DNA from: Vicinamibacterales bacterium
GTDB lineage: Bacteria; Acidobacteriota; Vicinamibacteria; Vicinamibacterales; UBA8438
Assembly (NCBI GenBank): GCA_965197375.1
Contig: CBDAMZ010000009.1
Span: 137,956 to 201,955, forward strand
Direction of reading: 5' to 3'
DNA length: 64,000 nt
Position numbers and translations under genes: made by a program. How positions within the stretch are numbered: the first letter of the stretch is position 1; the number at the start of each line of letters is the position of its first letter. The notes under the pieces were generated by a model. The model saw only the letters and a program-made list of their open reading frames with translations, made no database searches and was not told the origin of the DNA. Shown here in pieces: positions 1-64,000 of this stretch.

Positions 1-355
1 TATTCGGGAACGTCGTCAGCACGCCGAGGTTGGCGAGGTAGCCGCTGGAGAAATAAAGGCTTCGCTCAGCGCTTTTGAACTCAGCGAACCGGCGCTCGAC
101 AGCTGTAAAGTTCTCGCGATCGCCAGTCAGTAGGCGAGACCCGGTACTTCCGCATCCTTCACGGCGGATGGCATCCGCCGCACGCTCCTTCAGCAGCGGG
201 TGAGTCGCCAGACCGAGGTAATCGTTCGAGGAAAGATCAATTCCAGCTGGCGGTCGCAACCCTCGGAGAAGCCCCCTGGCGTCAAGGTCGGCTAGGTCGG
301 CACGGACGCGGCCTTCGAGAGGCCGCACGACATTCGGGCGTGAGACACTCTTCAT
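1..355 (-). CDS. alpha-oxoamine synthase family PLP enzyme (BioF/Kbl-like), N-terminal ~118 aa only; gene continues past the window start
   Basis: Own minus-strand translation from ATG at 355-353: MKSVSRPNVVRPLEGRVRADLADLDARGLLRGLRPPAGIDLSSNDYLGLATHPLLKERAADAIRREGCGSTGSRLLTGDRENFTAVERRFAEFKSAERSLYFSSGYLANLGVLTTFP. SSNDYLGL and SGYxAN are typical of the BioF/Kbl/ALAS family. Its ATG overlaps the TGA of the upstream gene (ATGA). Confidence 0.6.
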   Translation of the reverse strand, partial: MKSVSRPNVVRPLEGRVRADLADLDARGLLRGLRPPAGIDLSSNDYLGLATHPLLKERAADAIRREGCGSTGSRLLTGDRENFTAVERRFAEFKSAERSLYFSSGYLANLGVLTTFPN

Positions 356-2559
356 GGAATCCTTGATTCACGATACGGTCGACGTTGCTTGTACAGCTCA
401 AGTCGGCGTCGCACTTCGCTAAACATCTGGTCGGCGGCTTGCGAGCCGGCGGCCTCGAGAGCGGCTTCGGCCGCCTCGACCGCCTCGTCGTAACGACCGG
501 CGCTAGCATAAGCGGCCGCGAGCGCGTCGAGTGCCGATGGGTCCTTTCGATCGGTCAGCTTGACGGCACGTCCCGCCAATCGTACGGCTTCACCGGCGTT
601 ACGCGCGGTGGCATCTGGCGACGTGGCCAGGACCCACGCGAGCTCAACGAACGGCGCAGACCAGCCGGGATCCAACATCATCGCTTGACGGAAATGTTTG
701 GTTCCTTCGTCCGGCCGTCCATCCAACGTCAGGGTAAAGGCGAGGTTGTGATGGGCCAAGGCGGAGTCAGGTCGACTTTGTACCGCCCGTTCGAAGTGAC
801 CGGTTGCTTGTCCAAGATCGCCCAGCCATTGGAAAATGCCACCCAAGGTGTTGTGTGCCTCGGCATCGTCCGGGTTGATCGCCAGGGCTTGACGGAATAA
901 GCCGACGGCGTCCTCGCTGCGGCCCTGGGCCTGGCGGAGCTTACCGAGGTTGTGGAGCGCTTGAACGAAGCCTGGGTTGATGGCCAGCGCACGTTCAAAG
1001 TGCATGATGGCTTGGTCGACCTCCCGGTCAAGGAAGCAGGCATAGCCCAAGTGGAAATACGCGAGCGCGAACTGCGGGTTCAGGCGAACGGCTTCCCGTA
1101 GGTGCGCGATCGCCTCCTCGAGACGGTCCTCATCGATAAGCAGGCTGCCAAGGTGGTCGTGGATCAGCGGGTCTGCCGGTCGAGTCTCGAGTCGCTTTAG
1201 ATCGCCGACGATTTGCTGCTGGCGTGCACGGCGGCGCATCTCGTCGACGAGCACCGGTAGCTCGTCAGGGCGCCTGGGAACGACCTGCAGCTGTACATCG
1301 GCCATCTCGTCTCGCGAACCGGAGCCGTAGGTCACCCGTCTGGGTGGATGCTGCGGATTCTGTGGGTTCTCTGACGAGTTGTCGTGGATAAACCGCGCCG
1401 ACAGCACCGTGCCCTTCGGAAGAAACACCGGCTCTACGTACTCATACTCGTCCTGCCAGGAAAAATCCCAATCCCTGATGTAGACCAGCCACTTTCGCTC
1501 GCCGCTGGGAAGCGTGGCATGCGCCTGGATCTCTTTTCCGAGGTAGTGGGCGTGCGGGTACACCGAGAGTGCATCGACGTCGATCGGGAGCACGTACTCG
1601 TCCTCAAGCACGTGGTTCCTTTCACCCGCTGGGATATCGATGTCCTGCGTGCCGAGCCTGAGCACGAACGCACTGCGTGTTGGGGGACTGTCCGCGAAGT
1701 AGATCGCGACGCGCGCCCGGAACGTCTCCGGCACGCCGGTGGGTAACAGGTGCAGCTGGAGCACTAGTGCCTCACCCGGATCCAGTCGCCAAGAGAGCCC
1801 TTCAGGTGAAGCTCTCGGCTGGGTTCCCGGCAACCATCCAAGGAAATGCCCATCAGGAAAATCCGATGCGTCATAGAGCATGCCGCTGTACCCAGGTTCC
1901 GGATCCAGGTCTTCCAACTGCCGTGCCGTGCCGGTCGAGTCGACGAGGATTCTCCCGTGGTGAACCACGCGATAGTTACCTGGTTTAATTTCGACCGCCC
2001 TGACGTACCGGGTCTGCGAGATCGGGACCGGGACGGCAAAGCTCCGGAAGATGTCTTCGCCTTCGGCGGGAACGGTATAGGGCTCCGGCATCTCAATCAC
2101 CAGGTCGGGGGTGCCAAGTTGCCATCCTTCGGTCCAACGCGGTGTGCGAGGCAGATCGGCCCTGTCTCCCTCAGTCGCCCCGCCCTCAACCCACCGATCG
2201 ATCATGGCTATCTGCCCGTCGCTCAGCCGCCGGACACGTGCGAAATCTCCATAACCAGGCTCGGGCTTCCACGGCGGCATCTGACGGGTCGCGACCTCCT
2301 GCCTGATTGCGCGGGCCCACGGTCGCGCATCTTCAAACGTCAGCAAGCTAAAGGGCGCGGACTGGCCTGGGCGATGGCACCCTGCACAATGCTCGAAGAA
2401 GATCGGCGCGATGTCCCGGCTAAACGTAGGTGCCGACTGGCCGGCGGCGCCCAATGATGCTACCGCCAGAAAGGTCAAACCCACTACCAGGCGGGACGCC
2501 GTCGGGGCTGCTGTATGGGTCACTCGCTGCACATGCGGAGGCTTGGCCGTGACTGTCAT
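352..2559 (-). CDS. secreted multidomain protein: CxxCH haem-c-type motif domain + copper type II monooxygenase-like (PHM/DBH-like) domain + C-terminal TPR repeats
   Basis: 735-aa ORF with a hydrophobic signal-like N-terminus (LVVGLTFLAVASLGAAG). FFEHCAGCHRPGQSAPF contains CxxCH. His clusters HHGRILVD and YPHAHYLGKE resemble Cu-monooxygenase folds. The C-terminal third holds multiple 34-aa TPR-like repeats (REAVRLNPQFALAY, ALAINPGFVQAL, ALAINPDDAEAH, AVQSRPDSALAH). Confidence 0.75.
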   Translation of the reverse strand: MTVTAKPPHVQRVTHTAAPTASRLVVGLTFLAVASLGAAGQSAPTFSRDIAPIFFEHCAGCHRPGQSAPFSLLTFEDARPWARAIRQEVATRQMPPWKPEPGYGDFARVRRLSDGQIAMIDRWVEGGATEGDRADLPRTPRWTEGWQLGTPDLVIEMPEPYTVPAEGEDIFRSFAVPVPISQTRYVRAVEIKPGNYRVVHHGRILVDSTGTARQLEDLDPEPGYSGMLYDASDFPDGHFLGWLPGTQPRASPEGLSWRLDPGEALVLQLHLLPTGVPETFRARVAIYFADSPPTRSAFVLRLGTQDIDIPAGERNHVLEDEYVLPIDVDALSVYPHAHYLGKEIQAHATLPSGERKWLVYIRDWDFSWQDEYEYVEPVFLPKGTVLSARFIHDNSSENPQNPQHPPRRVTYGSGSRDEMADVQLQVVPRRPDELPVLVDEMRRRARQQQIVGDLKRLETRPADPLIHDHLGSLLIDEDRLEEAIAHLREAVRLNPQFALAYFHLGYACFLDREVDQAIMHFERALAINPGFVQALHNLGKLRQAQGRSEDAVGLFRQALAINPDDAEAHNTLGGIFQWLGDLGQATGHFERAVQSRPDSALAHHNLAFTLTLDGRPDEGTKHFRQAMMLDPGWSAPFVELAWVLATSPDATARNAGEAVRLAGRAVKLTDRKDPSALDALAAAYASAGRYDEAVEAAEAALEAAGSQAADQMFSEVRRRLELYKQRRPYRESRIP

Positions 2560-2690
2560 GATGAGGTGTCCGGAGGTCGAAACCAGTGTCGCTGCTCAGG
2601 ATCGCAGAGTAGGCTTTGATCGTCAAACATCAAACGGCTGTCGCGGTTGCGGTGGATAATTGTACGATGGTGGTCAGCCAGGGACGTAGC

Positions 2691-5666
2691 ATGCTACCAA
2701 CACTTCGGGTTCGGGTAATGCTGACGGTCGTCGTGGCGGTCGTCGTGGCGGCTATCCCCATGATCGCGCAGGACGAGGGCGATCGTTCCTCTCGCGACGA
2801 GGGGCCCGAGCGTGTGGCTATCCTGCCGTTCGGCAACATCAGCGGTGTCCCGGACGACGACTGGATCGGGGCTGGTATTGCTGAGGCTCTCTCGGTTGAG
2901 TTCCAGGGCCGGTCCGCGTTCGATGTGATTGGTCGCGAGCGGGTCTCCGAGACGATGCGGATTATGGGCGTGCCTGACACGCGCCCGGCCGAGTCCGGAA
3001 TACTCCTCGAGGTGGGCCGGCGTGTGGGCGCGCAGTGGGTAGTCAGCGGGGGATACCAGCGGCTCGGGGACCAGCTGCGCATCACCGGGCGGTTGGTGGA
3101 CGCCACGACCGGTGCGGTCGTCCGGGCTGCGAAGGTCGACGGCGCCATTGATGACCTCTTTGAGCTGCAGGACCGACTTGCGACCGGGCTTGTCAACGGG
3201 CAGGCAAGTGACGCTGCCCACGCAGCCGGGCGGTCGGCACCCCTTAGCAACGCCGATGTCACGGTCGGTGCCGAGAGTGCGTCATCGGCACCCTCGATCC
3301 GACTGCCCACACCGATGCTGACGCCAGCCCCCCCCGACCGCCTGGCCGGAGTCCCCGACCCAGACGGCCGCTCCGGGAGTCTGCCCGCGACGAACCCGGC
3401 TGGCTTCGCTGCGCCCCGGGTCATCGATGGTCCGCCGCCACCGATTCCACCCGACGTGATCCGCCGAGACGAACAGGGACGGGTGACCATCCGCGCGATC
3501 AAGCTCTCGGAGGACATTCGACTGGACGGGCAGCTCGACGAACAGGTGTATCACACGGTCCCGGCAATTACCGGCTTTATCCAGCAGACTCCGGACGAAG
3601 GCGCGCTGGCCACCGAGAAAACTGAAACGTGGATTCTGTTCGACGAGCGCAGCCTCTACGTTACCAGCCGGATTTGGGACTCGGCGCCACCCAGCGAGTG
3701 GGTGGCCAACGAAATGCGGCGGGACGCGGACCGGCTCTGGATGCAGGATCACTTCATGGCGGTCTTTGATACTTTTTACGATCGGCGGAACGCCCTTGGG
3801 TTCTACGCCACATCTCTCGGTGCGATCGGTGACTTCGCCCTTACCAACGAAGGTAACCCAAACCTCGATTGGAACCCGGTCTGGGACGTTCGCACGGCGC
3901 GGTTCGAGGGCGGGTGGACGGTTGAGATGGAGATTCCGTTTAAATCGCTCCGGTATCAACCAGGACCGACACAAGTCTGGGGTGTGCAGCTGCGGCGCAA
4001 TGTGCGGCGCAAGAATGAATGGGCCCACATCACCCCGCTGCCGATCTCGGGCGGAGGATCCGGGGGCGGGGGTGTCTTTCGTATGTCGAAAGCCGCGACG
4101 CTCGTCGGGCTCGAAGTGCCACAGGGCAGTAGGAACCTCGAGATCAAGCCGTACGGTATCGGCGGACTGCGAACCGACGTCAATGCCGCGGCGCCAACGA
4201 CGAATGTCGGAGACGGAGATGTCGGCGTCGATGTCAAGTACGGCATCACCAAAAATCTAACGGCGGATCTAACCTACAACACTGACTTTGCCCAGGTCGA
4301 GGCGGACGAGCAGCAGGTTAATCTGACCCGGTTTAGCCTCTTCTTCCCCGAAAAGCGCGAGTTCTTTCTAGAAGGCCGTGGCATCTTCGGCTTTGCCCGG
4401 GGCGGCATCACGAGAGGGACCGGCCAGGCTCTGCGCCAAGGCGGCCGGGGCGGGGGCTTCTTCGGCGGCGGCAACGCACCGACACTCTTCTACAGCCGCC
4501 GGATCGGGCTCGAACGCAGGACGGTTGTGCCGGTCATTGGTGGCGGTCGAGTAACTGGAAAAATCGGCGCATTCGACGTCGGCGCGTTAAGCGTTCAGAC
4601 CGATGACGAGGAAATCTCGGGCGCCGAGATGACGAATTTTTCGGTCGTGCGGGTGAAGCGCGACATCCTACGGCGCAGCAGCGTCGGCATCCTCTTGGCC
4701 AACCGTTCGGTGTCACTCGCTGGTGACGGCTCCAGCCAGACCTACGGCGTGGATGCCACCTTCTCGTTCTACGACAATGTCAGCTTGCTCGGGTACGTCG
4801 CCAAGACACAGACCCCTGGACTCAAGGGTAAGGACACAAGCTATCAAGGGCAGCTGATCTACGGCGGGGACCGCTACGGGTTCCAAGCCGAACACCTCGT
4901 CGTCGAGGACAATTTTCTCCCGGAGGTCGGCTTTGTCCGACGTGATAACTTCCGCCGGACGTACACGACTGGGCGATTTAGCCCACGGCCACGGTCGATT
5001 GACGCAATCCGGCAGTTCAGCGTTGAAGGGAGTTTCGATTACATCGTTACCGCGGACACGGGACGAGTGGAAACGCGTCAGTCTCAGCTGGGGTTCTCCA
5101 CAGAGTTCGCGAACAGCGACTGGGTCGGCATCTCGGCGACAGACAACTACGAGTTCCTCGCCCGGCCGTTCACCCCGGCGCCCGGCGTGAGCTTCCCTGT
5201 CGGTGGCTACAAGTTTCGCGACGCCGAGGTGACCTATGCACTCGGCATGCAGCATCGTTTCAGCGGGACCTTCACAGTGCGAGTCGGCGAGTACTTCAGT
5301 GGCAACATCCGGTCGGTCGGCTTCCGTCAAGGACGCGTGGGGCTGACGGAGCGGTTCTCGCTCGAGCCGAGCGTGTCGGTCAACTGGATCGACACGCCCC
5401 ACGGGTCATTCCGCACGGATTTAGCTGTCTCCCGTGTGAACTACTCGTTCACCCCGCGCATGTTCCTCAGTGGGCTGATTCAGTACAACTCGAGCACCGA
5501 TACGATCAGTAACAACCTGCGGATGCGGTGGGAGTACTCCCCTGGGAGCGAACTGTTTGTCGTCTACACCGAAGAGCGAATTACCGACCCGCTGCGGCCC
5601 GACCGCTTCTCGGAGCTCCGCAACCGTGGGTTCGTGGTCAAGGTGAACCGGCTCTTTCGGTTCTGA
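2691..5666 (+). CDS. outer-membrane beta-barrel protein (DUF5916/CBM9-like) with N-terminal TolB-N/FlgO-like domain
   Basis: Track ORF 2616..5666. Start placed at M26 (MLPTLRVRVMLTVVVAVVVAAIPMIAQ, signal peptide). ILPFGNISGVPDDDWIGAGIAEAL motif, then a Pro/Ala-rich linker and a long region of alternating beta-strand pattern with Gly-rich loops. Terminal ...VNRLFRF is an aromatic OMP-type C-terminus. Confidence 0.7.
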   Translation: MLPTLRVRVMLTVVVAVVVAAIPMIAQDEGDRSSRDEGPERVAILPFGNISGVPDDDWIGAGIAEALSVEFQGRSAFDVIGRERVSETMRIMGVPDTRPAESGILLEVGRRVGAQWVVSGGYQRLGDQLRITGRLVDATTGAVVRAAKVDGAIDDLFELQDRLATGLVNGQASDAAHAAGRSAPLSNADVTVGAESASSAPSIRLPTPMLTPAPPDRLAGVPDPDGRSGSLPATNPAGFAAPRVIDGPPPPIPPDVIRRDEQGRVTIRAIKLSEDIRLDGQLDEQVYHTVPAITGFIQQTPDEGALATEKTETWILFDERSLYVTSRIWDSAPPSEWVANEMRRDADRLWMQDHFMAVFDTFYDRRNALGFYATSLGAIGDFALTNEGNPNLDWNPVWDVRTARFEGGWTVEMEIPFKSLRYQPGPTQVWGVQLRRNVRRKNEWAHITPLPISGGGSGGGGVFRMSKAATLVGLEVPQGSRNLEIKPYGIGGLRTDVNAAAPTTNVGDGDVGVDVKYGITKNLTADLTYNTDFAQVEADEQQVNLTRFSLFFPEKREFFLEGRGIFGFARGGITRGTGQALRQGGRGGGFFGGGNAPTLFYSRRIGLERRTVVPVIGGGRVTGKIGAFDVGALSVQTDDEEISGAEMTNFSVVRVKRDILRRSSVGILLANRSVSLAGDGSSQTYGVDATFSFYDNVSLLGYVAKTQTPGLKGKDTSYQGQLIYGGDRYGFQAEHLVVEDNFLPEVGFVRRDNFRRTYTTGRFSPRPRSIDAIRQFSVEGSFDYIVTADTGRVETRQSQLGFSTEFANSDWVGISATDNYEFLARPFTPAPGVSFPVGGYKFRDAEVTYALGMQHRFSGTFTVRVGEYFSGNIRSVGFRQGRVGLTERFSLEPSVSVNWIDTPHGSFRTDLAVSRVNYSFTPRMFLSGLIQYNSSTDTISNNLRMRWEYSPGSELFVVYTEERITDPLRPDRFSELRNRGFVVKVNRLFRF

Positions 5667-5848
5667 GGCGGCCGGAACACGAGAACTGTTCGACGGCGGT
5701 GATTCCCACAGCGCCGGCTGAGTGCCTCAGCCCGATCGTCGCCGCTTAAAAATCCCTGGGGGACTTAGTTTAACTCGTCACCGGACGGCAGAACTTGCTT
5801 CGCAGAAACAGAACAAACTATGATTGTCCGCAAATGGGAGGCAATTCA

Positions 5849-7249
5849 ATGAAGTCACGTAGGTTACGGCGTTCGGTGCTTGTCGGAATGTCGGCGGCCC
5901 TGCTCTTGTCGCTTCCTTCGGTGATCGGCGGGCAATCAGGCCAAGTTGTCGAGGTGGATAAGAGCTTGACCCGACTGTGCTCGCTCTATCCAAGCCGGGG
6001 TCCGATTCCCGTAATCTACGCCCACGGCAAGCCCTACGAGCGGGGCGTTCAGATCGGGACGCAACTCCGAGGCCTCGATCCTGAGATCCTGCCGCGCATG
6101 TGTGCGAGACGCTGGGATTGGGTGATGACCGGGATCGAACACGAGATCAGTCGTGATGAGATGGCGGAACTGATCCCCGACTACCTAGAGGCCATCCGCG
6201 GCACCATGGGTGCCGATGTCGTGGATGAATACATCGAGGAGATGCGTGGCGTTGCGGACGGGGGCCACGTTGAGTTTAACGATCTCTTTATGGTCAACCT
6301 GGGCGGTCACTACGTTAAGTACTACATCGACGAACGAGGACATAACCTTCCCTACGAGCGAGGCAGTGACGGTTGCTCGAGCATTGCTGTCTGGGGCAAG
6401 GCAACTGTCGACGGCGAGATGATCGCCACCCACAACTGCGATTGGTCTCGTGATTTCCGGCAGAGCGCGCACGCGGCTGTGGTGATGTACCCCGAAAATG
6501 GTAACCCGCTGATCTATGGGGCACCCATCGGCACTTGGGGCTCGCATCACATCTCCAGCGACCGCCTCTTCGTGGCTGGCCTAGCCTTGGGAAGGCCGAA
6601 AGCCAAACCCCGCTACCTGGTACCTGGCGGACCGAACGGGATGCTCCAGCGCTGGATCGTGCAGTATGCGAATAGCGCTGATGAAGCCTACGAGATGCTC
6701 CAGAGTAAGGGAGGCGTTGGCGACCGAGGCTTCGCGTCACCCTCCGGCAACGTGGTGTACGTCGATGAGCAAGAGGCGATGTATCTGCAAACAGCGCCTG
6801 ACCACATCGGGCGCATACCAAACGAGGACGGCTATAACCTGGTTACCAACCACATCGTGCTCGACGAGATGCATGAGTACATCAGGGGTGCTTCCTCAGC
6901 CGGGAGCATTAATCGACGCCAGAGTGAGAAGTTTCAAATCGAGCAAAACTACGGGAAATTGGATGTCCAAAGCGTGATCAACATCATGAGCAGCCACTAT
7001 GACTTCGCGAATGGACGGGACGACGTTTTTGAAGCTGTCCCCTGCTCACACGGCGAGTACAAGGGGAGCGCGGGTGGCACCAATCTTTCGACCGTGGTGA
7101 AGCTCTCTGAAGACACGGTTTGGCTCGCATTGGGCAATCCTTGTGTGGGAACGTACACAAAGATCACCATGGGGACACGGGAAGATGTCGTCTCGGCTAC
7201 TCAGGCAGCGCTGGGACGTATCGAGGCCGACTCTACCGCACAACAGTAA
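5849..7249 (+). CDS. C45-family peptidase / acyl-CoA:6-aminopenicillanic-acid acyltransferase-like Ntn hydrolase, secreted
   Basis: Track ORF 5795..7249. Start placed at M19 (MKSRRLRRSVLVGMSAALLLSLPSVIGG, signal peptide). SDGCSSIAVWGKATVDGEMIATHNCDW fits the autoprocessing Gly-Cys nucleophile context of the C45/Ntn family. Confidence 0.65.
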   Translation: MKSRRLRRSVLVGMSAALLLSLPSVIGGQSGQVVEVDKSLTRLCSLYPSRGPIPVIYAHGKPYERGVQIGTQLRGLDPEILPRMCARRWDWVMTGIEHEISRDEMAELIPDYLEAIRGTMGADVVDEYIEEMRGVADGGHVEFNDLFMVNLGGHYVKYYIDERGHNLPYERGSDGCSSIAVWGKATVDGEMIATHNCDWSRDFRQSAHAAVVMYPENGNPLIYGAPIGTWGSHHISSDRLFVAGLALGRPKAKPRYLVPGGPNGMLQRWIVQYANSADEAYEMLQSKGGVGDRGFASPSGNVVYVDEQEAMYLQTAPDHIGRIPNEDGYNLVTNHIVLDEMHEYIRGASSAGSINRRQSEKFQIEQNYGKLDVQSVINIMSSHYDFANGRDDVFEAVPCSHGEYKGSAGGTNLSTVVKLSEDTVWLALGNPCVGTYTKITMGTREDVVSATQAALGRIEADSTAQQ

Positions 7250-7267
7250 GCCAACCGTAAGATCTGC

Positions 7268-7310
7268 ACTCGCGACGGCGCCGTCAACTTCCGACGGCGT
7301 CGTCGCGAGT
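7268..7310. terminator. strong hairpin between convergent genes (possible bidirectional terminator)
   Basis: ACTCGCGACGGCGCCGTC (7268-7285), loop AACTTCC, GACGGCGTCGTCGCGAGT (7293-7310): 17 of 18 bp complementary. It lies 19 nt after the stop of 5849..7249 and ~100 nt after the stop of 7410..9059. No clear T-tract. Confidence 0.45.
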
Positions 7311-7409
7311 GTCTCTCCAGCTACAACTGGATCCGAGAGATGGTAGCGGCCGCCGCGTGGCTTAGCTAGATCCGTTCGCGGTTGCACCATCCTTACGTAG
7401 CATCAGACA

Positions 7410-9059
7410 CTAGCGATCGTCCCGATCTCGCTCTCCGCGCGCCCTGAAGAAGTTAATGCTGACGGTAGCCAGCTCAGACGGGGGGAATTTCGCCTGCAGC
7501 TGTTCATCGGCTATCAGACCCGCTTCGCGGGCGCATTCCAGAAAGACGTCGGGCTCGACGAGGTACTGGTCGGAATAGCCGTGCGTCGCGTCGTACGGCA
7601 CGGCAAGCGTCCGGCCGAGATTCGCGGCGATCCGCTCAGGCGGCAAAGTATGAAGCTCCAGGATCAATAATCCAAACCGCCCCGCATAGGGCGCCCAGCG
7701 ACGCAGGTGCCGCACCAGGTTTTCTTCCAACACGTCCGGGGGAATCTCTTGACCCAGAACAGCGAAGGCTCCCGTAGTTCGCGCTGTACGCGTCCCGGTA
7801 ACATAATCCTTCAGCGGTAGAAAGGGTCGGGTGTGGTCCAGGAACGAACGTACGTGCAGCAGCTCATGACTGACGATCTCTAGCTGCTCCAGATCGCTCG
7901 CCAGCTTGGCTGGCCGGTTAATGTCTCCATGGATCACGTAAAACTTAGGGATGTTCGCCTGGCGGAGGCGCCGCTTGGTAAGCCGACGGGCCACCTTATT
8001 GAAATCTGCTTCGACGAGGACCAAGGGATGCAACTCCAGCGCGTGCCCACGAACCGTTCCGTCCCGGATAACACCATAAAGGTGTTCCAACAACGTGCCG
8101 TCGCCGCAACCCATGTCGCAAATCCCGCACGGCTGCTCCTGTAGCGGCCGGTTAAAAATGTGGGCGACGATCTCGTCGATCTGGTGGAAGTACGTCTGGT
8201 GCGCACCGCCGCTTCCCCACAGATTCATGCCGCGGCTGACCAAAAGCTCTGTTCCGTGTTCATCGACCCGTGGGATCAACGCATTTCCGAACAGCAGTGT
8301 GCTGAGAACCTCAAGAAGCGGGAAGTAGGAAACCGTGACCCCGTAGGAAGTGGCAATCTGTAAGGCATATCGGCCCGCTGGAGTCAGGGAGATTCGTGTT
8401 TCATCACGGTTAGCCCATCCCTGCGCACAAAGCAGGTCAAAAACGCAGCTGAGGCACTCGCGGTTCCCCTCGATAGACGCGAGCTTAAGGCCCAGCGGGT
8501 CCTGGGTCATTCGGTCGAGAACGCCTTCGCGGGCCAGAGCAACCATGGTCGGGCCGACCAAGATCCCATCCAGGTGGCGCCGGAGCTTCTGCTGAACCTT
8601 TGCGGTAAGCGGGTCGCCAGCTTCTTGAAGTCCCCACCGTTCCCGCGCGCGCGACACCAGCGTGCGCAGTGAGGGAAGCAGGGCGTCGCCACCGTGACCG
8701 AAGAGGAAATCCTCCAGAAACATCGCTTTCGGTAAAAAGGGGAGGGCCTCACCATACGTCTGGGTCATCCCAATAGCGACGCGGCCCTCTGGCGTCATTG
8801 TGTAGCGGGTCGAATCACCTGACTCTTGCTTCAGCCATCCGCAGGAGACGGGCGCCCGAAACGCAACTCGAAGGTACCCGGGATTTCCATCCGTCAGACC
8901 GACGATCTCGGCGAGCGTGATCCCCTTGGAGGCCCCCTCAAGGATCTGGAAGACACCGCGATCCTGAAGGGCCTTCACCGTGGGGGCCAGCACGATTCCG
9001 GTCAGGTGATCGAAGATGACCGCCCGGACTATGGCTTTTTCTTCTCTGCTAAGTCCCAT
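7410..9059 (-). CDS. class I SAM-dependent methyltransferase with two N-terminal winged-helix/dimerisation-like modules
   Basis: 549-aa ORF. ICDMGCGDGTLLEHL is a SAM-binding motif I (DxGxGxG). VLVEADFN and VIHGDIN are acidic post-I/II motifs. The N-terminal ~280 aa are repeated helical modules, as in O-methyltransferase dimerisation domains. Confidence 0.7.
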   Translation of the reverse strand: MGLSREEKAIVRAVIFDHLTGIVLAPTVKALQDRGVFQILEGASKGITLAEIVGLTDGNPGYLRVAFRAPVSCGWLKQESGDSTRYTMTPEGRVAIGMTQTYGEALPFLPKAMFLEDFLFGHGGDALLPSLRTLVSRARERWGLQEAGDPLTAKVQQKLRRHLDGILVGPTMVALAREGVLDRMTQDPLGLKLASIEGNRECLSCVFDLLCAQGWANRDETRISLTPAGRYALQIATSYGVTVSYFPLLEVLSTLLFGNALIPRVDEHGTELLVSRGMNLWGSGGAHQTYFHQIDEIVAHIFNRPLQEQPCGICDMGCGDGTLLEHLYGVIRDGTVRGHALELHPLVLVEADFNKVARRLTKRRLRQANIPKFYVIHGDINRPAKLASDLEQLEIVSHELLHVRSFLDHTRPFLPLKDYVTGTRTARTTGAFAVLGQEIPPDVLEENLVRHLRRWAPYAGRFGLLILELHTLPPERIAANLGRTLAVPYDATHGYSDQYLVEPDVFLECAREAGLIADEQLQAKFPPSELATVSINFFRARGERDRDDR

Positions 9060-9138
9060 TAGCCGGCCAAGTAGGAGATGGTGATTTTTTTTAGAACCGA
9101 CACTGACGGCACAGAAAATCTTTCGGTTGCAGATCCCC

Positions 9139-9202
9139 TCACGGAAGCACGGAATTCCTAAAATGCAGAAAGGAAAATTTCCTTAATTCCGCGCTTCCGT
9201 GA
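9139..9202. promoter_or_regulatory. 18-bp inverted repeat in an AT-rich intergenic region (terminator of the MetE-like gene and/or operator upstream of the methyltransferase)
   Basis: TCACGGAAGCACGGAATT (9139-9156) and AATTCCGCGCTTCCGTGA (9185-9202) are complementary at 17 of 18 positions. The spacer holds a second small palindrome, AGGAAAATTTCCT. The surrounding 207-nt spacer (9060-9266) is much AT-richer than the flanking genes. Confidence 0.4.
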
Positions 9203-9266
9203 CCAGAACAACCCGGTAAAAAATTTTGTATTTTTTCTTGGATAAGTCTTATTTGTCGGCATTCAC

Positions 9267-10271
9267 TCAGACTCGCCCTTCGTACAGATTCCTTCCCGCC
9301 ACTAGCGCCCGGATCTTCCGCTCCACGACGTTACGCTGCAGCATCCAGAAGCCGCAGTCTGGATGAATGTACTGGAGCCGTTGGGATCCAAGCGTCTTGG
9401 TAATTTTCTCGATCCGCGAGGCAATCAACTGAGGAGATTCAACCTCGTTGTCTTTGATGTCGATCACGCCAATCCCTAACCCGATCTTGGGATCCAGCTC
9501 CTTGAGCACCTCCAGCTGGTCGTATCCGTGACGCGCGAACTCCAGGACCACGTGATCCGCGTGCAGCGCATTAAGAAAACGAATCAGGTCGACCCAACGC
9601 CCCTTCTGAATGGTCTGGCCGCCATAGTTTCCGAAGCACAGGTGAACGGCCCGTTGATTCGGGATCCCATCGAGCACGTGGTTGATTGCCTCGGCGGCCC
9701 AGTCGGCGTCTTCGGGATGCCCAGTAATGTTCGCCTCGTCCAACTGGATCGTGTCGGCCTCTACCGATTCGAGTTGGCGGCGCAGGACCCGGGCGATATC
9801 CATAGCCAGCTCGGCCTGGTCCGGGTAATGGATATTGGTAACGATTCTCGAAAGCATGTGAGGACCGGTGCAGGTGAACTTCAGCGGCGAGCGCGTGAGC
9901 GAGCGGACTGACTCATAATCCCGAGGAAGGTTTAACGTGCCATCTCCGATCTTCCCGACGACGGTTCCGACGGGAACCGTCCGGTAGGCCCCAGCGCGAT
10001 CGGCTTGGAAGCGATCGAAGTCCGACATGGAAAATTCGGTTCGAACTCCCTCCATCTTCGAGACGAAATAGTGAACCATGCCGTTGGTCTGCGGATGGTC
10101 TGGGTCAAAGCGAGAAAGTTCGCCGTCAGCGATCAGGTCCAAGCCCGCCAGTTCCTGAGCCTTCAGTACCACCATCACCGCATCCATTAGGGCAATGCTG
10201 GAACTGTTCCCGGTTAACCATGAAGGCGCCGGATAGCTGCCGACGACGGTGGTCTTGATATGGCTAGACAT
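9267..10271 (-). CDS. cobalamin-independent methionine synthase family protein (short, MetE C-terminal-domain type)
   Basis: 334-aa ORF. Begins MSSHIKTTVVGSYPAPSWL (the typical TTxxGSYPRP start of this family). Zn-ligand contexts VHLCFGNYGG and IHPDCGFWML are present. Confidence 0.75.
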   Translation of the reverse strand: MSSHIKTTVVGSYPAPSWLTGNSSSIALMDAVMVVLKAQELAGLDLIADGELSRFDPDHPQTNGMVHYFVSKMEGVRTEFSMSDFDRFQADRAGAYRTVPVGTVVGKIGDGTLNLPRDYESVRSLTRSPLKFTCTGPHMLSRIVTNIHYPDQAELAMDIARVLRRQLESVEADTIQLDEANITGHPEDADWAAEAINHVLDGIPNQRAVHLCFGNYGGQTIQKGRWVDLIRFLNALHADHVVLEFARHGYDQLEVLKELDPKIGLGIGVIDIKDNEVESPQLIASRIEKITKTLGSQRLQYIHPDCGFWMLQRNVVERKIRALVAGRNLYEGRV

Positions 10272-10559
10272 AAATGGCTCCCGGCTAAGGGTCTTCGACC
10301 AAACCGGTTCAGCTCGATGCTATGCCCCGATCGGGTCGAAATAGAACATATTGGCGGAGGGACTGTCTACTGACTTTCGTGTTTCAAGAAGTTCCAGAAT
10401 GTTCCACGACGTTCTTTGTAAGTTTCATTGATGAAATACATTTCTCGTCCTCAATCGTCTTGACTGTTCACGTGACTTTCGGTATATTCCTGATAATATT
10501 TGTATATGTTTCTGTAGGTCATAAAAGGCCTTCACCCGGTCGATCTCTGCAACGCCACC

Positions 10560-11771
10560 ATGCCCACGCGCCGCCTGACGCATCGCTTGAGTGCCGCATT
10601 CGTGCGCGCCGCCCCGCCCGGCTTCTACTGCGACGGCCACGGGCTGAACTTGCGCGTGGACCCGTCCGGGGCGCGGCGGTGGGTGCAACGACTGCTCATT
10701 CGGGGCCGGCCCCGCATGCTCGGGCTCGGCGGCTACCCGCTGGTGTCGCTGGCCGAGGCGCGCGAGGCGGCGTTCGCCCACCGCAAGCGAGCGCGGGCGG
10801 GCGGGGACCCGCTGACCGAGAAGCGTCATGCCCAGGGCCTCCCCACGTTCGAAGAGGCTGCCGCCGTGGTGCTGGCGCAGCAGCGGCTTGGCTGGCGAAA
10901 CGCCAAGCACGCCCAGGAATGGCCGCGCAGTCTGCGCGCCTATGCCTTCCCGCGCATTGGCGGAGTCCCCGTCTCCGAGGTGACCACGGCTGACGTGCTC
11001 CAGATCCTCACCCCCATCTGGCATGACAAGTCCGAGACCGCGCGACGGGTGCGGCAGCGAATCGGCGCCGTGATGAAGTGGGCGGTGGCGATGGGGTACC
11101 GGCCGGACAACCCGGCGGGCGAGGCCCTTGGGCAAGCCCTCGGCCGGCAGCAGGCCGTCGTCCGGCACATGCGGGCGCTGCCCCACGACGAGGTGGCGGA
11201 TGCCCTCACGACCGTGCGGACATCCAAGGCGTCGATCACCACCAAGCGTGCGTTCGAGTTCCTGGTGTTGACGGCGGCGCGGTCCGGCGAGGTGCGCTTG
11301 GCGACCTGGGCCGAGCTGGACCTGGACGCAGCCGTGTGGACCATCCCCGCCGCGCGCATGAAGGCGAATCGCGATCATCGCGTGCCGCTCTCCGCGCGGG
11401 CGGTGGCGATCCTCACCGAGGTGCGGGGACGAGGCGAGGGGACCGGTCTCGTGTTCCCCAGTCCGTGCGGGAAGCCACTCTCCGACATGACGCTGTCGAA
11501 GTTAATCAAGGAACTCGGCATCGCCGCCGTGCCACATGGGTTCCGGTCGAGCTTCCGGGACTGGGCGGCGGAGCGGACGAGTACGCCGCGCGAGGTCGTC
11601 GAGGTAGCGCTCGCCCACGCGGTGCGGAACCCCACGGAGGCGGCCTATGCGCGGTCAGATCTGTTCGCGCGCCGCCGCCGCCTCATGGAGGACTGGGCGG
11701 ACTACCTTCGTGGCGCGCACGGCCGCGTGGTGCCGCTTCATCGGGAGGCCCTCACGGTCGGTCCCGGGTGA
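10560..11771 (+). CDS. int: tyrosine-type site-specific integrase, P4/CP4-57-like (N-terminal DUF4102-type arm-binding domain)
   Basis: 403-aa ORF. The N-terminus GFYCDGHGLNLRVDPSGARRWVQRLLIRGRPRMLGLGGYPLVSLAEAREAA matches the DUF4102 pattern. Catalytic region: LTAARSGEV (Arg), HGFRSSFRDW (His-x-x-Arg), ALAH...AYARSDL (His/Tyr). Confidence 0.9.
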   Translation: MPTRRLTHRLSAAFVRAAPPGFYCDGHGLNLRVDPSGARRWVQRLLIRGRPRMLGLGGYPLVSLAEAREAAFAHRKRARAGGDPLTEKRHAQGLPTFEEAAAVVLAQQRLGWRNAKHAQEWPRSLRAYAFPRIGGVPVSEVTTADVLQILTPIWHDKSETARRVRQRIGAVMKWAVAMGYRPDNPAGEALGQALGRQQAVVRHMRALPHDEVADALTTVRTSKASITTKRAFEFLVLTAARSGEVRLATWAELDLDAAVWTIPAARMKANRDHRVPLSARAVAILTEVRGRGEGTGLVFPSPCGKPLSDMTLSKLIKELGIAAVPHGFRSSFRDWAAERTSTPREVVEVALAHAVRNPTEAAYARSDLFARRRRLMEDWADYLRGAHGRVVPLHREALTVGPG

Positions 11772-12756
11772 TGAGCTCGGTCGCCAGCGCCTCCGCCTGC
11801 TCTCGGGGGAAGTAGGCGTCGAATTCCACGATCGCCGCTCGTTCTTCCCATGCCTCCCGGAGACAAGCTGTTCTATCCGCTACGCCGCTACAGTCCCGTT
11901 TATTCAATACCTTCCAGTCGTTTGTATCCGCTACGCCCTCAGGCGGTGTAGCGGATAGCGATCCATCTAACGCATTGGTTCTCCTGGGATGTAGCGGTGT
12001 AGCGGATAGCACACCCCGCGGTTGGTGGAGGTAGGTCTGCCACACGGCTGTGAGATCGTCCCTCCGGTACCCCTTGAGCACGGTTCCACCCGGGAGACGG
12101 ATGTTCACGGGTCGAACGTGGAACGACGCCAGGAGGGTAGCCAGCCCGCGCGCCGACAGCGGTTTCCCATGCCGCCACTCACTCCACGGTCGCCCGTCCA
12201 ACGCGTGCAGTGCCTTGAACAACCGAGCCGTCGGTAGCGCCACCGGAACGCCCGCGGTCTGGAACACCGCGTGAAGATCCGCGAGCAGTTGTTCGCGCGC
12301 GCCGAGATCGTCGCCGGTATCCTCGGTGACGTGCCGACAGGCGCGCGAAGCCCGGCCGTCCGGTCCCGCCCAGTCGTCGCTAGCGATGTGCCCCATCGCC
12401 AGCAGCGCTTCCCACGCGTCGCGCGCCCGGTCGTGGAGGCCCGAGGGGAAGTCCACTGTCTTTCTGGCCGCCAAGATGACGGCTGCGCGGTCAACCGTCC
12501 ACCGCACGATCTGTCGTTGGAAGCGTGCGATCTGCTCCCGATCGCGGTCACGCCAGTGCGCCAGGGAATGGTTGGGCGGCCGGCGTTCGAGGCGGATGAC
12601 CAGTGCGCGATCCCTCACCGTGTCCGGTAGATCGCCAATGCCAACAAGCACCTTCGGGCACCACGTCCCAAATTGACGCGGCTCATAATCGTCGCCGACA
12701 CAACGCAGGACAAAGGCCGAGTCGCGCCGCTGCGAAGCGTTGATCCCCGCGATCAA
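11752..12756 (-). CDS. DUF3631-like domain protein; probably the C-terminal part of a frameshifted primase/P-loop gene
   Basis: 334-aa ORF beginning with TTG inside the stop of the upstream ORF. INASQRRDSAFVLRCVG...FGTWCPKVLVGIGDLPDTVRDRALVIRLERR resembles DUF3631 proteins that accompany mobile-element primases. Confidence 0.65.
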   Translation of the reverse strand: MIAGINASQRRDSAFVLRCVGDDYEPRQFGTWCPKVLVGIGDLPDTVRDRALVIRLERRPPNHSLAHWRDRDREQIARFQRQIVRWTVDRAAVILAARKTVDFPSGLHDRARDAWEALLAMGHIASDDWAGPDGRASRACRHVTEDTGDDLGAREQLLADLHAVFQTAGVPVALPTARLFKALHALDGRPWSEWRHGKPLSARGLATLLASFHVRPVNIRLPGGTVLKGYRRDDLTAVWQTYLHQPRGVLSATPLHPRRTNALDGSLSATPPEGVADTNDWKVLNKRDCSGVADRTACLREAWEERAAIVEFDAYFPREQAEALATELITRDRP

Positions 12757-14105
12757 TCGGGAGTGTTCCGCTTGGCGAAGGTCCGGTCCGCCTCATCCAG
12801 GAGGAGGGTCGGCGCGTGCCGCTCGATAACGCGAAAGAGCGCTGCCGGCGTCACGTGGCTCGTCGGCATGGGCTGAGACACGAGCGCACCGACCACGTCG
12901 AGGAGTAGCGATTTCCCACAGCGCTTGGTGGCGCTCGTGACGTTCAGGAATGTCGAGATCTCAAGCTGATCATGCAGCCACGTCATGACCACCCACAGCG
13001 CGAGAGCATCAGCCAACGGCGGCACCAGGTAGACGTATGACTTGATCAGGGCCGCGATCTCGGTGAGCAGCGCCGCGCCGTCCACCGCCGTGGGCCACGG
13101 CTCCACGTCAGGCCAGTTGAGCGTCCGCCCGTTCCGGTCGCCAGCCGGTGCCACCACGCGGGCATCGGTGACCGCGGCATCCAAGGTCCCGACGCGGACG
13201 TGCAGGCGTGCCGCTTCACGTGTCCGGACCCAGTCGTATTCGTACAGCGACAGCGCGGCAAGGTGTGACACCGCGTGCGCGAACGCGTCACCGCTGTCCT
13301 CCGCCGTGTCCGTCGGCCCGCGCGCGCCGGCCACCAGCGCAGCCGGATCCACCCCCTCGGGCCACGCGTCGGCCACATCCCAGCCCTCCGGTACGCTGTC
13401 CGGCCGCGACACGATCCGTACGGACGCCGCCCCGGCCTCGCCCACCAGCCGCGCCACGGCGGCCGCGAACTGCGTGCCCGCCTCGTCCGCGTCGGGGCAG
13501 ATCGTCACGTCCCGCTTCGCGACCGATGACCAGTCGGTCTGGCGTGGCGATTGCGCGCCATGCATCGACGTGATCGCCACCATGTCGGGGAACAACCGGG
13601 CTGCGGCCTCGGCGGTCTTCTCGCCTTCGACGATCAGGCCCGGGGTGTCGGGTCGGGCGAGCAAGGCGGGCAGGTGGAAGAGGGGATATGGCTTGGGCAA
13701 GCCCCGGGCCCGCGACGCCGTCCGCCAGCACCCGGCGTCATCGCGCACGAGGGACCGGAACGTTTTGCCCGTGGGGGTCTCGAACCGGGCTGCACAACCG
13801 ACCACCCGTCCGGTGGCGTCATGGTAGGACCACGTGCGGGAGGGCGCGCCGAGCGTCGGGTGTCGGTAGTCCTCGATGGAGGTGGCGCCGCTGACACATG
13901 CCCGGCGGAGATCGATCCGCCGCCGGGCCAAGGCCGCCAAGACTGCGTCCTGCGAACAGCCAGCGTGACAGTGCACGAGCACGTGCCCGGCGCGTTCGGT
14001 CACGTGCAGGCTTGGGGTCGTGTCGTCATGCGCAGGGCAGTGGACCATCCCGTGAGACCCGGTCATCCGCCCGCCGAGCGCCTGGACAATCTCTGCCGCG
14101 CCCAT
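12753..14105 (-). CDS. phage/plasmid-type DNA primase (zinc-binding + Toprim) with C-terminal P-loop segment
   Basis: 450-aa ORF. VHCPAHDDTTPSLHV...HCHAGC is a zinc-finger-like motif. LIVEGEKTAEAAARLFP and DVTICPDADEAG give the Toprim Glu and DxD. SATKRCGKS (Walker-A-like) and LLLDEAD (Walker B) sit at the C-terminal end. Confidence 0.75.
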   Translation of the reverse strand: MGAAEIVQALGGRMTGSHGMVHCPAHDDTTPSLHVTERAGHVLVHCHAGCSQDAVLAALARRRIDLRRACVSGATSIEDYRHPTLGAPSRTWSYHDATGRVVGCAARFETPTGKTFRSLVRDDAGCWRTASRARGLPKPYPLFHLPALLARPDTPGLIVEGEKTAEAAARLFPDMVAITSMHGAQSPRQTDWSSVAKRDVTICPDADEAGTQFAAAVARLVGEAGAASVRIVSRPDSVPEGWDVADAWPEGVDPAALVAGARGPTDTAEDSGDAFAHAVSHLAALSLYEYDWVRTREAARLHVRVGTLDAAVTDARVVAPAGDRNGRTLNWPDVEPWPTAVDGAALLTEIAALIKSYVYLVPPLADALALWVVMTWLHDQLEISTFLNVTSATKRCGKSLLLDVVGALVSQPMPTSHVTPAALFRVIERHAPTLLLDEADRTFAKRNTPD

Positions 14106-14106
14106 G

Positions 14107-14307
14107 TCACGCCGGCCGGTCAGAGCCTGCGAGCGGACGGCTGGCGATCCACTGCTCGACCTCGACGCGCCGCCAGGCCACGGCGCGCTGACCGATCTTC
14201 ACCGGCCGAGGAAAGGTGCCAGCGCGCATCGCGGCATAAATGGACGAGCGCGACAGGCGGGTCAGAACCTCGACTTCGCGACGTTTGACGAGGACCGGTG
14301 CATGCAT
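14107..14307 (-). CDS. AlpA-family transcriptional regulator / excisionase-like HTH protein
   Basis: Inside track ORF 14107..14637. Start placed at MHAPVLVKRREVEVLTRLSRSSIYAAMRAGTFPRPVKIGQRAVAWRRVEVEQWIASRP (66 aa), preceded by AGGAGG about 7 nt upstream. The pattern LSRSSIY...G.FP.PVKIG.R.V.W...EV..W is classic AlpA. Confidence 0.8.
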   Translation of the reverse strand: MHAPVLVKRREVEVLTRLSRSSIYAAMRAGTFPRPVKIGQRAVAWRRVEVEQWIASRPLAGSDRPA

Positions 14308-14402
14308 AGGAAAGCCTCCTTGGGACCACATCTTCCTCAAGGGTGCCAGGGTGTTGCGATGGCGGGCTAGGTGGACTTGCTGCGGAGCAACTTTCACCAG
14401 TG

Positions 14403-15065
14403 TCACCGTGGTCGACGTCGCCCACGTGGGTGAGCAATCTCCCGCACGGCTTCGCTGCTCAGGTTCAGCATCTCCGCGAGGATCTTGATCGCCTGCGTTT
14501 TTGACACGGGGGTTCCCTCGGTCAAGATCAAGAGATATTCGCGAATAACCTCGTTTCGGTGCCCCACTGTTCGCGCACGCCGCCCGCCTGTCTTCTTCGG
14601 CGGCGACATACGGAATTCCAAGACGTCCAAGAGCCAATGGGCCAGCCTGGGGTCGAGATCAGGCAAGCGCCTGCCCTCGCGTAGGTGCTGTGCCACGATC
14701 CTTGACACGGCCTCCCAATAGTCATAGTCCGCTTCCGCTCGATGCAAGAAATAACCGGTGGGATCACCCACCATCTGCTTGCAGTCAGCGTTCGGGTCAA
14801 AGCTGAGGAGAAACTCTTCTGCTTCTGTCGCCGCTTCAAGGGGCGGCATATCGAAATACAGGTGGCAGAGCCATTCGCCTTGTTCGACCTTCTTGTCCGG
14901 GTCTTCGTCCTTCTCGTACGGGTCTTGGATGGCGAATTTCAGGTAGGGACCTATCAGCTTCCGGACGAGTGTTCTAGCGTCTTCGTCGGAAAGCCGTGAA
15001 GGTGGCGGAGATGTCTTGTCCGGCTGAGTGACGACCTGCGTGGGCTTCCTGGTCTGCTTGGTCAT
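14403..15065 (-). CDS. hypothetical protein (acidic N-terminal half, possible C-terminal HTH)
   Basis: 220-aa ORF with normal, non-Arg/Pro-biased composition, co-directional with alpA and the primase. No motif recognised. Confidence 0.5.
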   Translation of the reverse strand: MTKQTRKPTQVVTQPDKTSPPPSRLSDEDARTLVRKLIGPYLKFAIQDPYEKDEDPDKKVEQGEWLCHLYFDMPPLEAATEAEEFLLSFDPNADCKQMVGDPTGYFLHRAEADYDYWEAVSRIVAQHLREGRRLPDLDPRLAHWLLDVLEFRMSPPKKTGGRRARTVGHRNEVIREYLLILTEGTPVSKTQAIKILAEMLNLSSEAVREIAHPRGRRRPR

Positions 15066-15303
15066 GATGTGGCCTCCTTCCGTACCCTACCTGATGCCAC
15101 GTGTCGTCAGACGCACCGGCCTCAACGCGCTGCGCCCCTGTCGTTTCCAGATCGGTTGACAGCGGGACATCGTCATCGGCGATCTGCGTGCGGCATCGGC
15201 TGCAGGTCTCGTCGTAGCCGGGGTCGTGCATGTGGTCGGTGGGCCAGATGCCGCCCGGCACGACCGCGGCCAGGTCGATCGGCTTCACCGGCGGGCTGCT
15301 CAT
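14974..15303 (-). CDS. hypothetical small protein
   Basis: 109-aa ORF. Its ATG overlaps the TGA of an upstream frame (TCATGA), and the N-terminal ~50 aa look protein-like (CSRC pair). The C-terminal part overlaps the next gene by 92 nt, so the true end is uncertain. Confidence 0.3.
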   Translation of the reverse strand: MSSPPVKPIDLAAVVPGGIWPTDHMHDPGYDETCSRCRTQIADDDVPLSTDLETTGAQRVEAGASDDTWHQVGYGRRPHHDQADQEAHAGRHSAGQDISATFTAFRRRR

Positions 15304-15492
15304 GAGTCGACCTGCCGCGGCGACGGCAACGTGTGCCGATCGCGCGCCATGAGTTCCAGCAGTCTGGTGGTCTGCTCGACGATCTGCGGCTTCTCGGTCT
15401 TGATGGCGATCTCCGCGGCGTGGGCGACGGCGCTGTGAAGCGTGGCGGTTGTGGCGAAGAGCGTTGAGATGGCCTGGATGGTTTCGATGGGA

Positions 15493-15858
15493 CTAGTAGT
15501 AGAAGGCGGCCAGTTCGTCCTCCGTGAATGGCGCGAGCAGCTCGTCGAGCGTCGCGGTGCGCGGTCGGAATTCTGGTTTGAGTGCTTCACCGGCCCACGG
15601 CGGAATCCCCGGTGGAAAACTGGCCAGAAAGTTGTCCCTGGCGATCTGTTCCCAGGTCCGGCCGTAGGGGCGACGAGGCTGCGGGAGTCCTTCGATCCGG
15701 TAGGCGACGTCGGGCATGAACTCCGGCCACTTCGCGCGGGCCTTCGCGCGCCAGCGGCGGAGGGTGCGCGTGGTGACCGTTTTGCGCGAACGGACGGGCG
15801 GCTTGGGCCAAACCTGGATCGAACTGTCCGGGAACTCGGCAATGTGGTCACTGGCCAT
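15493..15858 (-). CDS. conserved small protein of the 'YY-terminal' family (divergent paralog of 22675..23046 and 39022..39393)
   Basis: Track ORF 15493..15891. Start placed at M12 by alignment. WPEFMPDVAYRIEGLPQPRRPYGRTWEQIARDNFLASFPPGIPPWAGEALKPEFRP...EDELAAFYY aligns along its full length with the two 123-aa ORFs. Substitutions are mostly conservative, which argues for real coding sequence. Confidence 0.6.
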   Translation of the reverse strand: MASDHIAEFPDSSIQVWPKPPVRSRKTVTTRTLRRWRAKARAKWPEFMPDVAYRIEGLPQPRRPYGRTWEQIARDNFLASFPPGIPPWAGEALKPEFRPRTATLDELLAPFTEDELAAFYY

Positions 15859-16039
15859 GGGGTGTCGTCGGGTGTCATCGAAATATAGCAAATCGCATGG
15901 TCGTGTTGCGCACGATGTGCCAAACCTCTTGAGTGAAGCGAGCGGTCATGGCAAGCGGTTGATTACGCAGATCGACCTCATTCACAAGGAGTTGGACCAT
16001 GACCACTCGGAGCACGCGTCGCGCGAAGTCGGCGGGCGT

Positions 16040-16355
16040 CCGCAGCCCTGATCGGCCAGGACGGCGAGATGCTGAGACAGTTGATGCAGGAAGCCCTGCA
16101 GGAGGCGGTGGGCGCCGGCTCCGGCGAGCGGACAGCGGCGGGGCGGCTGGGCTATCGCGCGGCTACTACAGCCGCAGCCTAGTGACTCGCATCGGGAAGC
16201 TCGAGCTGCGGGTGCCGAGAGCCCGCGACGGGCGGTGTTCGCCCGAGCGGTTCGCCCAGTATCAGCGTTCGGAGAAGGCGCTGGTGAGCGCGCTGGCCGA
16301 GATGTCTGTGCAGGGCCGTATCGACGCGCACGGTCAAGGTGATCACCGACGAGCT
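16040..16355 (+). pseudogene. IS256-family (Mutator-type) transposase, N-terminal fragment with frame disruptions
   Basis: GYYSRSLVTRIGKLELRVPRARDGRCSPERFAQYQRSEKALVSALAEMSVQG...ITDELC matches the conserved N-terminal region of IS256 transposases. It ends abruptly where the truncated repeat copy begins. Confidence 0.7.
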
Positions 16356-16665
16356 GTGCCCAGGTCCGGCCGTCGGGGCGGCGGGAGCCCTTCGATCCGG
16401 TAGGCGACTTCGGGGAGACACTGCGGCCACGTCGCACGGGCCTTCGCGCGGCGCCGGCGGGAGGGTGCGCGGGGTGACGGTTTTGCGCGAAATCAGCGTC
16501 GTGGGCGGCCAGATCGCGATCGCGATGTCCGCCATCTCGCCTGTTTCATCAATGTTCATGGGGGGTCGTCCGGAAATTTCGAAATCGAATTTTGCGAAAA
16601 TGCGCGCAAGGGGGGGCGGACGGTCACGCGGCTCAGCCGGATGAGATTCGGGGGTGGGGGGGCGT
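16356..16665 (-). repeat. truncated, frameshifted copy of the ~1-kb repeat family (part of the leader plus the 5' part of the small ORF)
   Basis: Contains MNIDETGEMADIAIAIWPPTTLISRKTVTPRTL (ATG at 16559), then a frameshift and EVAYRIEGLP-like sequence. Upstream is the conserved leader segment AAATCGAATTTTGCGAAAATGCGCGCAAGGGGGGGCGGACGGTCACGCGGCTCAGCCGGATGAGATTCGGGGGTGGGGGGG. Confidence 0.55.
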
Positions 16666-17026
16666 GTACCCACGCGACCCCCGTCCCGGATCGACCCGTT
16701 CGTACCCGCCAGTCGCCGGGATCTTCAGCACACATCCAGCCGCGCCAAGGCTAAGAGGTGGGTCGCCGCCGCCGGGTTGATGTTGCCGTGCGTGACCGCA
16801 TGATGCTCGACCGCCTGTTTGCAGGGAACTCCATGCGCGAGGTTGCCCGTGCGTTCGGGTCAGGATCGGGGTGGTGCGCGCCGCCCCGGGGGCTGGAGCG
16901 CTGCGATTGACACCTATCCCGGTTCAAACTTTGTGGTCAGGACGCGCCGGACCCACTCGGTGGTGGTGGCTATTCGAGCAACAACATACTTTGTCTGACC
17001 GCCCCGTCTGATCTACAGTTCGCGCG

Positions 17027-17326
17027 ATGGCGATTGTTCGGTGTACCAACTGCGGGCACCCTCAAGCTAACAAACCACCGGAGTACGGCGAGAAACCATA
17101 CCTGCCGGCTGGAGGTCTCTTCGGTGCACTCATCTGCGGTACGGCGCACTGTCGCCGCATCGGCTTGATCTGGCTCAAGCTCGACGAAGAAGCGGCTTAC
17201 GCGCAGGGCGAGCGTATCTTCGACATTAAGACAGGCTCAGCGAAGGTCGCGGCACAAGACGGTGGCCCGGTACCGGTTGACGCGGCTGAGGCTCTCGTCG
17301 GTCTCCTGAATGCCATCGACGACTAA
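17027..17326 (+). CDS. hypothetical small protein with N-terminal zinc-ribbon-like CxxC...CxxxxC
   Basis: 99-aa ORF (MAIVRCTNCGHP...ICGTAHCRR) with lower GC than the preceding region. It lies directly upstream of the DUF262/DUF1524 gene. Confidence 0.45.
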   Translation: MAIVRCTNCGHPQANKPPEYGEKPYLPAGGLFGALICGTAHCRRIGLIWLKLDEEAAYAQGERIFDIKTGSAKVAAQDGGPVPVDAAEALVGLLNAIDD

Positions 17327-17431
17327 TCCCGAGCGGCTCCGGCCCGGCGAGACCAGACAGTCCCTCACGTAGCGCGCGGCCGCGTCCTTGCGCGCTGGCC
17401 CATCACTGACTCCGGTACAAGCGAGATTGAG

Positions 17432-19528
17432 ATGCAGGCGATCAACAAACCCTTCACGAAGATCATCAACGGGACCACTCAGTTTGTCATTCCGGTGTTC
17501 CAAAGAGACTACAGCTGGACCGAGTCGGACTGCGAGCAACTCTGGTCTGACATTCTTCGGGTTGCGGCAGACCCTTCTGACCGTGGCCACTTTGTTGGCT
17601 CGATCGTCTACATCTCCACGGGAGACTCTTCCGCCGGCTTCACTCGCTGGCTTCTCATTGACGGCCAACAACGGGTTGCCACGTTGACGCTTCTCTTTGC
17701 AGCACTTCGTGACCACATTCAGGACACCGGCTGGACGGGCACCGACGACGGTCCGACACCGGCCCGCGTCGACAGATACTTCCTCAAGAACCCAGACGAG
17801 CCGCCCGCCCGCAGACACAAGCTCGTGCTGCGCCGCCGTGACGAAGAAACCCTACAAGCACTTCTTGATGGCCAAGACCTGCCAGGAAACGCTTCCGAGC
17901 ACGTCCGAGACAACTATGAGTTCTTCCGCGAACAACTGGCAAGCGCAGACCCAGAAGTGGTGTATCGAGGCATCGCACAACTGATTGTCGTTGATGTGAC
18001 ATTGCAGCGAGGACTCGATGATCCCCAACTGATTTTCGAGAGTCTCAATTCAACCGGCGTCGACCTGAGTCAGTCCGATCTCATCCGCAATTTCATCCTG
18101 ATGCGATTGTCGGAGCCAGAACAGACGCGGCTCTACGAGATGTACTGGAGCAAGATCGAGAATCTGTTTCGAGGATCGGAGCAAGTATTTGACGCGTTCG
18201 TGCGAGATTTCATCGCTCTGGAGACACAACCACGCAAGCAGAGGAAAGCCAACGAGATATACTCGGCGTTCCGGCCTGTATTCCGAGCGCTCGGCTCCGA
18301 TCCTGACGCCCTCGACTCCTTTCTTCAGCGCCTCCTGCGTTTTGCGCGTTACTACGCAGCGTTCAGCATCGGAGTGGGCGCCCCGGAAGTGCTCCGTCAG
18401 TTCCTAGCTCGACTTCGCAAACAAGTCGATGTGCCGGCTACGCTCGTGATGCGTTTATATGACTACTACGATGACCGCAAGACGCTGACGGAGACCGAGT
18501 TTCTAGAGGCTCTCAGACTGCTAGAAAGCTATGTGTTCAGACGCGCCATCTGCGGCGAACAAACCCGCGGCTATTGACAGGTCTTTGCCAACCTCGCTTA
18601 CCGACTCAACCCTGACAAGCCCCTTGAGAGTCTTTCGGTCGGACTGGCTTGCCAGCGAGACAACTATCGATTTCCAAGCGACGATGAGTTCCGCACAGCC
18701 TTGGAGGAGAGAGATCTCTATGGAAGGCGCGTGTGTTTTGACTTGCTTGACCGCCTTGAGAATCACGGTAACCGAGAACCGACCGACACAAGCAGATACT
18801 CAATCGAACACGTCATGCCGCAGAACGAGCAACTCCCTCGGGAATGGCAGGAGATGCTCGGGGAACAATGGCCTGAAGTGCACCGCCAGTGGCTGCACCG
18901 ACTGGGAAATCTCACGCTCACCGGCTACAACAGCGTCTACTCGGACCGACCCTTCAGCGAGAAGAAGACGATCGCGGGCGGTTTTGCTGACAGCTCGGTT
19001 CGGCTGAACCGGTTCATTCGCGAGAGCCGAGTGTGGACAGCGGCCAAACTTGAGCAACGCGGAAAAGACCTCGCCCACCGAGCGCTATCGATCTGGCCAC
19101 CCTTGGTCGTTGACAGTGTTCTCATTGATGCTGCTAAGCAGGAAGAGATGCGAAACTTGGCCCGGCGTCGCGATGTGGCCAGTGTGGAGATGAGTTCACG
19201 AGCACGCGAGCTCTTTGATCTCATCCGCACAAATATTCAGGACATTGACGAGGACATCATCGAACTCGCCGAGCAGAAGTCAGTCAGCTATCACGGACCG
19301 GCGTTCTTTCTGGAAGTCCTCATGAGGAAGCACGATATTAACCTCCTCCTCGCGCTGGACTTCAATGAAGTTGAAGATCCGGCTGGTGTTGCGTTGGATG
19401 CATCACAGCGGAAGTTTTTCGTTTGCGCTGCCCACGATGGCGGCGTCAACATTATCATTCGCGAGCCCGCGGACGTCGACAAGGCGATGCCTTTGGTGCG
19501 TCAGGCGCACGCGGTTGCATCTGCCTGA
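17432..19528 (+). pseudogene. GmrSD-like DUF262 (ParB-like NTPase/nuclease) + DUF1524 (His-Me finger) type IV restriction-family gene, interrupted by one in-frame TGA
   Basis: ORFs 17432..18577 and 18701..19528 are in the same frame. DUF262 motifs: FVIPVFQRDYSW and LLIDGQQRVATL. DUF1524 motifs: YSIEHVMPQN and HRLGNLTLTGYN. The sequence between them reads GY-TGA-QVFANLAYRLNPDKPLE... with no other stop. Confidence 0.8.
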
Positions 19529-19982
19529 GTATCCGTCAATGCAAGTAGGTCACCTCGCCACTACTTCGCCACATGGTTTGAGAAGTCGACGACACCCGCC
19601 CACCTTCCGCCGTCGTGGGACTGGACCAACTTCCGCGTGAGCGGTCACCTAGGAGCCCGTAAATTGCCGCGACATTCGACCGACGATGCATCCTGTCTGT
19701 GGGCGTTGGTCCTTGGTCGAATATGCCCAATATTCTCCGTCGTCACGCGGTGCTAGGCGGGCGCCTCGCCGGTCCCGGCCGAGGTCGACGAGTATGTTGC
19801 GGCTCGGGCGAAGACGGTTGACTCGGCCGGTCGCTGCTTTGGCGACGGCTCAGGACGATGGAATCTTCGTGTCGGCTGAACGTCTCGCTGAGGGTGTTAA
19901 ACTCCAGCGCGAGGTGATCGGGACACAGCGCTCGATGGGTCGCGTGAGCCTCGGTCTGGCCATAGCCAGAGCTGGGTGCTCT

Positions 19983-21269
19983 ATGTCCAACATCAGCAGA
20001 CGCCGGTTTTTGGAGGCTGGCGGCTCGTTAGCCGCCATGTCAGCCATGACTCAAACAGGGAAAGCAGCCGCCCCCACCGCCCATGTGAACATTCGTGGGT
20101 TGCCCCGCGTCAAGCAGGAGCTGGTCGCCCCGCCGTTCGTGCCTGAGCACGAGCAGGTTGCCGGCGGCGGCCCGAAGATTGTCGAGGTGGAACTGGTCGT
20201 CCACGAAGGCACGCGGGTGGTCGACAACGCCGGGACTGAAATCAATGCGCTCATGTTCAACGATTCCATTCCGGGGCCCTTGATCATCTGCCACGAGGGG
20301 GATTACGTTGAACTCACGCTGAAGAATCCGACGGGCAATCTCCTTGGGCACAACATTGACTTTCATGCCTCGACGGGCGCACTCGGCGGCGGAGCCCTGA
20401 CGCACGTACGCCCGGGCGAACAGGTCGTGCTCCGCTGGAAGGCGGTCAAGCCGGGGACCTTCATCTATCACTGCGCCCCGGGGGGATCGATGATCCCCTA
20501 CCATGTGGTGTCCGGCATGAATGGGGCTGTCATGGTGCTGCCCAGGGCCGGCCTGAAGGACCGCGATGGCGGCCCCATCCGCTATGACAAGGCCTACTAT
20601 ATCGGCGAGCAGGACTACTACGTTCCCCGCAACGCCGCCGGCGAGTTCATGCAGTACGCAAGTCCTGCCGCCGGCATCGTCGATGTCCTGCAGGTCATGC
20701 GCACGCTCACGCCGTCCCATGTGGTGCTGAATGGCCGGGTCGGCGCGCTCACCGGCGATGGCGCCATGACGGCCACGGTTGGCGAGACCGTCCTGTTTAT
20801 CCACTCCCAAGCCAACCGGGACTCGAGACCGCACCTGATCGGCGGACATGGGGACTACGTGTGGGAGCAGGGCTCATTCGCCGATCCCCCGGCCCACGGG
20901 CTTCAGACCTGGTTCATTCGTGGGGGCTCGGCCGGGGCGGCCATCTACACGTTCAGGCAACCGGGTGTGTATGCGTATCTGACCCATAACCTGATCGAGG
21001 CGGTAGGGTTGGGCGCCTTAGCCCATGTCGTGGTCGATGGCGAATGGGACGATGATTTAATGACGCAGGTGCAGGCGCCGGCGCCAATTCAATTCCCGCG
21101 TAAGGCGCCCCGTGGACGACGCCGGCGTTTGAGTCAAGTCCATCGACTGGATGGCGGTAACGTCAAGCGGACCCCATGGATAGTGGGGAACATGCTGGGC
21201 TCCCTGCCTGCCTGCTGGTCAGTGGTGACCGCCACAGCCCGACGGGTGCTGGTGCGGGATATGGCTTAG
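19983..21269 (+). CDS. nirK: copper-containing nitrite reductase NirK with Tat signal
   Basis: Track ORF 19686..21269. Start placed at M100 ([22 protein letters not shown], twin-arginine signal). Copper-ligand contexts are [10 protein letters not shown] and [22 protein letters not shown]. The core ends near [17 protein letters not shown]; the last ~55 aa look non-native. Confidence 0.9.
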
Positions 21270-21426
21270 CGAGGGTTGTCAATGGCGCTGCCACCTCGAT
21301 ACTGGCGACGGTTGCCGCCGCGCCGCGCTCCTTGTCGGCCGCGTGTGTCACGGCGTACAACGCGAACCACTCCCCGGCGTCGGGATTGCGCCCTCCGCGT
21401 GGCAGCCGGCCGACGGTCCCGGAGCC

Positions 21427-22270
21427 CTACCGGAAGGCGCACCGGACGCGCACACCAGCCCGTCGCGGGGCGAGCACGTTCACAAAGTAGCGGCGCGACC
21501 GGAAGCCGTCCTCCGAGCGACCGATGTGCCCGGGCGTCTGGCGCACGCCGGTCACCGCGTACGCGTCGAACAGGTTGTCGCCGTAGACCGTCAGGGTCCA
21601 GGCGTCCTTTGAAAACGACGCCGACAGGGTGTGGAGGTCGTAGGCCGGCAGCAGCTCGCCCCCGGGGCGCATCCCGATCCGGGTGAGCACGTCGCCGGTG
21701 TAGCTGTAGCCGTACTGCAGCTCGACGGCGCCGTCGCCGCCGAGCCACGTGGCATAGGATAGGAGGCGAGCAGGCTCCCCGCCGTTCAGGGTGATCGGCT
21801 CCGCACTGAACGGGGTGAGCCCCTCCACCTGGATATCGGTCTAGTCGACGTGGAACAGCGTGGCGCTGAGCGTGACCGTTCGTCGCGCCATGAGCGGCGC
21901 AGCCCCACCTCGTAGTTGATCCTCGTGTCCGGTCGGATGAACGCCTGATCGGCGTAGATGCAGCCGGATTGCGGCGAGTCGTTGCTGGCGTCGGCGTTGG
22001 TGAGCAGAGCGATCTCCTCGTCGGTGCAGACCCGGAAGTTGTTGTCGCCGCCGATGCGGTACCCCCTCCGATCGGGTGACGTAGGCGTACGTCTCGTCGT
22101 CGAACCGGTAGCTGACGCTTCCCTTGAAGAGGACGCCGCGGTCGTCGGACACGAACTCGCTGAAGGGTGAGTTGTACCTCGGCGTGTACGGGAACTCGGT
22201 GAGGCTGCCGGTCGCGAGGCCGTAGCCGAACCAGCGGCCGCCGCCCGTCACGCGCCACCGGTCCAGAACC
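21427..22270 (-). pseudogene. TonB-dependent receptor, C-terminal barrel fragment with frameshifts, N-terminally truncated by the repeat element
   Basis: ORF 21427..21828 reads ...LTVYGDNLFDAYAVTG...FVNVLAPRRAGVRVRCAFR (TBDR C-terminal strands). A further piece, RWFGYGLATGSLTEFPYTPRYNSPFSEFVSDDRGVLFKGSVSYRFDDETYAYV, lies in another frame (21841..22290 region). Confidence 0.6.
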
Positions 22271-23306
22271 GGATCGTCGCCTCCGTGGCCCCGGAACGCA
22301 GGGGTGGACGGACAGGTGGCGACCGCCCCACACAGGGAGCACAGCCCGTGCGTTGCGGTGAACGGCCCGTCGTCCATCCGGGTCGGATTCGTCCCATGCG
22401 GATGGGGGTGGCCCAGTCGAACCGGCGGGCTCGCCGGTGAGGGACACCGCGGCGACCGGGCCACGACGGTGCAGCGGCCACGCGGCGCTGCCACGTGCGG
22501 GAGTACTCGTGCTACGTCCGCCCGCGCCCCCACGGATGACCGTCCGAGTCGACGGTGAGCCACACCCCGGCGCCGATGAGCCGTGAACGACGGCATCTCT
22601 CCATCGCACACGGGCGATCGCGCCGCCCGCGGGAACAGCCCGGTCACCGTAGGACCTCGGGCGTGTACCCGTGCTTAGCAGTAATACCTAGCGAGTTCTT
22701 CTTCCGTGTACTCGGCGAGGATCTCCTCGAGGCTGATGGCCTTTGGGCGGTATTCGGGTCGGTAGGCTTCACCCGCCCACGGCGGGATGCCGGTGCCGGC
22801 GGAAAAACTGGCCAGAAAGTTGTCGCGGGCGACCTCGGCCCAGCTCCGCCCGTGGCGGCGTTTGGGTTGCGAGAGGCCTTCGATGCGGTAGGCCACATCG
22901 GGCATGAACATCGGCCACTTCGCCCGGGCGACAGCGCGGCGGCGGCGCAGCGTCCTTGGGACGAAAGTTTCACGTAAGTTTACACTCGTTTTCGGCCAGT
23001 TCTGTATTTCGGTGGCCGGGGTGAAGCACTTTTTATCAATGTTCATAGAGGTCTCCTGTACAAAATCCTAATCGAATTTTGCGAAACTGCGCGTGAAGGG
23101 GGGCGGACGGTCACGCCGCTCATCCGGACGAGATTCGGGGGTGGGGGGGTACGGCGCACGCCGAGCCGTTGGTGTCGATACCTCCACACTCGCGGTCGCG
23201 GCGGGCGTCGAGGTCGTTTCGTTTCTGACCAGTTCGGCCGCAAGTTCGCCGACGAGAACAACGTGGCCCGAGGCACCTCAGAAATGAGATTTTGATTTTC
23301 CTAGAG
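22270..23306 (-). mobile_element. unclassified ~1.0-kb repeat element, full copy (3' non-coding ~400 nt + 123-aa ORF + ~260-nt leader)
   Basis: Near-identical at DNA level to 38615..39649 over the whole length, with unrelated flanks (TBDR fragment/integrase fragment here versus unknown/DUF4145-like there). The sharp common right terminus ...CACCTCAGAAATGAGATTTTGATTTTCCTAGAG is also shared by the truncated copy ending at 27938. No terminal inverted repeats seen. Left boundary +/- 15 nt. Confidence 0.55.
22675..23046 (-). CDS. conserved 123-aa protein of the repeat element ('YY-terminal' family), function unknown
   Basis: MNIDKKCFTPATEIQNWPKTSVNLRETFVPRTLRRRRAVARAKWPMFMPDVAYRIEGLSQPKRRHGRSWAEVARDNFLASFSAGTGIPPWAGEAYRPEYRPKAISLEEILAEYTEEELARYYC. 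AGGAGA lies ~8 nt upstream of the ATG. Protein-level conservation with 39022..39393 and 15493..15858. Confidence 0.65.
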   Translation of the reverse strand: MNIDKKCFTPATEIQNWPKTSVNLRETFVPRTLRRRRAVARAKWPMFMPDVAYRIEGLSQPKRRHGRSWAEVARDNFLASFSAGTGIPPWAGEAYRPEYRPKAISLEEILAEYTEEELARYYC

Positions 23307-23573
23307 ATCGAGGCCCTAGCACGGCGACGGGCGCGCCGCGACCCCGCCAGCCCGCTCGTCTTCCACCGCGACGGCATCCCCGTCCGGCGCTGGCGCACGA
23401 CGTGGCGCACCGCCTGCCAGGCGGCCGGGGTGCCGACCCGCTTCCTCCACGATTGCCGGCGCACCGCCGCCCGTAACCTGATCCGCGCCAGCGTCCCCGA
23501 GCGGGTCGCCATGCTCCTGACCGGACACAAGAGCCGCGCCATCTTCGACCGCTACAACATTATTAACGATTAA
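23307..23573 (+). pseudogene. tyrosine recombinase/integrase, C-terminal fragment (N-terminus replaced by the repeat element)
   Basis: ...PLVFHRDGIPVRRWRTTWRTACQAAGVPTRFLHDCRRTAARNLIRASVPERVAMLLTGHKSRAIFDRYNIIND carries the H-x-x-R and GH...Y catalytic C-terminal box. The usual tail (NEQELLDAGDQLVEYL) continues in another frame after the stop. Track ORF 23292.. starts inside the repeat end. Confidence 0.75.
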
Positions 23574-24351
23574 CGAGCAGGAACTGCTCGACGCCGGGGA
23601 CCAGCTTGTCGAGTACCTGGCGCAGCAGGCGCAGGCGGTGCCAGCCCGTCGGCGGCCCCACGCGGCCGGCCCCGCCGCCCCGCGCACCGCACCGCCCCTC
23701 CGCCTCGTGCGACGCACCACCGCATAAGGGCGCGTGGTACGCCCGCGAGCCTGGCGGCGGGGGCCGGACACCGCCTGTCTGTGCGCCGCGGGTCGGTCTA
23801 GGCCCAACACCGTACGGGCTGGCCAGCGATCGTGGCACACGTGGCGACGGGGCGGGCCGACGTGGCCGAACACGGGCACCCGGCCGGCCCAACCGAGCCT
23901 CCACGCCAGGAGGCCGGGCGCCATCCGCCCCCGCAGCCGCTGCACAAAGTGCTTCCGCTAGGCATCGATCGTCTGGGCGCTAATCCCGCGGACCAGGCTC
24001 GCACAGTCCGCATCGGTGAAGTGGGTCTCGGCCGGGCGGGTCAGGCCGGTCCCGGGCGCGTAGGTAGACGTCTTGCGCGGCGGCCAGTCCGGGGAGCAGC
24101 GTCGCCGCCGCCGCCGTCAACGCCACTACCGCGCCCGGAACCCCGTGGTGCCACCGCTGTTCTGCGACCCGTGTCGGGGAGTCAGTCATTGCGCGAGCGC
24201 CTTCCCGGTGCGGCGCGGTGTATGGCCCGGCAAGAGGGGGCATGCTGGGCAACGTCGTCATCGGGTCTCGCACAGCCGGGCCATCCCTCAATTGTTGCAT
24301 CTCCCGCCCGTCGTGCGAGCGGGGTGGCTAGACTAGCCGGGCGCTCTTTGC

Positions 24352-27351
24352 CTAGAAGTTGAGCCGGACGCCGAGGAACATGCGCCGCGGGGGGGTGAAG
24401 CGGATGCCGTCGCCAAAGTCGTTGCCGCCGGCGCCCGCGAGCAGGTCCTGGTTGCGGGTGGCGGCCTGGGTGTCGAACAGGTTGAAGATGTCGGCGAACA
24501 GCTCCAGCCGGTAACCGGCGAAGCGGGAGTTGTAGAGCAGCCGGATGTCGACGAGGCCGTACGCGGGGTTGCGGAGGGTGCCGACCGCCTCCGGCGAGAG
24601 CCAGCGCCGCGTGATGCCGGCGAAGTCGAACTCCTCGCCCGGGTCCACGCGCACCGGCAGGTTCCGGCCCGACGCCCGGAACGTACGACTGGCGACCGTG
24701 CCGGCGTTCCAGCGCCAGTTGCCGCCGACCTGGAAGCCTTGGTCCCAGGTGTACGACGAGCTGAGCTTGAATAGATGCGCGATTGAGCCGGGCTGGACCC
24801 CCACCTGGTGCGGCCCGCGCGGGTCCAGCCAGATCACGTCGCCCTGGAAGTCGGCGTTCGAATCCGAGTTGGTGTTCCCCGTGGCGTCGCCGAAAGTGTA
24901 GGCCGCCAGCGCCTGCCAATTCTCCCGCAGCCGCTGCCTGAACGTGAATTCCACACCCTGATAGTCTCGCCGACCGCCGGCAAGCGTCGCAATGATGAAG
25001 TTCGATTCGGGAAAGGCGTCGTAGCCGAAGTAGTCGAGGCCGAGGAACAGCGAGTCGGGATGCTCGACCGGCCCCGGATAGGTCGTGATACCGTCGTCAC
25101 GGAAGGCGTAGAGCGCCAGATCGTAGTCCTCGATGATGTCGCGCGTCCGGCGCCGCGTGTATAGCGCCATGAAGCTGCGCTCCTGGCCGAGGTCGGTCTC
25201 GTAGCTCAACTGGAAGTCGTCGGTCCAAGGCGTCTTGGTGGTCGGCGCAAACAGCGCGTCGGCCTGCTGCGGCCCGCCCCGCACGCGGTACGTCACCCAC
25301 TGGTCATTGGCATACACCTGCTCTTCGCGTGCCGACCCGCTGAGGGTTCCGGCAAAATTGGTCAGGTTGTTGCGGATCGGGTCGTAGTAGCGGCCGTAGA
25401 ACGCGCTGATGCGCTGCTGGCCGCTACCCGACGGGTCGTACGACACACTGAGGCGCGGCGCAAACGTCCAATCGAAGGTGAACACGTTCGTGCCGTCGGT
25501 CGCGAAGTGCGCGAACCGCTCGGTGCGCACGCCGAGGTTGAACGACAGGTTGCCCGTCACGGTGAACGTGTCCTGCACGAACAAGCTGAGACCGTCGGAG
25601 CGCGTCTCCTGCGACCCCAGCGCGGTTTGCACCTGCCGGTCGTAGTTGATCGCGCCGTGCGGATTGCCGGCCGCGCTGTCGAATGAGAGGCTCGCCGCAA
25701 GCTCGTCCTGGGTGATCGTGCCGTCGCGGTTCCCGTCGTACAGGCCGTAAAACTCAGTTCGGTTCGGCAACCCGTCGATGGCCCGGATAAAGCCGCTGTA
25801 GTCGCTGCTGTTCGTCGGGTCGAACTGCGTGTTGGTGAAGCGGCCGGCAATCAGGTTCTCGGCCGTCAACCCTGACAGCGCAGGCGACAGCGATACGTAC
25901 AACCCGCCGTCGTACACCGTGTCGCGGTAGTTCGTGTTGCGCATGAACTCGACGCCGCCGTGGATGGCGTGCAGCCCGACCTGCACCACTGCGCTCCCCT
26001 TGTATCCCGCGGTGTCACGCTGGTCCAGGTCGTCGAGCCCGAACCCGCCGCGCTGCTCGTCTTCGAGCGTCCGCACGTCGGTGTCGCGGAAAACGATAGT
26101 GTTGCGCGGACCGGGCACGACCGCGAAGTCCGACACCTCCCCGTTGTGCCGGCTGTATGAACCCTCGACGAGCACGCCGCGGAACAGGCGGTTGTACTTC
26201 AGGTGGTAGTTGTTGCCGCCCTGTACGCGGCTCCGGTTGCGCGCGTTCGTCACGTCGCGGTCGCGGCTGCCGCTGATGTCGGTCGGATCGTTCAGGAACG
26301 TGAAGCTCAGCGTGTCGGCGGTGGTCGGAGCCCAGGTGCCGCGGCTGTAGAACTGATCCTGCGTGTTTTCGACGGTGCGGATGGCGTCCACGCCGTCCAG
26401 GGCGACGACGGTGTCACTGCGCTCCAGGCGTCGGTAGCTGCCGAAGAACCACGCCTCGTTTGCGACAATCGCCCCCCCGCCCGTGACTGCCGCGTCGAAG
26501 CGCGAGAACTCCAGATCGGCGGCGGTGCGGTTCTCGGCGACGAGGCCGTCGTTCTGAAAGAAGTAGTTCACCGAGCCGCTGAACTGGTTGGTCCCGGACT
26601 TCGTGATGACGCTGGACAGCAGGCCGGGGGCGCCGACGAACTCGGCGGGGATGCCGCCGGTCAGCACCTGCTGCTCCTGGATGATCTCGGTGTTCAGGTT
26701 CGCGCCGAAGGTGCCGCTCACGCCGTCGGTGACGTTGATCCCGTCGATGTAGTAGAAGTTGTCGCGCGACACGCTCGTATTGCCGCCGATGTCGCTGTAG
26801 TTGAGTCCCGACTTCGATGCGGGGTTCCCGGGCGATTCCGGGTCGTCCGGAAACACGCCAGGCACCAGCTGCAGATAGCTCTGGTAGGTCCGGCCCGTCG
26901 GGACCGCCTCCGTCAGGGCGAGAGTGATGTCCTCGGCCACCACCGCACTGGTCACGTCGACCACCGGAGACGCAGCGGTCACCACGACGGTTTCGGTCAC
27001 GTTACCGACCGTCAACGTGACTGCGGTGGACGCCGTCTGACCCGCGCGGACGAGGAAGTCCTCCTGGCGGATCGCCTGAAATCCCTGGAGCTCGACGGTG
27101 ACGACGTAGCGGGCGGACGGATGCAGCGCGGCCAGCTCCGCCAGTCCCCGGGTATCAGTAACCGTGACGCGCGTCGTCGCGGCATCCTCCGCCGCCGCGG
27201 TCACAGTTGCGCCAGGTACCGTCAGACCGTCCTGATCGGTCACGGCGACACGGATGTTCCCCGTCGTGGTGACCTGGGCGCGCGCGCGCCCGGGAGTCAA
27301 CGCCGCCAACAGTGCGAACAGGGTGAACACGCGGCGCACGGTCACGGTCAT
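24352..27351 (-). CDS. TonB-dependent receptor with N-terminal carboxypeptidase-regulatory-like (CarboxypepD_reg) domain
   Basis: 999-aa ORF. Signal peptide MTVTVRRVFTLFALLAALTPGRARAQ, then GNIRVAVTDQDGLTVPGATVTA...VELQGF (CarboxypepD_reg), a plug/barrel-like region and terminal ...RRMFLGVRLNF. Confidence 0.9.
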   Translation of the reverse strand: MTVTVRRVFTLFALLAALTPGRARAQVTTTGNIRVAVTDQDGLTVPGATVTAAAEDAATTRVTVTDTRGLAELAALHPSARYVVTVELQGFQAIRQEDFLVRAGQTASTAVTLTVGNVTETVVVTAASPVVDVTSAVVAEDITLALTEAVPTGRTYQSYLQLVPGVFPDDPESPGNPASKSGLNYSDIGGNTSVSRDNFYYIDGINVTDGVSGTFGANLNTEIIQEQQVLTGGIPAEFVGAPGLLSSVITKSGTNQFSGSVNYFFQNDGLVAENRTAADLEFSRFDAAVTGGGAIVANEAWFFGSYRRLERSDTVVALDGVDAIRTVENTQDQFYSRGTWAPTTADTLSFTFLNDPTDISGSRDRDVTNARNRSRVQGGNNYHLKYNRLFRGVLVEGSYSRHNGEVSDFAVVPGPRNTIVFRDTDVRTLEDEQRGGFGLDDLDQRDTAGYKGSAVVQVGLHAIHGGVEFMRNTNYRDTVYDGGLYVSLSPALSGLTAENLIAGRFTNTQFDPTNSSDYSGFIRAIDGLPNRTEFYGLYDGNRDGTITQDELAASLSFDSAAGNPHGAINYDRQVQTALGSQETRSDGLSLFVQDTFTVTGNLSFNLGVRTERFAHFATDGTNVFTFDWTFAPRLSVSYDPSGSGQQRISAFYGRYYDPIRNNLTNFAGTLSGSAREEQVYANDQWVTYRVRGGPQQADALFAPTTKTPWTDDFQLSYETDLGQERSFMALYTRRRTRDIIEDYDLALYAFRDDGITTYPGPVEHPDSLFLGLDYFGYDAFPESNFIIATLAGGRRDYQGVEFTFRQRLRENWQALAAYTFGDATGNTNSDSNADFQGDVIWLDPRGPHQVGVQPGSIAHLFKLSSSYTWDQGFQVGGNWRWNAGTVASRTFRASGRNLPVRVDPGEEFDFAGITRRWLSPEAVGTLRNPAYGLVDIRLLYNSRFAGYRLELFADIFNLFDTQAATRNQDLLAGAGGNDFGDGIRFTPPRRMFLGVRLNF

Positions 27352-27599
27352 CTACCAGTATCTCTCGTCGAGCAGCGCCAGGGGATGTCCCAGTAGCTGT
27401 TGAAATTTGAAAGCGGCGCTCCTCACTGCTCGTGATACAGGTGCTTCCGTCATCAAGTGTTGGTGAAGAGAGCTTAAGCCCTAATCATTCAGATACTTCC
27501 AGCCGATTTTGACGCTGGCAGCTCTCTGGCACTGAATATCTAGTCTAAGCGGTTTGGTTAGAACGAGATAAGGGCGGGGTAGCAACAGTTGCTGGCGGA

Positions 27600-27938
27600 A
27601 GCACCGGTGAAAAGACGGGTATTGTCGGCCAGATCCGGATCGACGTGTCCGCCCACGGGCTGTTTTTCTCAATATTCATGGGGTCTCGTCAAAACATAGC
27701 AAAATCGAATTTCGCGAAACTGCGCGTGAAGGCGGGCGGACGGTCACGCCGCTCATCCGGACGAGATTCGGGGGTGGGGGGTACGGCGCACGCCGAGCCG
27801 TTGGTGTCGATACCTCCACACTCGCGGCCGCGGCGGGCGTCGAGGTCGTTTCGTTTCTGACCAGTTCGGCCGCAAGTTCGCCGACGAGAACAACGTGGCC
27901 CGAGGCACCTCAGAAATGAGATTTTGATTTTCCTAGAG
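27600..27938 (-). repeat. truncated copy of the ~1-kb repeat (complete ~260-nt leader + first ~25 codons of the small ORF)
   Basis: 27680-27938 matches the leaders at 23047-23306 and 39394-39649 almost base for base, including the terminus ...GATTTTGATTTTCCTAGAG. ATG at 27679 opens MNIEKNSPWADTSIRIWP, then homology is lost. Confidence 0.6.
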
Positions 27939-28124
27939 GATCGAGCCGTCATCGTCCGCATGCGATTCCACCAACCAACCCGCGACGACGTCGCCCGACG
28001 CACCGCCGATGGCCGGACCACACGCGAGATCATCCGATGCCTGAAACGCTTCCTTGCGCGAGAGATCTACCAACGCGTCATGACAGACTTCCGCAGACGC
28101 CAAGCCGTCACCCAGGCCGCTTAA
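27939..28124 (+). pseudogene. IS110-family transposase, C-terminal fragment
   Basis: DRAVIVRMRFHQPTRDDVARRTADGRTTREIIRCLKRFLAREIYQRV matches the conserved IS110/IS116/IS902 C-terminal tail (R..AEGK...E..RCLKR..AR..Y). It starts directly at the repeat terminus. Confidence 0.7.
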
Positions 28125-28166
28125 AACGCGTGTCTTGACATATAGGGGCGTCTGCCGTCGCCGACG

Positions 28167-28862
28167 ATGAACATGCACTGGCGTCCCGACGTTCATTCAG
28201 CCACTTGCGTCGATATTCCTGTAGTCGTCGCAACGCACCCTCCAATGGCCCACAAAGACTGGAAGGCGGCTCAAGAGCCGTGGGGATCTTCCGACTACAC
28301 AGACGATTCGGCGTTCGGCCAGTACGCTCGACTCGCCAAGACGGGAAGGTTCAGGTTCCCGAAGGGTGGACAGGCACCGTACTGGTTTGGCGAATTCCAT
28401 GCGGGCCTGCTGCTAGATCGTGCAGGTTTCACGTGTTGGACCAATGTGCAGTTGTTCGATCACCGAAAACCGAAGCGCGGCTTCTGGTTGAAGAACACGG
28501 ATGAAGTCCGGGGGAAGTGGCCTCAGGCATGGAAGTGGCCCGGTGATATTCAGCAAACGCTGGACTTTCTACCAAGGACACCTGACCTTGTAGCGCGCCA
28601 CCCACGGAAGGGCTGGCGGTTCTGTGAGGTAAAGCGCCTCAAGGATCGAATCAACAACGACCAAGTAAGGGCCCTTGCCGTACTGCACCTGCTGACCGGC
28701 GCACCCGTGGCCATCGTCCGGGTGGTGCCGGAGGGAGAACGGACCGACTGGGCACCGTGCGAGGCCCTGCTCACGTACCAAAATGGTGTTCACCCGCCAT
28801 GGTTTCGGCGAACTAGCCGCACAGTGGGCTCCACGCTGACGTCCGCTCTACCGGACAGTTGA
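28167..28862 (+). CDS. VRR-NUC-like PD-(D/E)XK nuclease domain protein
   Basis: 231-aa ORF. TPDLVARHPRKGWRFCEVKRLKDRINNDQVRAL fits the VRR-NUC core (PDL...EVK...D.l...Q). The start is uncertain (alternative M27 at 28245). Confidence 0.6.
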   Translation: MNMHWRPDVHSATCVDIPVVVATHPPMAHKDWKAAQEPWGSSDYTDDSAFGQYARLAKTGRFRFPKGGQAPYWFGEFHAGLLLDRAGFTCWTNVQLFDHRKPKRGFWLKNTDEVRGKWPQAWKWPGDIQQTLDFLPRTPDLVARHPRKGWRFCEVKRLKDRINNDQVRALAVLHLLTGAPVAIVRVVPEGERTDWAPCEALLTYQNGVHPPWFRRTSRTVGSTLTSALPDS

Positions 28863-29186
28863 CAGGCAGACAAGCACTAAACCTGGAACTTCACGGTAAA
28901 GGTGGTCCCGAAGAGGTCGAACGCCATTCTCGGCCGCCGCCTGCGTCTCCGCCATCCAGATGCCGTGCCGCATGGCCTTCGCCTTGGGCTGAACGCCTTT
29001 GGGGAGCTTGTTGAAGACATTGGCCGTCTTGCGGACCCAACACCGCTGTTCGCGGGTGTTCGGGAACATTTTCCGCACCGCGCCCCAGAAGCCGAAGCCG
29101 CCATCGGCAATGGCCAGTTCGGGATTGATTGTGAGCCCGCGCTCCCGAACATCCGCTCGTATCCTAGCTGGTTCAGTGCCCGGCAA
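28848..29186 (-). pseudogene. IS256-family transposase, internal fragment
   Basis: ELAIADGGFGFWGAVRKMFPNTREQRCWVRKTANVFNKLPKGVQPKAKAMRHGIWMAETQAAAE matches the IS256 core (ADGA.GF..A....FP....QRCWVHK..NVLNKLPK..Q). Confidence 0.75.
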
Positions 29187-29276
29187 TCACGATCTTCCAC
29201 GCCGGCATCTACCGCATCTTGTAGTGCCACGGGATGAGTTGGAAGCTGGCCCGCGGTCGATTAGCATTCATGAGCC

Positions 29277-32200
29277 TTGACCGACCCCTTCATCGCTCAA
29301 CTCGCCCAGCTTTGCCAAGACAGTCCAACCCGCTCGAAGTGGGTCATCGTCCCCACCCATGCCCTCGGGCACACCATCGGCGATCGTCTTGTCCTTGAGG
29401 GAACCCACTGGGCGAATCTCCGCTTCAAGACGCCGTTCGACTTGGCCTTCGAGCTCGCTGGCCCTTGTCTCGCTGAACGCGGCATCGACCCGGCGGCGGA
29501 CGACTCCGGCCCGGCGCTGATCATGAGCCTCCTCCGCGAACTGCCGGATGACATCCCTGCATACTTCAGGCACCTCGTGTTGCATCCGCAAATGGGCTCG
29601 GCGCTGTGGACCACCGTTCGTGAGCTGCGACTCGCCGGGATCGCTTCGAGCGACGTTGCACCCGACGGGTTTGAGAACGCTGACAAACATGCCGAGCTGG
29701 TCGCGCTCCTTGCGGCCTTCGAGGCACATCTTGCGTCACGACGTCTCGCCGATCGCGCGACGGTCTATCGCGAAGCGCTGCAGCATCTAGAGGATTCCGC
29801 GATCGGCCCGGAGGATCCGGTTCTTCGCATGCCGGACGTCATCTGGGCCCCGCTGGTTCAGCAGCTCCTGGACGGCCTTCCAGGTCAGTGCATCGAGCCG
29901 ATTGCGCCTCGAATACCTGGCTCGCGGCGCCCGCGCCGCTTCGCCGAGGTTCCGGCACGCGAGCAGGCGGTCTCATTTCCACTGGCATACCTGTTGTCTC
30001 CGACTGAGGTTAGTGAGCCGGCCTCGCCCGATCAGCTCCAGCTGTTTCGCGCCGGCGGTCGAGAGGCCGAAGTCGAAGAGGTGTTTCGACGGATCCTCCA
30101 TGGTGACAAGGGCTCACTGAGCTTCGATCACGTCGAGATTGCCTGTTCGTCTCCCGACTACGTGCCTCTGATCTGGCAGAAGGCACAGCGATACGAGTGG
30201 CCGATCACGTTCGCTCCTGGACTGCCTGTCACGGTTGCACGTCCGGCACGAGCGCTCCTGGCCTGGTGCGACTGGATAGAAGAAGGATTTCCCGCGAGCG
30301 GTCTTCGTCGCCTGTTTCAGTCTGGCGATGTGCGACTCGAGATTCCCGATGGGCCCAAGGCCGGACGTGCGGCCCGACTGCTGCTGCGCGCGGAGGCAAC
30401 ATGGGGACGTCAGACGTACGCGTCGCGACTGACGGCTCTCGCAGCCACGGAGCGCACCCTGGCCGCCGATCCAGAAGTCGAAACCGATGAAGCCGTGCAC
30501 CGGCTCGAACGAGCGGTACACGCCGAACAACTGCGCGACTGGATTACGGCCCTGCTCGTAGCCATTCCCGAAGCCTCAACGACAGCACCGGTCTCTCTGC
30601 TCGACGTCGTGACCGCAGCACACGCGTTCATCGACCGTTTTGCGACGACGTCAATAGAGATGGACCGTCAGGCCAAGCATGCAGTGAAGGTTGCTCTCGA
30701 CGAACTTAGAACGCTGGGGCAGGTGTCGCAGCCGACACGTGAGTGTTTGCAGTTGATTCGAGCGTCACTGGAAGGGGTGACCGTCGCCCCCGACCGCGCA
30801 CGGCCAGGGCACCTCCATGTGACGATGCTGCAACGTGCCGGTTTCGCTGGTCGGCCACACACCTTTGTCGTCGGGCTCCAGGAAGGCCGCGTGTTTCCGC
30901 TCCCCGTTGAAGACCCGGTCTTGCTCGACGCTGAGCGCGAAACGATTCACCCGTCACTCGCCACGTCACTTGACCGCGTCGAGGAATCGGTGCACACCGT
31001 GGTGTCGAGAATGGCGGTCCTTGGCGCAGGCGGCGCTGCGTCACAATCGGGCCTCGCGGTCTCGTCCTGGACCCTCTCGTACTCCTGTCGTGACCTGCGC
31101 GACTATCGCGAGACGTTCCCGTCGTGGCTGATGCTGCAGGCGAGACGCTTGCGGGACCCACAGCGGGAGATCACGTACGAGCAACTGGGCCGCGACCTCG
31201 GCGAGCCGGTCTCGGTGGTACCTCGCACTGGCGAGGCGGCTTTATCGGATGCCGGGTGGTGGTTGAGCGGCCTCCAGAAGGTGGGCAACGCAGGACTTGA
31301 ATCGCTATTCGTGGCCTATCCGATGCTCGCCCGAGGGCTGCAGGCCGAGCACGAGCGAGCGTCGACTCGATTTACGGAGTTCGACGGCTTTGTTCCAGCC
31401 GCGGCCGCCCAGCTCGATCCCCGACAATCGGGTCGCCCGATCTCGGCCAGTAAACTCGAGGGGTTGGCGGCGTGCCCGTTTCGCTACTTCTTGCAGGTCG
31501 GTCTCCGGCTGCGGCCACTGGACGACGAGGACCGCGATCCAGACGAGTGGCTCGACCCGCTCATCCGAGGTGGTGAGCTCCACGCGCTCTACGCCGACGT
31601 GATGCGCCAGCTCCGACAGCTGTCGGACACCGGCGAGCCAGTCGACCCGCGCCGCCAAACGGCATGGCTCCGGCAGCGGGCCCTCGCCCGCCTCGAGATT
31701 CTGAGAAGCGAGCGACCGCCACCATCGGACGCTATCTTCGAGCGCGACCGCGATCAGATACTGCGTGACCTCGAGCTGTTCTTGGCATACGAAGCGGTCA
31801 ATCGTGCCGACGGGCACGAACCCGTCGGGTTCGAGGTCGGATTCGGTCTATCGCACGGCACATCCGATACCGCCGAGCCTCTCAGCCGAGCCGAGCCGGT
31901 GGAGCTCGCCTTGGGTGCGCTCCGCTTTCGTATCCGGGGCCGGATTGACCGAATCGATCGCATCGGTCCGGGACACTACGAAGTCACCGACTACAAGACA
32001 GGGTCGTTCTTCCGGCCGGCCTACACAGGCACCTTCAACGGAGGGCGCCTCCTGCAGCACGCGCTGTATGGCATCGCCACAGCGGACCTGCTGCGGGCAC
32101 ACGACAGCAGCGCCATTGTCAGCACAGGCACGTACTACTTCCCCAGCCAACAAGGTGGTGGGCAAAAGAAGCGGATTCCGCATCCACCTCAAGCCACGTT

Positions 32201-32450
32201 GGCGCAAGTGTTTACAGATCTACTCGACATTCCTGGCGCAGGAGCGTACCTGCACACGGCGGACGAGGAAGACTGCCGGTTCTGTGAGCTGTCTGCTGCA
32301 TGTGGGGGTAAGCGCAAAAAGGGAACCGGTCCGAACCTCGAGAAGGCCCCGGCCGCCCGTGCACATGCAAGGACGAAGCTGAAGGCGGCCATGGCGGGCG
32401 ACATCAACGACGCGCTGAAACCGTTTCTCCGGGTGCGTGAATGTGATTAA
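29277..32450 (+). CDS. AddB-like PD-(D/E)XK nuclease subunit (degenerate helicase-like N-terminal region, C-terminal nuclease with Fe-S cysteines)
   Basis: 1057-aa ORF (TTG start). No Walker A seen. The C-terminal nuclease core is RIRGRIDRIDRIGPGHYEVTDYKTGS. The cysteine set LAACPFRYF ... EEDCRFCELSAACG resembles the AddB iron-sulfur staple. It overlaps the next gene by 14 nt. Confidence 0.8.
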   Translation: MTDPFIAQLAQLCQDSPTRSKWVIVPTHALGHTIGDRLVLEGTHWANLRFKTPFDLAFELAGPCLAERGIDPAADDSGPALIMSLLRELPDDIPAYFRHLVLHPQMGSALWTTVRELRLAGIASSDVAPDGFENADKHAELVALLAAFEAHLASRRLADRATVYREALQHLEDSAIGPEDPVLRMPDVIWAPLVQQLLDGLPGQCIEPIAPRIPGSRRPRRFAEVPAREQAVSFPLAYLLSPTEVSEPASPDQLQLFRAGGREAEVEEVFRRILHGDKGSLSFDHVEIACSSPDYVPLIWQKAQRYEWPITFAPGLPVTVARPARALLAWCDWIEEGFPASGLRRLFQSGDVRLEIPDGPKAGRAARLLLRAEATWGRQTYASRLTALAATERTLAADPEVETDEAVHRLERAVHAEQLRDWITALLVAIPEASTTAPVSLLDVVTAAHAFIDRFATTSIEMDRQAKHAVKVALDELRTLGQVSQPTRECLQLIRASLEGVTVAPDRARPGHLHVTMLQRAGFAGRPHTFVVGLQEGRVFPLPVEDPVLLDAERETIHPSLATSLDRVEESVHTVVSRMAVLGAGGAASQSGLAVSSWTLSYSCRDLRDYRETFPSWLMLQARRLRDPQREITYEQLGRDLGEPVSVVPRTGEAALSDAGWWLSGLQKVGNAGLESLFVAYPMLARGLQAEHERASTRFTEFDGFVPAAAAQLDPRQSGRPISASKLEGLAACPFRYFLQVGLRLRPLDDEDRDPDEWLDPLIRGGELHALYADVMRQLRQLSDTGEPVDPRRQTAWLRQRALARLEILRSERPPPSDAIFERDRDQILRDLELFLAYEAVNRADGHEPVGFEVGFGLSHGTSDTAEPLSRAEPVELALGALRFRIRGRIDRIDRIGPGHYEVTDYKTGSFFRPAYTGTFNGGRLLQHALYGIATADLLRAHDSSAIVSTGTYYFPSQQGGGQKKRIPHPPQATLAQVFTDLLDIPGAGAYLHTADEEDCRFCELSAACGGKRKKGTGPNLEKAPAARAHARTKLKAAMAGDINDALKPFLRVRECD

Positions 32451-35400
32451 GTCCACGGCCGGGCCGAACGGTCAGGTCCCGCTGCCCGACAAGGCCAGTC
32501 GAGACGTCATCGAGCGAAACCTCGACGTCAATATGCTCGTTGAGGCCGGGGCGGGTTCAGGCAAGACGCAGAGCCTCGCCACTCGGATGGCGGCTGGTGT
32601 TCTGTCCGGAAAATATCGTGTCGAGCACATGGCGGCGGTCACATTCACCCGAAAGGCCGCGGCAGAGCTGAGGGGACGATTTCAGCAGGTGCTCGAGGAG
32701 CGTCGTGCCTCCGAAGAGGATCCCGACCGGCGACAGCGCGCGCAGGAGGCGCTGTCTCGCCTCGAGCGTCTCTTTGTTGGAACCATCCACTCGTTTTGCG
32801 CCCATCTCCTCCGGGAGCGTCCGGTCGAGGCGGGACTCGCGCCTGGGTTCGCCGAGCTTGATGACGTCGGCGCCATCGAGTCCAGGCAGCAGCTCTGGCG
32901 AGCGTTCATCGCGCGTAAGCGAGCCGAGGGAGGCGCACTGCTCCCCGAACTGCGCGATGCCGGGATCAGAGCAGGCGATCTCGACCATGCCTTCGCGACG
33001 ATCTGCACATTCGACGAGGTCGAGTTCCCAGCTGGCAACGCACCAGCACCGGACCCGACGCCGGCGTGGGCGGCCCTCGACCGTTTCTGGCAGCAGCTGG
33101 ACCCGCTGCTCCCTCGCAGGATTCCAGACGACACGACGTGCAAGGTCCTCCAGAAGGCTCGAGACGGCCAGTGGCAGATCAGGATCGCGAGACGAGACCA
33201 CCCGGCCGACCTGGTTGATCTGGTTGCGCCGTGGGAAGGCGCCTTCCGGATCACGATGAGCCGCTGGACGGAGTGGCACGAAGATCCCCGCCAGCTGCGC
33301 GAGGACATCGACCGGATGCTTGCCGACCTCCGGGCAGCTATCGGACCATTCCTCGAGGCATGGCGTCACTACGTCTACCGCCTCGCCATCACGCTCATGG
33401 TCCAAGGCCGGGAGTTTGCCCGTGCGCATCGATACCGGGCGTTGACGCTGGAGTACGAAGACCTCCTGCAGTGCGCCGCCCGCGTGCTCCGCGAGAACCT
33501 CACGGTGCGGCGGGCCTTGCAGCAGAAGTACCAGTGGCTTTTCGTCGATGAGTTCCAGGACACCGACCCGATTCAAGCCGAAGTGGTGGCCTGGCTGGCC
33601 AGCGACGGGCGCGACGCATCCGACTGGACGACCGTGTCTCTCCGGCCGGGCGCGTTGTTCATCGTCGGCGACCCGAAGCAGTCGATCTACCGCTTTCGTC
33701 GGGCTGACATCGAGATCTACAGTCGGGTGAGCGAACTCATTCACCAAAGCGGGGGAAGTCTCGTTCCACTCGCAGCCAACTTCAGAGCAACACCGCTCCT
33801 CTGCCAGTGGGCCAATGGTGTGTTCAAGGACGTGTTCCCCGACGTCCCGACGCCCCAGCAACCGCAGTATCAGAGGCTCGAGCCAGCGCCATCATTCGAC
33901 ACCAACCAGTCTCCTTCGCCGAGTGGCAGAACCACGGGCATTCGCGTCCTGACCACGCCGAGTACTTGTCAGAAGGCCGCAGACGTTGTCGCACACGATG
34001 CCGGGGCCATTGCCCGCTACATTCACGCTGAGATTGACGCCGGGAATCGGCAGCTTGGTGATTTTTTGGTCTTAACGTGGAAGAAGGGCAACCTCGCCGA
34101 GTACGCACGGGCGATGGATGCGGAGCGTGTACCCGTGGAGGTGAGCGGCGCCAGCGCGTTCGGTGACTCCGAACAGGTGCACGTACTCGCCGCCTTGCTC
34201 CGGGCGCTAGTGGATCCGGATGACGAGGTTGAGGTTGTTGGCGTGCTGCGCGGACCGTTGTTCGGCGTGAGTGACCCTGCGCTCTATGCTCATCGCAGCG
34301 CGGGAGGCACGTTCATCTTCACGGCCGTCCCGCTCGAGGACGGCCCGACGACACAGGCTGAATCCAGCGTCATCCGGGCGCTCAGTCGCCTGCGTGCGAT
34401 GTACCACATCACCCGGACGCTGTCGGCTCCCGCGGCAGTCGAGCGCATCCTGGAGGACACGGGGTTACTGGCGCTGACGGTCGGCGAGACACGCGGAGGC
34501 GCGAAAGCTGGCGACCTGTTCCAGGCGTTGGACCGGGTTCGCTGGGTCACCGAGGAAGGTGGCACGCTGGCCGACGCAGCCGCGTCGCTGGAGGCTGATG
34601 TCGAGTCGAACGACATCGAGTCGTTACCCCTCGAACCAGGCCGAACCGACGTCGTGCGCCTGATGAACCTTCACAAGGCCAAGGGGCTTCAGGCTGAAGT
34701 CGTCTTCCTCGCTGATCCCTGCGGCACCTTCCTGCCCAAGGCTGACCGACGGATTGTTCGTGACGGCGAGTCTGCTCTCGGTTTCCTCAGGATCGAGCGG
34801 AAGAAGCCAGGGAGCTTTCACGGGCAGTTGTTGGGCCTTCCAGTGGGGTGGGATGCACACGAAGCGGCCGAACTCGCGTTCGTCGCCGCCGAGCACGAGC
34901 GGTTGCGATACGTGGCGGCGACCCGCGCGCGGATGCTTCTGGTTGTCAGCCGTTGGGGGAAGCCCAATGTCAGGAAGGGCCCCTGGCTGCCGTTCGAGCC
35001 ACACCTTGCTGGGATGGCTGAGCTTCAGGTGCCGACAGAAGTCAGTGAACCCACGCTGGTCAGTGTCGACCTCTCGCCGAAGGCGATCGAGGAGGCCGAC
35101 TACGCGAGAGTCCGCCGCGTCCTCAAGGGGGCTGAACTGTCGTTCACCACTGAGTCGGTCACGGGCGCCACTCACCGCGACGTCGTCGTTCGGGAAGAGG
35201 ATTCGGCGCGGTTACTCCGTGGACCCGCCACAGGCATCGAGTGGGGTGACCTCGTCCACAAGCTGCTTGAGTGTGCGGCGACGACCGGCCAGCCGGATCG
35301 GGAGCGGCTACGGCGTCGAGCAACGTGGTTGACGCGCGGAAAGCCCGCGCTTCAATCCGTCATCACCGCCACCCTCGATACCGTCGAGCAGGTGATGACA

Positions 35401-35721
35401 AGCGACATGTGGCAACGAGCACTGCACGCCGACGAACGCTACACGGAGGTACCCTTCTCGTACTCAATCGAGGCGAAATCTGGACAAACGAAGATCACCC
35501 ACGGCGTGATTGATCTGGCCTCTCGACGCGGCAATACATGGGAAATCGTGGACTACAAGACCGACCAAGTGGATGATCCTGCGGAGCTGACGGCTCGGTA
35601 TCACCAACAACTCACTGCGTATGCGCGCGCGTGGAAGACACTCAGAGCTGACGAGAGCCGTGTTCGAGTCGGCTTGCATGCCGTTCGTCTCAACTCCACC
35701 GAGTGGCGTGATGCCGTCTAG
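32437..35721 (+). CDS. UvrD/Rep-type SF1 helicase with C-terminal PD-(D/E)XK nuclease (AddA-like)
   Basis: 1094-aa ORF. Motifs: LVEAGAGSGKTQSL (Walker A), FVDEFQDTDPIQ (motif II), VGDPKQSIYRFRRAD (motif III), VRLMNLHKAKGLQAEVVFL (motif V/VI region), and the C-terminal nuclease GVIDLASRRGNTWEIVDYKTDQV. Confidence 0.85.
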   Translation: MNVIKSTAGPNGQVPLPDKASRDVIERNLDVNMLVEAGAGSGKTQSLATRMAAGVLSGKYRVEHMAAVTFTRKAAAELRGRFQQVLEERRASEEDPDRRQRAQEALSRLERLFVGTIHSFCAHLLRERPVEAGLAPGFAELDDVGAIESRQQLWRAFIARKRAEGGALLPELRDAGIRAGDLDHAFATICTFDEVEFPAGNAPAPDPTPAWAALDRFWQQLDPLLPRRIPDDTTCKVLQKARDGQWQIRIARRDHPADLVDLVAPWEGAFRITMSRWTEWHEDPRQLREDIDRMLADLRAAIGPFLEAWRHYVYRLAITLMVQGREFARAHRYRALTLEYEDLLQCAARVLRENLTVRRALQQKYQWLFVDEFQDTDPIQAEVVAWLASDGRDASDWTTVSLRPGALFIVGDPKQSIYRFRRADIEIYSRVSELIHQSGGSLVPLAANFRATPLLCQWANGVFKDVFPDVPTPQQPQYQRLEPAPSFDTNQSPSPSGRTTGIRVLTTPSTCQKAADVVAHDAGAIARYIHAEIDAGNRQLGDFLVLTWKKGNLAEYARAMDAERVPVEVSGASAFGDSEQVHVLAALLRALVDPDDEVEVVGVLRGPLFGVSDPALYAHRSAGGTFIFTAVPLEDGPTTQAESSVIRALSRLRAMYHITRTLSAPAAVERILEDTGLLALTVGETRGGAKAGDLFQALDRVRWVTEEGGTLADAAASLEADVESNDIESLPLEPGRTDVVRLMNLHKAKGLQAEVVFLADPCGTFLPKADRRIVRDGESALGFLRIERKKPGSFHGQLLGLPVGWDAHEAAELAFVAAEHERLRYVAATRARMLLVVSRWGKPNVRKGPWLPFEPHLAGMAELQVPTEVSEPTLVSVDLSPKAIEEADYARVRRVLKGAELSFTTESVTGATHRDVVVREEDSARLLRGPATGIEWGDLVHKLLECAATTGQPDRERLRRRATWLTRGKPALQSVITATLDTVEQVMTSDMWQRALHADERYTEVPFSYSIEAKSGQTKITHGVIDLASRRGNTWEIVDYKTDQVDDPAELTARYHQQLTAYARAWKTLRADESRVRVGLHAVRLNSTEWRDAV

Positions 35722-35744
35722 AGAGAGACCCGCAGCGCTGGCTG

Positions 35745-35900
35745 GACAGACGGAACTGGATTTCGAACGAATCTGGTCGGCAACAGTATCTCTGGCGAGC
35801 GGTGGACGAGGACGGCAACACACTCAGAACTTTGTCCGAAACATGCGTATCCCCGCCCAGCACCAGGGCTCGGGTCGGCGCGGGTGCGGCGCGGCGCCGG
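35745..35900 (+). pseudogene. IS6-family (IS26-like) transposase, short internal remnant
   Basis: Own reading: LDFERI...GRQQYLWRAVDEDGNTL, compared with HLDEVFVKIQGRQQYMWRAVDEDGDVLDILV in the second fragment at 56210..56539. Homology decays within ~100 nt. Confidence 0.4.
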
Positions 35901-35984
35901 TGGCTGAGCCGACGGCCATGCGGGGTGCGTCCCTGACCACCGCCCGCGTCGTGGCCATCAATCACCGAGGCTTGCTCCGAGGTC

Positions 35985-36203
35985 ATGGCTCAGGAGAGAG
36001 GCGCGGTGACGACCACTGATGTGATCAACCTGCTTGAGAGCGTCGGGTTCGACATCAAGTCCCAGTAAAACGCCAACGCTTCGGTCCATGCCGTACTGTC
36101 GCGCCTGGCTCGAAAGGATCAGATCAGCAGAGGGAACAACGAGAACGGAGTAACGTGGAAGGGACCGATGTTCGATCCAGACTACGGCAACATTCCATTT
36201 TAG
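35985..36203 (+). pseudogene. small hypothetical (winged-helix-like) gene with an in-frame TAA
   Basis: Own translation (both halves are below the ORF-track cutoff): MAQERGAVTTTDVINLLESVGFDIKSQ-TAA(36066-36068)-NANASVHAVLSRLARKDQISRGNNENGVTWKGPMFDPDYGNIPF-TAG(36201-36203). Single frame throughout. Confidence 0.35.
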
Positions 36204-36312
36204 GGCTGACCGGCATGACCTTGGCGATCTACAGGTAGCGACCGACGGCCCTACGGAAATTGATGCCCCAAGCGCCGTCAGTTCGGATACGAGTCCTGCG
36301 TGCGGCCGATGG

Positions 36313-37970
36313 TTAAGGAACCTGGTGCGCCTCGTGCCACTCCCGCGCGCGGCGGTTTGCCTCGCTTATGTCCGCTGGCGTCATCTGTGCGGCTACGCCG
36401 TTGCGCGCGGGCTCCGTCCGCTCGCGCGCCTTACCAGTTGACCGGAAATCGGCAAGGATATGCCACATGAGGGCTTCGACGTTGTCCTGCGGGACGCCGT
36501 TGCCGGTGGCGTAACTCACCCCAAGGGTGTTCTGCGCGTCGGCGTGGCCTTGCTCAGCGGCTTGGCGGTGCTAGGCGACGGCTTCGGCGGCATCCTGCGG
36601 GACGCCGTTGCCGGTGGCGCAACTCACCCCAAGGTTGTTCTGCGCGTTGGCGTGGCCTTGCTCAGCGGCCAGGCGATGCCAGACCACGGCTTCAACGTCA
36701 TTCTGCAGGACGCCCCGGCCATTGGCGTACATCGTCCCAAGGTTGGTCTGCGCATCGGGATCGCCCCGCTCAGCGGCCAAGCGGTACCAGGCGACAGCTT
36801 CGGCGGCATCCTGCGGGACGCCCCGGCCCTCGGCGTACATCCCCCCAAGGTTGGTCTGCGCTTCGGGATCGCCCCGCTCAGCGGCTAGGCGGTACCAGGC
36901 GACAGCTTCGGCGGCATCCTGCGGGACGCCGTAGCCCTCGGCGTACATCACCCCAAGGTTAAACTGCGCCCTGGCGTCGCCCTGGTCAGCGGCCAAGCGG
37001 TACCAGGTACCGGCTTCAACGTAATCCTGCGGGACACCGTTACCGGTGGCGTACATCACCCCAAGGTTAAACTGCGCGTCGACGTCGCCCTGGCCTGCTC
37101 AGCGCTGGCGCGCAGGGCGGCGACCCTTGCTGCGGCGGGCCAAATATTTCCCCCGCCCACCTCGCCTTCCCAGTACTCCTTCGGGCTCGCCTCAAATCGC
37201 TCGTCGTCATTCTTTAAGTCAATACCCCCTTCGTCAGCGCCATCGTCCAGGTTCTCAAGAGCCGCACGGATTGTCCGGACAGTGGCGTCGATGATCGCGA
37301 ACCATTCCGGGCCATGTGTGACCAACGGGTCAAGGCGCGGAATACCCTTGTTCGGGCTCTCGCTTGTCGCCACCTGTTCCCATTCCTTGCCCGACGGTGC
37401 GCGGAACCTGCGGCGAGTAGCGCCCGGAATCAGGGCAGCGACCTGGTCCAGGTAGCCCTGGTAAATAGATGCGTCGAGCCCGAGCTTTTGAACGCGTCGA
37501 GAAAATCGTTGCGTACTCGATAGCCTTCCTCTCCAGCTGAGCTGCCCAAGCGTGAAGCTGTGGCCGGCGTCGGCGTCTTCGTATTTCAGTAGTGGACCTG
37601 CATCACCCCACGCGATCGTTAGGTCGTGTGCGGAGGCTTGCTCAATCACCCATCTTGCGAACACGACGACCTCTGGTGAGCTCGTTGTGGATAGCCGCTT
37701 GAGGAAATCAGCTTCCTTTCTTTCTTCCGTCTTTAATCTCATCAGCCGATTCAAATTCATCCACTTGATACCCTTCTCGTGTCTGTGTCGCGCCACAACG
37801 TCATCCGGCAGAATCTGAACGTTCGTTCCTACGGCAGTGGTGAGCCTGCGTTGTCCTTCAAGTGACAGTTCTACATACGCAGCCTCACCGTTTGGCATCT
37901 TTGTCTCAGCAAGCGCTGGCCGCAGTTCGGTAGGTAGTTCCGTACCCGCCTGATCGGCTTTCTTGATCAT
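36313..37970 (-). pseudogene. Sel1-like repeat (SLR) protein with ~295-aa unknown N-terminal domain; disrupted by one frameshift and one in-frame TAG
   Basis: Start placed at MIKKADQ (M47 of ORF 37056..38108, GGAGGA ~7 nt upstream). The frame switches near 37085-37100 (...ALRASAEQ then GQGDVDAQFNLGVMYATGNGVPQD). SLR units follow (AVAWYRLAAERGDPEAQTNLGGMYAEGRGVPQD, repeated). The TAG at 36571-36573 replaces the Trp of the AVAW motif, and the same frame continues to 36313. Confidence 0.7.
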
Positions 37971-38614
37971 AGGTTTCCTCCCGAAGTTCTGAAGAGGATA
38001 GCCTGTGACCGGCGTCAACCATTCTTCCGGGTGGTTGACCACTAGAATCCTGGTGGCGCGTCGCCCACCGAGGTAATGCTCGCGGGGGCGTGGATGACGG
38101 CGTCGCATCGTCGCCCACTACTCCGCCGAGGCCGCCGCCGCGCATGTGCGGCTCGTCACCGAACGCCTCGTGCTGATCAACCGGCAACTCGATCACGCGC
38201 GGCGCCAACTCGACCGGCTGGTGCGGCAGCTCGCTGAGTTCGATTCGGCGGACGATCCGGACTGTGCCGCGGTCGGCGTCAGCGTCCCGCCGGTCACGCA
38301 GAAGACCACGAGACCGAGCGTGGCCCCGTATCGACGCACCGACTCGCCCATGCTCTGCCGGTTGACGCCAGACCCAGACCCGCGTACGCCCCCGCTGGCG
38401 AGGTAATGGGCCTCTTTGGCCAACTGCCTCATCGTAAGCGCTCAACGACCCGTCAAAAACATCCACGGCACACGACACACCTAGCGCGCCGCCAAATCTG
38501 CCCCGCGCCGCACTCTGCAGTGGGCGCATCGGGCGACTCAGTTCCACGGGTGTCGTCGAGGGTTCTCCACGAACGCCTTGGCAGTTCCAGCGGGTGCCGC
38601 GTGCACGAACGTGA

Positions 38615-39649
38615 CGATCGTTGCCCACGTGTCCCCGGAAGGTAGGGGTGGACGCGTACAGGTGGCGACTGCCCCACGCAGGGAGCACAAGCCCGTGCGC
38701 TGCGGTGAACGGCCCGTCGTCCATCCGGGTCGGATTCGTCCCATGCGGATGGGGGTGGCCCGGTCGAACCGGCGGGCTCGCCGGTGAGGGACACCGCGGC
38801 GACCGGGCCACGACGGTCCAGCGGCCACGCGGTGCCGCCACGTGCGGGAGTACTCGTGCTACGTCCGCCCGCGCCCCCACGGATGACCGTCCGACCCGAC
38901 GGTGGGCCACGCCCCGGCGCCGATGAGCCGTGAACGACGGCATCTCTCCATCGCACACGGTCGATCGCGCCGCCCGCGGGAACAGCCCGGTCACCGTAGG
39001 ACCTCGGGCGTGTACCCGTGCTTAGTAGTAATACCTAGCGAGTTCTTCTTCCGTGTACTCGGCGAGGAGCTCCTCGAGGCTGATGACCTTTGGGCGGTAT
39101 TCGGGTCGGTAGGCTTCACCCGCCCACGGCGGGATGCCGGTGCCAGCGGGGAAGCTGGCCAGGAAGTTGTCGCGGGCGAGCTCGGCCCAGCTCCGTCCGT
39201 GGCGGCGTTTGGGTTGCGGTAGGCCTTCGATGCGGTAGGCCACATCGGGCATGAACATCGGCCACTTCGTCCGGGCGGCGGCGCGGCGGCGGCGGAGCGT
39301 CCTGAGAGCGAAATTTTCACGTACGTGTACCGTCGTTTTCGGCCAGTTCTGTATTTCGGTGGCCGGGGTGAAGCACTTTTCATCAATGTTCATCGAGGGT
39401 CGTCTCGAAATTTTAAAATCGAATTTTGCGAAACTGCGCGTGAAGGTGGGCGGTCACGCCGCTCATCCGGACGAGATTCGGGGGCGGGGGGGTACGGCGC
39501 ACGCCGAGCCGGTGGTGTCGATACCTCCACACTCGCGGCTGCGGCGGGCGTCGAGGTCGTTTCGTTTCTGACCAGTTCGACCGCATGTTCGCCGACGAGA
39601 ACAACGTGGCCCGAGGCACCTCAGAAATGAGATTTTGATTTTCCTAGAG
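38615..39649 (-). mobile_element. unclassified ~1.0-kb repeat element, second full copy
   Basis: Colinear with 22270..23306: 3' non-coding block ...GGTGGACGCGTACAGGTGGCGACTGCCCCACGCAGGGAGCACAAGCCCGTGCGCTGCGGTGAACGG..., then the 123-aa ORF and the leader ending ...GATTTTGATTTTCCTAGAG at 39649. Left boundary +/- 15 nt. Confidence 0.55.
39022..39393 (-). CDS. conserved 123-aa protein of the repeat element ('YY-terminal' family)
   Basis: MNIDEKCFTPATEIQNWPKTTVHVRENFALRTLRRRRAAARTKWPMFMPDVAYRIEGLPQPKRRHGRSWAELARDNFLASFPAGTGIPPWAGEAYRPEYRPKVISLEELLAEYTEEELARYYY. About 90% identical by eye to 22675..23046. Confidence 0.65.
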   Translation of the reverse strand: MNIDEKCFTPATEIQNWPKTTVHVRENFALRTLRRRRAAARTKWPMFMPDVAYRIEGLPQPKRRHGRSWAELARDNFLASFPAGTGIPPWAGEAYRPEYRPKVISLEELLAEYTEEELARYYY

Positions 39650-40033
39650 ATTGAAAGAGCTGGTGTGAAGGTTACGGGAGGAGTGGCTCAATCGTCCACT
39701 CTCACAGTTCCAAAACCGTCCTTCGTAGAAATAGCTGACGCGGACCCGAATCTTGCACTGGTCGGATTGCGAATTGAACTTGAACGGCGCCTTCGGAATT
39801 TAGCTGGTCGGTACTCCATCAGTAAGAAGCAGCCCTTGGTGCACATCCTTCACCAATTAGAGAGGCAAGGAGTACTATCTCATCCGGTGCTCTCCGGACT
39901 TCAGGAACTCGTGGCGTTCGGCAATCAGGCCGCACACGGTGCTCAGGTAAATCCGGCGGCAGCATCTTGGGCAATCGCTGTTGGTCCGCAAGTCCTCGCG
40001 GTACTTGACAAACCCTTGGGCGCAACAGCGTGA
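39650..40033 (+). pseudogene. DUF4145-like protein, N-terminally truncated at the repeat terminus
   Basis: ...DPNLALVGLRIELERRLRNLAGRY...VHILHQLERQGVLSHPVLSGLQELVAFGNQAAHGAQV fits the DUF4145 pattern (R..LE..l...........GN.AAH). Track ORF 39635.. begins inside the repeat end. Confidence 0.45.
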
Positions 40034-40178
40034 CTTTGCGTGATGGAATTGTTTACGGTGCGTCTAGGTGTCGTGTCCCTAAAGTCACACGGAGGACAGG
40101 CCCTTGAGTAGGGGATTATAAGTTTCACTTGACACGACAGGCGGAGGACCACATGCCAGAATCAACTATACTACCCGG

Positions 40179-40415
40179 ATGATGCCGAAGATCATGAGCA
40201 CAGACTACGAAGCGATACTGACCGACGCGACCGAAATCAACGGCGAGAGCGCCCGCCTCAAGCGGAGAAACAACATCAACCGCTTCATCAACGAGGCCCA
40301 GGGGTGGCTCCAGCATCTTGAGACTCGCGGAGAGGGTCCCTCGCTGAAAGAAGCGCATCGGATCGTTGAACACCTCCGCGAGAAGTTAGACACGATTCCC
40401 GAGACAGACGACTAG
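40179..40415 (+). CDS. hypothetical 78-aa helical protein between the outer and inner left IR copies
   Basis: ORF with ordinary composition (MMPKIMSTDYEAILTDATEINGESARLKRRNNINRFINEAQGWLQHLE...). No motif recognised. Confidence 0.35.
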   Translation: MMPKIMSTDYEAILTDATEINGESARLKRRNNINRFINEAQGWLQHLETRGEGPSLKEAHRIVEHLREKLDTIPETDD

Positions 40416-40630
40416 ATGGAACTATGAGTTTCACTTGACACTCGCGCCCGCCTGACCTACCCTTCACTCGCCACAGCAGACTGCGTGCAATCCGACGTCG
40501 GGTTGCCCGCTCAATACAAGACCCTTCCGGGGAACAAGCGGGACTCTGCATACGCATGCGGTTTGTTGTGGCGACTGACCCGGCGACCAATTCAGGTCAC
40601 GGGCAATCCCAGAAGGGGGAAACCGTTGCT

Positions 40631-41035
40631 ATGCAAAGACTCGCGATCGGATTGATGCTCGTCGCTGTACTTGGTGTTGTCGCACCAGCTCATGCGCGCA
40701 CGGCTGGCAAAACGAAAGCTGGCGCGATTCTCACGCTCTCGGGAAGCGCCCTTGTGCTCGCGGCATTTGACTACACGGGCGATCAATGCCCAGAGGGGTA
40801 TTCGACGCATACGTATGAGAACCTTTCGACACAGTGCGTCTTTCTTAGCCGTTCTGGGTCTGACGTGCGAACGGCCACGACTGGAATTACGTACAAACGG
40901 CCTGGGCTGATGTGGAGCGGCCTCGGTGTGGCGGCCACCGGGATCGTGCTGTTGTTGCTTCCTGAACGAGCGCGGATGGTGGACGTGAGTGTGACGCCAG
41001 ATGGGTGGCGAGCCTCAAAGATGATCGGGTGGTGA
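40631..41035 (+). CDS. hypothetical secreted/membrane-anchored protein (IS passenger)
   Basis: Track ORF 40556..41035. Start placed at M26 (MQRLAIGLMLVAVLGVVAPAHA, signal peptide). A C-terminal hydrophobic segment GLGVAATGIVLLLL is present. Confidence 0.5.
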   Translation: MQRLAIGLMLVAVLGVVAPAHARTAGKTKAGAILTLSGSALVLAAFDYTGDQCPEGYSTHTYENLSTQCVFLSRSGSDVRTATTGITYKRPGLMWSGLGVAATGIVLLLLPERARMVDVSVTPDGWRASKMIGW

Positions 41036-41197
41036 AGGCTATAGAGTTCGGGTTCTAGTCCTCGGCTCGGGCACGCTGTGGGGCGTGCCCGAGCCTCATA
41101 CTGGTGAAATCACTCAGGGAGTGATACATGCCTAAAAAGCAAACGTCCAGTAGGGTATCAACGTTGGCGAGCCAAATCCTTTCAGGCGAGAAGAAAC

Positions 41198-41536
41198 CTA
41201 CCCTGAAGGACGCGAAGACGCTCGCGGCGTCTGTCTTGTCACAGGACGAGAAGAAAGGCCAGCGCCGAAAGTAAGCTTCGGCTCTTTCAATCGCGAGATT
41301 TTCACGATGCAACAGGCAGGAATGCGAATCAGGCCAGACACTTGGAGTGCCTCTTCGTCCTCGAGATCGCCCATATTCGGAGCCAGGGCTTTCACGTCGT
41401 TCCCATCGTGGACGAGCCACCCCACAGAGACGCATCGCACGACGCGGAGTGGGTTGTGCGTCAGTTCATGAAGAAAGCGCCAAGCCGATGTCGGTTGCGC
41501 ACTATCCTCCCATTCAATCATGACGAGCTGAACCAT
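41198..41536 (-). CDS. hypothetical protein (IS passenger)
   Basis: 112-aa ORF. The N-terminal ~80 aa look protein-like (MVQLVMIEWEDSAQPTSAWRFL...VSVGWLVHDGNDVKALAPNMGD). The C-terminal tail is low-complexity and overlaps a convergent 48-aa Lys-rich ORF (41128..41274, MPKKQTSSRVSTLASQILSGEKKPTLKDAK...), so its end is uncertain. Confidence 0.4.
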   Translation of the reverse strand: MVQLVMIEWEDSAQPTSAWRFLHELTHNPLRVVRCVSVGWLVHDGNDVKALAPNMGDLEDEEALQVSGLIRIPACCIVKISRLKEPKLTFGAGLSSRPVTRQTPRASSRPSG

Positions 41537-41621
41537 ACACGTGAAAGGATAGCACCAATGAGGAAACGCCCAGACTACGGCGACGCCACCCCGGAAGACT
41601 TAGTTCGTGCCGTGATGCGCC

Positions 41622-42599
41622 CTACGAACGGGCGCCCGATGCCAGTCCGTTCTGAGCAATCAGGTCGCGGTACATCAGACGCTTCCCGACTAACCCGCGC
41701 GCAAGGGAAATCATCTGCGCCTGCGTGTCCGCCTCGCGTAGGTTGTGCTTCCAGGCAAACTCGTTGACGTAGCGTTGGAGGTGCTTGGGGCTCAGCTTGT
41801 GGAAGGTGCCCTTGTGGGCACGTTTAAGCATGGCCCAGAAGCTTTCGATCCCGTTGGTGTGCGCCATGTTGCTAACGTACTCACCTGCTGAGTGCTTCAC
41901 AGTTTCGTGGTTCGGTAGTCCCTCGTACCCGCCGTGGTCATCAGTGTAGACCGTCGCGCCAGGCGCAGTGTGGCGTTCGACGAATCCCTGTAAGGTCGGC
42001 GCGTCGGTCTGCTCGATGACGCGCGCGCTCACGCGGTTCGTCTTCCGATCCTTCGCGCCGATGACCGCCGTTTTCCCTGAAGGCCCTCGCCCGGTTCCGG
42101 CGAGGGCTTTCCGCGTCGCGTTGCTCATGTTCCGGCGTTTGCCGCCGACGTACGTTTCGTCCACTTCGACGGGACCGGTGAATGATGATCGGGTTGGTCT
42201 CCCCCACGCTTCGCGAATGCGATGCAGCATGAACCACGCGGCTGGTTGTGACACCCCGATATCCCGATGGAGTTTCATGCTGGAAATGCTCTTGAGGCTC
42301 GTGAGTTCGAGATACATGGCGAAGGCCCATTTTCGCAGCGGCACATGCGAGCGTTCCAGGATGGTCCCCGTGCGGACACTGAAGTACGATCGGCAGTCAG
42401 TGCACCAGTAGGGCATCGGTGTCGCGTTCGGGACGGGTCTCGTCGCGATGCTCCCGCAGTGGCCGCATCCGCGACCATCGGACCAGACGTACCGCTCGAA
42501 CCAGAGGGTCGCCGTCTGTTCGTCGGGGAACATCCGGGTCAATTCGATGAGCGTGATCCCCTTCCGGTGTGATTTCCCAGGGGCGGCAGGTCTTGGCAT
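41622..42599 (-). CDS. IS1595-family transposase (N-terminal zinc-ribbon + DDE domain)
   Basis: 325-aa ORF. CGHCGS...YWCTDCRSYFSVRTGTILERSHVPLRKWAFAMYL is the zinc-finger/HTH region typical of IS1595. VEVDETYVGGKRR, VYTDDHGGYEGL and HTNGIESFWAMLKR give the DDE-type catalytic contexts. Confidence 0.9.
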   Translation of the reverse strand: MPRPAAPGKSHRKGITLIELTRMFPDEQTATLWFERYVWSDGRGCGHCGSIATRPVPNATPMPYWCTDCRSYFSVRTGTILERSHVPLRKWAFAMYLELTSLKSISSMKLHRDIGVSQPAAWFMLHRIREAWGRPTRSSFTGPVEVDETYVGGKRRNMSNATRKALAGTGRGPSGKTAVIGAKDRKTNRVSARVIEQTDAPTLQGFVERHTAPGATVYTDDHGGYEGLPNHETVKHSAGEYVSNMAHTNGIESFWAMLKRAHKGTFHKLSPKHLQRYVNEFAWKHNLREADTQAQMISLARGLVGKRLMYRDLIAQNGLASGARS

Positions 42600-42640
42600 G
42601 TCAGCGTCCTTTCACCTGTAACGATAGGCGAGTCTCGCTG

Positions 42641-43627
42641 CTATGTCAAGTTAAACTTATAATTCCCGAGGGTGGTGGTCCCGCTGCCGCTGGTGTAGTT
42701 CGCCGGCTTCAAGTTCACGGGATCGCCGCCGCCGACGCGCAGCGTGAGTTGCGGCGTGCCGGTCACCGCCACCGCCCGGTCAAAGGTCACCGTGGCCGTC
42801 ACCGTGTCGCCGATGGCGTAGGTCTCATCGGCGCCCGGGTCGGAGGTGAGTGCCACGTTGTTAATCGTCGGCGGCGGCTCGTTCACGTCGGTCAGGTCAA
42901 TCGCCACGGCGATGGTGTCGGTCCCGCCGAGGCCGCCGTCGGCCTTGACGGTCACCGCGTAGCTCGGCGTCGTCTCGTAGTCGTAGGTCACGCCCGACGT
43001 GGTCTGGATCTGGCCGCTCGCGGAGACGATCTGGAACGAGGCGGCGTCGGTCCCCTCCAGGGAGTAGGTCAGCGTGTCGTCGTTGCCGTCCGTGGCGGTG
43101 ACGGCGGCACCGACGTTCGTGCCCGCGTCGCTGTTCTCGGCCACCTCGCGCGTCGTGCTGTCCGCGCCGAAGTCCGGCGCGGCGTTGGAGAGGGTGAGGC
43201 GCGCCTGGACGGTATCGTCGTCGCTCCAGGTGAGACCGTGGCCGGTCCATATGTATCCTCTGTCACTGTTGCCGAGCGTAGCGGCGGAGAGGGCGAAGGA
43301 GGCGGAGCCGAGGTGGAGGGTCAGGCGCTGCGCGGCCGCGCCGGGGGCGGAATCGAATATGAGGACCAGTTGGTTGCTAACTGTTGGCACCTGAATTTGG
43401 AGGGCCGTGATCGTGTAGGTCGTTCCGCCCAGGTCGAAGTCGTCGTCGGACAGGCTGCCCGTTTGTTCAGAGGCGGTGTTGCTGAATCCGACGGACGAGA
43501 CAAATCCGCTGGTCACGTTCTCTTCTGCGGTGAGGGTGGCGGACCAGATCGCGGTCTGGGCCGCCGCGGGCGCGGGAAGGGCGAGGAGACCGGCGAGGGC
43601 GAGGAGCACGCCCCCGCTCGCGCGCAT
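42641..43627 (-). CDS. secreted cadherin-repeat protein, C-terminally truncated by the IS1595 insertion
   Basis: Track ORF 42641..44146. Start placed at M174 (MRASGGVLLALAGLLALPAPAAAQ, signal peptide). Cadherin-like unit: VAENSDAGTNVGAAVTATDGNDDTLTYSLEGTDAASFQI...YDYETTPSYAVTVKADGG...DLTDVNEPP. The reading frame runs into the IS terminal repeat and stops there (..GNYKFNLT*). Confidence 0.7.
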   Translation of the reverse strand: MRASGGVLLALAGLLALPAPAAAQTAIWSATLTAEENVTSGFVSSVGFSNTASEQTGSLSDDDFDLGGTTYTITALQIQVPTVSNQLVLIFDSAPGAAAQRLTLHLGSASFALSAATLGNSDRGYIWTGHGLTWSDDDTVQARLTLSNAAPDFGADSTTREVAENSDAGTNVGAAVTATDGNDDTLTYSLEGTDAASFQIVSASGQIQTTSGVTYDYETTPSYAVTVKADGGLGGTDTIAVAIDLTDVNEPPPTINNVALTSDPGADETYAIGDTVTATVTFDRAVAVTGTPQLTLRVGGGDPVNLKPANYTSGSGTTTLGNYKFNLT

Positions 43628-44188
43628 CGCGCGACCCCGCCGGGCCACAGCGCGCGGCCGGGCACGCCAGGCGTGCGCCGTCTGCCAGATTCCGCCGAGA
43701 GGGGCGCGGAGGCAGAGCGAGCGTCGGGCCGGGCGCCGGGGCGTTCCAGCGACACCGTGCGTGTCAGTGGCCGCCGCCCTCGCGGGCGCGGCGGACGTGG
43801 GGTCGGGCGGAGCGGCGATCCGTCGGACACGCTCTCCGCGTCGGGCGCCGTCATGGTCTTGGCGCGCGGACGCAATCGCGATCCGCAGGCGGGACGCATC
43901 TATGGCCGCACCCTCACGGTGCCAGGTGGCGCGTCCTTCCTGCTGAACGCCCCCCCGACGACGGGGGTCCCGCCGCCGTCCGGCGCACGCGCGTGCGGCC
44001 CACCCGAGCCACTCATGCCGGGCGGCGCGTCCGAACGACCCTGCCGGGGCGAACGCCGCGCCCACGGCTCCCAGGTTCTGGGTGTGGGCGTCCCCACAAC
44101 CCACTGTTCTTGATACCGTTCTGCGACGGACGCTCCCGGAATTCATGCCGTCCCTCCCTCGTTGCGTACTCGGCGCCCACGTGGGCGG

Positions 44189-44218
44189 GACTCGCGATAA
44201 CTGTAGTTATCGCGAGTC
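44189..44218. repeat. 30-bp palindrome, putative recombinase core site (centre GT)
   Basis: GACTCGCGATAACT-GT-AGTTATCGCGAGTC: 14-bp perfect arms, 13 nt upstream of the recombinase ORF start. Confidence 0.6.
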
Positions 44219-44230
44219 AAATGCCGGGCC

Positions 44231-45229
44231 GTGTTCGATGGACTCGGGGAGGTGGCGATGCTTGTGGAAAGCCTGAGCAGCCCGGTGCCGGCGAGCGCCG
44301 GGCGCACCGACCGCGACCCGCTCGACGCCGGCGCGGTGACCGCGCGCGGGGCGCTGAGCGCCAACACCGAGCGGGCCGTGCGCTCGGACCTCGCCATCTA
44401 CGCCGTCTGGTGCGCCGACCGCGGCGTGCCGGCGCTGCCCGCGAGCGCGGCGACCATCGCCACGTTCGTCGACGCCATGGCCCGGATCCGGGCCCCCTCG
44501 ACGGTGCGCCGCTACGTCGCCAGCATCGCCGCCGCGCACCGGGCGCTCGGCAGGGCAAAGACGGCGCGAAGCGAATCCGTGAGACGGGCGCTCCAGCGCA
44601 TGCACCGGCGCACGGGGCGGCGGCAGGCGCAGGCCAAGGGGCTCACCGGGGCGCTACGCCAGCGCCTGCTCGACGCGCCGGGCGAGCGGCTCATCGACGG
44701 ACGCAATCGCGCGCTGCTGGCGGTCGCCTACGACACGCTGCTGCGGCGCTCCGAGCTGGTGTCGCTGGACGTGTCTGATGTACTGGAGGAAATCGATGGA
44801 ACGGCGACGGTGCTGGTGCGCCGCTCCAAGGCCGACCCCGAAGGCCGCGGCGCGACGGTCTACCTGGCGCGCGACAGCGTGGCGCTGGTGCGGGCGTGGA
44901 GGCAGCGAAGCGGGGTGCGGGACGGCCGGCTGTTCCGCTCGCTGTGCCGGGGCGTGGTCGGCGCGGGGCTGGACGCGAGCCAGGTTCCGCGCATCTTCAA
45001 GGCGATGGCCGAGCGCGCCGGCGTCTCAGGCGCGGTCGTGCAGCACATCTCCGGGCACAGCCCCCGGGTCGGCGCGGCGCAAGACATGGTCGCGGGCGGC
45101 ATCGGCATGGCGGCCATCCTGCACGCCGGGCGGTGGAAGACCACGACCATGGTCAACCGCTACGGGGAGCGGCTGCTCGCCAGGCGCAGCGGCGCCGCGC
45201 AGCTCGCGCGGCTGCAGCAGCGCGAATAG
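44231..45229 (+). CDS. tyrosine recombinase (XerC/D-Cre-like 'phage integrase' family)
   Basis: 332-aa ORF (GTG; alternative ATG at 44258). N-terminal SAM-like core-binding region (TERAVRSDLAIYAVWCADRG). Catalytic contexts: AYDTLLRRSELVSL (Arg), VLVRRSKADPEGRG, ISGHSPRVGAAQDM (H-x-x-R) and HAGRWKTTTMVNRYGE (His/Trp...Tyr). Confidence 0.9.
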   Translation: MFDGLGEVAMLVESLSSPVPASAGRTDRDPLDAGAVTARGALSANTERAVRSDLAIYAVWCADRGVPALPASAATIATFVDAMARIRAPSTVRRYVASIAAAHRALGRAKTARSESVRRALQRMHRRTGRRQAQAKGLTGALRQRLLDAPGERLIDGRNRALLAVAYDTLLRRSELVSLDVSDVLEEIDGTATVLVRRSKADPEGRGATVYLARDSVALVRAWRQRSGVRDGRLFRSLCRGVVGAGLDASQVPRIFKAMAERAGVSGAVVQHISGHSPRVGAAQDMVAGGIGMAAILHAGRWKTTTMVNRYGERLLARRSGAAQLARLQQRE

Positions 45230-45320
45230 ATGCGCGGTGGTGTATCATGCGGCGGTCCCACCTCGGCCCGCTGTCGTGTCGCCGCCGAGCCGGGCGCAAA
45301 GAGGGCGGATTTTCCGCAAG

Positions 45321-45335
45321 AGTTATCGCGAGTCA
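45321..45335 (+). repeat. isolated half-site of the recombinase palindrome
   Basis: AGTTATCGCGAGTCA followed by TATGC. The same arm plus flank (AGTTATCGCGAGTCA-A/T-A/T-TGC) forms the right halves of the palindromes at 44189 and 45522. Confidence 0.5.
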
Positions 45336-45521
45336 TATGCGCCGATGGGCGTACGGTCGGCCCTGTCGGCGCGGGTGAGGCGGGCGCGGCGCGCCGTGCG
45401 CCCCGGACGGGACAAGCGGCAATGGAATCAACAGGTTGCCTTGAGTCGCCGTACGGCCTAGAATGACGCGATTACGACCGAGGCCGATTGCGCGGTCACC
45501 GGCCGAGAACGCCGAATTGCC

Positions 45522-45561
45522 CAATTGACTCGCGATAACTACAGTTATCGCGAGTCAATTG
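45522..45561. repeat. 40-bp palindrome, putative recombinase core site (centre AC, inverted relative to 44189..44218)
   Basis: CAATTGACTCGCGATAACT-AC-AGTTATCGCGAGTCAATTG: 19-bp perfect arms. The inner 30 bp are the exact reverse complement of the 44189 site. Confidence 0.6.
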
Positions 45562-46104
45562 CCTTGATATGAGCGCGTGACGCGACACGTCCAGCCCCTG
45601 CCTGTCAGCATCACCCGGTGCGCCCCGTGTCCCCGTTTCGGCCGGTGACTCGCCCCACCCGTCAACCCTCGAAATCCCTGTGACGTCGCGCCCGGCATCT
45701 GCGCCGACCCGGCAAGCACGCCGCCGCACGTCCGGCGCGGACGTCCGCCACGGCGTTGCGCGCTCGGCGAGCCATCGGCACGCGCCAGCAGGGTCACGCT
45801 CCGGCGCGGCCGTATCACCGTCCCGATCTCGGTGGTCTTCGTCAACCTCGTCCTTCCCAAGACGGGCCGCCCGCGCAGCCGCCGCCGCGTCGTTCACGCC
45901 CCGTCGCCGCGCCCCCCGCGGGTGGGCGGCATCTGCCATCCCTGCCGTGCATCACGTGGAGCCCATGCTACAAACGCGCCGGGAGGATGGGTAGACGAGA
46001 ACATTGCGGGTGGTTATGAGGGGGAACACCCCATGTTGTTGGGCTGTCGGCTCGCCGGTCCTGTGCCCGGTCTCGGGAGCCCGCCGCGGCGCCGGCGCAC
46101 CCGC

Positions 46105-47064
46105 TCAGCGGATCGACAGCAGGTACGCGCGCAGGGTCACGCGCCGCTCCACGCCGAGCTTGCCGCGGATGTTGTTGCGGTGAAAGTCGATCGTGCTCGG
46201 CGCCCGCGCCAGCGTGGCGGCGATGTCCTTCGTGGTCAGGCCGCGCATCACCAGATGCGCGACGTCGGCTTCGGTCGCGGTCAAGGCCTGGAACACGCGC
46301 GCCAGCCTCGATGAGAGCGACGAGGTGAGGGTCTTGAGGTGGGTCTCGATCAGGCGCACGTACTCCACGGCCGTGCTGTCGCGCTCCACAAGCCGCGCGA
46401 GCTTCGCCACATGCGGCAGCACCAGCGTATTGATCTGTTGCAGCAACTGCTCGTTGCGCGCCTCGTTGGACTGCTCGACATTGCCGAGCAGCACGCGTAG
46501 CGCCGTGTTGGCGTCCTGCAGTTCGCGGGTGCGTTCGACCACCTGCCGTGCGGTCTCGTCGAGCGATTGCTGCAGGGCGGTTTCGAGCCGCCGGCGTTCG
46601 GCGATCTCGACCAGCGACCGCAGGGTTGCCTCGACCACGCCGGCGAACGCCTGCAGCCCCTCGCGGAACAGCAGCGCGTGGGCGTTGCGCTCGCGGTCGA
46701 GCACGCAGATCGTGCCGAACACGTCGCCGCTGGGCCATTTCAGGGGATAGCCGATGTAGAAGCGCATCCCGTCGGCCAGATCCTCGTTCCCCGCCCAGAC
46801 CGGGTCGCGGGTCGCGTCCTCGACCACCAGCTCGCCGTCGTTGTCGAACACGCCCTGGCAATAGAGCACGGCGTGCAGATCGTACTCGCGCCCGACCGCG
46901 TAGGGGTTGCCCTCGGTGCGGCTACTCACCAGGACCGTGTGCTTCGGACGCGCGGTTTGCATGATCAGGCTCGCCGGCACCCGGGCGAGCCGGGCCGTCA
47001 GGTCGACCACGCGCTGCCACTCGGCCAGCGTCTCGGGCGGGATCTCGGGCAGCACGGTCGTCAC
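46105..47064 (-). CDS. GAF-domain sensor fused to LuxR/FixJ-type HTH transcriptional regulator
   Basis: Track ORF 46105..47661, but its first ~200 aa are Arg/Pro-rich and overlap the upstream gene. Start placed at GTG (V200, VTTVLPEIPPETLAEWQR). GAF-like region ...PYAVGREYDLHAVLYCQGV...GYPLKWPSGDVFGTICVLD. The C-terminal LTATEADVAHLVMRGLTTKDIAATLARAPSTIDFHRNNIRGKLGV is a LuxR HTH. Start uncertain. Confidence 0.7.
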   Translation of the reverse strand: MTTVLPEIPPETLAEWQRVVDLTARLARVPASLIMQTARPKHTVLVSSRTEGNPYAVGREYDLHAVLYCQGVFDNDGELVVEDATRDPVWAGNEDLADGMRFYIGYPLKWPSGDVFGTICVLDRERNAHALLFREGLQAFAGVVEATLRSLVEIAERRRLETALQQSLDETARQVVERTRELQDANTALRVLLGNVEQSNEARNEQLLQQINTLVLPHVAKLARLVERDSTAVEYVRLIETHLKTLTSSLSSRLARVFQALTATEADVAHLVMRGLTTKDIAATLARAPSTIDFHRNNIRGKLGVERRVTLRAYLLSIR

Positions 47065-47581
47065 GGCCGCCGTTCCGATGACCAACGCCGCCCGGCCGGG
47101 ACCGATCGGGGACGGGGACTCCTTGTTAACGGCATACGAACGCGTGCCTCGGCCTGTACAACGGGGGCTTCCATGCCGTCGCACGATCGAGGGGCATCTG
47201 GGAAGAATACCTGAATCGATATGGGGCACGGCCCCATGTTGTTCGGGACGTGGCGGCAGCCTTTCGCGGGGGCCGGGCACCGCGCGGCCGGGGCCCACGG
47301 GTCGGGCAGTTGCCACAGGCGCGGCACACGTTCGTCGATGGGATGGTAGACCTCGGGTACTTTCGTTCCAGGTCTTCGCGACGTGCGCGTGGACCCGAAT
47401 CTGCAGGGGTCGAACGCCACAATGGCCGTCTTTGACAACGGGAGTTCGATGGACCTGGATGGTCTTCGCGAGCTCTGGCACATCGCGTTTTCCTCGAAGG
47501 AAGGCCGCACAACGGAGCACGGCCGCCCGCTGATCGGTAAATTCGGTGCGCCAGACGCGCACCGTTAGTGCCGTCCGGCGC

Positions 47582-48547
47582 TTATCTGGTCGGCGGCACT
47601 CTTGGAATTGCGAAGAGGGAATTCCTCTGTTCCGCGCGCTTCTCCTCGAAGTAGCGGTCAAACGACCTTACGTCGCTGGTTCTGCCTAGCTCCGCGCCCT
47701 GCTTGATCCAGCGCACCAACATCCGAAACGGGTCGGGCGGTCTGGATCCGCCTGCGTGCGTCGCCGTCTCCGCGGACCACGAGTCCTGCCACGCCTCCGG
47801 GCCGTCCTTGTGCACCGTCACCCCGTAAGTTCCGGCGGCGGACTTGCGCACCTCCTTCCGCTCCCCCTTGGTCACTTGTCCCCACCTTACGGCATGCCCG
47901 TCCAGCGTCACGAGCAGGTTCGGCACCACGCTCGCATCCAGGCCCGCCGAGAGCCCGCTGAACATCCCCACCAGCGTTTCGCGACTCAGCCGCGACTCGC
48001 CCGCCAGCACGAACCCGAATATCTGTGCTCGCTCTTTCTGTTCCGGCCCCTCGTCCAGTCGGACGACCGAGTCGCGGTGCGGAGACAGGTAGTTCCGTTT
48101 CAACGGGATCGGTTCTCCGGTCGTGGGATGCGGCAGCAGGTCAGTCACGTCGTACCGCCGAAGTTCCTTCGCCGACGCGACCTTCCGGAACGCGTCCTCG
48201 AGCGAATCCCCATCCAGCCGACTCTTGATCTCGCCCACGGCGATCACGCCTTCGCACGGGTAGTAGGTCGTTTGCGCCGTGCGATTCACCGAGAACACCG
48301 GGCAGATGTCCCGCTCGTATACAACAACGTCCTGCTGGCGGCTCGTCCCGTCGTAGTTGTCTATGACGAAGCCTTCCCCGACTCCCAGACCCCGTGGCAG
48401 GACCTGCTCCAGTTGGTCCCTAACGGGTTGCTCCGCCGCCGATCCCACGGTCGACGGAGTAGTGCCGGCCTTTGCGTCCTTGAATTCGTCGACGAGCCGC
48501 TCACCGATGCGCCGGATGAATGCGTCCGGATCGAAGGTCCTGCTCAT
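47582..48547 (-). CDS. PD-(D/E)XK nuclease-fold protein (DUF6602-like)
   Basis: 321-aa ORF. SRQQDVVVYERD ... YPCEGVIAVGEIKSRLD gives a D...E-x-K arrangement on predicted strands. The family assignment is from memory of the DUF6602 pattern and is not verified. Confidence 0.55.
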   Translation of the reverse strand: MSRTFDPDAFIRRIGERLVDEFKDAKAGTTPSTVGSAAEQPVRDQLEQVLPRGLGVGEGFVIDNYDGTSRQQDVVVYERDICPVFSVNRTAQTTYYPCEGVIAVGEIKSRLDGDSLEDAFRKVASAKELRRYDVTDLLPHPTTGEPIPLKRNYLSPHRDSVVRLDEGPEQKERAQIFGFVLAGESRLSRETLVGMFSGLSAGLDASVVPNLLVTLDGHAVRWGQVTKGERKEVRKSAAGTYGVTVHKDGPEAWQDSWSAETATHAGGSRPPDPFRMLVRWIKQGAELGRTSDVRSFDRYFEEKRAEQRNSLFAIPRVPPTR

Positions 48548-48649
48548 GCTCTAACCCCTTTGGCTTCCTATGCCTCTCTGCCCTGCCGACTGTCGCGTCA
48601 ATCGTGCGCGAACAGCTGCCCTGAATGTTCGCCGAACACTGGCGGGCCG

Positions 48650-48901
48650 TCGAGTACGACCGCGAACCGCTGACGAACTCCGCAATGAACTTCGTCTCGA
48701 TGCGCTTTCCGTGTCACGCCCGACGGCGTGTACTTTGAGACCGGCGGGTTCACGTTCGCCGATGAACGCCAGAACCGCCATCACCTGCGGCTCGGCTACT
48801 CGGTGATCAAGCGCTCACGCATTGCCGAGGGGATCGGGAAGATCGCCGCGGCGGTGCCCCACGCCGTCCCCGATCCGGGGCCTGACGCCCCCGCCGGGTG
48901 A
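48650..48901 (+). pseudogene. possible C-terminal remnant of a PLP-dependent aminotransferase
   Basis: Own translation: ...PDGVYFETGGFTFADERQNRHHLRLGYSVIKRSRIAEGIGKIAAAV...*(48899-48901). The pattern xHLRLxY/F...I.EGI..La is typical of class I/II aminotransferase C-termini. No N-terminal part is present. Confidence 0.3.
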
Positions 48902-49315
48902 TCGACGCCCGCGCCGCGCGGCGCGCCGAGCGGGGCTCCCGAGCGTATGTACAGAACTTTATTTCTATAAGTACAGCGTGGCGTCGTGCGGCAGGTCCAG
49001 CGAGGGGGAGCCGTCCGCCGTCGAGACGCGGCCGGCGCCGAGCCTCAGGTGTTGGAAACGGTCGTTTGCGACACGACGGCGAGGGCGCCGTCCGGCAAGC
49101 GCCTCAGTGTGTCGTAGACCGTGTCTGATTCTATGTCTTGCAGACGTCGAACGAAACAGCATAGCTCGGAGACCGGCTGCTCGGATGGCGCCTTGCTCTC
49201 AAGCGTCAGCTGTTCCGAAAATCGCCAGGCGGATCAGTCACGTACTCACTCTGCGCGTTCGGAAGGAGCACCAGCCCGAGCGCCCTCGGGTGGTCGAGCT
49301 CGGCCGCGGCGCGTT

Positions 49316-51313
49316 TCAATCAGTGTCTTGTTCCGTTGGGCTATTCTTCTCTCTTGCGACATCAGGAAATGATTTCACAAACGCTGACAGCGCCGCTTCG
49401 GCGCGACCACACGTCTCCCAAAGAGCGGGCTCTACGTGAAGCAGTGCATAGATCTTTCTTTGTAAAGCGATGGCTTCCTCGCAAGTCATGTCTTCAAACG
49501 CCAACTCATTGAGCCAATCGCCGACGGTCTCGCTCCATGCAGCCAAGTCGCTGTTGGCAGCAGCCGCCACCACAGCGACTCGCGCAACGCCTTCAAGTGA
49601 AAGACCACAGTCAGCGCGCCGCCGTGCGACTCGACAAAGGTTCCGTACCTCGTTCGCCAACGCTACGCTCCGGGTGACAGCACTCACCACCGCAAGGCCA
49701 TTCAGCAGCGAGAACAAATCGTCATTGCCACTCACCCTCCGAAGCTGATATCCAACGCGAGATAAGCCCTGGGCTGCCAGTTCTGACAACTGGGGGCTGG
49801 TGCGATATAGCAATGACATGTTGACGAGTTCGCTGAATGACTCCGGAGTCAGTTCCTCAGTTTGAAGACTCACTCTGATGCTAGATTCATACTTGTCCGG
49901 CATTTCGATCACGGCCGCTGAGCCGCCTTCGAGAGGTCCTGGGAGAAAGGCATAGGGAATGATCTTGCGGGATTGAACCGCAGAACCTTCTCCCCAAAGA
50001 AGCGAAGTCAATTCACCCGATCGAACATTCTTTCGATATCGTTCCGCCGCATTCCTAATCCTTCCCAACATCTCTGCCTGGAGCTGCTTCGGCGTCATCC
50101 CGTCTGGGAACCAGCGTGGCTCTTGACGCAAGTCAACCAATGATTGCATGTAATAGTGAGCCCCACCACTCTCAAGTGCCCATTCTGAAAACACCGTTGG
50201 CGCTAGCTCTGCATCAAGTGCCTCGCGCTCAATTAGTGCGGCGTGAGCAATAGACGCCAGCCGTCTCCAAAATGGCGGTCGTTGTCGAGCGATGCTTCGG
50301 CGACTGATCTCACCGTCAACAAGCACCACGAGACCCGACAACAGCTTCAGACGCCCAGCGGGATCTTCCGGATCGTCAGCGCCAATCACCTGGATCATCG
50401 CCGCAAGCCATGGCTCAATCTCAGGAACCGAGTCGAAATGCTGCAGACCACATTCTATTGCCCCGACCTGAGAGATGCGATCGCCATGATTTGCCAACCA
50501 CTCGTAGGTCCGCACCACCTCCTCACGTGGCACCGCCGTCAAATCGATGATTTGCGAGATCATTTGATGAGACGAAAGCACGAATACGGACCGAAGTCCT
50601 TTATAGGACTTCCACTGAACCAGTGTCCGCACGTGAGACGTAAGCACGCCAGAGATAAAGTCGTTCACGTTTGTCTCGGTAGCCGGAATGCCTACCAAGC
50701 GATCGAAATATCGCAGATCGGATGGCACCAAGTCAGCGCCACTGAAATTAGGTGCTCGCAGCCGTTCACGGTTTGCGGCGGTGCAATGCACAGGAGTCAA
50801 ACGGAATTCGTCAAGAACGTCATTAACTTCGTCGTCCTCTAACGGTCTGTCAATCAAGACGTCTCGCCATCTCTTAATGCGTTCGTCGATGATGGCACAG
50901 TCGGCCGTCTGTCTCTCGAACCATTCCATTCGTGTATTGACGTCAGGCGCTAGACACGCACATTCTGGCAACGCCTGCACGACTTTCTCATGGGTAACAG
51001 TGATTCCAGTTCCATTGTCATTGGTTAGGCGCCATACCATACCGTCCATCGACTCAACGTCTACGCTACGAGTCGCGCCAGCAAGTACTTGTCGCGCGGC
51101 TCGGAAGAGTGTTGAGCGAATAAACTCTGCGCCTGTTCGCTTTAGCTGAACTACTGCGTCGCCGCGGAGGGCATAACGGGTGCGAAACTCTTCGTCTCTC
51201 ACTATGGCGGTACGTACGCTTGGCGGAAACAGTCGCAATGCCGCCATAGCCATCTCTGCGCCAGAGGGTGTTTCAGTCGTCATCGCCTGTTCTGTTCTGT
51301 AAACGTGTGACAC
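49316..51313 (-). CDS. large hypothetical protein (665 aa as tracked), partner of the 1546-aa gene
   Basis: Long ORF in an AT-richer segment with ordinary amino-acid composition. No motif recognised and no Walker A. The frame opens (GTG 51313; ATG 51283 or 51253) around the stop of the upstream gene (51273-51275), so the two genes overlap or abut. Confidence 0.6.
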   Translation of the reverse strand: MSHVYRTEQAMTTETPSGAEMAMAALRLFPPSVRTAIVRDEEFRTRYALRGDAVVQLKRTGAEFIRSTLFRAARQVLAGATRSVDVESMDGMVWRLTNDNGTGITVTHEKVVQALPECACLAPDVNTRMEWFERQTADCAIIDERIKRWRDVLIDRPLEDDEVNDVLDEFRLTPVHCTAANRERLRAPNFSGADLVPSDLRYFDRLVGIPATETNVNDFISGVLTSHVRTLVQWKSYKGLRSVFVLSSHQMISQIIDLTAVPREEVVRTYEWLANHGDRISQVGAIECGLQHFDSVPEIEPWLAAMIQVIGADDPEDPAGRLKLLSGLVVLVDGEISRRSIARQRPPFWRRLASIAHAALIEREALDAELAPTVFSEWALESGGAHYYMQSLVDLRQEPRWFPDGMTPKQLQAEMLGRIRNAAERYRKNVRSGELTSLLWGEGSAVQSRKIIPYAFLPGPLEGGSAAVIEMPDKYESSIRVSLQTEELTPESFSELVNMSLLYRTSPQLSELAAQGLSRVGYQLRRVSGNDDLFSLLNGLAVVSAVTRSVALANEVRNLCRVARRRADCGLSLEGVARVAVVAAAANSDLAAWSETVGDWLNELAFEDMTCEEAIALQRKIYALLHVEPALWETCGRAEAALSAFVKSFPDVAREKNSPTEQDTD

Positions 51314-54300
51314 TTCTCATGATTAAATGTGACGCGTCTTGAATTGATGCAGTGAACACATCGCTCTGCGTTTCCCTCACATCCTCCAATAGCGCGTTGT
51401 TCAGCCATTCCCAATATGCGTGTCGACGCTCCGACGCTTCCGATTTGAAGGTCATTAGTGCCACCAGTAGTGCACGAAAGCGCACGTGGCTATCCCCTCG
51501 ATCTGCCTCACCAACGTGTCGATGAGACCAACCACGAATATCTAGCAGCTCCAAGAGCCACGTACTCCGTGCCGCAGCCGTTGTGATGTCGATGTCTTCT
51601 CGCCACTGAGACCTGATTGTGTCAAGCAGTACGTGAAAAAGATTGTCTAACCAGGTGGACTCTACTGCAGGCGTGAGTCCTTTGGACATCCGGCACAGTT
51701 GTAGGTTTTCACGCAACGCTTTCATTTCAGCGCCCTCAGCTAGGGCATCGTCAACGACAGTACTTCGCGACAACAACACGGTGAGCTCGTCAAAGTCAAC
51801 TGGCACAAACGCAAGAGCTGCAGAGCGCATGCGCGAAAGATAGTCCGTGCGTTGCTCTTCTTCTAACTGCAATGCAGATAGCAGATCATATGTAGTCCAC
51901 AGAGGCGTCCGTGCACCACCGTTTTGTGAGATGTCTGAGTGCTGATTGAAATAGCGATCGTCAATAACAGCGACGTCGGCACAATTTGCGATTCGTATGA
52001 TGTCGATGGCTGGATGATCAAGAGCAGCATCTGTTGGACCCTCGTTCTGCACTCTCTGAGCCAGGCGCACCTTCCCGTTCATGATCCCGTTTCTGAGCAC
52101 CTCCCTGATGTGGTCGATAACCGCGTTCGCGCGCTCGGCTAGAGCCTCGTACTTAATGAGGCGATCGCCTTCGGCAATATGATTCGCTGAAATCATCAAA
52201 GAGAAGCCAGATGCCTCGAACTTGGGAAGGAGTCGGAGGTGCTGGAAGTACAAGAGTGATACACTGTCGATATAAAGCACTGAACCCGGCGCGACGGCGG
52301 GGTTCTCCGCCCAGGGGGTCTCGTGCAGGTTCAGAAACGTCCGCGCGCGGCGTTCCTCTGCTCGGGTTAGACGTCCTTGTTGAACTAAAGCGTCAATTAC
52401 GGCGAGACAGCCGCAGACGTACGTTTTGTGAAGACCGATGTCTGCCTCTTCTTCCATCAGAGACGCCACTCGATGGATCGGTGCAGACTTCACGACACGA
52501 CGCGGCCTGCGATCAGAACCCCAATCTGCTTTGGCCTCCGCGAATAAGCACGCAAGCTCTCGGCCAACCTCGCTTGCAAGCGCTTCATCGATGGGTGCCG
52601 TGGGCTCGATGGGCTTTAGTAGGCCAGAATCCACAAGACGTCTGATCTCACGCGCACTGGCTACCCTGCTTGGTTGATGAAAACGAATACGCTGCTTTTC
52701 TTCGAACAGCCATCCCAGCGTCGAGTGAGGAACTACAACCCTGCTCACCGCGCGCATTATCCGCTCAAGTAGGCCACACGTCCCTGCGATGAGAAGGGCG
52801 GTTGGGTCTATTGCAATCGAGTGAGGCATGCGCGATGACACACCTCGTCGAGCACCACTGTAGCTATACAGCAACACTCGCCGACGCGGATCAATGGTTT
52901 CCACATTGGCAAGGACGGGCAACATTAAGAACTCCGCCAGAGACCGGCTCAGCAGTCGTGCGCAAGTGAACATTGGAACGAGGCCAGCATTAAACTGATC
53001 CCAAGCTTCCGCCTCTCGTTGTTGCCAGTCTGGGTGTCGATCGATTAAGTCCCGGAGCGATACCCGTTCAACCGGGCCGCCTGAGTCAGATAGCGTCGCG
53101 GCTCGTTCGATCCATTGGACAGTAGTCTCGTCTTCCCATCCGGCCGCCACCGCACTGGAGTAGCATCCGAGTAGCACGTGCGGATCATCCGTCGCCTTGG
53201 CGGCGGCCTCTACAATGAGTGCTTGCGCTCGGGCCGATGTCAATTCTTGCGCTATTTGGCCAGCACGCAACAGTTCTTCGGCACTTCGGTCTGCTCGTCG
53301 CTCCCACTCGCGTTCCACAAAAGTCGCAAGAGAATGCCAGTCACCTGACGCAATCGCTAGATTTACAGCGAGAATCCGATCCTCCGGACAGTCGCGATGT
53401 TCCTGCAGCCGCGTCAGGGCATCGAGACACTTAGCTAACTCGCCAAGATTGTAAAGCGACCAAGCAAGCGATGACTGAAGGTGCTCGGATCTCGACAGCA
53501 GATCCTCGTGCACGCGCAGCAACTCGACGACCTCCTGAAACTTAGCAGTTTCAAATAAGGTCCTAGTGTAAAGCTGGCAGCTTGGTAGGTCGTTGGTCCG
53601 CTCAAAAAGAATCGCCGCGTACGTGGTTAGTCGAGCCCAATCTCTCTCACTTTCTAATGCCTCTACGAGAAGTATCAGGTCTGTCAGTTTATTTGTGGAA
53701 GCGAACTGCCTTTCGCGGACCACCGTTCGATTGGATTCTGCCTCGGCAATAAGCTGTGATAGTCGCGCGCGCTGCTCACTGGGCACATCATGGTTCAAGA
53801 GTTCTTCCAGGCGTTCTTTCGCCAAGGGAAGCTGGCCCGAAGCGACCAGTGACTCGACCTCAATGCTATTAAGGAAAAATATATTCAAGTGTTTCGCCAG
53901 CTCATGTCGATGTTGCCGGATATACGCGGCGCATTCCACGGGTGGCTTCGTCTGAGCGATCGCTAATCGTGCAAGGGCAGCATCTCTTGACCCATTGGCA
54001 GATAGTGATATGTGGCGATCGATCTCCTGCTCCACTGTGTCGAGATCGATCGTCAGGCCGAACTGCAGAGCGATCGGCAATCTCCTGAGGGCGTGCTCAG
54101 GACTTCGCATACTCTGTTCAAGGTCATTGATCGCGATGTGTCGTTCATCGGGATCCCTCAGCCTCAGCAACAGCGCACGGTCGGTCGCGTCGTAACTGCT
54201 CTCTAAGCATTCGAACTCCTGTGCTGCAAGAGCAGATTGCTGATACAAGTGTTGCGCCTTCCGTCGTGTCTCTAGCGAGGCGACGTCATCGGCAAGGGAA

Positions 54301-55913
54301 ATAGGTCCGATTATGAATGGTGGTTGCGATAGAATCACTTTTGCCAATTCACGTGGAACAACGGATGCCAAATGAGCATTCGCAGCGACATACCAGAGCG
54401 CTGGAGTGTGCTCAAAGTCACCGGGCTCAAGGCCGGCACAGCTCGCCAGTGCGTCCTCGAACAGGCTCGCATCCAGCTGCGCTGCGATCACGAAGAACCG
54501 TCCATCAGAATCGAGGTCGGCGAGCGTCAGACCACTCTTGCGTAGCCAAGCCAATGCCTCCTCTTGGTTCTTGTTATTCTTGATTGCGATGAATACTGCG
54601 GCTCGCGCAGTTCGTGACTCAAACTGTGACAGCTTGGCAATCGCACCTTCAAGATCGCCAGCGTAGGACTGCTCAAGGGCCTCAGCAATCGACACTTCCT
54701 CCGTATCTGCGAAACGGCGCGCGGCCCTAACGAGCTCCGGTCCCTCTGTATGACCGGGTTTGCCAAGCAAGAGCCGTGCACACCAAGCCACACCTCGCGC
54801 TTTTGTTATCGCGGGCGCCAATGCAAGATCGCCCGTAGAGAACGCTGTAGCTAGCCGCAAGGCTTGTTCATGAGGCCGTGCGCCGCTAAGGAACCGACTC
54901 TTCCGCAGACGCGTAAGGCGTCTCTCCGCCTCGGTGTTAACCAACTCTCGAGGCATTGCCACCGATAACGGAGAAGCGAACGTACTGGTTGTCAGTGTTG
55001 TCTCGATACGTACATGTGTGACGGGAATGCTTGTCGTACCTGCAGCGGTGTCCTGCAACGTGTCGTGGGTGACCAGCGTTGTGCGAGGACGCAATTGAGA
55101 GGGTGCCTTCAAGAAGTTCTTGATGTGAAGGTACGCCTCGGACTCCCGTGATGCTGGCGAGGCAATTCCAAGATGATCCGCATCAAGCGGAATTGGAGTT
55201 GGGAGCAATCCTGGGTCAGCGCGGTCGGGCGGGACAATATGGAACCCGAGTATGCTCTTAGTCTCGATCAGCGTCTTTATTGCAATGCCATTGTCCGCAG
55301 CGTACCCTCGAAACCATACGTTCAGATCTTGAAGACTCGGATTGTTACGTGCTAGTCCTCTCACGGCTGGCGACGGGCAGATGAGTAAACGCAGTATTCC
55401 GGTCCATGTGGCTAAATCGGCACCGCGATGAGGAGTTCCCAGGAATGCTATGCGACTGACTCGTTGGACAAAATTCGCTGCGTCTGGTTGCCGGGGCGAT
55501 AAATCATGCGCGACGCGCAGAATCTGTTCGAGGATCAGCCCACCGAAACTATGCGCAACGAATGCGATGTCCCCTTCAGCCAACCGCTCGTTCGTCAAGA
55601 GCAACGACAGGATATTGTTGGCTCGGTCGACTCGTGACATGGCGTGACCACGCCACAGAGTAGGCGCCGAATCATGTTCGATGCTCCAGACGCCAAGACG
55701 AGGGATATCATCTGCAAGCCACCGTGGCCACACCTCAGGCTTTCTACCGGAGGACAGCCACGGTTCTTTGTTCGAGAATCGAACCCCGTGAATCAACACA
55801 ACGTGCCTGTCAATAGACGCGAGGCTCGAGAGAGGGACTAGTTTCGACAGGATGAACTCCAAAGGATGTGCGAGATGGCGCCGATCGCAGGCGACGTTGC
55901 GCGATCGTGGCAC
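51273..55913 (-). CDS. giant protein: N-terminal lipase/esterase-like alpha/beta-hydrolase (DUF676/PGAP1/SesB-like) + >1200 aa helical-repeat region
   Basis: 1546-aa ORF. Hydrolase motifs: HVVLIHGVRF, IAFVAHSFGGLILEQI (nucleophile elbow, Ser122 at ~55548-55550), AFLGTPHRGADLA and LDADHLGIAS (Asp/His). The remainder is Leu/Ala/Glu/Arg-rich and TPR/helical-like, with no P-loop. The C-terminal ~500 aa contain several hhhD strands (IAIDPTALL, VLYIDSVSL, VAVIDDRYF) that could be a PIN-like fold (weak). Confidence 0.7.
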   Translation of the reverse strand: MPRSRNVACDRRHLAHPLEFILSKLVPLSSLASIDRHVVLIHGVRFSNKEPWLSSGRKPEVWPRWLADDIPRLGVWSIEHDSAPTLWRGHAMSRVDRANNILSLLLTNERLAEGDIAFVAHSFGGLILEQILRVAHDLSPRQPDAANFVQRVSRIAFLGTPHRGADLATWTGILRLLICPSPAVRGLARNNPSLQDLNVWFRGYAADNGIAIKTLIETKSILGFHIVPPDRADPGLLPTPIPLDADHLGIASPASRESEAYLHIKNFLKAPSQLRPRTTLVTHDTLQDTAAGTTSIPVTHVRIETTLTTSTFASPLSVAMPRELVNTEAERRLTRLRKSRFLSGARPHEQALRLATAFSTGDLALAPAITKARGVAWCARLLLGKPGHTEGPELVRAARRFADTEEVSIAEALEQSYAGDLEGAIAKLSQFESRTARAAVFIAIKNNKNQEEALAWLRKSGLTLADLDSDGRFFVIAAQLDASLFEDALASCAGLEPGDFEHTPALWYVAANAHLASVVPRELAKVILSQPPFIIGPISLADDVASLETRRKAQHLYQQSALAAQEFECLESSYDATDRALLLRLRDPDERHIAINDLEQSMRSPEHALRRLPIALQFGLTIDLDTVEQEIDRHISLSANGSRDAALARLAIAQTKPPVECAAYIRQHRHELAKHLNIFFLNSIEVESLVASGQLPLAKERLEELLNHDVPSEQRARLSQLIAEAESNRTVVRERQFASTNKLTDLILLVEALESERDWARLTTYAAILFERTNDLPSCQLYTRTLFETAKFQEVVELLRVHEDLLSRSEHLQSSLAWSLYNLGELAKCLDALTRLQEHRDCPEDRILAVNLAIASGDWHSLATFVEREWERRADRSAEELLRAGQIAQELTSARAQALIVEAAAKATDDPHVLLGCYSSAVAAGWEDETTVQWIERAATLSDSGGPVERVSLRDLIDRHPDWQQREAEAWDQFNAGLVPMFTCARLLSRSLAEFLMLPVLANVETIDPRRRVLLYSYSGARRGVSSRMPHSIAIDPTALLIAGTCGLLERIMRAVSRVVVPHSTLGWLFEEKQRIRFHQPSRVASAREIRRLVDSGLLKPIEPTAPIDEALASEVGRELACLFAEAKADWGSDRRPRRVVKSAPIHRVASLMEEEADIGLHKTYVCGCLAVIDALVQQGRLTRAEERRARTFLNLHETPWAENPAVAPGSVLYIDSVSLLYFQHLRLLPKFEASGFSLMISANHIAEGDRLIKYEALAERANAVIDHIREVLRNGIMNGKVRLAQRVQNEGPTDAALDHPAIDIIRIANCADVAVIDDRYFNQHSDISQNGGARTPLWTTYDLLSALQLEEEQRTDYLSRMRSAALAFVPVDFDELTVLLSRSTVVDDALAEGAEMKALRENLQLCRMSKGLTPAVESTWLDNLFHVLLDTIRSQWREDIDITTAAARSTWLLELLDIRGWSHRHVGEADRGDSHVRFRALLVALMTFKSEASERRHAYWEWLNNALLEDVRETQSDVFTASIQDASHLIMRSVTRLQNRTGDDD

Positions 55914-56209
55914 GCCTTCACACTATACTGTCTGAATCCCACGCTTTCTGCTTTCCGGAGCGGCGGGCCCGATGTCAACGTCACCACAGCAGCTCCGCAG
56001 TGAAGCTCACCGCGGTGAGCGATTCCAACAAGCCGAGGTTCTTAGCGCGCTTAAGAATCGCTCGGTTTCGGCTGGCATCATCCAAGCTGTGGCGGCGACG
56101 TGCCGGTGCCGGAGGACGACTGGGGCTACACGCCGGACGAGACCGCCGTGCGCCAGCCGTTGCGGCCGGCGTCCAACCCGGTCGATCTGACCCAGGCGGG
56201 CGGCCCCGG

Positions 56210-56539
56210 CTATGCCACCACGGGCTCGCGCATACGGCCCTGGGTTTTCAGCAGTTTCCGAAGGAATCGGACGACTGCTCGCCGATTCTGGTGCGATTGC
56301 ACGAGGATGTCCAGGACGTCACCGTCCTCGTCTACTGCGCGCCACATATACTGTTGGCGACCCTGGATCTTGACGAACACCTCGTCGAGATGCCGTTCCG
56401 GTGAGCAGGTCACCGTCCCAGTGCCCCGGGATGGCTCGATCTTCGATCTCCGCTGGCCGCTCGCGAATCGAGATAAGGCGAGAGACCTATCATCACGGAT
56501 CCATCTCGGCGTCACCGCAAGATCCCTCGCGGGCGGCAC
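56210..56539 (-). pseudogene. IS6-family (IS26-like) transposase fragment
   Basis: ...ERHLDEVFVKIQGRQQYMWRAVDEDGDVLDILVQSHQNRRAVVRFLRKLLKTQG matches the IS6 DDE region (W.lDEtyvKi.G...YLwRAvD..G..ld..l...Rd..aA..Ff.k.l). Confidence 0.7.
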
Positions 56540-56613
56540 GGCACATGTCCACCCGCCCCCAGTCGGTCACAAGGACTCGCCCTCTAGGCACTCCGCCAAG
56601 CCTAGTTCATTTG

Positions 56614-57249
56614 CTAGCTCGCTTGCGCTTCCGGGAGTATCCCCATACCGGTGCTTCCGTACTTCTCGTACATCGATTCGAACCTGTTACGTAGATCGTC
56701 GTTGCCAACAAGCTCCTCGTGGTACGCTCTCAGTCCACGGACGAACGCCAAATAGACACCCTCGACACTGACGAGGAAATGATCCGGCTTCTCAGGGTTC
56801 TCCAAGATATCGAAGTCCGGTCGCCGATTCACTAGCCAGATCTCCCGCTGCTGGTCATACAACGTGAACGAATGCAGCAACGGATTCCTGAGACCGAGAT
56901 ACAGCACTAGCGCCGAACGGCCAGGATCCTTGGATGTCGGGAACATGTATCGAGCCGCGAAGTTCCTGATTCTGGCACTCACACCGCCCACTTCATCTGA
57001 CCCGGCGTAGAACTTCGCTAGCAAATCTACCCCAGCCATCACAACCATCAGAGTCGCGAACAGCCGGTGCTCCCCGCGCATCGCCTCCTCTACTACTGCA
57101 TCCTCGTGGAGCACCTTCCCGATGAGGCAGTCCTGAGCTTCACGACGAACCAAAAACAGAGAGCTATATGTGCCTGAGCCGTACGTACCTGCTTCAGTGG
57201 GTTGCTCGGGACTCGTGAAAAAGAACGTGATCTTCTCGTCAAGCGTCAT
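56614..57249 (-). CDS. hypothetical protein
   Basis: 211-aa ORF in the AT-richer segment with ordinary composition. No motif recognised. Confidence 0.5.
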   Translation of the reverse strand: MTLDEKITFFFTSPEQPTEAGTYGSGTYSSLFLVRREAQDCLIGKVLHEDAVVEEAMRGEHRLFATLMVVMAGVDLLAKFYAGSDEVGGVSARIRNFAARYMFPTSKDPGRSALVLYLGLRNPLLHSFTLYDQQREIWLVNRRPDFDILENPEKPDHFLVSVEGVYLAFVRGLRAYHEELVGNDDLRNRFESMYEKYGSTGMGILPEAQAS

Positions 57250-57481
57250 GCGCCAATCCTACCTGGCGTGAACGGCCTGTAGACTAGGATTTCCATGTTG
57301 AGGGCGTCGACGCAGAAGCCCGCGTCGAGGGTGTTCGACAGCCGCCAGGCCAGCACATACCGACTCGCCAAGTCCATCTGCCACGCGGAACTGCGTGTTC
57401 GTGCTGTGACGGGAAGCGCTCAGGTGGTCGGTGATGAGTCGCTTGGCCATCGCCGTCACTCAATTGTGGGGCGTCGCTCTA

Positions 57482-57775
57482 CTAGACGGCAGCGGGGCGG
57501 TAACGCTTGACCCTGATATCGCCTTCGCGCATCCGTGCGCGGGCGATATCGTAGGACGCCTGCATCCGCATGAGCGTGTCCATCTTGATGCTGAAGGCCT
57601 TCTCGATGCGCAACGCCATGGTGCCGGACAAGTCGGAACGCCCGTTGAGGAACGTCGACAGTGCAGGACGGGAGACGCCGAGTACGGTCGCAGCGGCGGC
57701 GACGGTCAGGTTGAGCGGTTCGATAACCTCGGTCTTGACGAACTCACCGGGATGTGGGGGGTTCAGCATGCGCAT
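57482..57775 (-). CDS. higA: HigA-type antitoxin (XRE-family HTH)
   Basis: Track ORF 57482..57820. Start placed at M16 (MRMLNPPHPGEFVKTEVIEPLNLTVAAAATVLGVSRPALSTFLNGRSDLSGTMALRIEKAF), the typical HigA/VapI HTH. It lies downstream of the toxin gene, which is the hig gene order. Confidence 0.85.
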   Translation of the reverse strand: MRMLNPPHPGEFVKTEVIEPLNLTVAAAATVLGVSRPALSTFLNGRSDLSGTMALRIEKAFSIKMDTLMRMQASYDIARARMREGDIRVKRYRPAAV

Positions 57776-57788
57776 GGTCGTTCTCCCG

Positions 57789-58073
57789 CTAGTGATAATC
57801 CTCCAGGTCCACGTCAACAATCTCGTCGCCGTCGACCCGGAAGGTGAGCCGCCAGTTGCGCGTGACGTGGAGGCTCCAGGTACCCTTGTGGTCGCCAGTC
57901 AGTTGATGCGCCTTCCAGGTGTGGATCGTGCGTAACTCGTCAGACGTTCCCATATCCTGCAGAAATGCCAACATCCTGCGGAGTTTGTCCACGGCGGCGG
58001 CCGGAACCCCTCTGTGGTCGTCCCTGAGAAACAGACGACGGACACCCCGATGGACGATGTGCCGGATCGTCAC
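57789..58073 (-). CDS. higB: HigB-type toxin (RelE/ParE superfamily, 'plasmid maintenance system killer')
   Basis: 94-aa ORF. MTIRHIVHRGVRRLFLRDDHRGVPAAAVDKLRRMLAFLQDM...HQLTGDHKGTWSLHVTRNWRLTFRVDGDEIVDVDLEDYH matches the HigB/killer-protein pattern (L.G.r.g.wSi.v...wRl.F......v.l.dYH). Confidence 0.85.
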   Translation of the reverse strand: MTIRHIVHRGVRRLFLRDDHRGVPAAAVDKLRRMLAFLQDMGTSDELRTIHTWKAHQLTGDHKGTWSLHVTRNWRLTFRVDGDEIVDVDLEDYH

Positions 58074-58437
58074 TCGTTATGTGTAGCCTAACACATTACA
58101 GTCGGTAACGGTCGAGGACACCGGGGACCCGAGGCCGATCACTTGAGGCCCTCGGTTCGATTGCGATCGGGACGTCACGGAAACGGCAGGTCCTCTGTAC
58201 GAGGAGCGTTGCCACAATGTTGCCAAGACCGGGGTCGACTCGGGGGAACTCCCGGGGACTGGAGGGGACGGCCACACGGCGGGAACGTGATGACCGACAA
58301 AGACTTAGCGCCAGAAGTCCTTTGCCATCATTCACTTAGCAAATCGAGTGGTTCGGGTTCGACTCCCGAGGGCGATTGCGCACGCTCAACCTGCTACCGG
58401 TCCATCAGCACATGCCTAGAACCATTGGGACAGGACA

Positions 58438-59268
58438 CTAGGATTGGAGGCTCGCCCGGATCGTTTCGTAAAGTGTCTTCAGTATAGCCTTGGTCTCCTG
58501 CGCCGCTAGATTTCTCTCGTGGCGCGCCTCCAGCATGCGATAAGCTATTGCCCGTTTGTTCGGAGGGCTGATGCCCTTTGTCTGACACCATTGATCGAGG
58601 GCGATAACGCGACCGGTTCTCGGTATCTCCGCTTCTTTGATTTTGCAGCCATCCCCGTGCGAGCGCCTGAACTCTTCATTGATCGCACAAACATAGCTCC
58701 GCAGTTCCAGAAAGTCCTCAAGTACCGTATCGGACTCGTCAATCTTCGGAAGCGAATGGACTAGTGTGGCCGGTATACCAGCGGCGATGACCTTTTGGTA
58801 CAAAATTCGCCCTGATTTATCGTTGTCCGTTAGGAACACTACTCTTGGCGACTCATTCTTAACTAGCGCCAATTGCTCTTCGGAAGCACTTGATAGCCCT
58901 GGTGCGACCTGAAACCCAAGATGCTCGACCGCGAGTACTTCTTTCAGGAGCGCAGGTAGAAGGATCATGTCTGTGGCACCTTCGGTAAGAACAGCGAATC
59001 GAATCGGAATAAACGCCAATGTGCTGGCTCCCATTCCAAACAGCAATCGGGAGAAGCCAGGATAACCATTACTCCAGAACCAATTGTTTATCTGACTTAA
59101 GTGGTCGGTGGCTTCGACCATTCGAACGCCGAGACCGAGATCTTCAGGGAGGCAACCGAGAGAATGAGTCGTGTACACAACCTTTGCCGCAACGTCCTGG
59201 TGCGCGAGCATCTGCACAAGATCGGCCTGTGCGTCGTAGTGCAGGTGGCGTTCGACTTCATCTATCAA
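58438..59268 (-). CDS. OLD-family nuclease, C-terminal part (Walker B/H-loop of the ABC-type ATPase + Toprim domain)
   Basis: 276-aa ORF starting (TTG) at LIDEVERHLH. Upstream in the same frame is PPIV, giving PPIVLIDEVERHLH (Walker B). VVYTTHS is the H-loop. VLTEGATDMILLPALL (Toprim Glu) and VVFLTDNDKSGR (DxD) follow. Confidence 0.75.
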   Translation of the reverse strand: MIDEVERHLHYDAQADLVQMLAHQDVAAKVVYTTHSLGCLPEDLGLGVRMVEATDHLSQINNWFWSNGYPGFSRLLFGMGASTLAFIPIRFAVLTEGATDMILLPALLKEVLAVEHLGFQVAPGLSSASEEQLALVKNESPRVVFLTDNDKSGRILYQKVIAAGIPATLVHSLPKIDESDTVLEDFLELRSYVCAINEEFRRSHGDGCKIKEAEIPRTGRVIALDQWCQTKGISPPNKRAIAYRMLEARHERNLAAQETKAILKTLYETIRASLQS

Positions 59269-59270
59269 GA

Positions 59271-60389
59271 CTATCGGCGGACCTTAAGATTAGGGTGACT
59301 GGAGAGAAACATAAAGAGTGCTAGGAACTGGCGCAGCCCATCACTCCTCTCAGCGATGCGATCGAACTGACCACCCGGTGATTTAACAAGAATGTGTAGC
59401 ACTCTTCCGTCTAGCCGTAGCCGAACGGTGATTGGTGACTGCGACCAGTTTGTCTTTAGAAGGTCTCTCAGTATTGCATTCGCGCTGTCCAAAAGCGTTT
59501 CAATGTGGCCTTCGTCGTTGATGATGGCGGCGTCGTAGAGTTCCCTGAGCGTTAATCTCGCAGCACCCGAGAGATTCTTCAAAGCGCTCGGAATGGATAG
59601 CGGGTTGTTGGGTCTGAAAAGTTCCTCCAAGTTGTACTCAGACTCAAGTAGGCGATGGTCGTCGCTGAAGAATAGGAACTCCGGCTTCAATGCGAGGAGG
59701 GCCTTCGCCGCAGAATTCGCTGGGTGTGCAAGCAACTCGGACTCGGCTACTTTACGGAAGATGCTCGGGATGGCTTGGAGTTGCTCGGAAGCACCCTCAA
59801 CGATTGGGTCGATTACTTCTGCTTGGCTTTGGAGGATTTGGAGCTTCGCGCTCGAAAGAGTCTGATCCTCGTCCAAAAGCACCTCGCGAACAGCGTCGAA
59901 TTCTACAAACTCCTTCGCGGCCTCATCTTCCGACGACTCTCCAGCCGTGGATTCCGAAATTCTCTCTATTTCAGACCTCGCCGCGTCAAACGCGGAGAGC
60001 GCGCGTCGTCGCGGCTCGAGATCCCTTTCTGGCTCCGGGTTCTGGCGTGTTTCCAGAGGCCCGCCCTGGGCTTTCTTTGACAAAGAAAACCACCTTATCT
60101 CGGAGGCTTCTGGAATGTGGCTGATCACACGGTGGTCATCGTCATCGAGCAAGAAGGTCGCTTCGATGACGTAATCCTCTGGGCTGACAGATTTTCCCCG
60201 TGTCGTTTCCTGCGACGAGCCCGATAGGCGAAACTCGGTCTGGTGATTCAGGTGCTGTAGTGCGTCGAGGATGGAGGTCTTGCCTGACTCGTTCGGGCCG
60301 ACGACCGCCACGACTTTGGTATCAAAGTTGACTTTGGACCGAACAGAAAAGCGTCTAAATCCTTCGATCTCGAACCAAACCAGCTTCAT
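59271..60389 (-). CDS. OLD-family nuclease, N-terminal part (ABC/AAA_15-type ATPase, Walker A to signature motif)
   Basis: 372-aa ORF. MKLVWFEIEGFRRFSVRSKVNFDTKVVAVVGPNESGKTSILDAL carries the Walker A. It ends ...IAERSDGLRQFLALFMFLSSHPNLKVRR*, immediately before the Walker B encoded in another frame. Confidence 0.75.
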   Translation of the reverse strand: MKLVWFEIEGFRRFSVRSKVNFDTKVVAVVGPNESGKTSILDALQHLNHQTEFRLSGSSQETTRGKSVSPEDYVIEATFLLDDDDHRVISHIPEASEIRWFSLSKKAQGGPLETRQNPEPERDLEPRRRALSAFDAARSEIERISESTAGESSEDEAAKEFVEFDAVREVLLDEDQTLSSAKLQILQSQAEVIDPIVEGASEQLQAIPSIFRKVAESELLAHPANSAAKALLALKPEFLFFSDDHRLLESEYNLEELFRPNNPLSIPSALKNLSGAARLTLRELYDAAIINDEGHIETLLDSANAILRDLLKTNWSQSPITVRLRLDGRVLHILVKSPGGQFDRIAERSDGLRQFLALFMFLSSHPNLKVRR

Positions 60390-60699
60390 GTCTCTATCTC
60401 CCGCTCAGCTCCACAGCCGCACCACCTCGACTTTTCGCTTGAAGTGATAGAGCACGCCGACCACCGCGAGCAGCATCAACGATTCCGTGCAGGCAGCGAT
60501 GAAGAAAACGGCGAGTGGATACCCGGCCAAGCCGGAGCTACGCCTTTAGGTTCCGTGTGGCCCTGACGCTCACCCCTTCAGTATCTACCTCTTCACATCG
60601 GGGATCCAGAGGGCGACGCTCCCTGGCCGGTGATTGCTCGGATCTGGAGAGAGGTATCGCCAATCACTTTGACGTCATCTTCGGCCTGAGCCTTGAGCG

Positions 60700-61242
60700 T
60701 CAAACGGTTTCGGCTTGTTCAACCAGCCATTTCCGAATGTGGCCATCGAGTGGTGATAGGAATTCTTCGCCTGTCGACGCGTACACGCCAACACTCAATA
60801 GTCGAAGCTTCAGTGAAAATGGTCCGGCAGCACCGAGCGTTTTGAGCAGCTCGCTCGCGGAGCGCGGAAATGTCTTTGTCAGGAAGAAGAAGAGCGCCTG
60901 ATCGCCGTATTGCAGTTTTGCTGGCACCTTTGTCGAGTACGGGTCGTCGGGCGGAAACACAACGTACGATTGTCTTCGCAATCCTCTTTGCTTCCACATG
61001 ATCCCGGACACGACAACTTCCAGAGACCCGCGGTTTACAACCCGGATCTGGAGGAACTCTGCCCCGTCCCCTAACCGCTGGCCCGTCGGAATCATCCGCA
61101 CTATGGAGCAGGACACTCGAACCCTGTGCCTCGACATTCGGCTCGCCAAATAGAGCGAGACCAAGACCGCACACAGCGTCCCGAGTGCCGAGAACCATGG
61201 TGCGAAGGAGTTTATAAAATCCCAAGTCTCACGATCGGGCAT
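60700..61242 (-). CDS. hypothetical N-terminally membrane-anchored protein
   Basis: 180-aa ORF with a TM segment FAPWFSALGTLCAVLVSLYLA. It lies upstream of and co-directional with the OLD gene. No motif recognised. Confidence 0.5.
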   Translation of the reverse strand: MPDRETWDFINSFAPWFSALGTLCAVLVSLYLASRMSRHRVRVSCSIVRMIPTGQRLGDGAEFLQIRVVNRGSLEVVVSGIMWKQRGLRRQSYVVFPPDDPYSTKVPAKLQYGDQALFFFLTKTFPRSASELLKTLGAAGPFSLKLRLLSVGVYASTGEEFLSPLDGHIRKWLVEQAETV

Positions 61243-61540
61243 CTACTTCAAAGTCCGCTCGATGTGGGGCCGCTTGAACTCCATGCAAGCGCCCGGTGAA
61301 GGCGACGCTCGTGAATTGGCGGCCCTGGTCGGTGTTGAAGATCTCCGGCGGGCAATGGCGGGCCAGCGCGTCGTTGAGGGCGTCGACGCAGAAGCCCGCG
61401 TCGAGGGTGTTCGACAGCCGCCAGGCCAGCACATGCCGGCTCGCCAAGTCCATCTGCCACGCGGAACTGCGTGTTCGTGCTGTGACGGGAAGCGCTCAGG
61501 TGGTCGGTGATGAGTGGCTTGGCCATCGCCGTCACTCAAT
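61229..61540 (-). pseudogene. IS3-family transposase (OrfB/rve integrase core) fragment, frameshifted
   Basis: MDLASRHVLAWRLSNTLDAGFCVDALNDALARHCPPEIFNTDQGRQFTSVAFTGRL matches the IS3 rve core (D...R.vvgw..s......l...AL..A......P.i.HsDqGsQftS..F). A shorter tail of the same fragment opens repeat copy A (57297-57460). Confidence 0.7.
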
Positions 61541-61557
61541 TATGGGGCGTCGCTCTA

Positions 61558-61851
61558 CTAGACGGCAGCGGGGCGGTAACGCTTGACCCTGATGTCGCCT
61601 TCGCGCATCCGGGCGCGGGCGATATCGTAGGATGCCTGCATCCGCATGAGCGTGTCCATCTTGATGCCGAAGGCCTTCTTGATGCGCAACGCCATGGTGC
61701 CGGACAAGTCGGAACGCCCGTTGAGAAACGTTGACAGTGCAGGACGGGAGACGCCGAGCACAATCGCAGCGGCGGCGACGGGCAGGTTGAGCGGCTCGAT
61801 AACCTCGGTCTTGACGAACTCACCAGGATGCGGGGGGTTCAGCATGCGCAT
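61558..61851 (-). CDS. higA: HigA-type antitoxin, second copy
   Basis: Track ORF 61558..61896, start at M16. It differs from copy A at ~4 residues (LNLPVAAAAIVLG, RIKKAFGIKM). Confidence 0.85.
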   Translation of the reverse strand: MRMLNPPHPGEFVKTEVIEPLNLPVAAAAIVLGVSRPALSTFLNGRSDLSGTMALRIKKAFGIKMDTLMRMQASYDIARARMREGDIRVKRYRPAAV

Positions 61852-61864
61852 GGTCGTTCTCCTG

Positions 61865-62149
61865 CTAATGGTAATCCTCCAGATCCACGTCAACAATCTC
61901 GTCGCCGTCGACCCGGAAGGTGAGCCGCCAGTTGCGCGTGACGTGGAGACTCCAGGTACCCTTGCGGTCGCCAGTCAGTTGATGGGCCTTCCAGACGTGG
62001 ATCGTGCGTAACTCGTCAGACGTTCCCATATCCTGCAGAAATGCCAACATCCTGCGGAGTTTGTCCACGGCGGCGGCCGGAACCCCTCTGTGGTCGTCCC
62101 TGAGAAACAGACGACGGACACCCCGATGGACGATGTGCCGGATCGTCAC
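61865..62149 (-). CDS. higB: HigB-type toxin, second copy
   Basis: 94 aa, 2 differences from copy A (TIHVW, GDRKG). Confidence 0.85.
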   Translation of the reverse strand: MTIRHIVHRGVRRLFLRDDHRGVPAAAVDKLRRMLAFLQDMGTSDELRTIHVWKAHQLTGDRKGTWSLHVTRNWRLTFRVDGDEIVDVDLEDYH

Positions 62150-62430
62150 TCGTTATGTGTAGCCTAACACATTACAGTCGGTAACGGTCGAGGACACCGG
62201 GGACCCGAGGCCGATCACGAGAGGCCCTCGGTTCGATTATGATCGGGACGTCAATGAGAAGGCAGGTTCTCCTCGTAGGAAGCGTTGCCACAATGTTGCC
62301 ACGACTGGGGTCGATTCGGGGGGACTCCCGGGGACGGGAGGGCACGACCGAACGGCTGGAACGTGAGGGCCAACAAAGGCTTGTCGCCAGAAGTCCTTTA
62401 CCATCATTCACTTAAAAAATCGCGTGCGTC

Positions 62431-62453
62431 GGGTTCGACTCCCGCCGCTTCCA
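62431..62453 (+). other. tRNA/tmRNA 3'-end-like fragment (T-arm + acceptor 3' strand), putative integrase attachment-site remnant
   Basis: TCGGG-TTCGACT-CCCGC followed by CGCTTCC-A: a GGGTTCGAnTCCC T-stem/loop consensus plus a 7-nt acceptor-like strand and discriminator. No D-arm, anticodon arm or 5' acceptor lies within the preceding ~90 nt, so this is not an intact tRNA. Confidence 0.45.
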
Positions 62454-62788
62454 AGGTCGCGTGCGGCTCAGCGCCGGCCACCGAGCAGGCCCGCACTGCA
62501 GAGGACGTACAGGCACGTCCTGCGCGGCGGTTCGGCTCTCTTGTGCCGCGCTGTCCGCCCGCCACGCGTACGCGTCGCTGGCCGACGCTCGATCGTCGTT
62601 CGGTGACAACGGCAGTCGTGACGATGGTGCCCCGCGGCGCCTGATCAGCGCGTAGTCGTCTCTGCGGTCCACGATCTCACGCCGTCCACAGAGGGTCTTC
62701 AACGCCCTCGGACATCTGATTGCGAACGAGGGGCACGATGAGGGGAAGAGATTACAGCTACAGCTGTAAGATATTGCTATAGAATGAG

Positions 62789-63935
62789 TTACTTCGACTC
62801 TATGGCAGACGCCCAGTCGTTCATCAGCCGCCGCCGACGCTCGAAGAGATCACTGCGCGCGTAGGCCGCCTCGGTGGAGTTCTGTACCGTATGGGCGAGC
62901 GCGGCCTCGACCACCTGCGGGGTGTGCTCGTCCGTTCCGCGGCCCAGTCCCGGAAGCTCGACCGGAACCCATGCGGCACGGCGGCGATGCCGAGTTCCTT
63001 GGTCAATTTCGATAGCGTCATGTTGGAGAGTGGCTTCCCGCGCAGGCTGCGGAACACGAGACCGGTGCCGTCACTGCGTCTCCGTACGTCGTGCAGGATC
63101 GTCAGCGCCCGCCCCGAGAGCGGAACGCGGTGATCCCGCTTCGCCTTCATGCGCGCGGCTGGAATAGTCCAGACGCGCGCGTCCCGGTCCATTGCGTCCC
63201 ACGTCGCCAGGCGTACCTCGCCGGACCGCGCCGCCGTCAGCACCAGGAACTCGAACGCCCGCTTGGTGGGGACCGAGGCCTGGGAGGCTCGCACGGTCGC
63301 GAGGGCGTCCGCCACCGCGCCGTGCGGCAGCGCCCGCATGTGCTGGACGACGGCTTACTGCCGCCGAGGGCGTCGCCCGCAGGGTTGTCCGGCCGGTAAC
63401 CCATGGCGACCGCCCACTTCATCACGGCACCGATCCGCTGGCGCACGCGCCGTGCGGTCTCGGGCTTGTCGTGCCAGATCGGGGTGAGGATGGCCAAGAC
63501 GTCGGCCGTCGACACCTCGGACACAGGCAGCGCCCCGATGCGCGGGAACGCATAGGCGCGCAGACTGCGCGGCCAGTCCCGCGCGTGCTTGGCATTGCGC
63601 CAGCTGGGGCGCTGCTGCGCCAACACCTCGGCGGCGGCCTCCTCGACCGTGGGCACGCCTTGGCCATGGCGCTTCTCGGCCAGCGGGTCTCCGCCCGCCC
63701 GGGCCCGCTGGCGGTTTACGAACGCCGCGTTGCGCGCCTCGGCCAGTGACACCAGCGGGTAGCCGCCGAGTCCGAGCATCCGGGGCCGGCCCCGAATGAC
63801 CAGCCGTTGTACCCACTGGCGCGCCCCGGACGGATCCACGCGCAAGTTCAGTCCGTGGCCGTCGCAATAGAACCCGGGCTCGGCGGTACGCACAAAGGCG
63901 GCGCGGCGCCCGGGGGTGATTGAGGTCGCATCCGC
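62789..63935 (-). pseudogene. int: P4-type tyrosine integrase paralogous to 10560..11771, inactivated by several frameshifts/stop
   Basis: ORF 63237..63893 (FVRTAEPGFYCDGHGLNLRVDPSGARQWVQRLVIRGRPRMLGLGG...) is ~87% identical by eye to the left integrase over ~175 aa. The frame breaks near 63340-63360 (..QTAAAVVQHMRALPH, with an in-frame TAA). ORF 62824..63339 continues (KRAFEFLVLTAARSGEV...HGFRSSFRDWAAERTSTP). A 1-nt loss follows, and the tail QVVEAALAHTVQNSTEAAYARSDLFERRRRLMNDWASAIESK* ends at 62789. No in-frame ATG lies upstream of GTG 63893. Confidence 0.85.
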
Positions 63936-64000
63936 AGGGTGTTGTTGTGCTCAAGTGGTAGCTATACGGTAGCTACGTCAACAACAAGTTCCTGCGAAAT

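Follow-up and report, generated by a model that had tools for sequence, protein, structure and literature searches.

Two 1.07-kb direct repeats bracket an OLD-family nuclease cassette in a 64-kb stretch of DNA from an uncultured soil acidobacterium (the whole stretch is called the window below). The repeats are likely to be the matching right-end modules of two related islets, both without an integrase gene, which would have been accreted in tandem by integrase-type recombination through an att core derived from the T-loop of the tmRNA gene ssrA. The evidence on this origin is all comparative, from the alignment of related contigs. Site-specific pile-up of islands is a well-known bacterial structure, which would here have formed in an acidobacterium known from uncultured soil material. 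Coordinates of all features are given in Table 1.

Table 1. Features of the islet array and its surroundings, in window coordinates
Feature	Position	Strand	Remarks
211-aa ORF, travels with the A-type module	56614..57249	-	no Pfam or PADLOC match
Repeat copy A, probable right-end module of islet A (IS3 remnant, higA, higB, arm, core)	57297..58368	.	
IS3-family (rve) remnant, short version, copy A	57297..57481	-	colinear with 61373-61557
higA antitoxin, copy A	57482..57775	-	PF01381 HTH_3; 97-aa version as called in public contigs
higB toxin, copy A	57789..58073	-	PF05015 HigB-like_toxin, E=1.8e-12
att arm A, non-coding, between higB promoter region and core	58116..58354	+	
Four tandem 10-bp repeats (cggggtcgac tcgggggaac tcccggggac tggaggggac), candidate integrase arm-type binding sites	58230..58269	+	read from sequence
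Core A, GGGTTCGACTCCC, tmRNA T-stem and T-loop, inferred crossover site	58355..58367	+	
Flank d, left end of the OLD islet, core A to OLD stop codon	58369..58437	+	not tmRNA-like
OLD-family ATPase/Toprim nuclease gene, frameshifted	58438..60389	-	Pfam AAA_15, AAA_21, Toprim_2, OLD-like_TOPRIM
180-aa ORF, hydrophobic N-terminus	60700..61242	-	no Pfam or PADLOC match
IS3-family (rve) remnant, longer version (copy B plus 124 extra nt)	61229..61557	-	PF00665 rve, profile positions 30-92 of 102
Repeat copy B, probable right-end module of the OLD islet	61373..62444	.	
higA antitoxin, copy B	61558..61851	-	colinear with copy A; 97-aa HTH_3 gene in L001-L010
higB toxin, copy B	61865..62149	-	exact protein on 15 contigs
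att arm B, including 4 x 10-bp repeats at 62306-62345	62192..62430	+	
Core B, GGGTTCGACTCCC	62431..62443	+	
Degenerate tmRNA acceptor 3' end, gCCGCTTCCAagg versus gCCGCCTCCACCA	62444..62456	+	matches real tmRNA genes
P4-type tyrosine integrase pseudogene, three reading frames, two frameshifts, 3' end towards core B	62789..63899	-	Pfam Arm-DNA-bind_3, Phage_int_M, Phage_integrase

The repeat pair

A repeat search in the window and exact alignment with MAFFT confirmed the two repeats described in the initial annotation: copies A and B are colinear, lie in direct orientation at an offset of 4076 nt and differ by 66 mismatches in 1072 nt without any indel (93.8% identity). The differences are unevenly distributed. 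Identity is 97.8% in the IS3 remnant, 95.2% in higA (4 amino acid changes), 97.2% in higB (2 amino acid changes) and 83.7% in the 239-nt arm, whereas the 13-nt core is identical; the longest identical run extends over 222 bp. The higBA coding parts had been described as almost identical and the region upstream of higB as more divergent, which is confirmed; the first 42 nt upstream of higB are 100% identical.

Beyond both repeat ends the similarity drops immediately to the random level (28% and 31% identity over 100 nt, i.e. ~30%), in agreement with the initial description of repeats that end at a T-loop-like core and diverge after it. Both copies end with tcGGGTTCGACTCCCg, which is followed by gagggcgattgcg after copy A and by gccgcttccaagg after copy B. 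The sequence GGTTCGANTCC occurs twice in the 64 kb, both times at a repeat end, against 0.2 occurrences expected by chance.

The direct, colinear and indel-free arrangement would suit a recent local duplication of the 1.07-kb piece followed by divergence. The two copies, however, have diverged by 6.2%, and each is nearer to modules in other contigs than to its partner: modules in L012, L061, L063, L064 and L066 match copy A at 99.3-99.6% identity, and those in L001, L007 and L009 match copy B at 99.2-99.4%. Single-module states also occur independently of each other, A-type in L012 and L063, B-type in L001, L006 and L009. Because the outside relatives of each copy reach 99.2-99.6% identity, compared with 93.8% between A and B, local segmental duplication is contradicted and can be set aside as extremely improbable; it had been considered the less likely origin from the start. 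Copies A and B evidently come from different lineages.

Gene content

The higBA pair in each copy, the split OLD gene, the 180-aa ORF and the rve remnant stood up to the Pfam analysis; the supposed IS3 tail did not, as what remains there is an interior part of the rve domain. Both copies have an intact PF05015 toxin gene upstream of an intact PF01381 HTH_3 gene, and the pairs are predicted type II toxin-antitoxin modules of reversed gene order. The exact HigA protein of copy A is encoded on at least 22 contigs. The 211-aa ORF adjoins A-type higBA in L012, L061 and L011, and a 205-aa version is found in L060.

The OLD gene encodes AAA_15 and AAA_21 domains in its N-terminal part, Toprim_2 and OLD-like_TOPRIM domains in its C-terminal part, the two Toprim matches being just under the Pfam curated cut-offs (22.0 versus 22.1 bits and 18.9 versus 23.2 bits, respectively). 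PADLOC gave only generic ATPase matches (AriA, PtuA, GajA; E 1e-20 to 1e-10). Comparison with the intact 650-aa genes in L006 and L009 shows that one nucleotide is missing from a run of C near position 59281. This 1-nt deletion alone splits the gene into two ORFs, and it may be a sequencing error at a coverage of ~6x. The 180-aa ORF is conserved beside the IS3 remnant in L002, L007-L010, L067 and L069, with or without OLD. Apart from OLD, this ORF, the rve remnant and higBA, the OLD unit (58368-62443) contains no gene recognized by Pfam, and an integrase gene is lacking both from the 4076-bp unit and from as much of islet A as is visible (ORFs and Pfam).

Origin of the core sequence

The T-arm noted at the repeat boundary in the initial annotation is real, but its source is a tmRNA, not a tRNA: in related contigs the core continues as CGCCTCCACCA, with which real tmRNA genes end. 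In L065, L063 and L066 the arm and core lead into (g/t)(a/g)CGCCTCCACCA, which is a perfect 3' end of a tmRNA, and at the position equivalent to 62444..62456 the acceptor end is perfect or near-perfect in L063, L065, L066 and L006. The Rfam tmRNA model matched the T-arm of copy B at 62430-62444; only such 15-nt T-arm matches were obtained. In JGI metagenome contigs, 81 of the 124 occurrences of GGGTTCGACTCCCnnCGCCTCCACCA fall at the 3' end of tmRNA genes predicted by ARAGORN. From these matches the core is evidently copied from the T-stem and T-loop of ssrA.

Core B together with the degenerate acceptor end (62431-62456) forms a tmRNA 3' fragment that marks the island end, one of the marks used by Islander. 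Another, an intact regenerated target gene at the opposite end, is absent from the window and from the related loci. A further mark, an integrase gene inside each island, is missing from the OLD unit and from the visible part of islet A. ARAGORN and Rfam found no tmRNA or tRNA gene across the 64-kb window, and ARAGORN found no tmRNA gene within 6-8 kb of the arm-core module in L001-L012 and L060-L069. As neither the window nor the module-bearing related loci contain a tmRNA gene, the array is not at the canonical target ssrA; its location is near serS and tRNA-Ser.

Junctions in related contigs

The unit of ~240-nt arm and core is present in about 25 related metagenome contigs (Vicinamibacterales-like, Acidobacteriota). 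In these contigs the arms, which for this comparison comprise A, B and the diverged arm of L006, pass at the same 13 nt into right-hand flanks, of which at least seven are unrelated to one another (a/c, b, d, e, f, g and h). The alignments identify the core as a junction that recurs exactly, with a single conserved family of arms on one side and many unrelated flanks on the other. The att-site boundary proposed earlier is supported by these junctions and by the tmRNA 3' ends in L065, L063 and L066.

L063 and L066 represent the state without the OLD unit. Their A-type module (7 mismatches in 1057 nt to copy A, 66 to copy B, A-type at all 39 diagnostic arm positions) is fused directly to a copy-B-type flank, the switch at the core leading into sequence 89.8% identical to the window flank after copy B. 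In L006 the same 4.08-kb OLD-higBA unit stands behind a different, diverged arm; window positions 63084 to 58354 are matched there at 96.4%, and flank d is identical. L064 has a 24-nt remnant of flank d behind an A-type arm. States with and without the OLD unit thus both exist among the contigs compared, and L063/L066 and L006 also support the earlier proposal of a tandem accretion of two related islets, each with its own higBA. The junction of arm B, core and flank d, the form of the OLD unit as a circle or attP, was not found in the comparison. As flank d is unlike the 3' end of a tmRNA, ssrA could not be restored by the OLD unit, a situation atypical for an attP.

These junctions also bear on whether the array is an artefact, namely a mis-join or a contig end that was duplicated when long reads of low coverage were assembled. 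Judging from the contig name, coverage may be only ~6x, and OLD and the integrase together have three frameshifts; but the copies differ at 66 positions, the arm A-core-flank d junction was assembled independently in L064, the region that comprises flank d, OLD, copy B and flank a/c independently in L006, and OLD occurs with copy B in L007, L009 and L069. The same contig was, moreover, recorded for two samples. We consider an artefact hardly credible.

Homologous and illegitimate recombination could in principle have produced the array without any integrase, if the higBA-arm module were a dispersed repeat, copies of which were placed around OLD by RecA exchange or gene conversion and by IS-driven deletions, and if the T-arm were an inherited repeat edge. 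The module is indeed multi-copy (at least 22 contigs, two copies 73 kb apart in one closed 5.69-Mb chromosome), and the A/B mosaic haplotypes of L002, L006, L008, L010 and L060 are proof of gene conversion or homologous recombination. On its left side the repeat has ragged edges (57297, 57311, 57350, 57393), and IS elements cut into many of the flanks. Such exchanges do not easily account, however, for at least seven unrelated right flanks that begin within 3 nt of one position, nor for the arm of L006, which is too diverged from A and B for homologous recombination and yet meets flank d exactly at the core. In L063 the switch comes only after the last diagnostic site, which is still A-type and lies 3 nt from the core; and an edge composed of a tmRNA T-arm followed by tmRNA acceptor ends is the signature of an integrase att site. 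Recombination of this kind as the sole cause is therefore unlikely in our view, although homologous exchange, with a module both multi-copy and mosaic, has certainly reshuffled some flanks.

The arm sequence

Two arm haplotypes were distinguished, A and B, in addition to the diverged third arm of L006, which is only distantly alignable with the other two (mean column identity of 75% in the three-way alignment). Homologous arms were also found in two unrelated soil contigs from JGI, L102 and L144, where ~150 nt including the 4 x 10-bp repeats are conserved next to tmRNA 3' ends. In these contigs the position of the 10-bp repeats is conserved and GGGGAC has changed to GAGCAC in the repeats together. 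The repeats are putative arm-type binding sites of an integrase. A structured RNA in the arm received no covariation support: RNAalifold on six arms gave a positive (unfavourable) covariation term, the pairs being mostly invariant or broken.

Neighbouring integrases

A tblastn search with the intact integrase of L001 placed the integrase pseudogene of the window in frames -3, -2 and -1. Its intact homologues elsewhere (85-90% amino acid identity) are the only ORFs that their loci have in common with the window, and no tDNA was found near them. A 3' fragment of tRNA-Thr(CGT) lies just upstream of the window integrase, in the canonical position of a P4-type att site; this fragment may be the integrase's own att site, and the enzyme may therefore not act at the core. 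Since the adjacent integrase and the OLD gene are both frameshifted, the array is probably in decay.

Three different tyrosine-integrase genes or fragments (the window type, a fragment in L060 and the gene in L065) end ~50-350 nt from the core, all on the side of the tmRNA 3' end and reading towards the core. Arm and core might instead be the end of another kind of element, such as a tDNA-homing transposon or an IS110-type element, with the T-arm as its target or terminal sequence and not as an integrase att core. Genes for IS110-family (DEDD) transposases do occur in some related loci (L002/L067, L003, L069), and the attempt to assign a cognate integrase to the module came up empty. Nevertheless, the module shows no consistent linkage to a transposase, the recurrent neighbours are tyrosine-integrase genes, and the identity block common to the junction partners is a symmetric T stem-loop followed by copies of the tmRNA acceptor, as at tyrosine-integrase att sites. 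This possibility appears very unlikely.

Proposed origin of the array

Where islands target tRNA and tmRNA genes, their tyrosine integrases cross over in the symmetric T stem-loop. In the tandem accretion that we favour, the incoming unit would have consisted of flank d, OLD, the 180-aa ORF, the IS3 remnant, higBA, arm B and a core. Conservative recombination would have joined this 4076-bp unit, core to core, onto the end of a resident A-type islet, and the outcome would be the OLD cassette bracketed by direct repeats. The two cores have the same orientation and lie 4076 nt apart, as in a tandem array, and single-element states exist elsewhere. We infer that the joining was done by an integrase acting in trans; occurrence of the same OLD unit behind two different arms, in the window and in L006, lends comparative support to its mobilisation in trans. 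The earlier suggestion that homologous recombination between the repeats could delete or amplify the OLD cassette is plausible, as the 222-bp identical run would permit it and the mosaic A/B haplotypes of other contigs attest such exchange. RecA-dependent exchange is the most probable route left to loss or amplification of the cassette.

A broader reading, which we offer as a speculation with rather little chance of being right, is that the arm-core module is a portable landing pad. It would combine a tmRNA-T-loop att site with arm-type repeats of its own, be stabilised by higBA and be carried on islands away from ssrA, where successive defence cassettes without an integrase (OLD, PIN-TPR and others) would be stacked onto it by a tyrosine integrase acting in trans. 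If true, this would be an integron-like collection of cassettes on a tDNA-type att site, widespread in soil Acidobacteriota.

Comparison with known systems

Like P2 Old and GajA, the OLD protein would combine an N-terminal ABC-type ATPase with a putative C-terminal Toprim domain, on one 650-aa polypeptide in the intact relatives. It differs from GajA of Gabija in having no adjacent UvrD-like partner (GajB), and its gene in the window carries a frameshift.

CP4-57, which sits at ssrA in E. coli, is a tDNA-targeting island with a P4-type tyrosine integrase. Islands of this type share with the array a tyrosine integrase with Arm-DNA-bind_3 and Phage_int_M domains, an att core in the T-stem region, a displaced tmRNA 3' fragment at the island end and a toxin-antitoxin module near the end. 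Here, in contrast, the target gene is not regenerated, and the integrase is a pseudogene that reads towards the core, not away from it, with a tRNA-Thr fragment in the canonical position.

The OLD unit resembles the CIMEs that accrete with ICEs in streptococci (PMC5704250): it is bounded by att-type cores, lacks integrase, recombination and transfer genes and stands in tandem with a related element. The host here belongs to a different phylum, mobilisation in trans is putative, and no conjugative partner was found. In Islander, T-stem sites form the most frequent class of attP (PMC4383910).

Close parallels are found in the tandem ssrA islands of Dehalococcoides (McMurdie et al. 2011, PMC3146451), which are inserted at the T-loop and whose integrase-less 'cis-mobilizable' members were proposed to have been acquired by accretion. 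In both cases several islets lie head to tail with ssrA 3'-region repeats between them, the insertion point is the tmRNA T-loop, some members are without integration genes, and an integrase gene lies on the reverse strand beside the att site. The Dehalococcoides islands, however, use the serine recombinase DsiB and are located directly downstream of an intact ssrA, whereas here the neighbouring enzymes are tyrosine integrases and ssrA is not nearby. They repeat 20 bp of the ssrA 3' end, while the boundary of copy A shares only the 13-bp T-arm. The cargo also differs: dehalogenases in Dehalococcoides, defence and toxin-antitoxin genes here.

Relationship of the two repeat copies

The two segments bracketing the OLD-family nuclease gene (copies A and B) each consist of an IS3 (rve) remnant, higA, higB, a non-coding arm and a 13-nt terminal core. 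As described in the initial annotation, they are colinear, copy B lying 4076 nt further along. The alignment contains no indels, and outside the repeat ends identity drops to the random level (28-31% over 100 nt each). The copies differ at 66 of 1072 positions (93.8% identity). The higBA genes are close to identical (higA 95.2%, higB 97.2%) and the 239-nt arm is more divergent (83.7%), in line with the earlier reading. Identity is 97.8% in the IS3 remnant and complete in the 42 nt 5′ of higB and in the terminal 13 nt. The longest run noted as identical extends over 222 bp. The shared terminus is tcGGGTTCGACTCCCg; a scan of the whole window found GGTTCGANTCC only at the ends of the two copies.

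Copy A shares 99.3-99.6% identity with A-type copies elsewhere (L012, L061, L063, L064 and L066); for copy B the figure is 99.2-99.4% with the modules of the related loci L001, L007 and L009. Because these outside relatives are at least 99.2% identical whereas the two copies share only 93.8%, the repeats represent different lineages of one module family that have come together. Both copies are closer to modules of other contigs than to each other, which rules out a local duplication and bears out the earlier view that a random segmental duplication was unlikely. Mis-assembly was ruled out by independent contigs.

Related contigs were also compared for islet states. In L063 and L066, which lack the OLD unit, the module is A-type at all diagnostic positions (7 mismatches to A and 66 to B in 1057 nt) and is fused at the core to flank c; that flank and the window sequence following copy B are 89.8% identical. 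Relative to these loci the window has exactly one additional 4076-bp unit, with the order flank d, OLD, 180-aa ORF, rve remnant, higBA, arm B, core. L006 has the OLD unit at another arm (96.4% identity to the window, OLD intact): its distal core is preceded by a diverged arm and a different toxin-antitoxin-like pair. The A-type islet occurs by itself, with a 211-aa ORF, in L012 and L061.

Features of the window and of related loci (window positions unless a locus is named)
Feature	Position	Strand	Remarks
AprA-like protein gene	7410-9059	-	AprA_N, WH_AprA, Methyltransf_36; E=6e-96
sRNA-Xcc1 match (Rfam)	40497-40592	+	weak: 31 bits, E=0.055, below gathering score
IS1595 element			mobile/defence region
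Second tyrosine recombinase	44231-45229		mobile/defence region
DUF6602/NucC-like nuclease	47582-48547	-	PADLOC PD-DExK and NucC-like effector matches, E=4e-29
665-aa ORF	49316-51313	-	no family
1546-aa PIN-TPR protein	51273-55913	-	HTH_upstream_double_PIN, PIN-TPR-GreABC
IS6 remnant			mobile/defence region
Copy A	57297-58368
Longest identical run, copy A	57921-58142
10-bp repeats, arm A	58230-58269
Deletion splitting OLD	near 59281		1 nt, C run
Copy B	61373-62444
10-bp repeats, arm B	62306-62345
P4-type integrase	62789-63899		two frameshifts, three reading frames
Match to L006	63084->58354
Flank c and window counterpart	L006:5650-5706; L063:6350-6408; window 62444-62460
Insertion after OLD	L009:9722-9850		~110 nt
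tRNA-Thr(CGT) 3′ fragment	L011:1160-1225		~8-73 nt past the window's right end
Intact tRNA-Thr(CGT)	L064:13409-13484		6.7 kb from an A-type higBA
tRNA-Leu(GAG) and repeat of its 3′ half	L036:677-764, ~4100-4160; L059:~200-275		bracket a 3.4-kb islet

Origin of the core

The core reads GGGTTCGACTCCC. Neither ARAGORN nor Rfam, the latter run in both gathering and E-value modes, detected a tRNA or tmRNA gene anywhere in the window. The Rfam tmRNA model matched a 15-nt T-arm only; as the two tools matched nothing beyond it, the idea that the repeat boundary holds a genuine tRNA or tmRNA gene was rejected. In the ssrA-targeting model the tmRNA 3′-end sequence following arm and core would be CGCCTCCACCA. 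After the core L065 continues with CCCGACGCCTCCACCA, L063 and L066 with CCCTGCGCCTCCACCA, L006 and L001 with near-perfect versions of the tmRNA 3′ end, and window copy B with the degenerate CCCGCCGCTTCCAagg.

Scanning JGI metagenomes for GGGTTCGACTCCCnnCGCCTCCACCA yielded at least 124 occurrences, in 120 stretches listed. Eighty-one of the 124 listed occurrences lie at the 3′ terminus of tmRNA genes predicted by ARAGORN; the others, among the matches listed, are either truncated at a contig end or fragments from island ends. The tmRNA genes with this pattern start with GGGGGCG, which implies a G3:U70 pair. A class II origin (tRNA-Ser or tRNA-Tyr) of the acceptor-like flank was rejected, since the scan identified it as a tmRNA 3′ end with G3:U70. 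Because the pattern ends predicted tmRNA genes and related contigs continue as the tmRNA 3′ end, the core is the T-stem and T-loop of ssrA. The earlier placement of the boundary at a tRNA-like T-arm thus stands for the T-arm, but its source is tmRNA rather than tRNA, as the related contigs and the JGI scan indicate.

The core as a recurrent junction

The exact HigB protein is encoded on 15 public contigs and the exact HigA on at least 22; one closed 5.69-Mb chromosome has two higBA copies 73 kb apart. In all related contigs compared, the sequence left of the core (tmRNA-sense orientation, the window's + strand) belongs to one arm family. The right side varies among contigs, and every switch lies within ~3 nt of one position.

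Flanks found to the right of the core
Flank	Occurrence	Continues to
a	window copy B, L002-L005, L008, L062, L067	integrase 3′ end
b	L001	asparagine-synthase genes
c	L006, L063, L066	homologous to a past a 47-nt offset
d	window copy A, L006, 24-nt remnant in L064	OLD stop codon
e	L010
f	L060	integrase C-terminal fragment
g	L061
h	L065	3′ end of another integrase

An integrase C-terminal remnant was looked for inside flank a and was unconvincing. Flank c contains a complete tmRNA 3′ end and ~40 nt with a short direct repeat (CCACTGTA twice), which precede TCCAAGG, the start point of window flank a; it looks like nested att remnants of successive recombination events. In L009 flank d and the core are replaced by an insertion right after the OLD stop codon, with an 18-nt inverted repeat (ggtattgtcaagttga ... 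tcaacttgacaatgcc), which looks like a miniature IS-derived element.

The arms comprise haplotypes A and B, A/B recombinants (L010, L060) and the diverged arm of L006, distantly alignable with A and B and with the layout kept. Covariation gives no support for a structured RNA, and this interpretation was rejected. Each arm has four tandem 10-bp repeats ~85 nt from the core, recognized by direct reading and alignment (TRF reports none). They keep their position in the soil contigs L102 and L144, and in L144 they have changed in concert (GGGGAC to GAGCAC). We infer that they are candidate arm-type integrase binding sites. The L102 and L144 arms turned up solely through the tmRNA-end pattern; scanning JGI metagenomes and IMG/VR for the core plus the second box of the arm gave no matches. 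Among 47 loci with HigB relatives in GTDB genomes none had the arm or core upstream. The closest of these (L013, 95% aa identity) has its higBA pair directly following an integrase. For higBA, the nearest named genome is that of a Vicinamibacterales MAG (Acidobacteriota, 95% aa identity).

Exchange between copies

In the SNP table a B arm accompanies A-like higBA in L002, L006 and L008, and L010 changes from B to A inside the arm. These mosaics show that exchange between copies happens, and such exchange could, as the initial annotation proposed, delete or amplify the OLD cassette. Homologous exchange alone cannot explain the exact core junctions, least of all that at the diverged L006 arm.

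Gene content

Pfam identified a HigB-like toxin and an HTH_3 antitoxin in both copies, as well as the rve remnant. It also matched ATPase domains and, just below its curated cut-offs, Toprim domains in the split OLD-type gene reported between the repeats, which is spread over two ORFs by an apparent 1-nt deletion (intact 650-aa genes elsewhere served as reference). The 180-aa ORF matched no Pfam family. In a plasmid database search the sole match was the IS3 remnant (plasmids of Bradyrhizobium and Azospirillum, ~78% identity).

The window lies within the 70.8-kb ENA metagenome contig ERZ25072076 ctg237506_6x_l (L011/L068; 99.99% identity). Its leftmost 36 kb look chromosomal (AddAB-like genes, TonB-dependent receptors, TPR proteins). 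The AprA-like gene, unconnected with the array, adjoins a cobalamin-independent methionine-synthase-like gene. From ~41 kb rightwards extends a mobile/defence region that includes the array; the sRNA-Xcc1 match lies at the left edge of this low-GC region. The DUF6602 gene adjoins a LuxR-type regulator and the second tyrosine recombinase. The N-terminal region of the 1546-aa protein matches PADLOC DUF626_VIII; its gene is followed by the 665-aa ORF, and the pair, also present in L011 and L012, is probably a defence system of islet A, which bears copy A.

The P4-type integrase gene to the right of copy B (Arm-DNA-bind_3, Phage_int_M, Phage_integrase) is a pseudogene. Directly upstream of its start, in the same orientation, lies a tRNA-Thr(CGT) 3′ fragment (anticodon loop to CCA), with tRNA-Ser(TGA) and serS ~300 nt beyond. 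Attempts to assign this integrase to the core failed: intact homologues (85-90% aa identity; L190-L193) share DNA homology with the window in the ORF only, and no tDNA was found near them. Two of them interrupt a virB4/trbE gene: in L191 and L192 the integrase directly follows the truncated gene, as if the integrase gene moved as a unit or its element targeted virB4. The tRNA-Leu(GAG) islet belongs to a different Acidobacteria MAG, with a HigB homologue (60% aa identity) ~330 nt beyond the repeat; the placement of higBA beside tDNA att sites seems to recur in Acidobacteriota.

Probable site-specific joining and comparison with known systems

Tyrosine integrases of tRNA/tmRNA-targeting islands cross over at set sublocations within the target gene. 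Two of these, the anticodon loop and the T-loop, are symmetric. The 3′ part of the target is present as a copy on the island (bioRxiv 10.1101/2020.11.02.365908; Islander, PMC4383910). The most enriched target is ssrA (Islander, PMC4383910). The layout here fits the ssrA-island scheme, with the arm followed by the core, the tmRNA 3′ end and an integrase gene that reads towards the site. Past the tmRNA 3′ end three different integrase genes or fragments are found, contig by contig.

We conclude that a core-to-core joining of the OLD unit to islet A is probable, and that the joining enzyme would have been an integrase of the tRNA/tmRNA-targeting type acting in trans. The proposal of att-site-directed tandem accretion of two related islets, each with its own higBA, was essentially right, given the exact core junctions and separate lineages. 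The simplest core-to-core picture is poorly matched by the absence of an ssrA gene near the array (ARAGORN and Rfam, 64-kb window), by the pseudogene state of the adjacent integrase and by the tRNA-Thr fragment, which is placed where a P4-type integrase canonically has its att site. Flank d does not resemble tmRNA, so the OLD unit could not rebuild a genuine ssrA. A role of the portable arm-core-higBA module as a landing pad that gathers integrase-less defence cassettes away from ssrA seems improbable.

The array illustrates the shuffling of small defence and addiction modules in an uncultured soil lineage of Vicinamibacterales-like Acidobacteriota. A tmRNA T-loop att copy travels with higBA and would let other islets, here one with an OLD-family nuclease, be attached at an exact position; this explains the repeats bracketing the OLD cassette and predicts a route of its loss or amplification. 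Concrete att sequences and arm repeats are now available, and intact integrases exist in related contigs.

In Dehalococcoides, tandem arrays occur at ssrA, with insertion in the T-loop, and include members without an integrase that accretion is proposed to have carried along (PMC3146451). The principle of island traffic, tandem arrays and accretion at ssrA-type sites was established before; the array is a new example, from an uncultured acidobacterial lineage, of this known ssrA-type att-site accretion, in which the island ends in a toxin-antitoxin pair and carries a defence gene.
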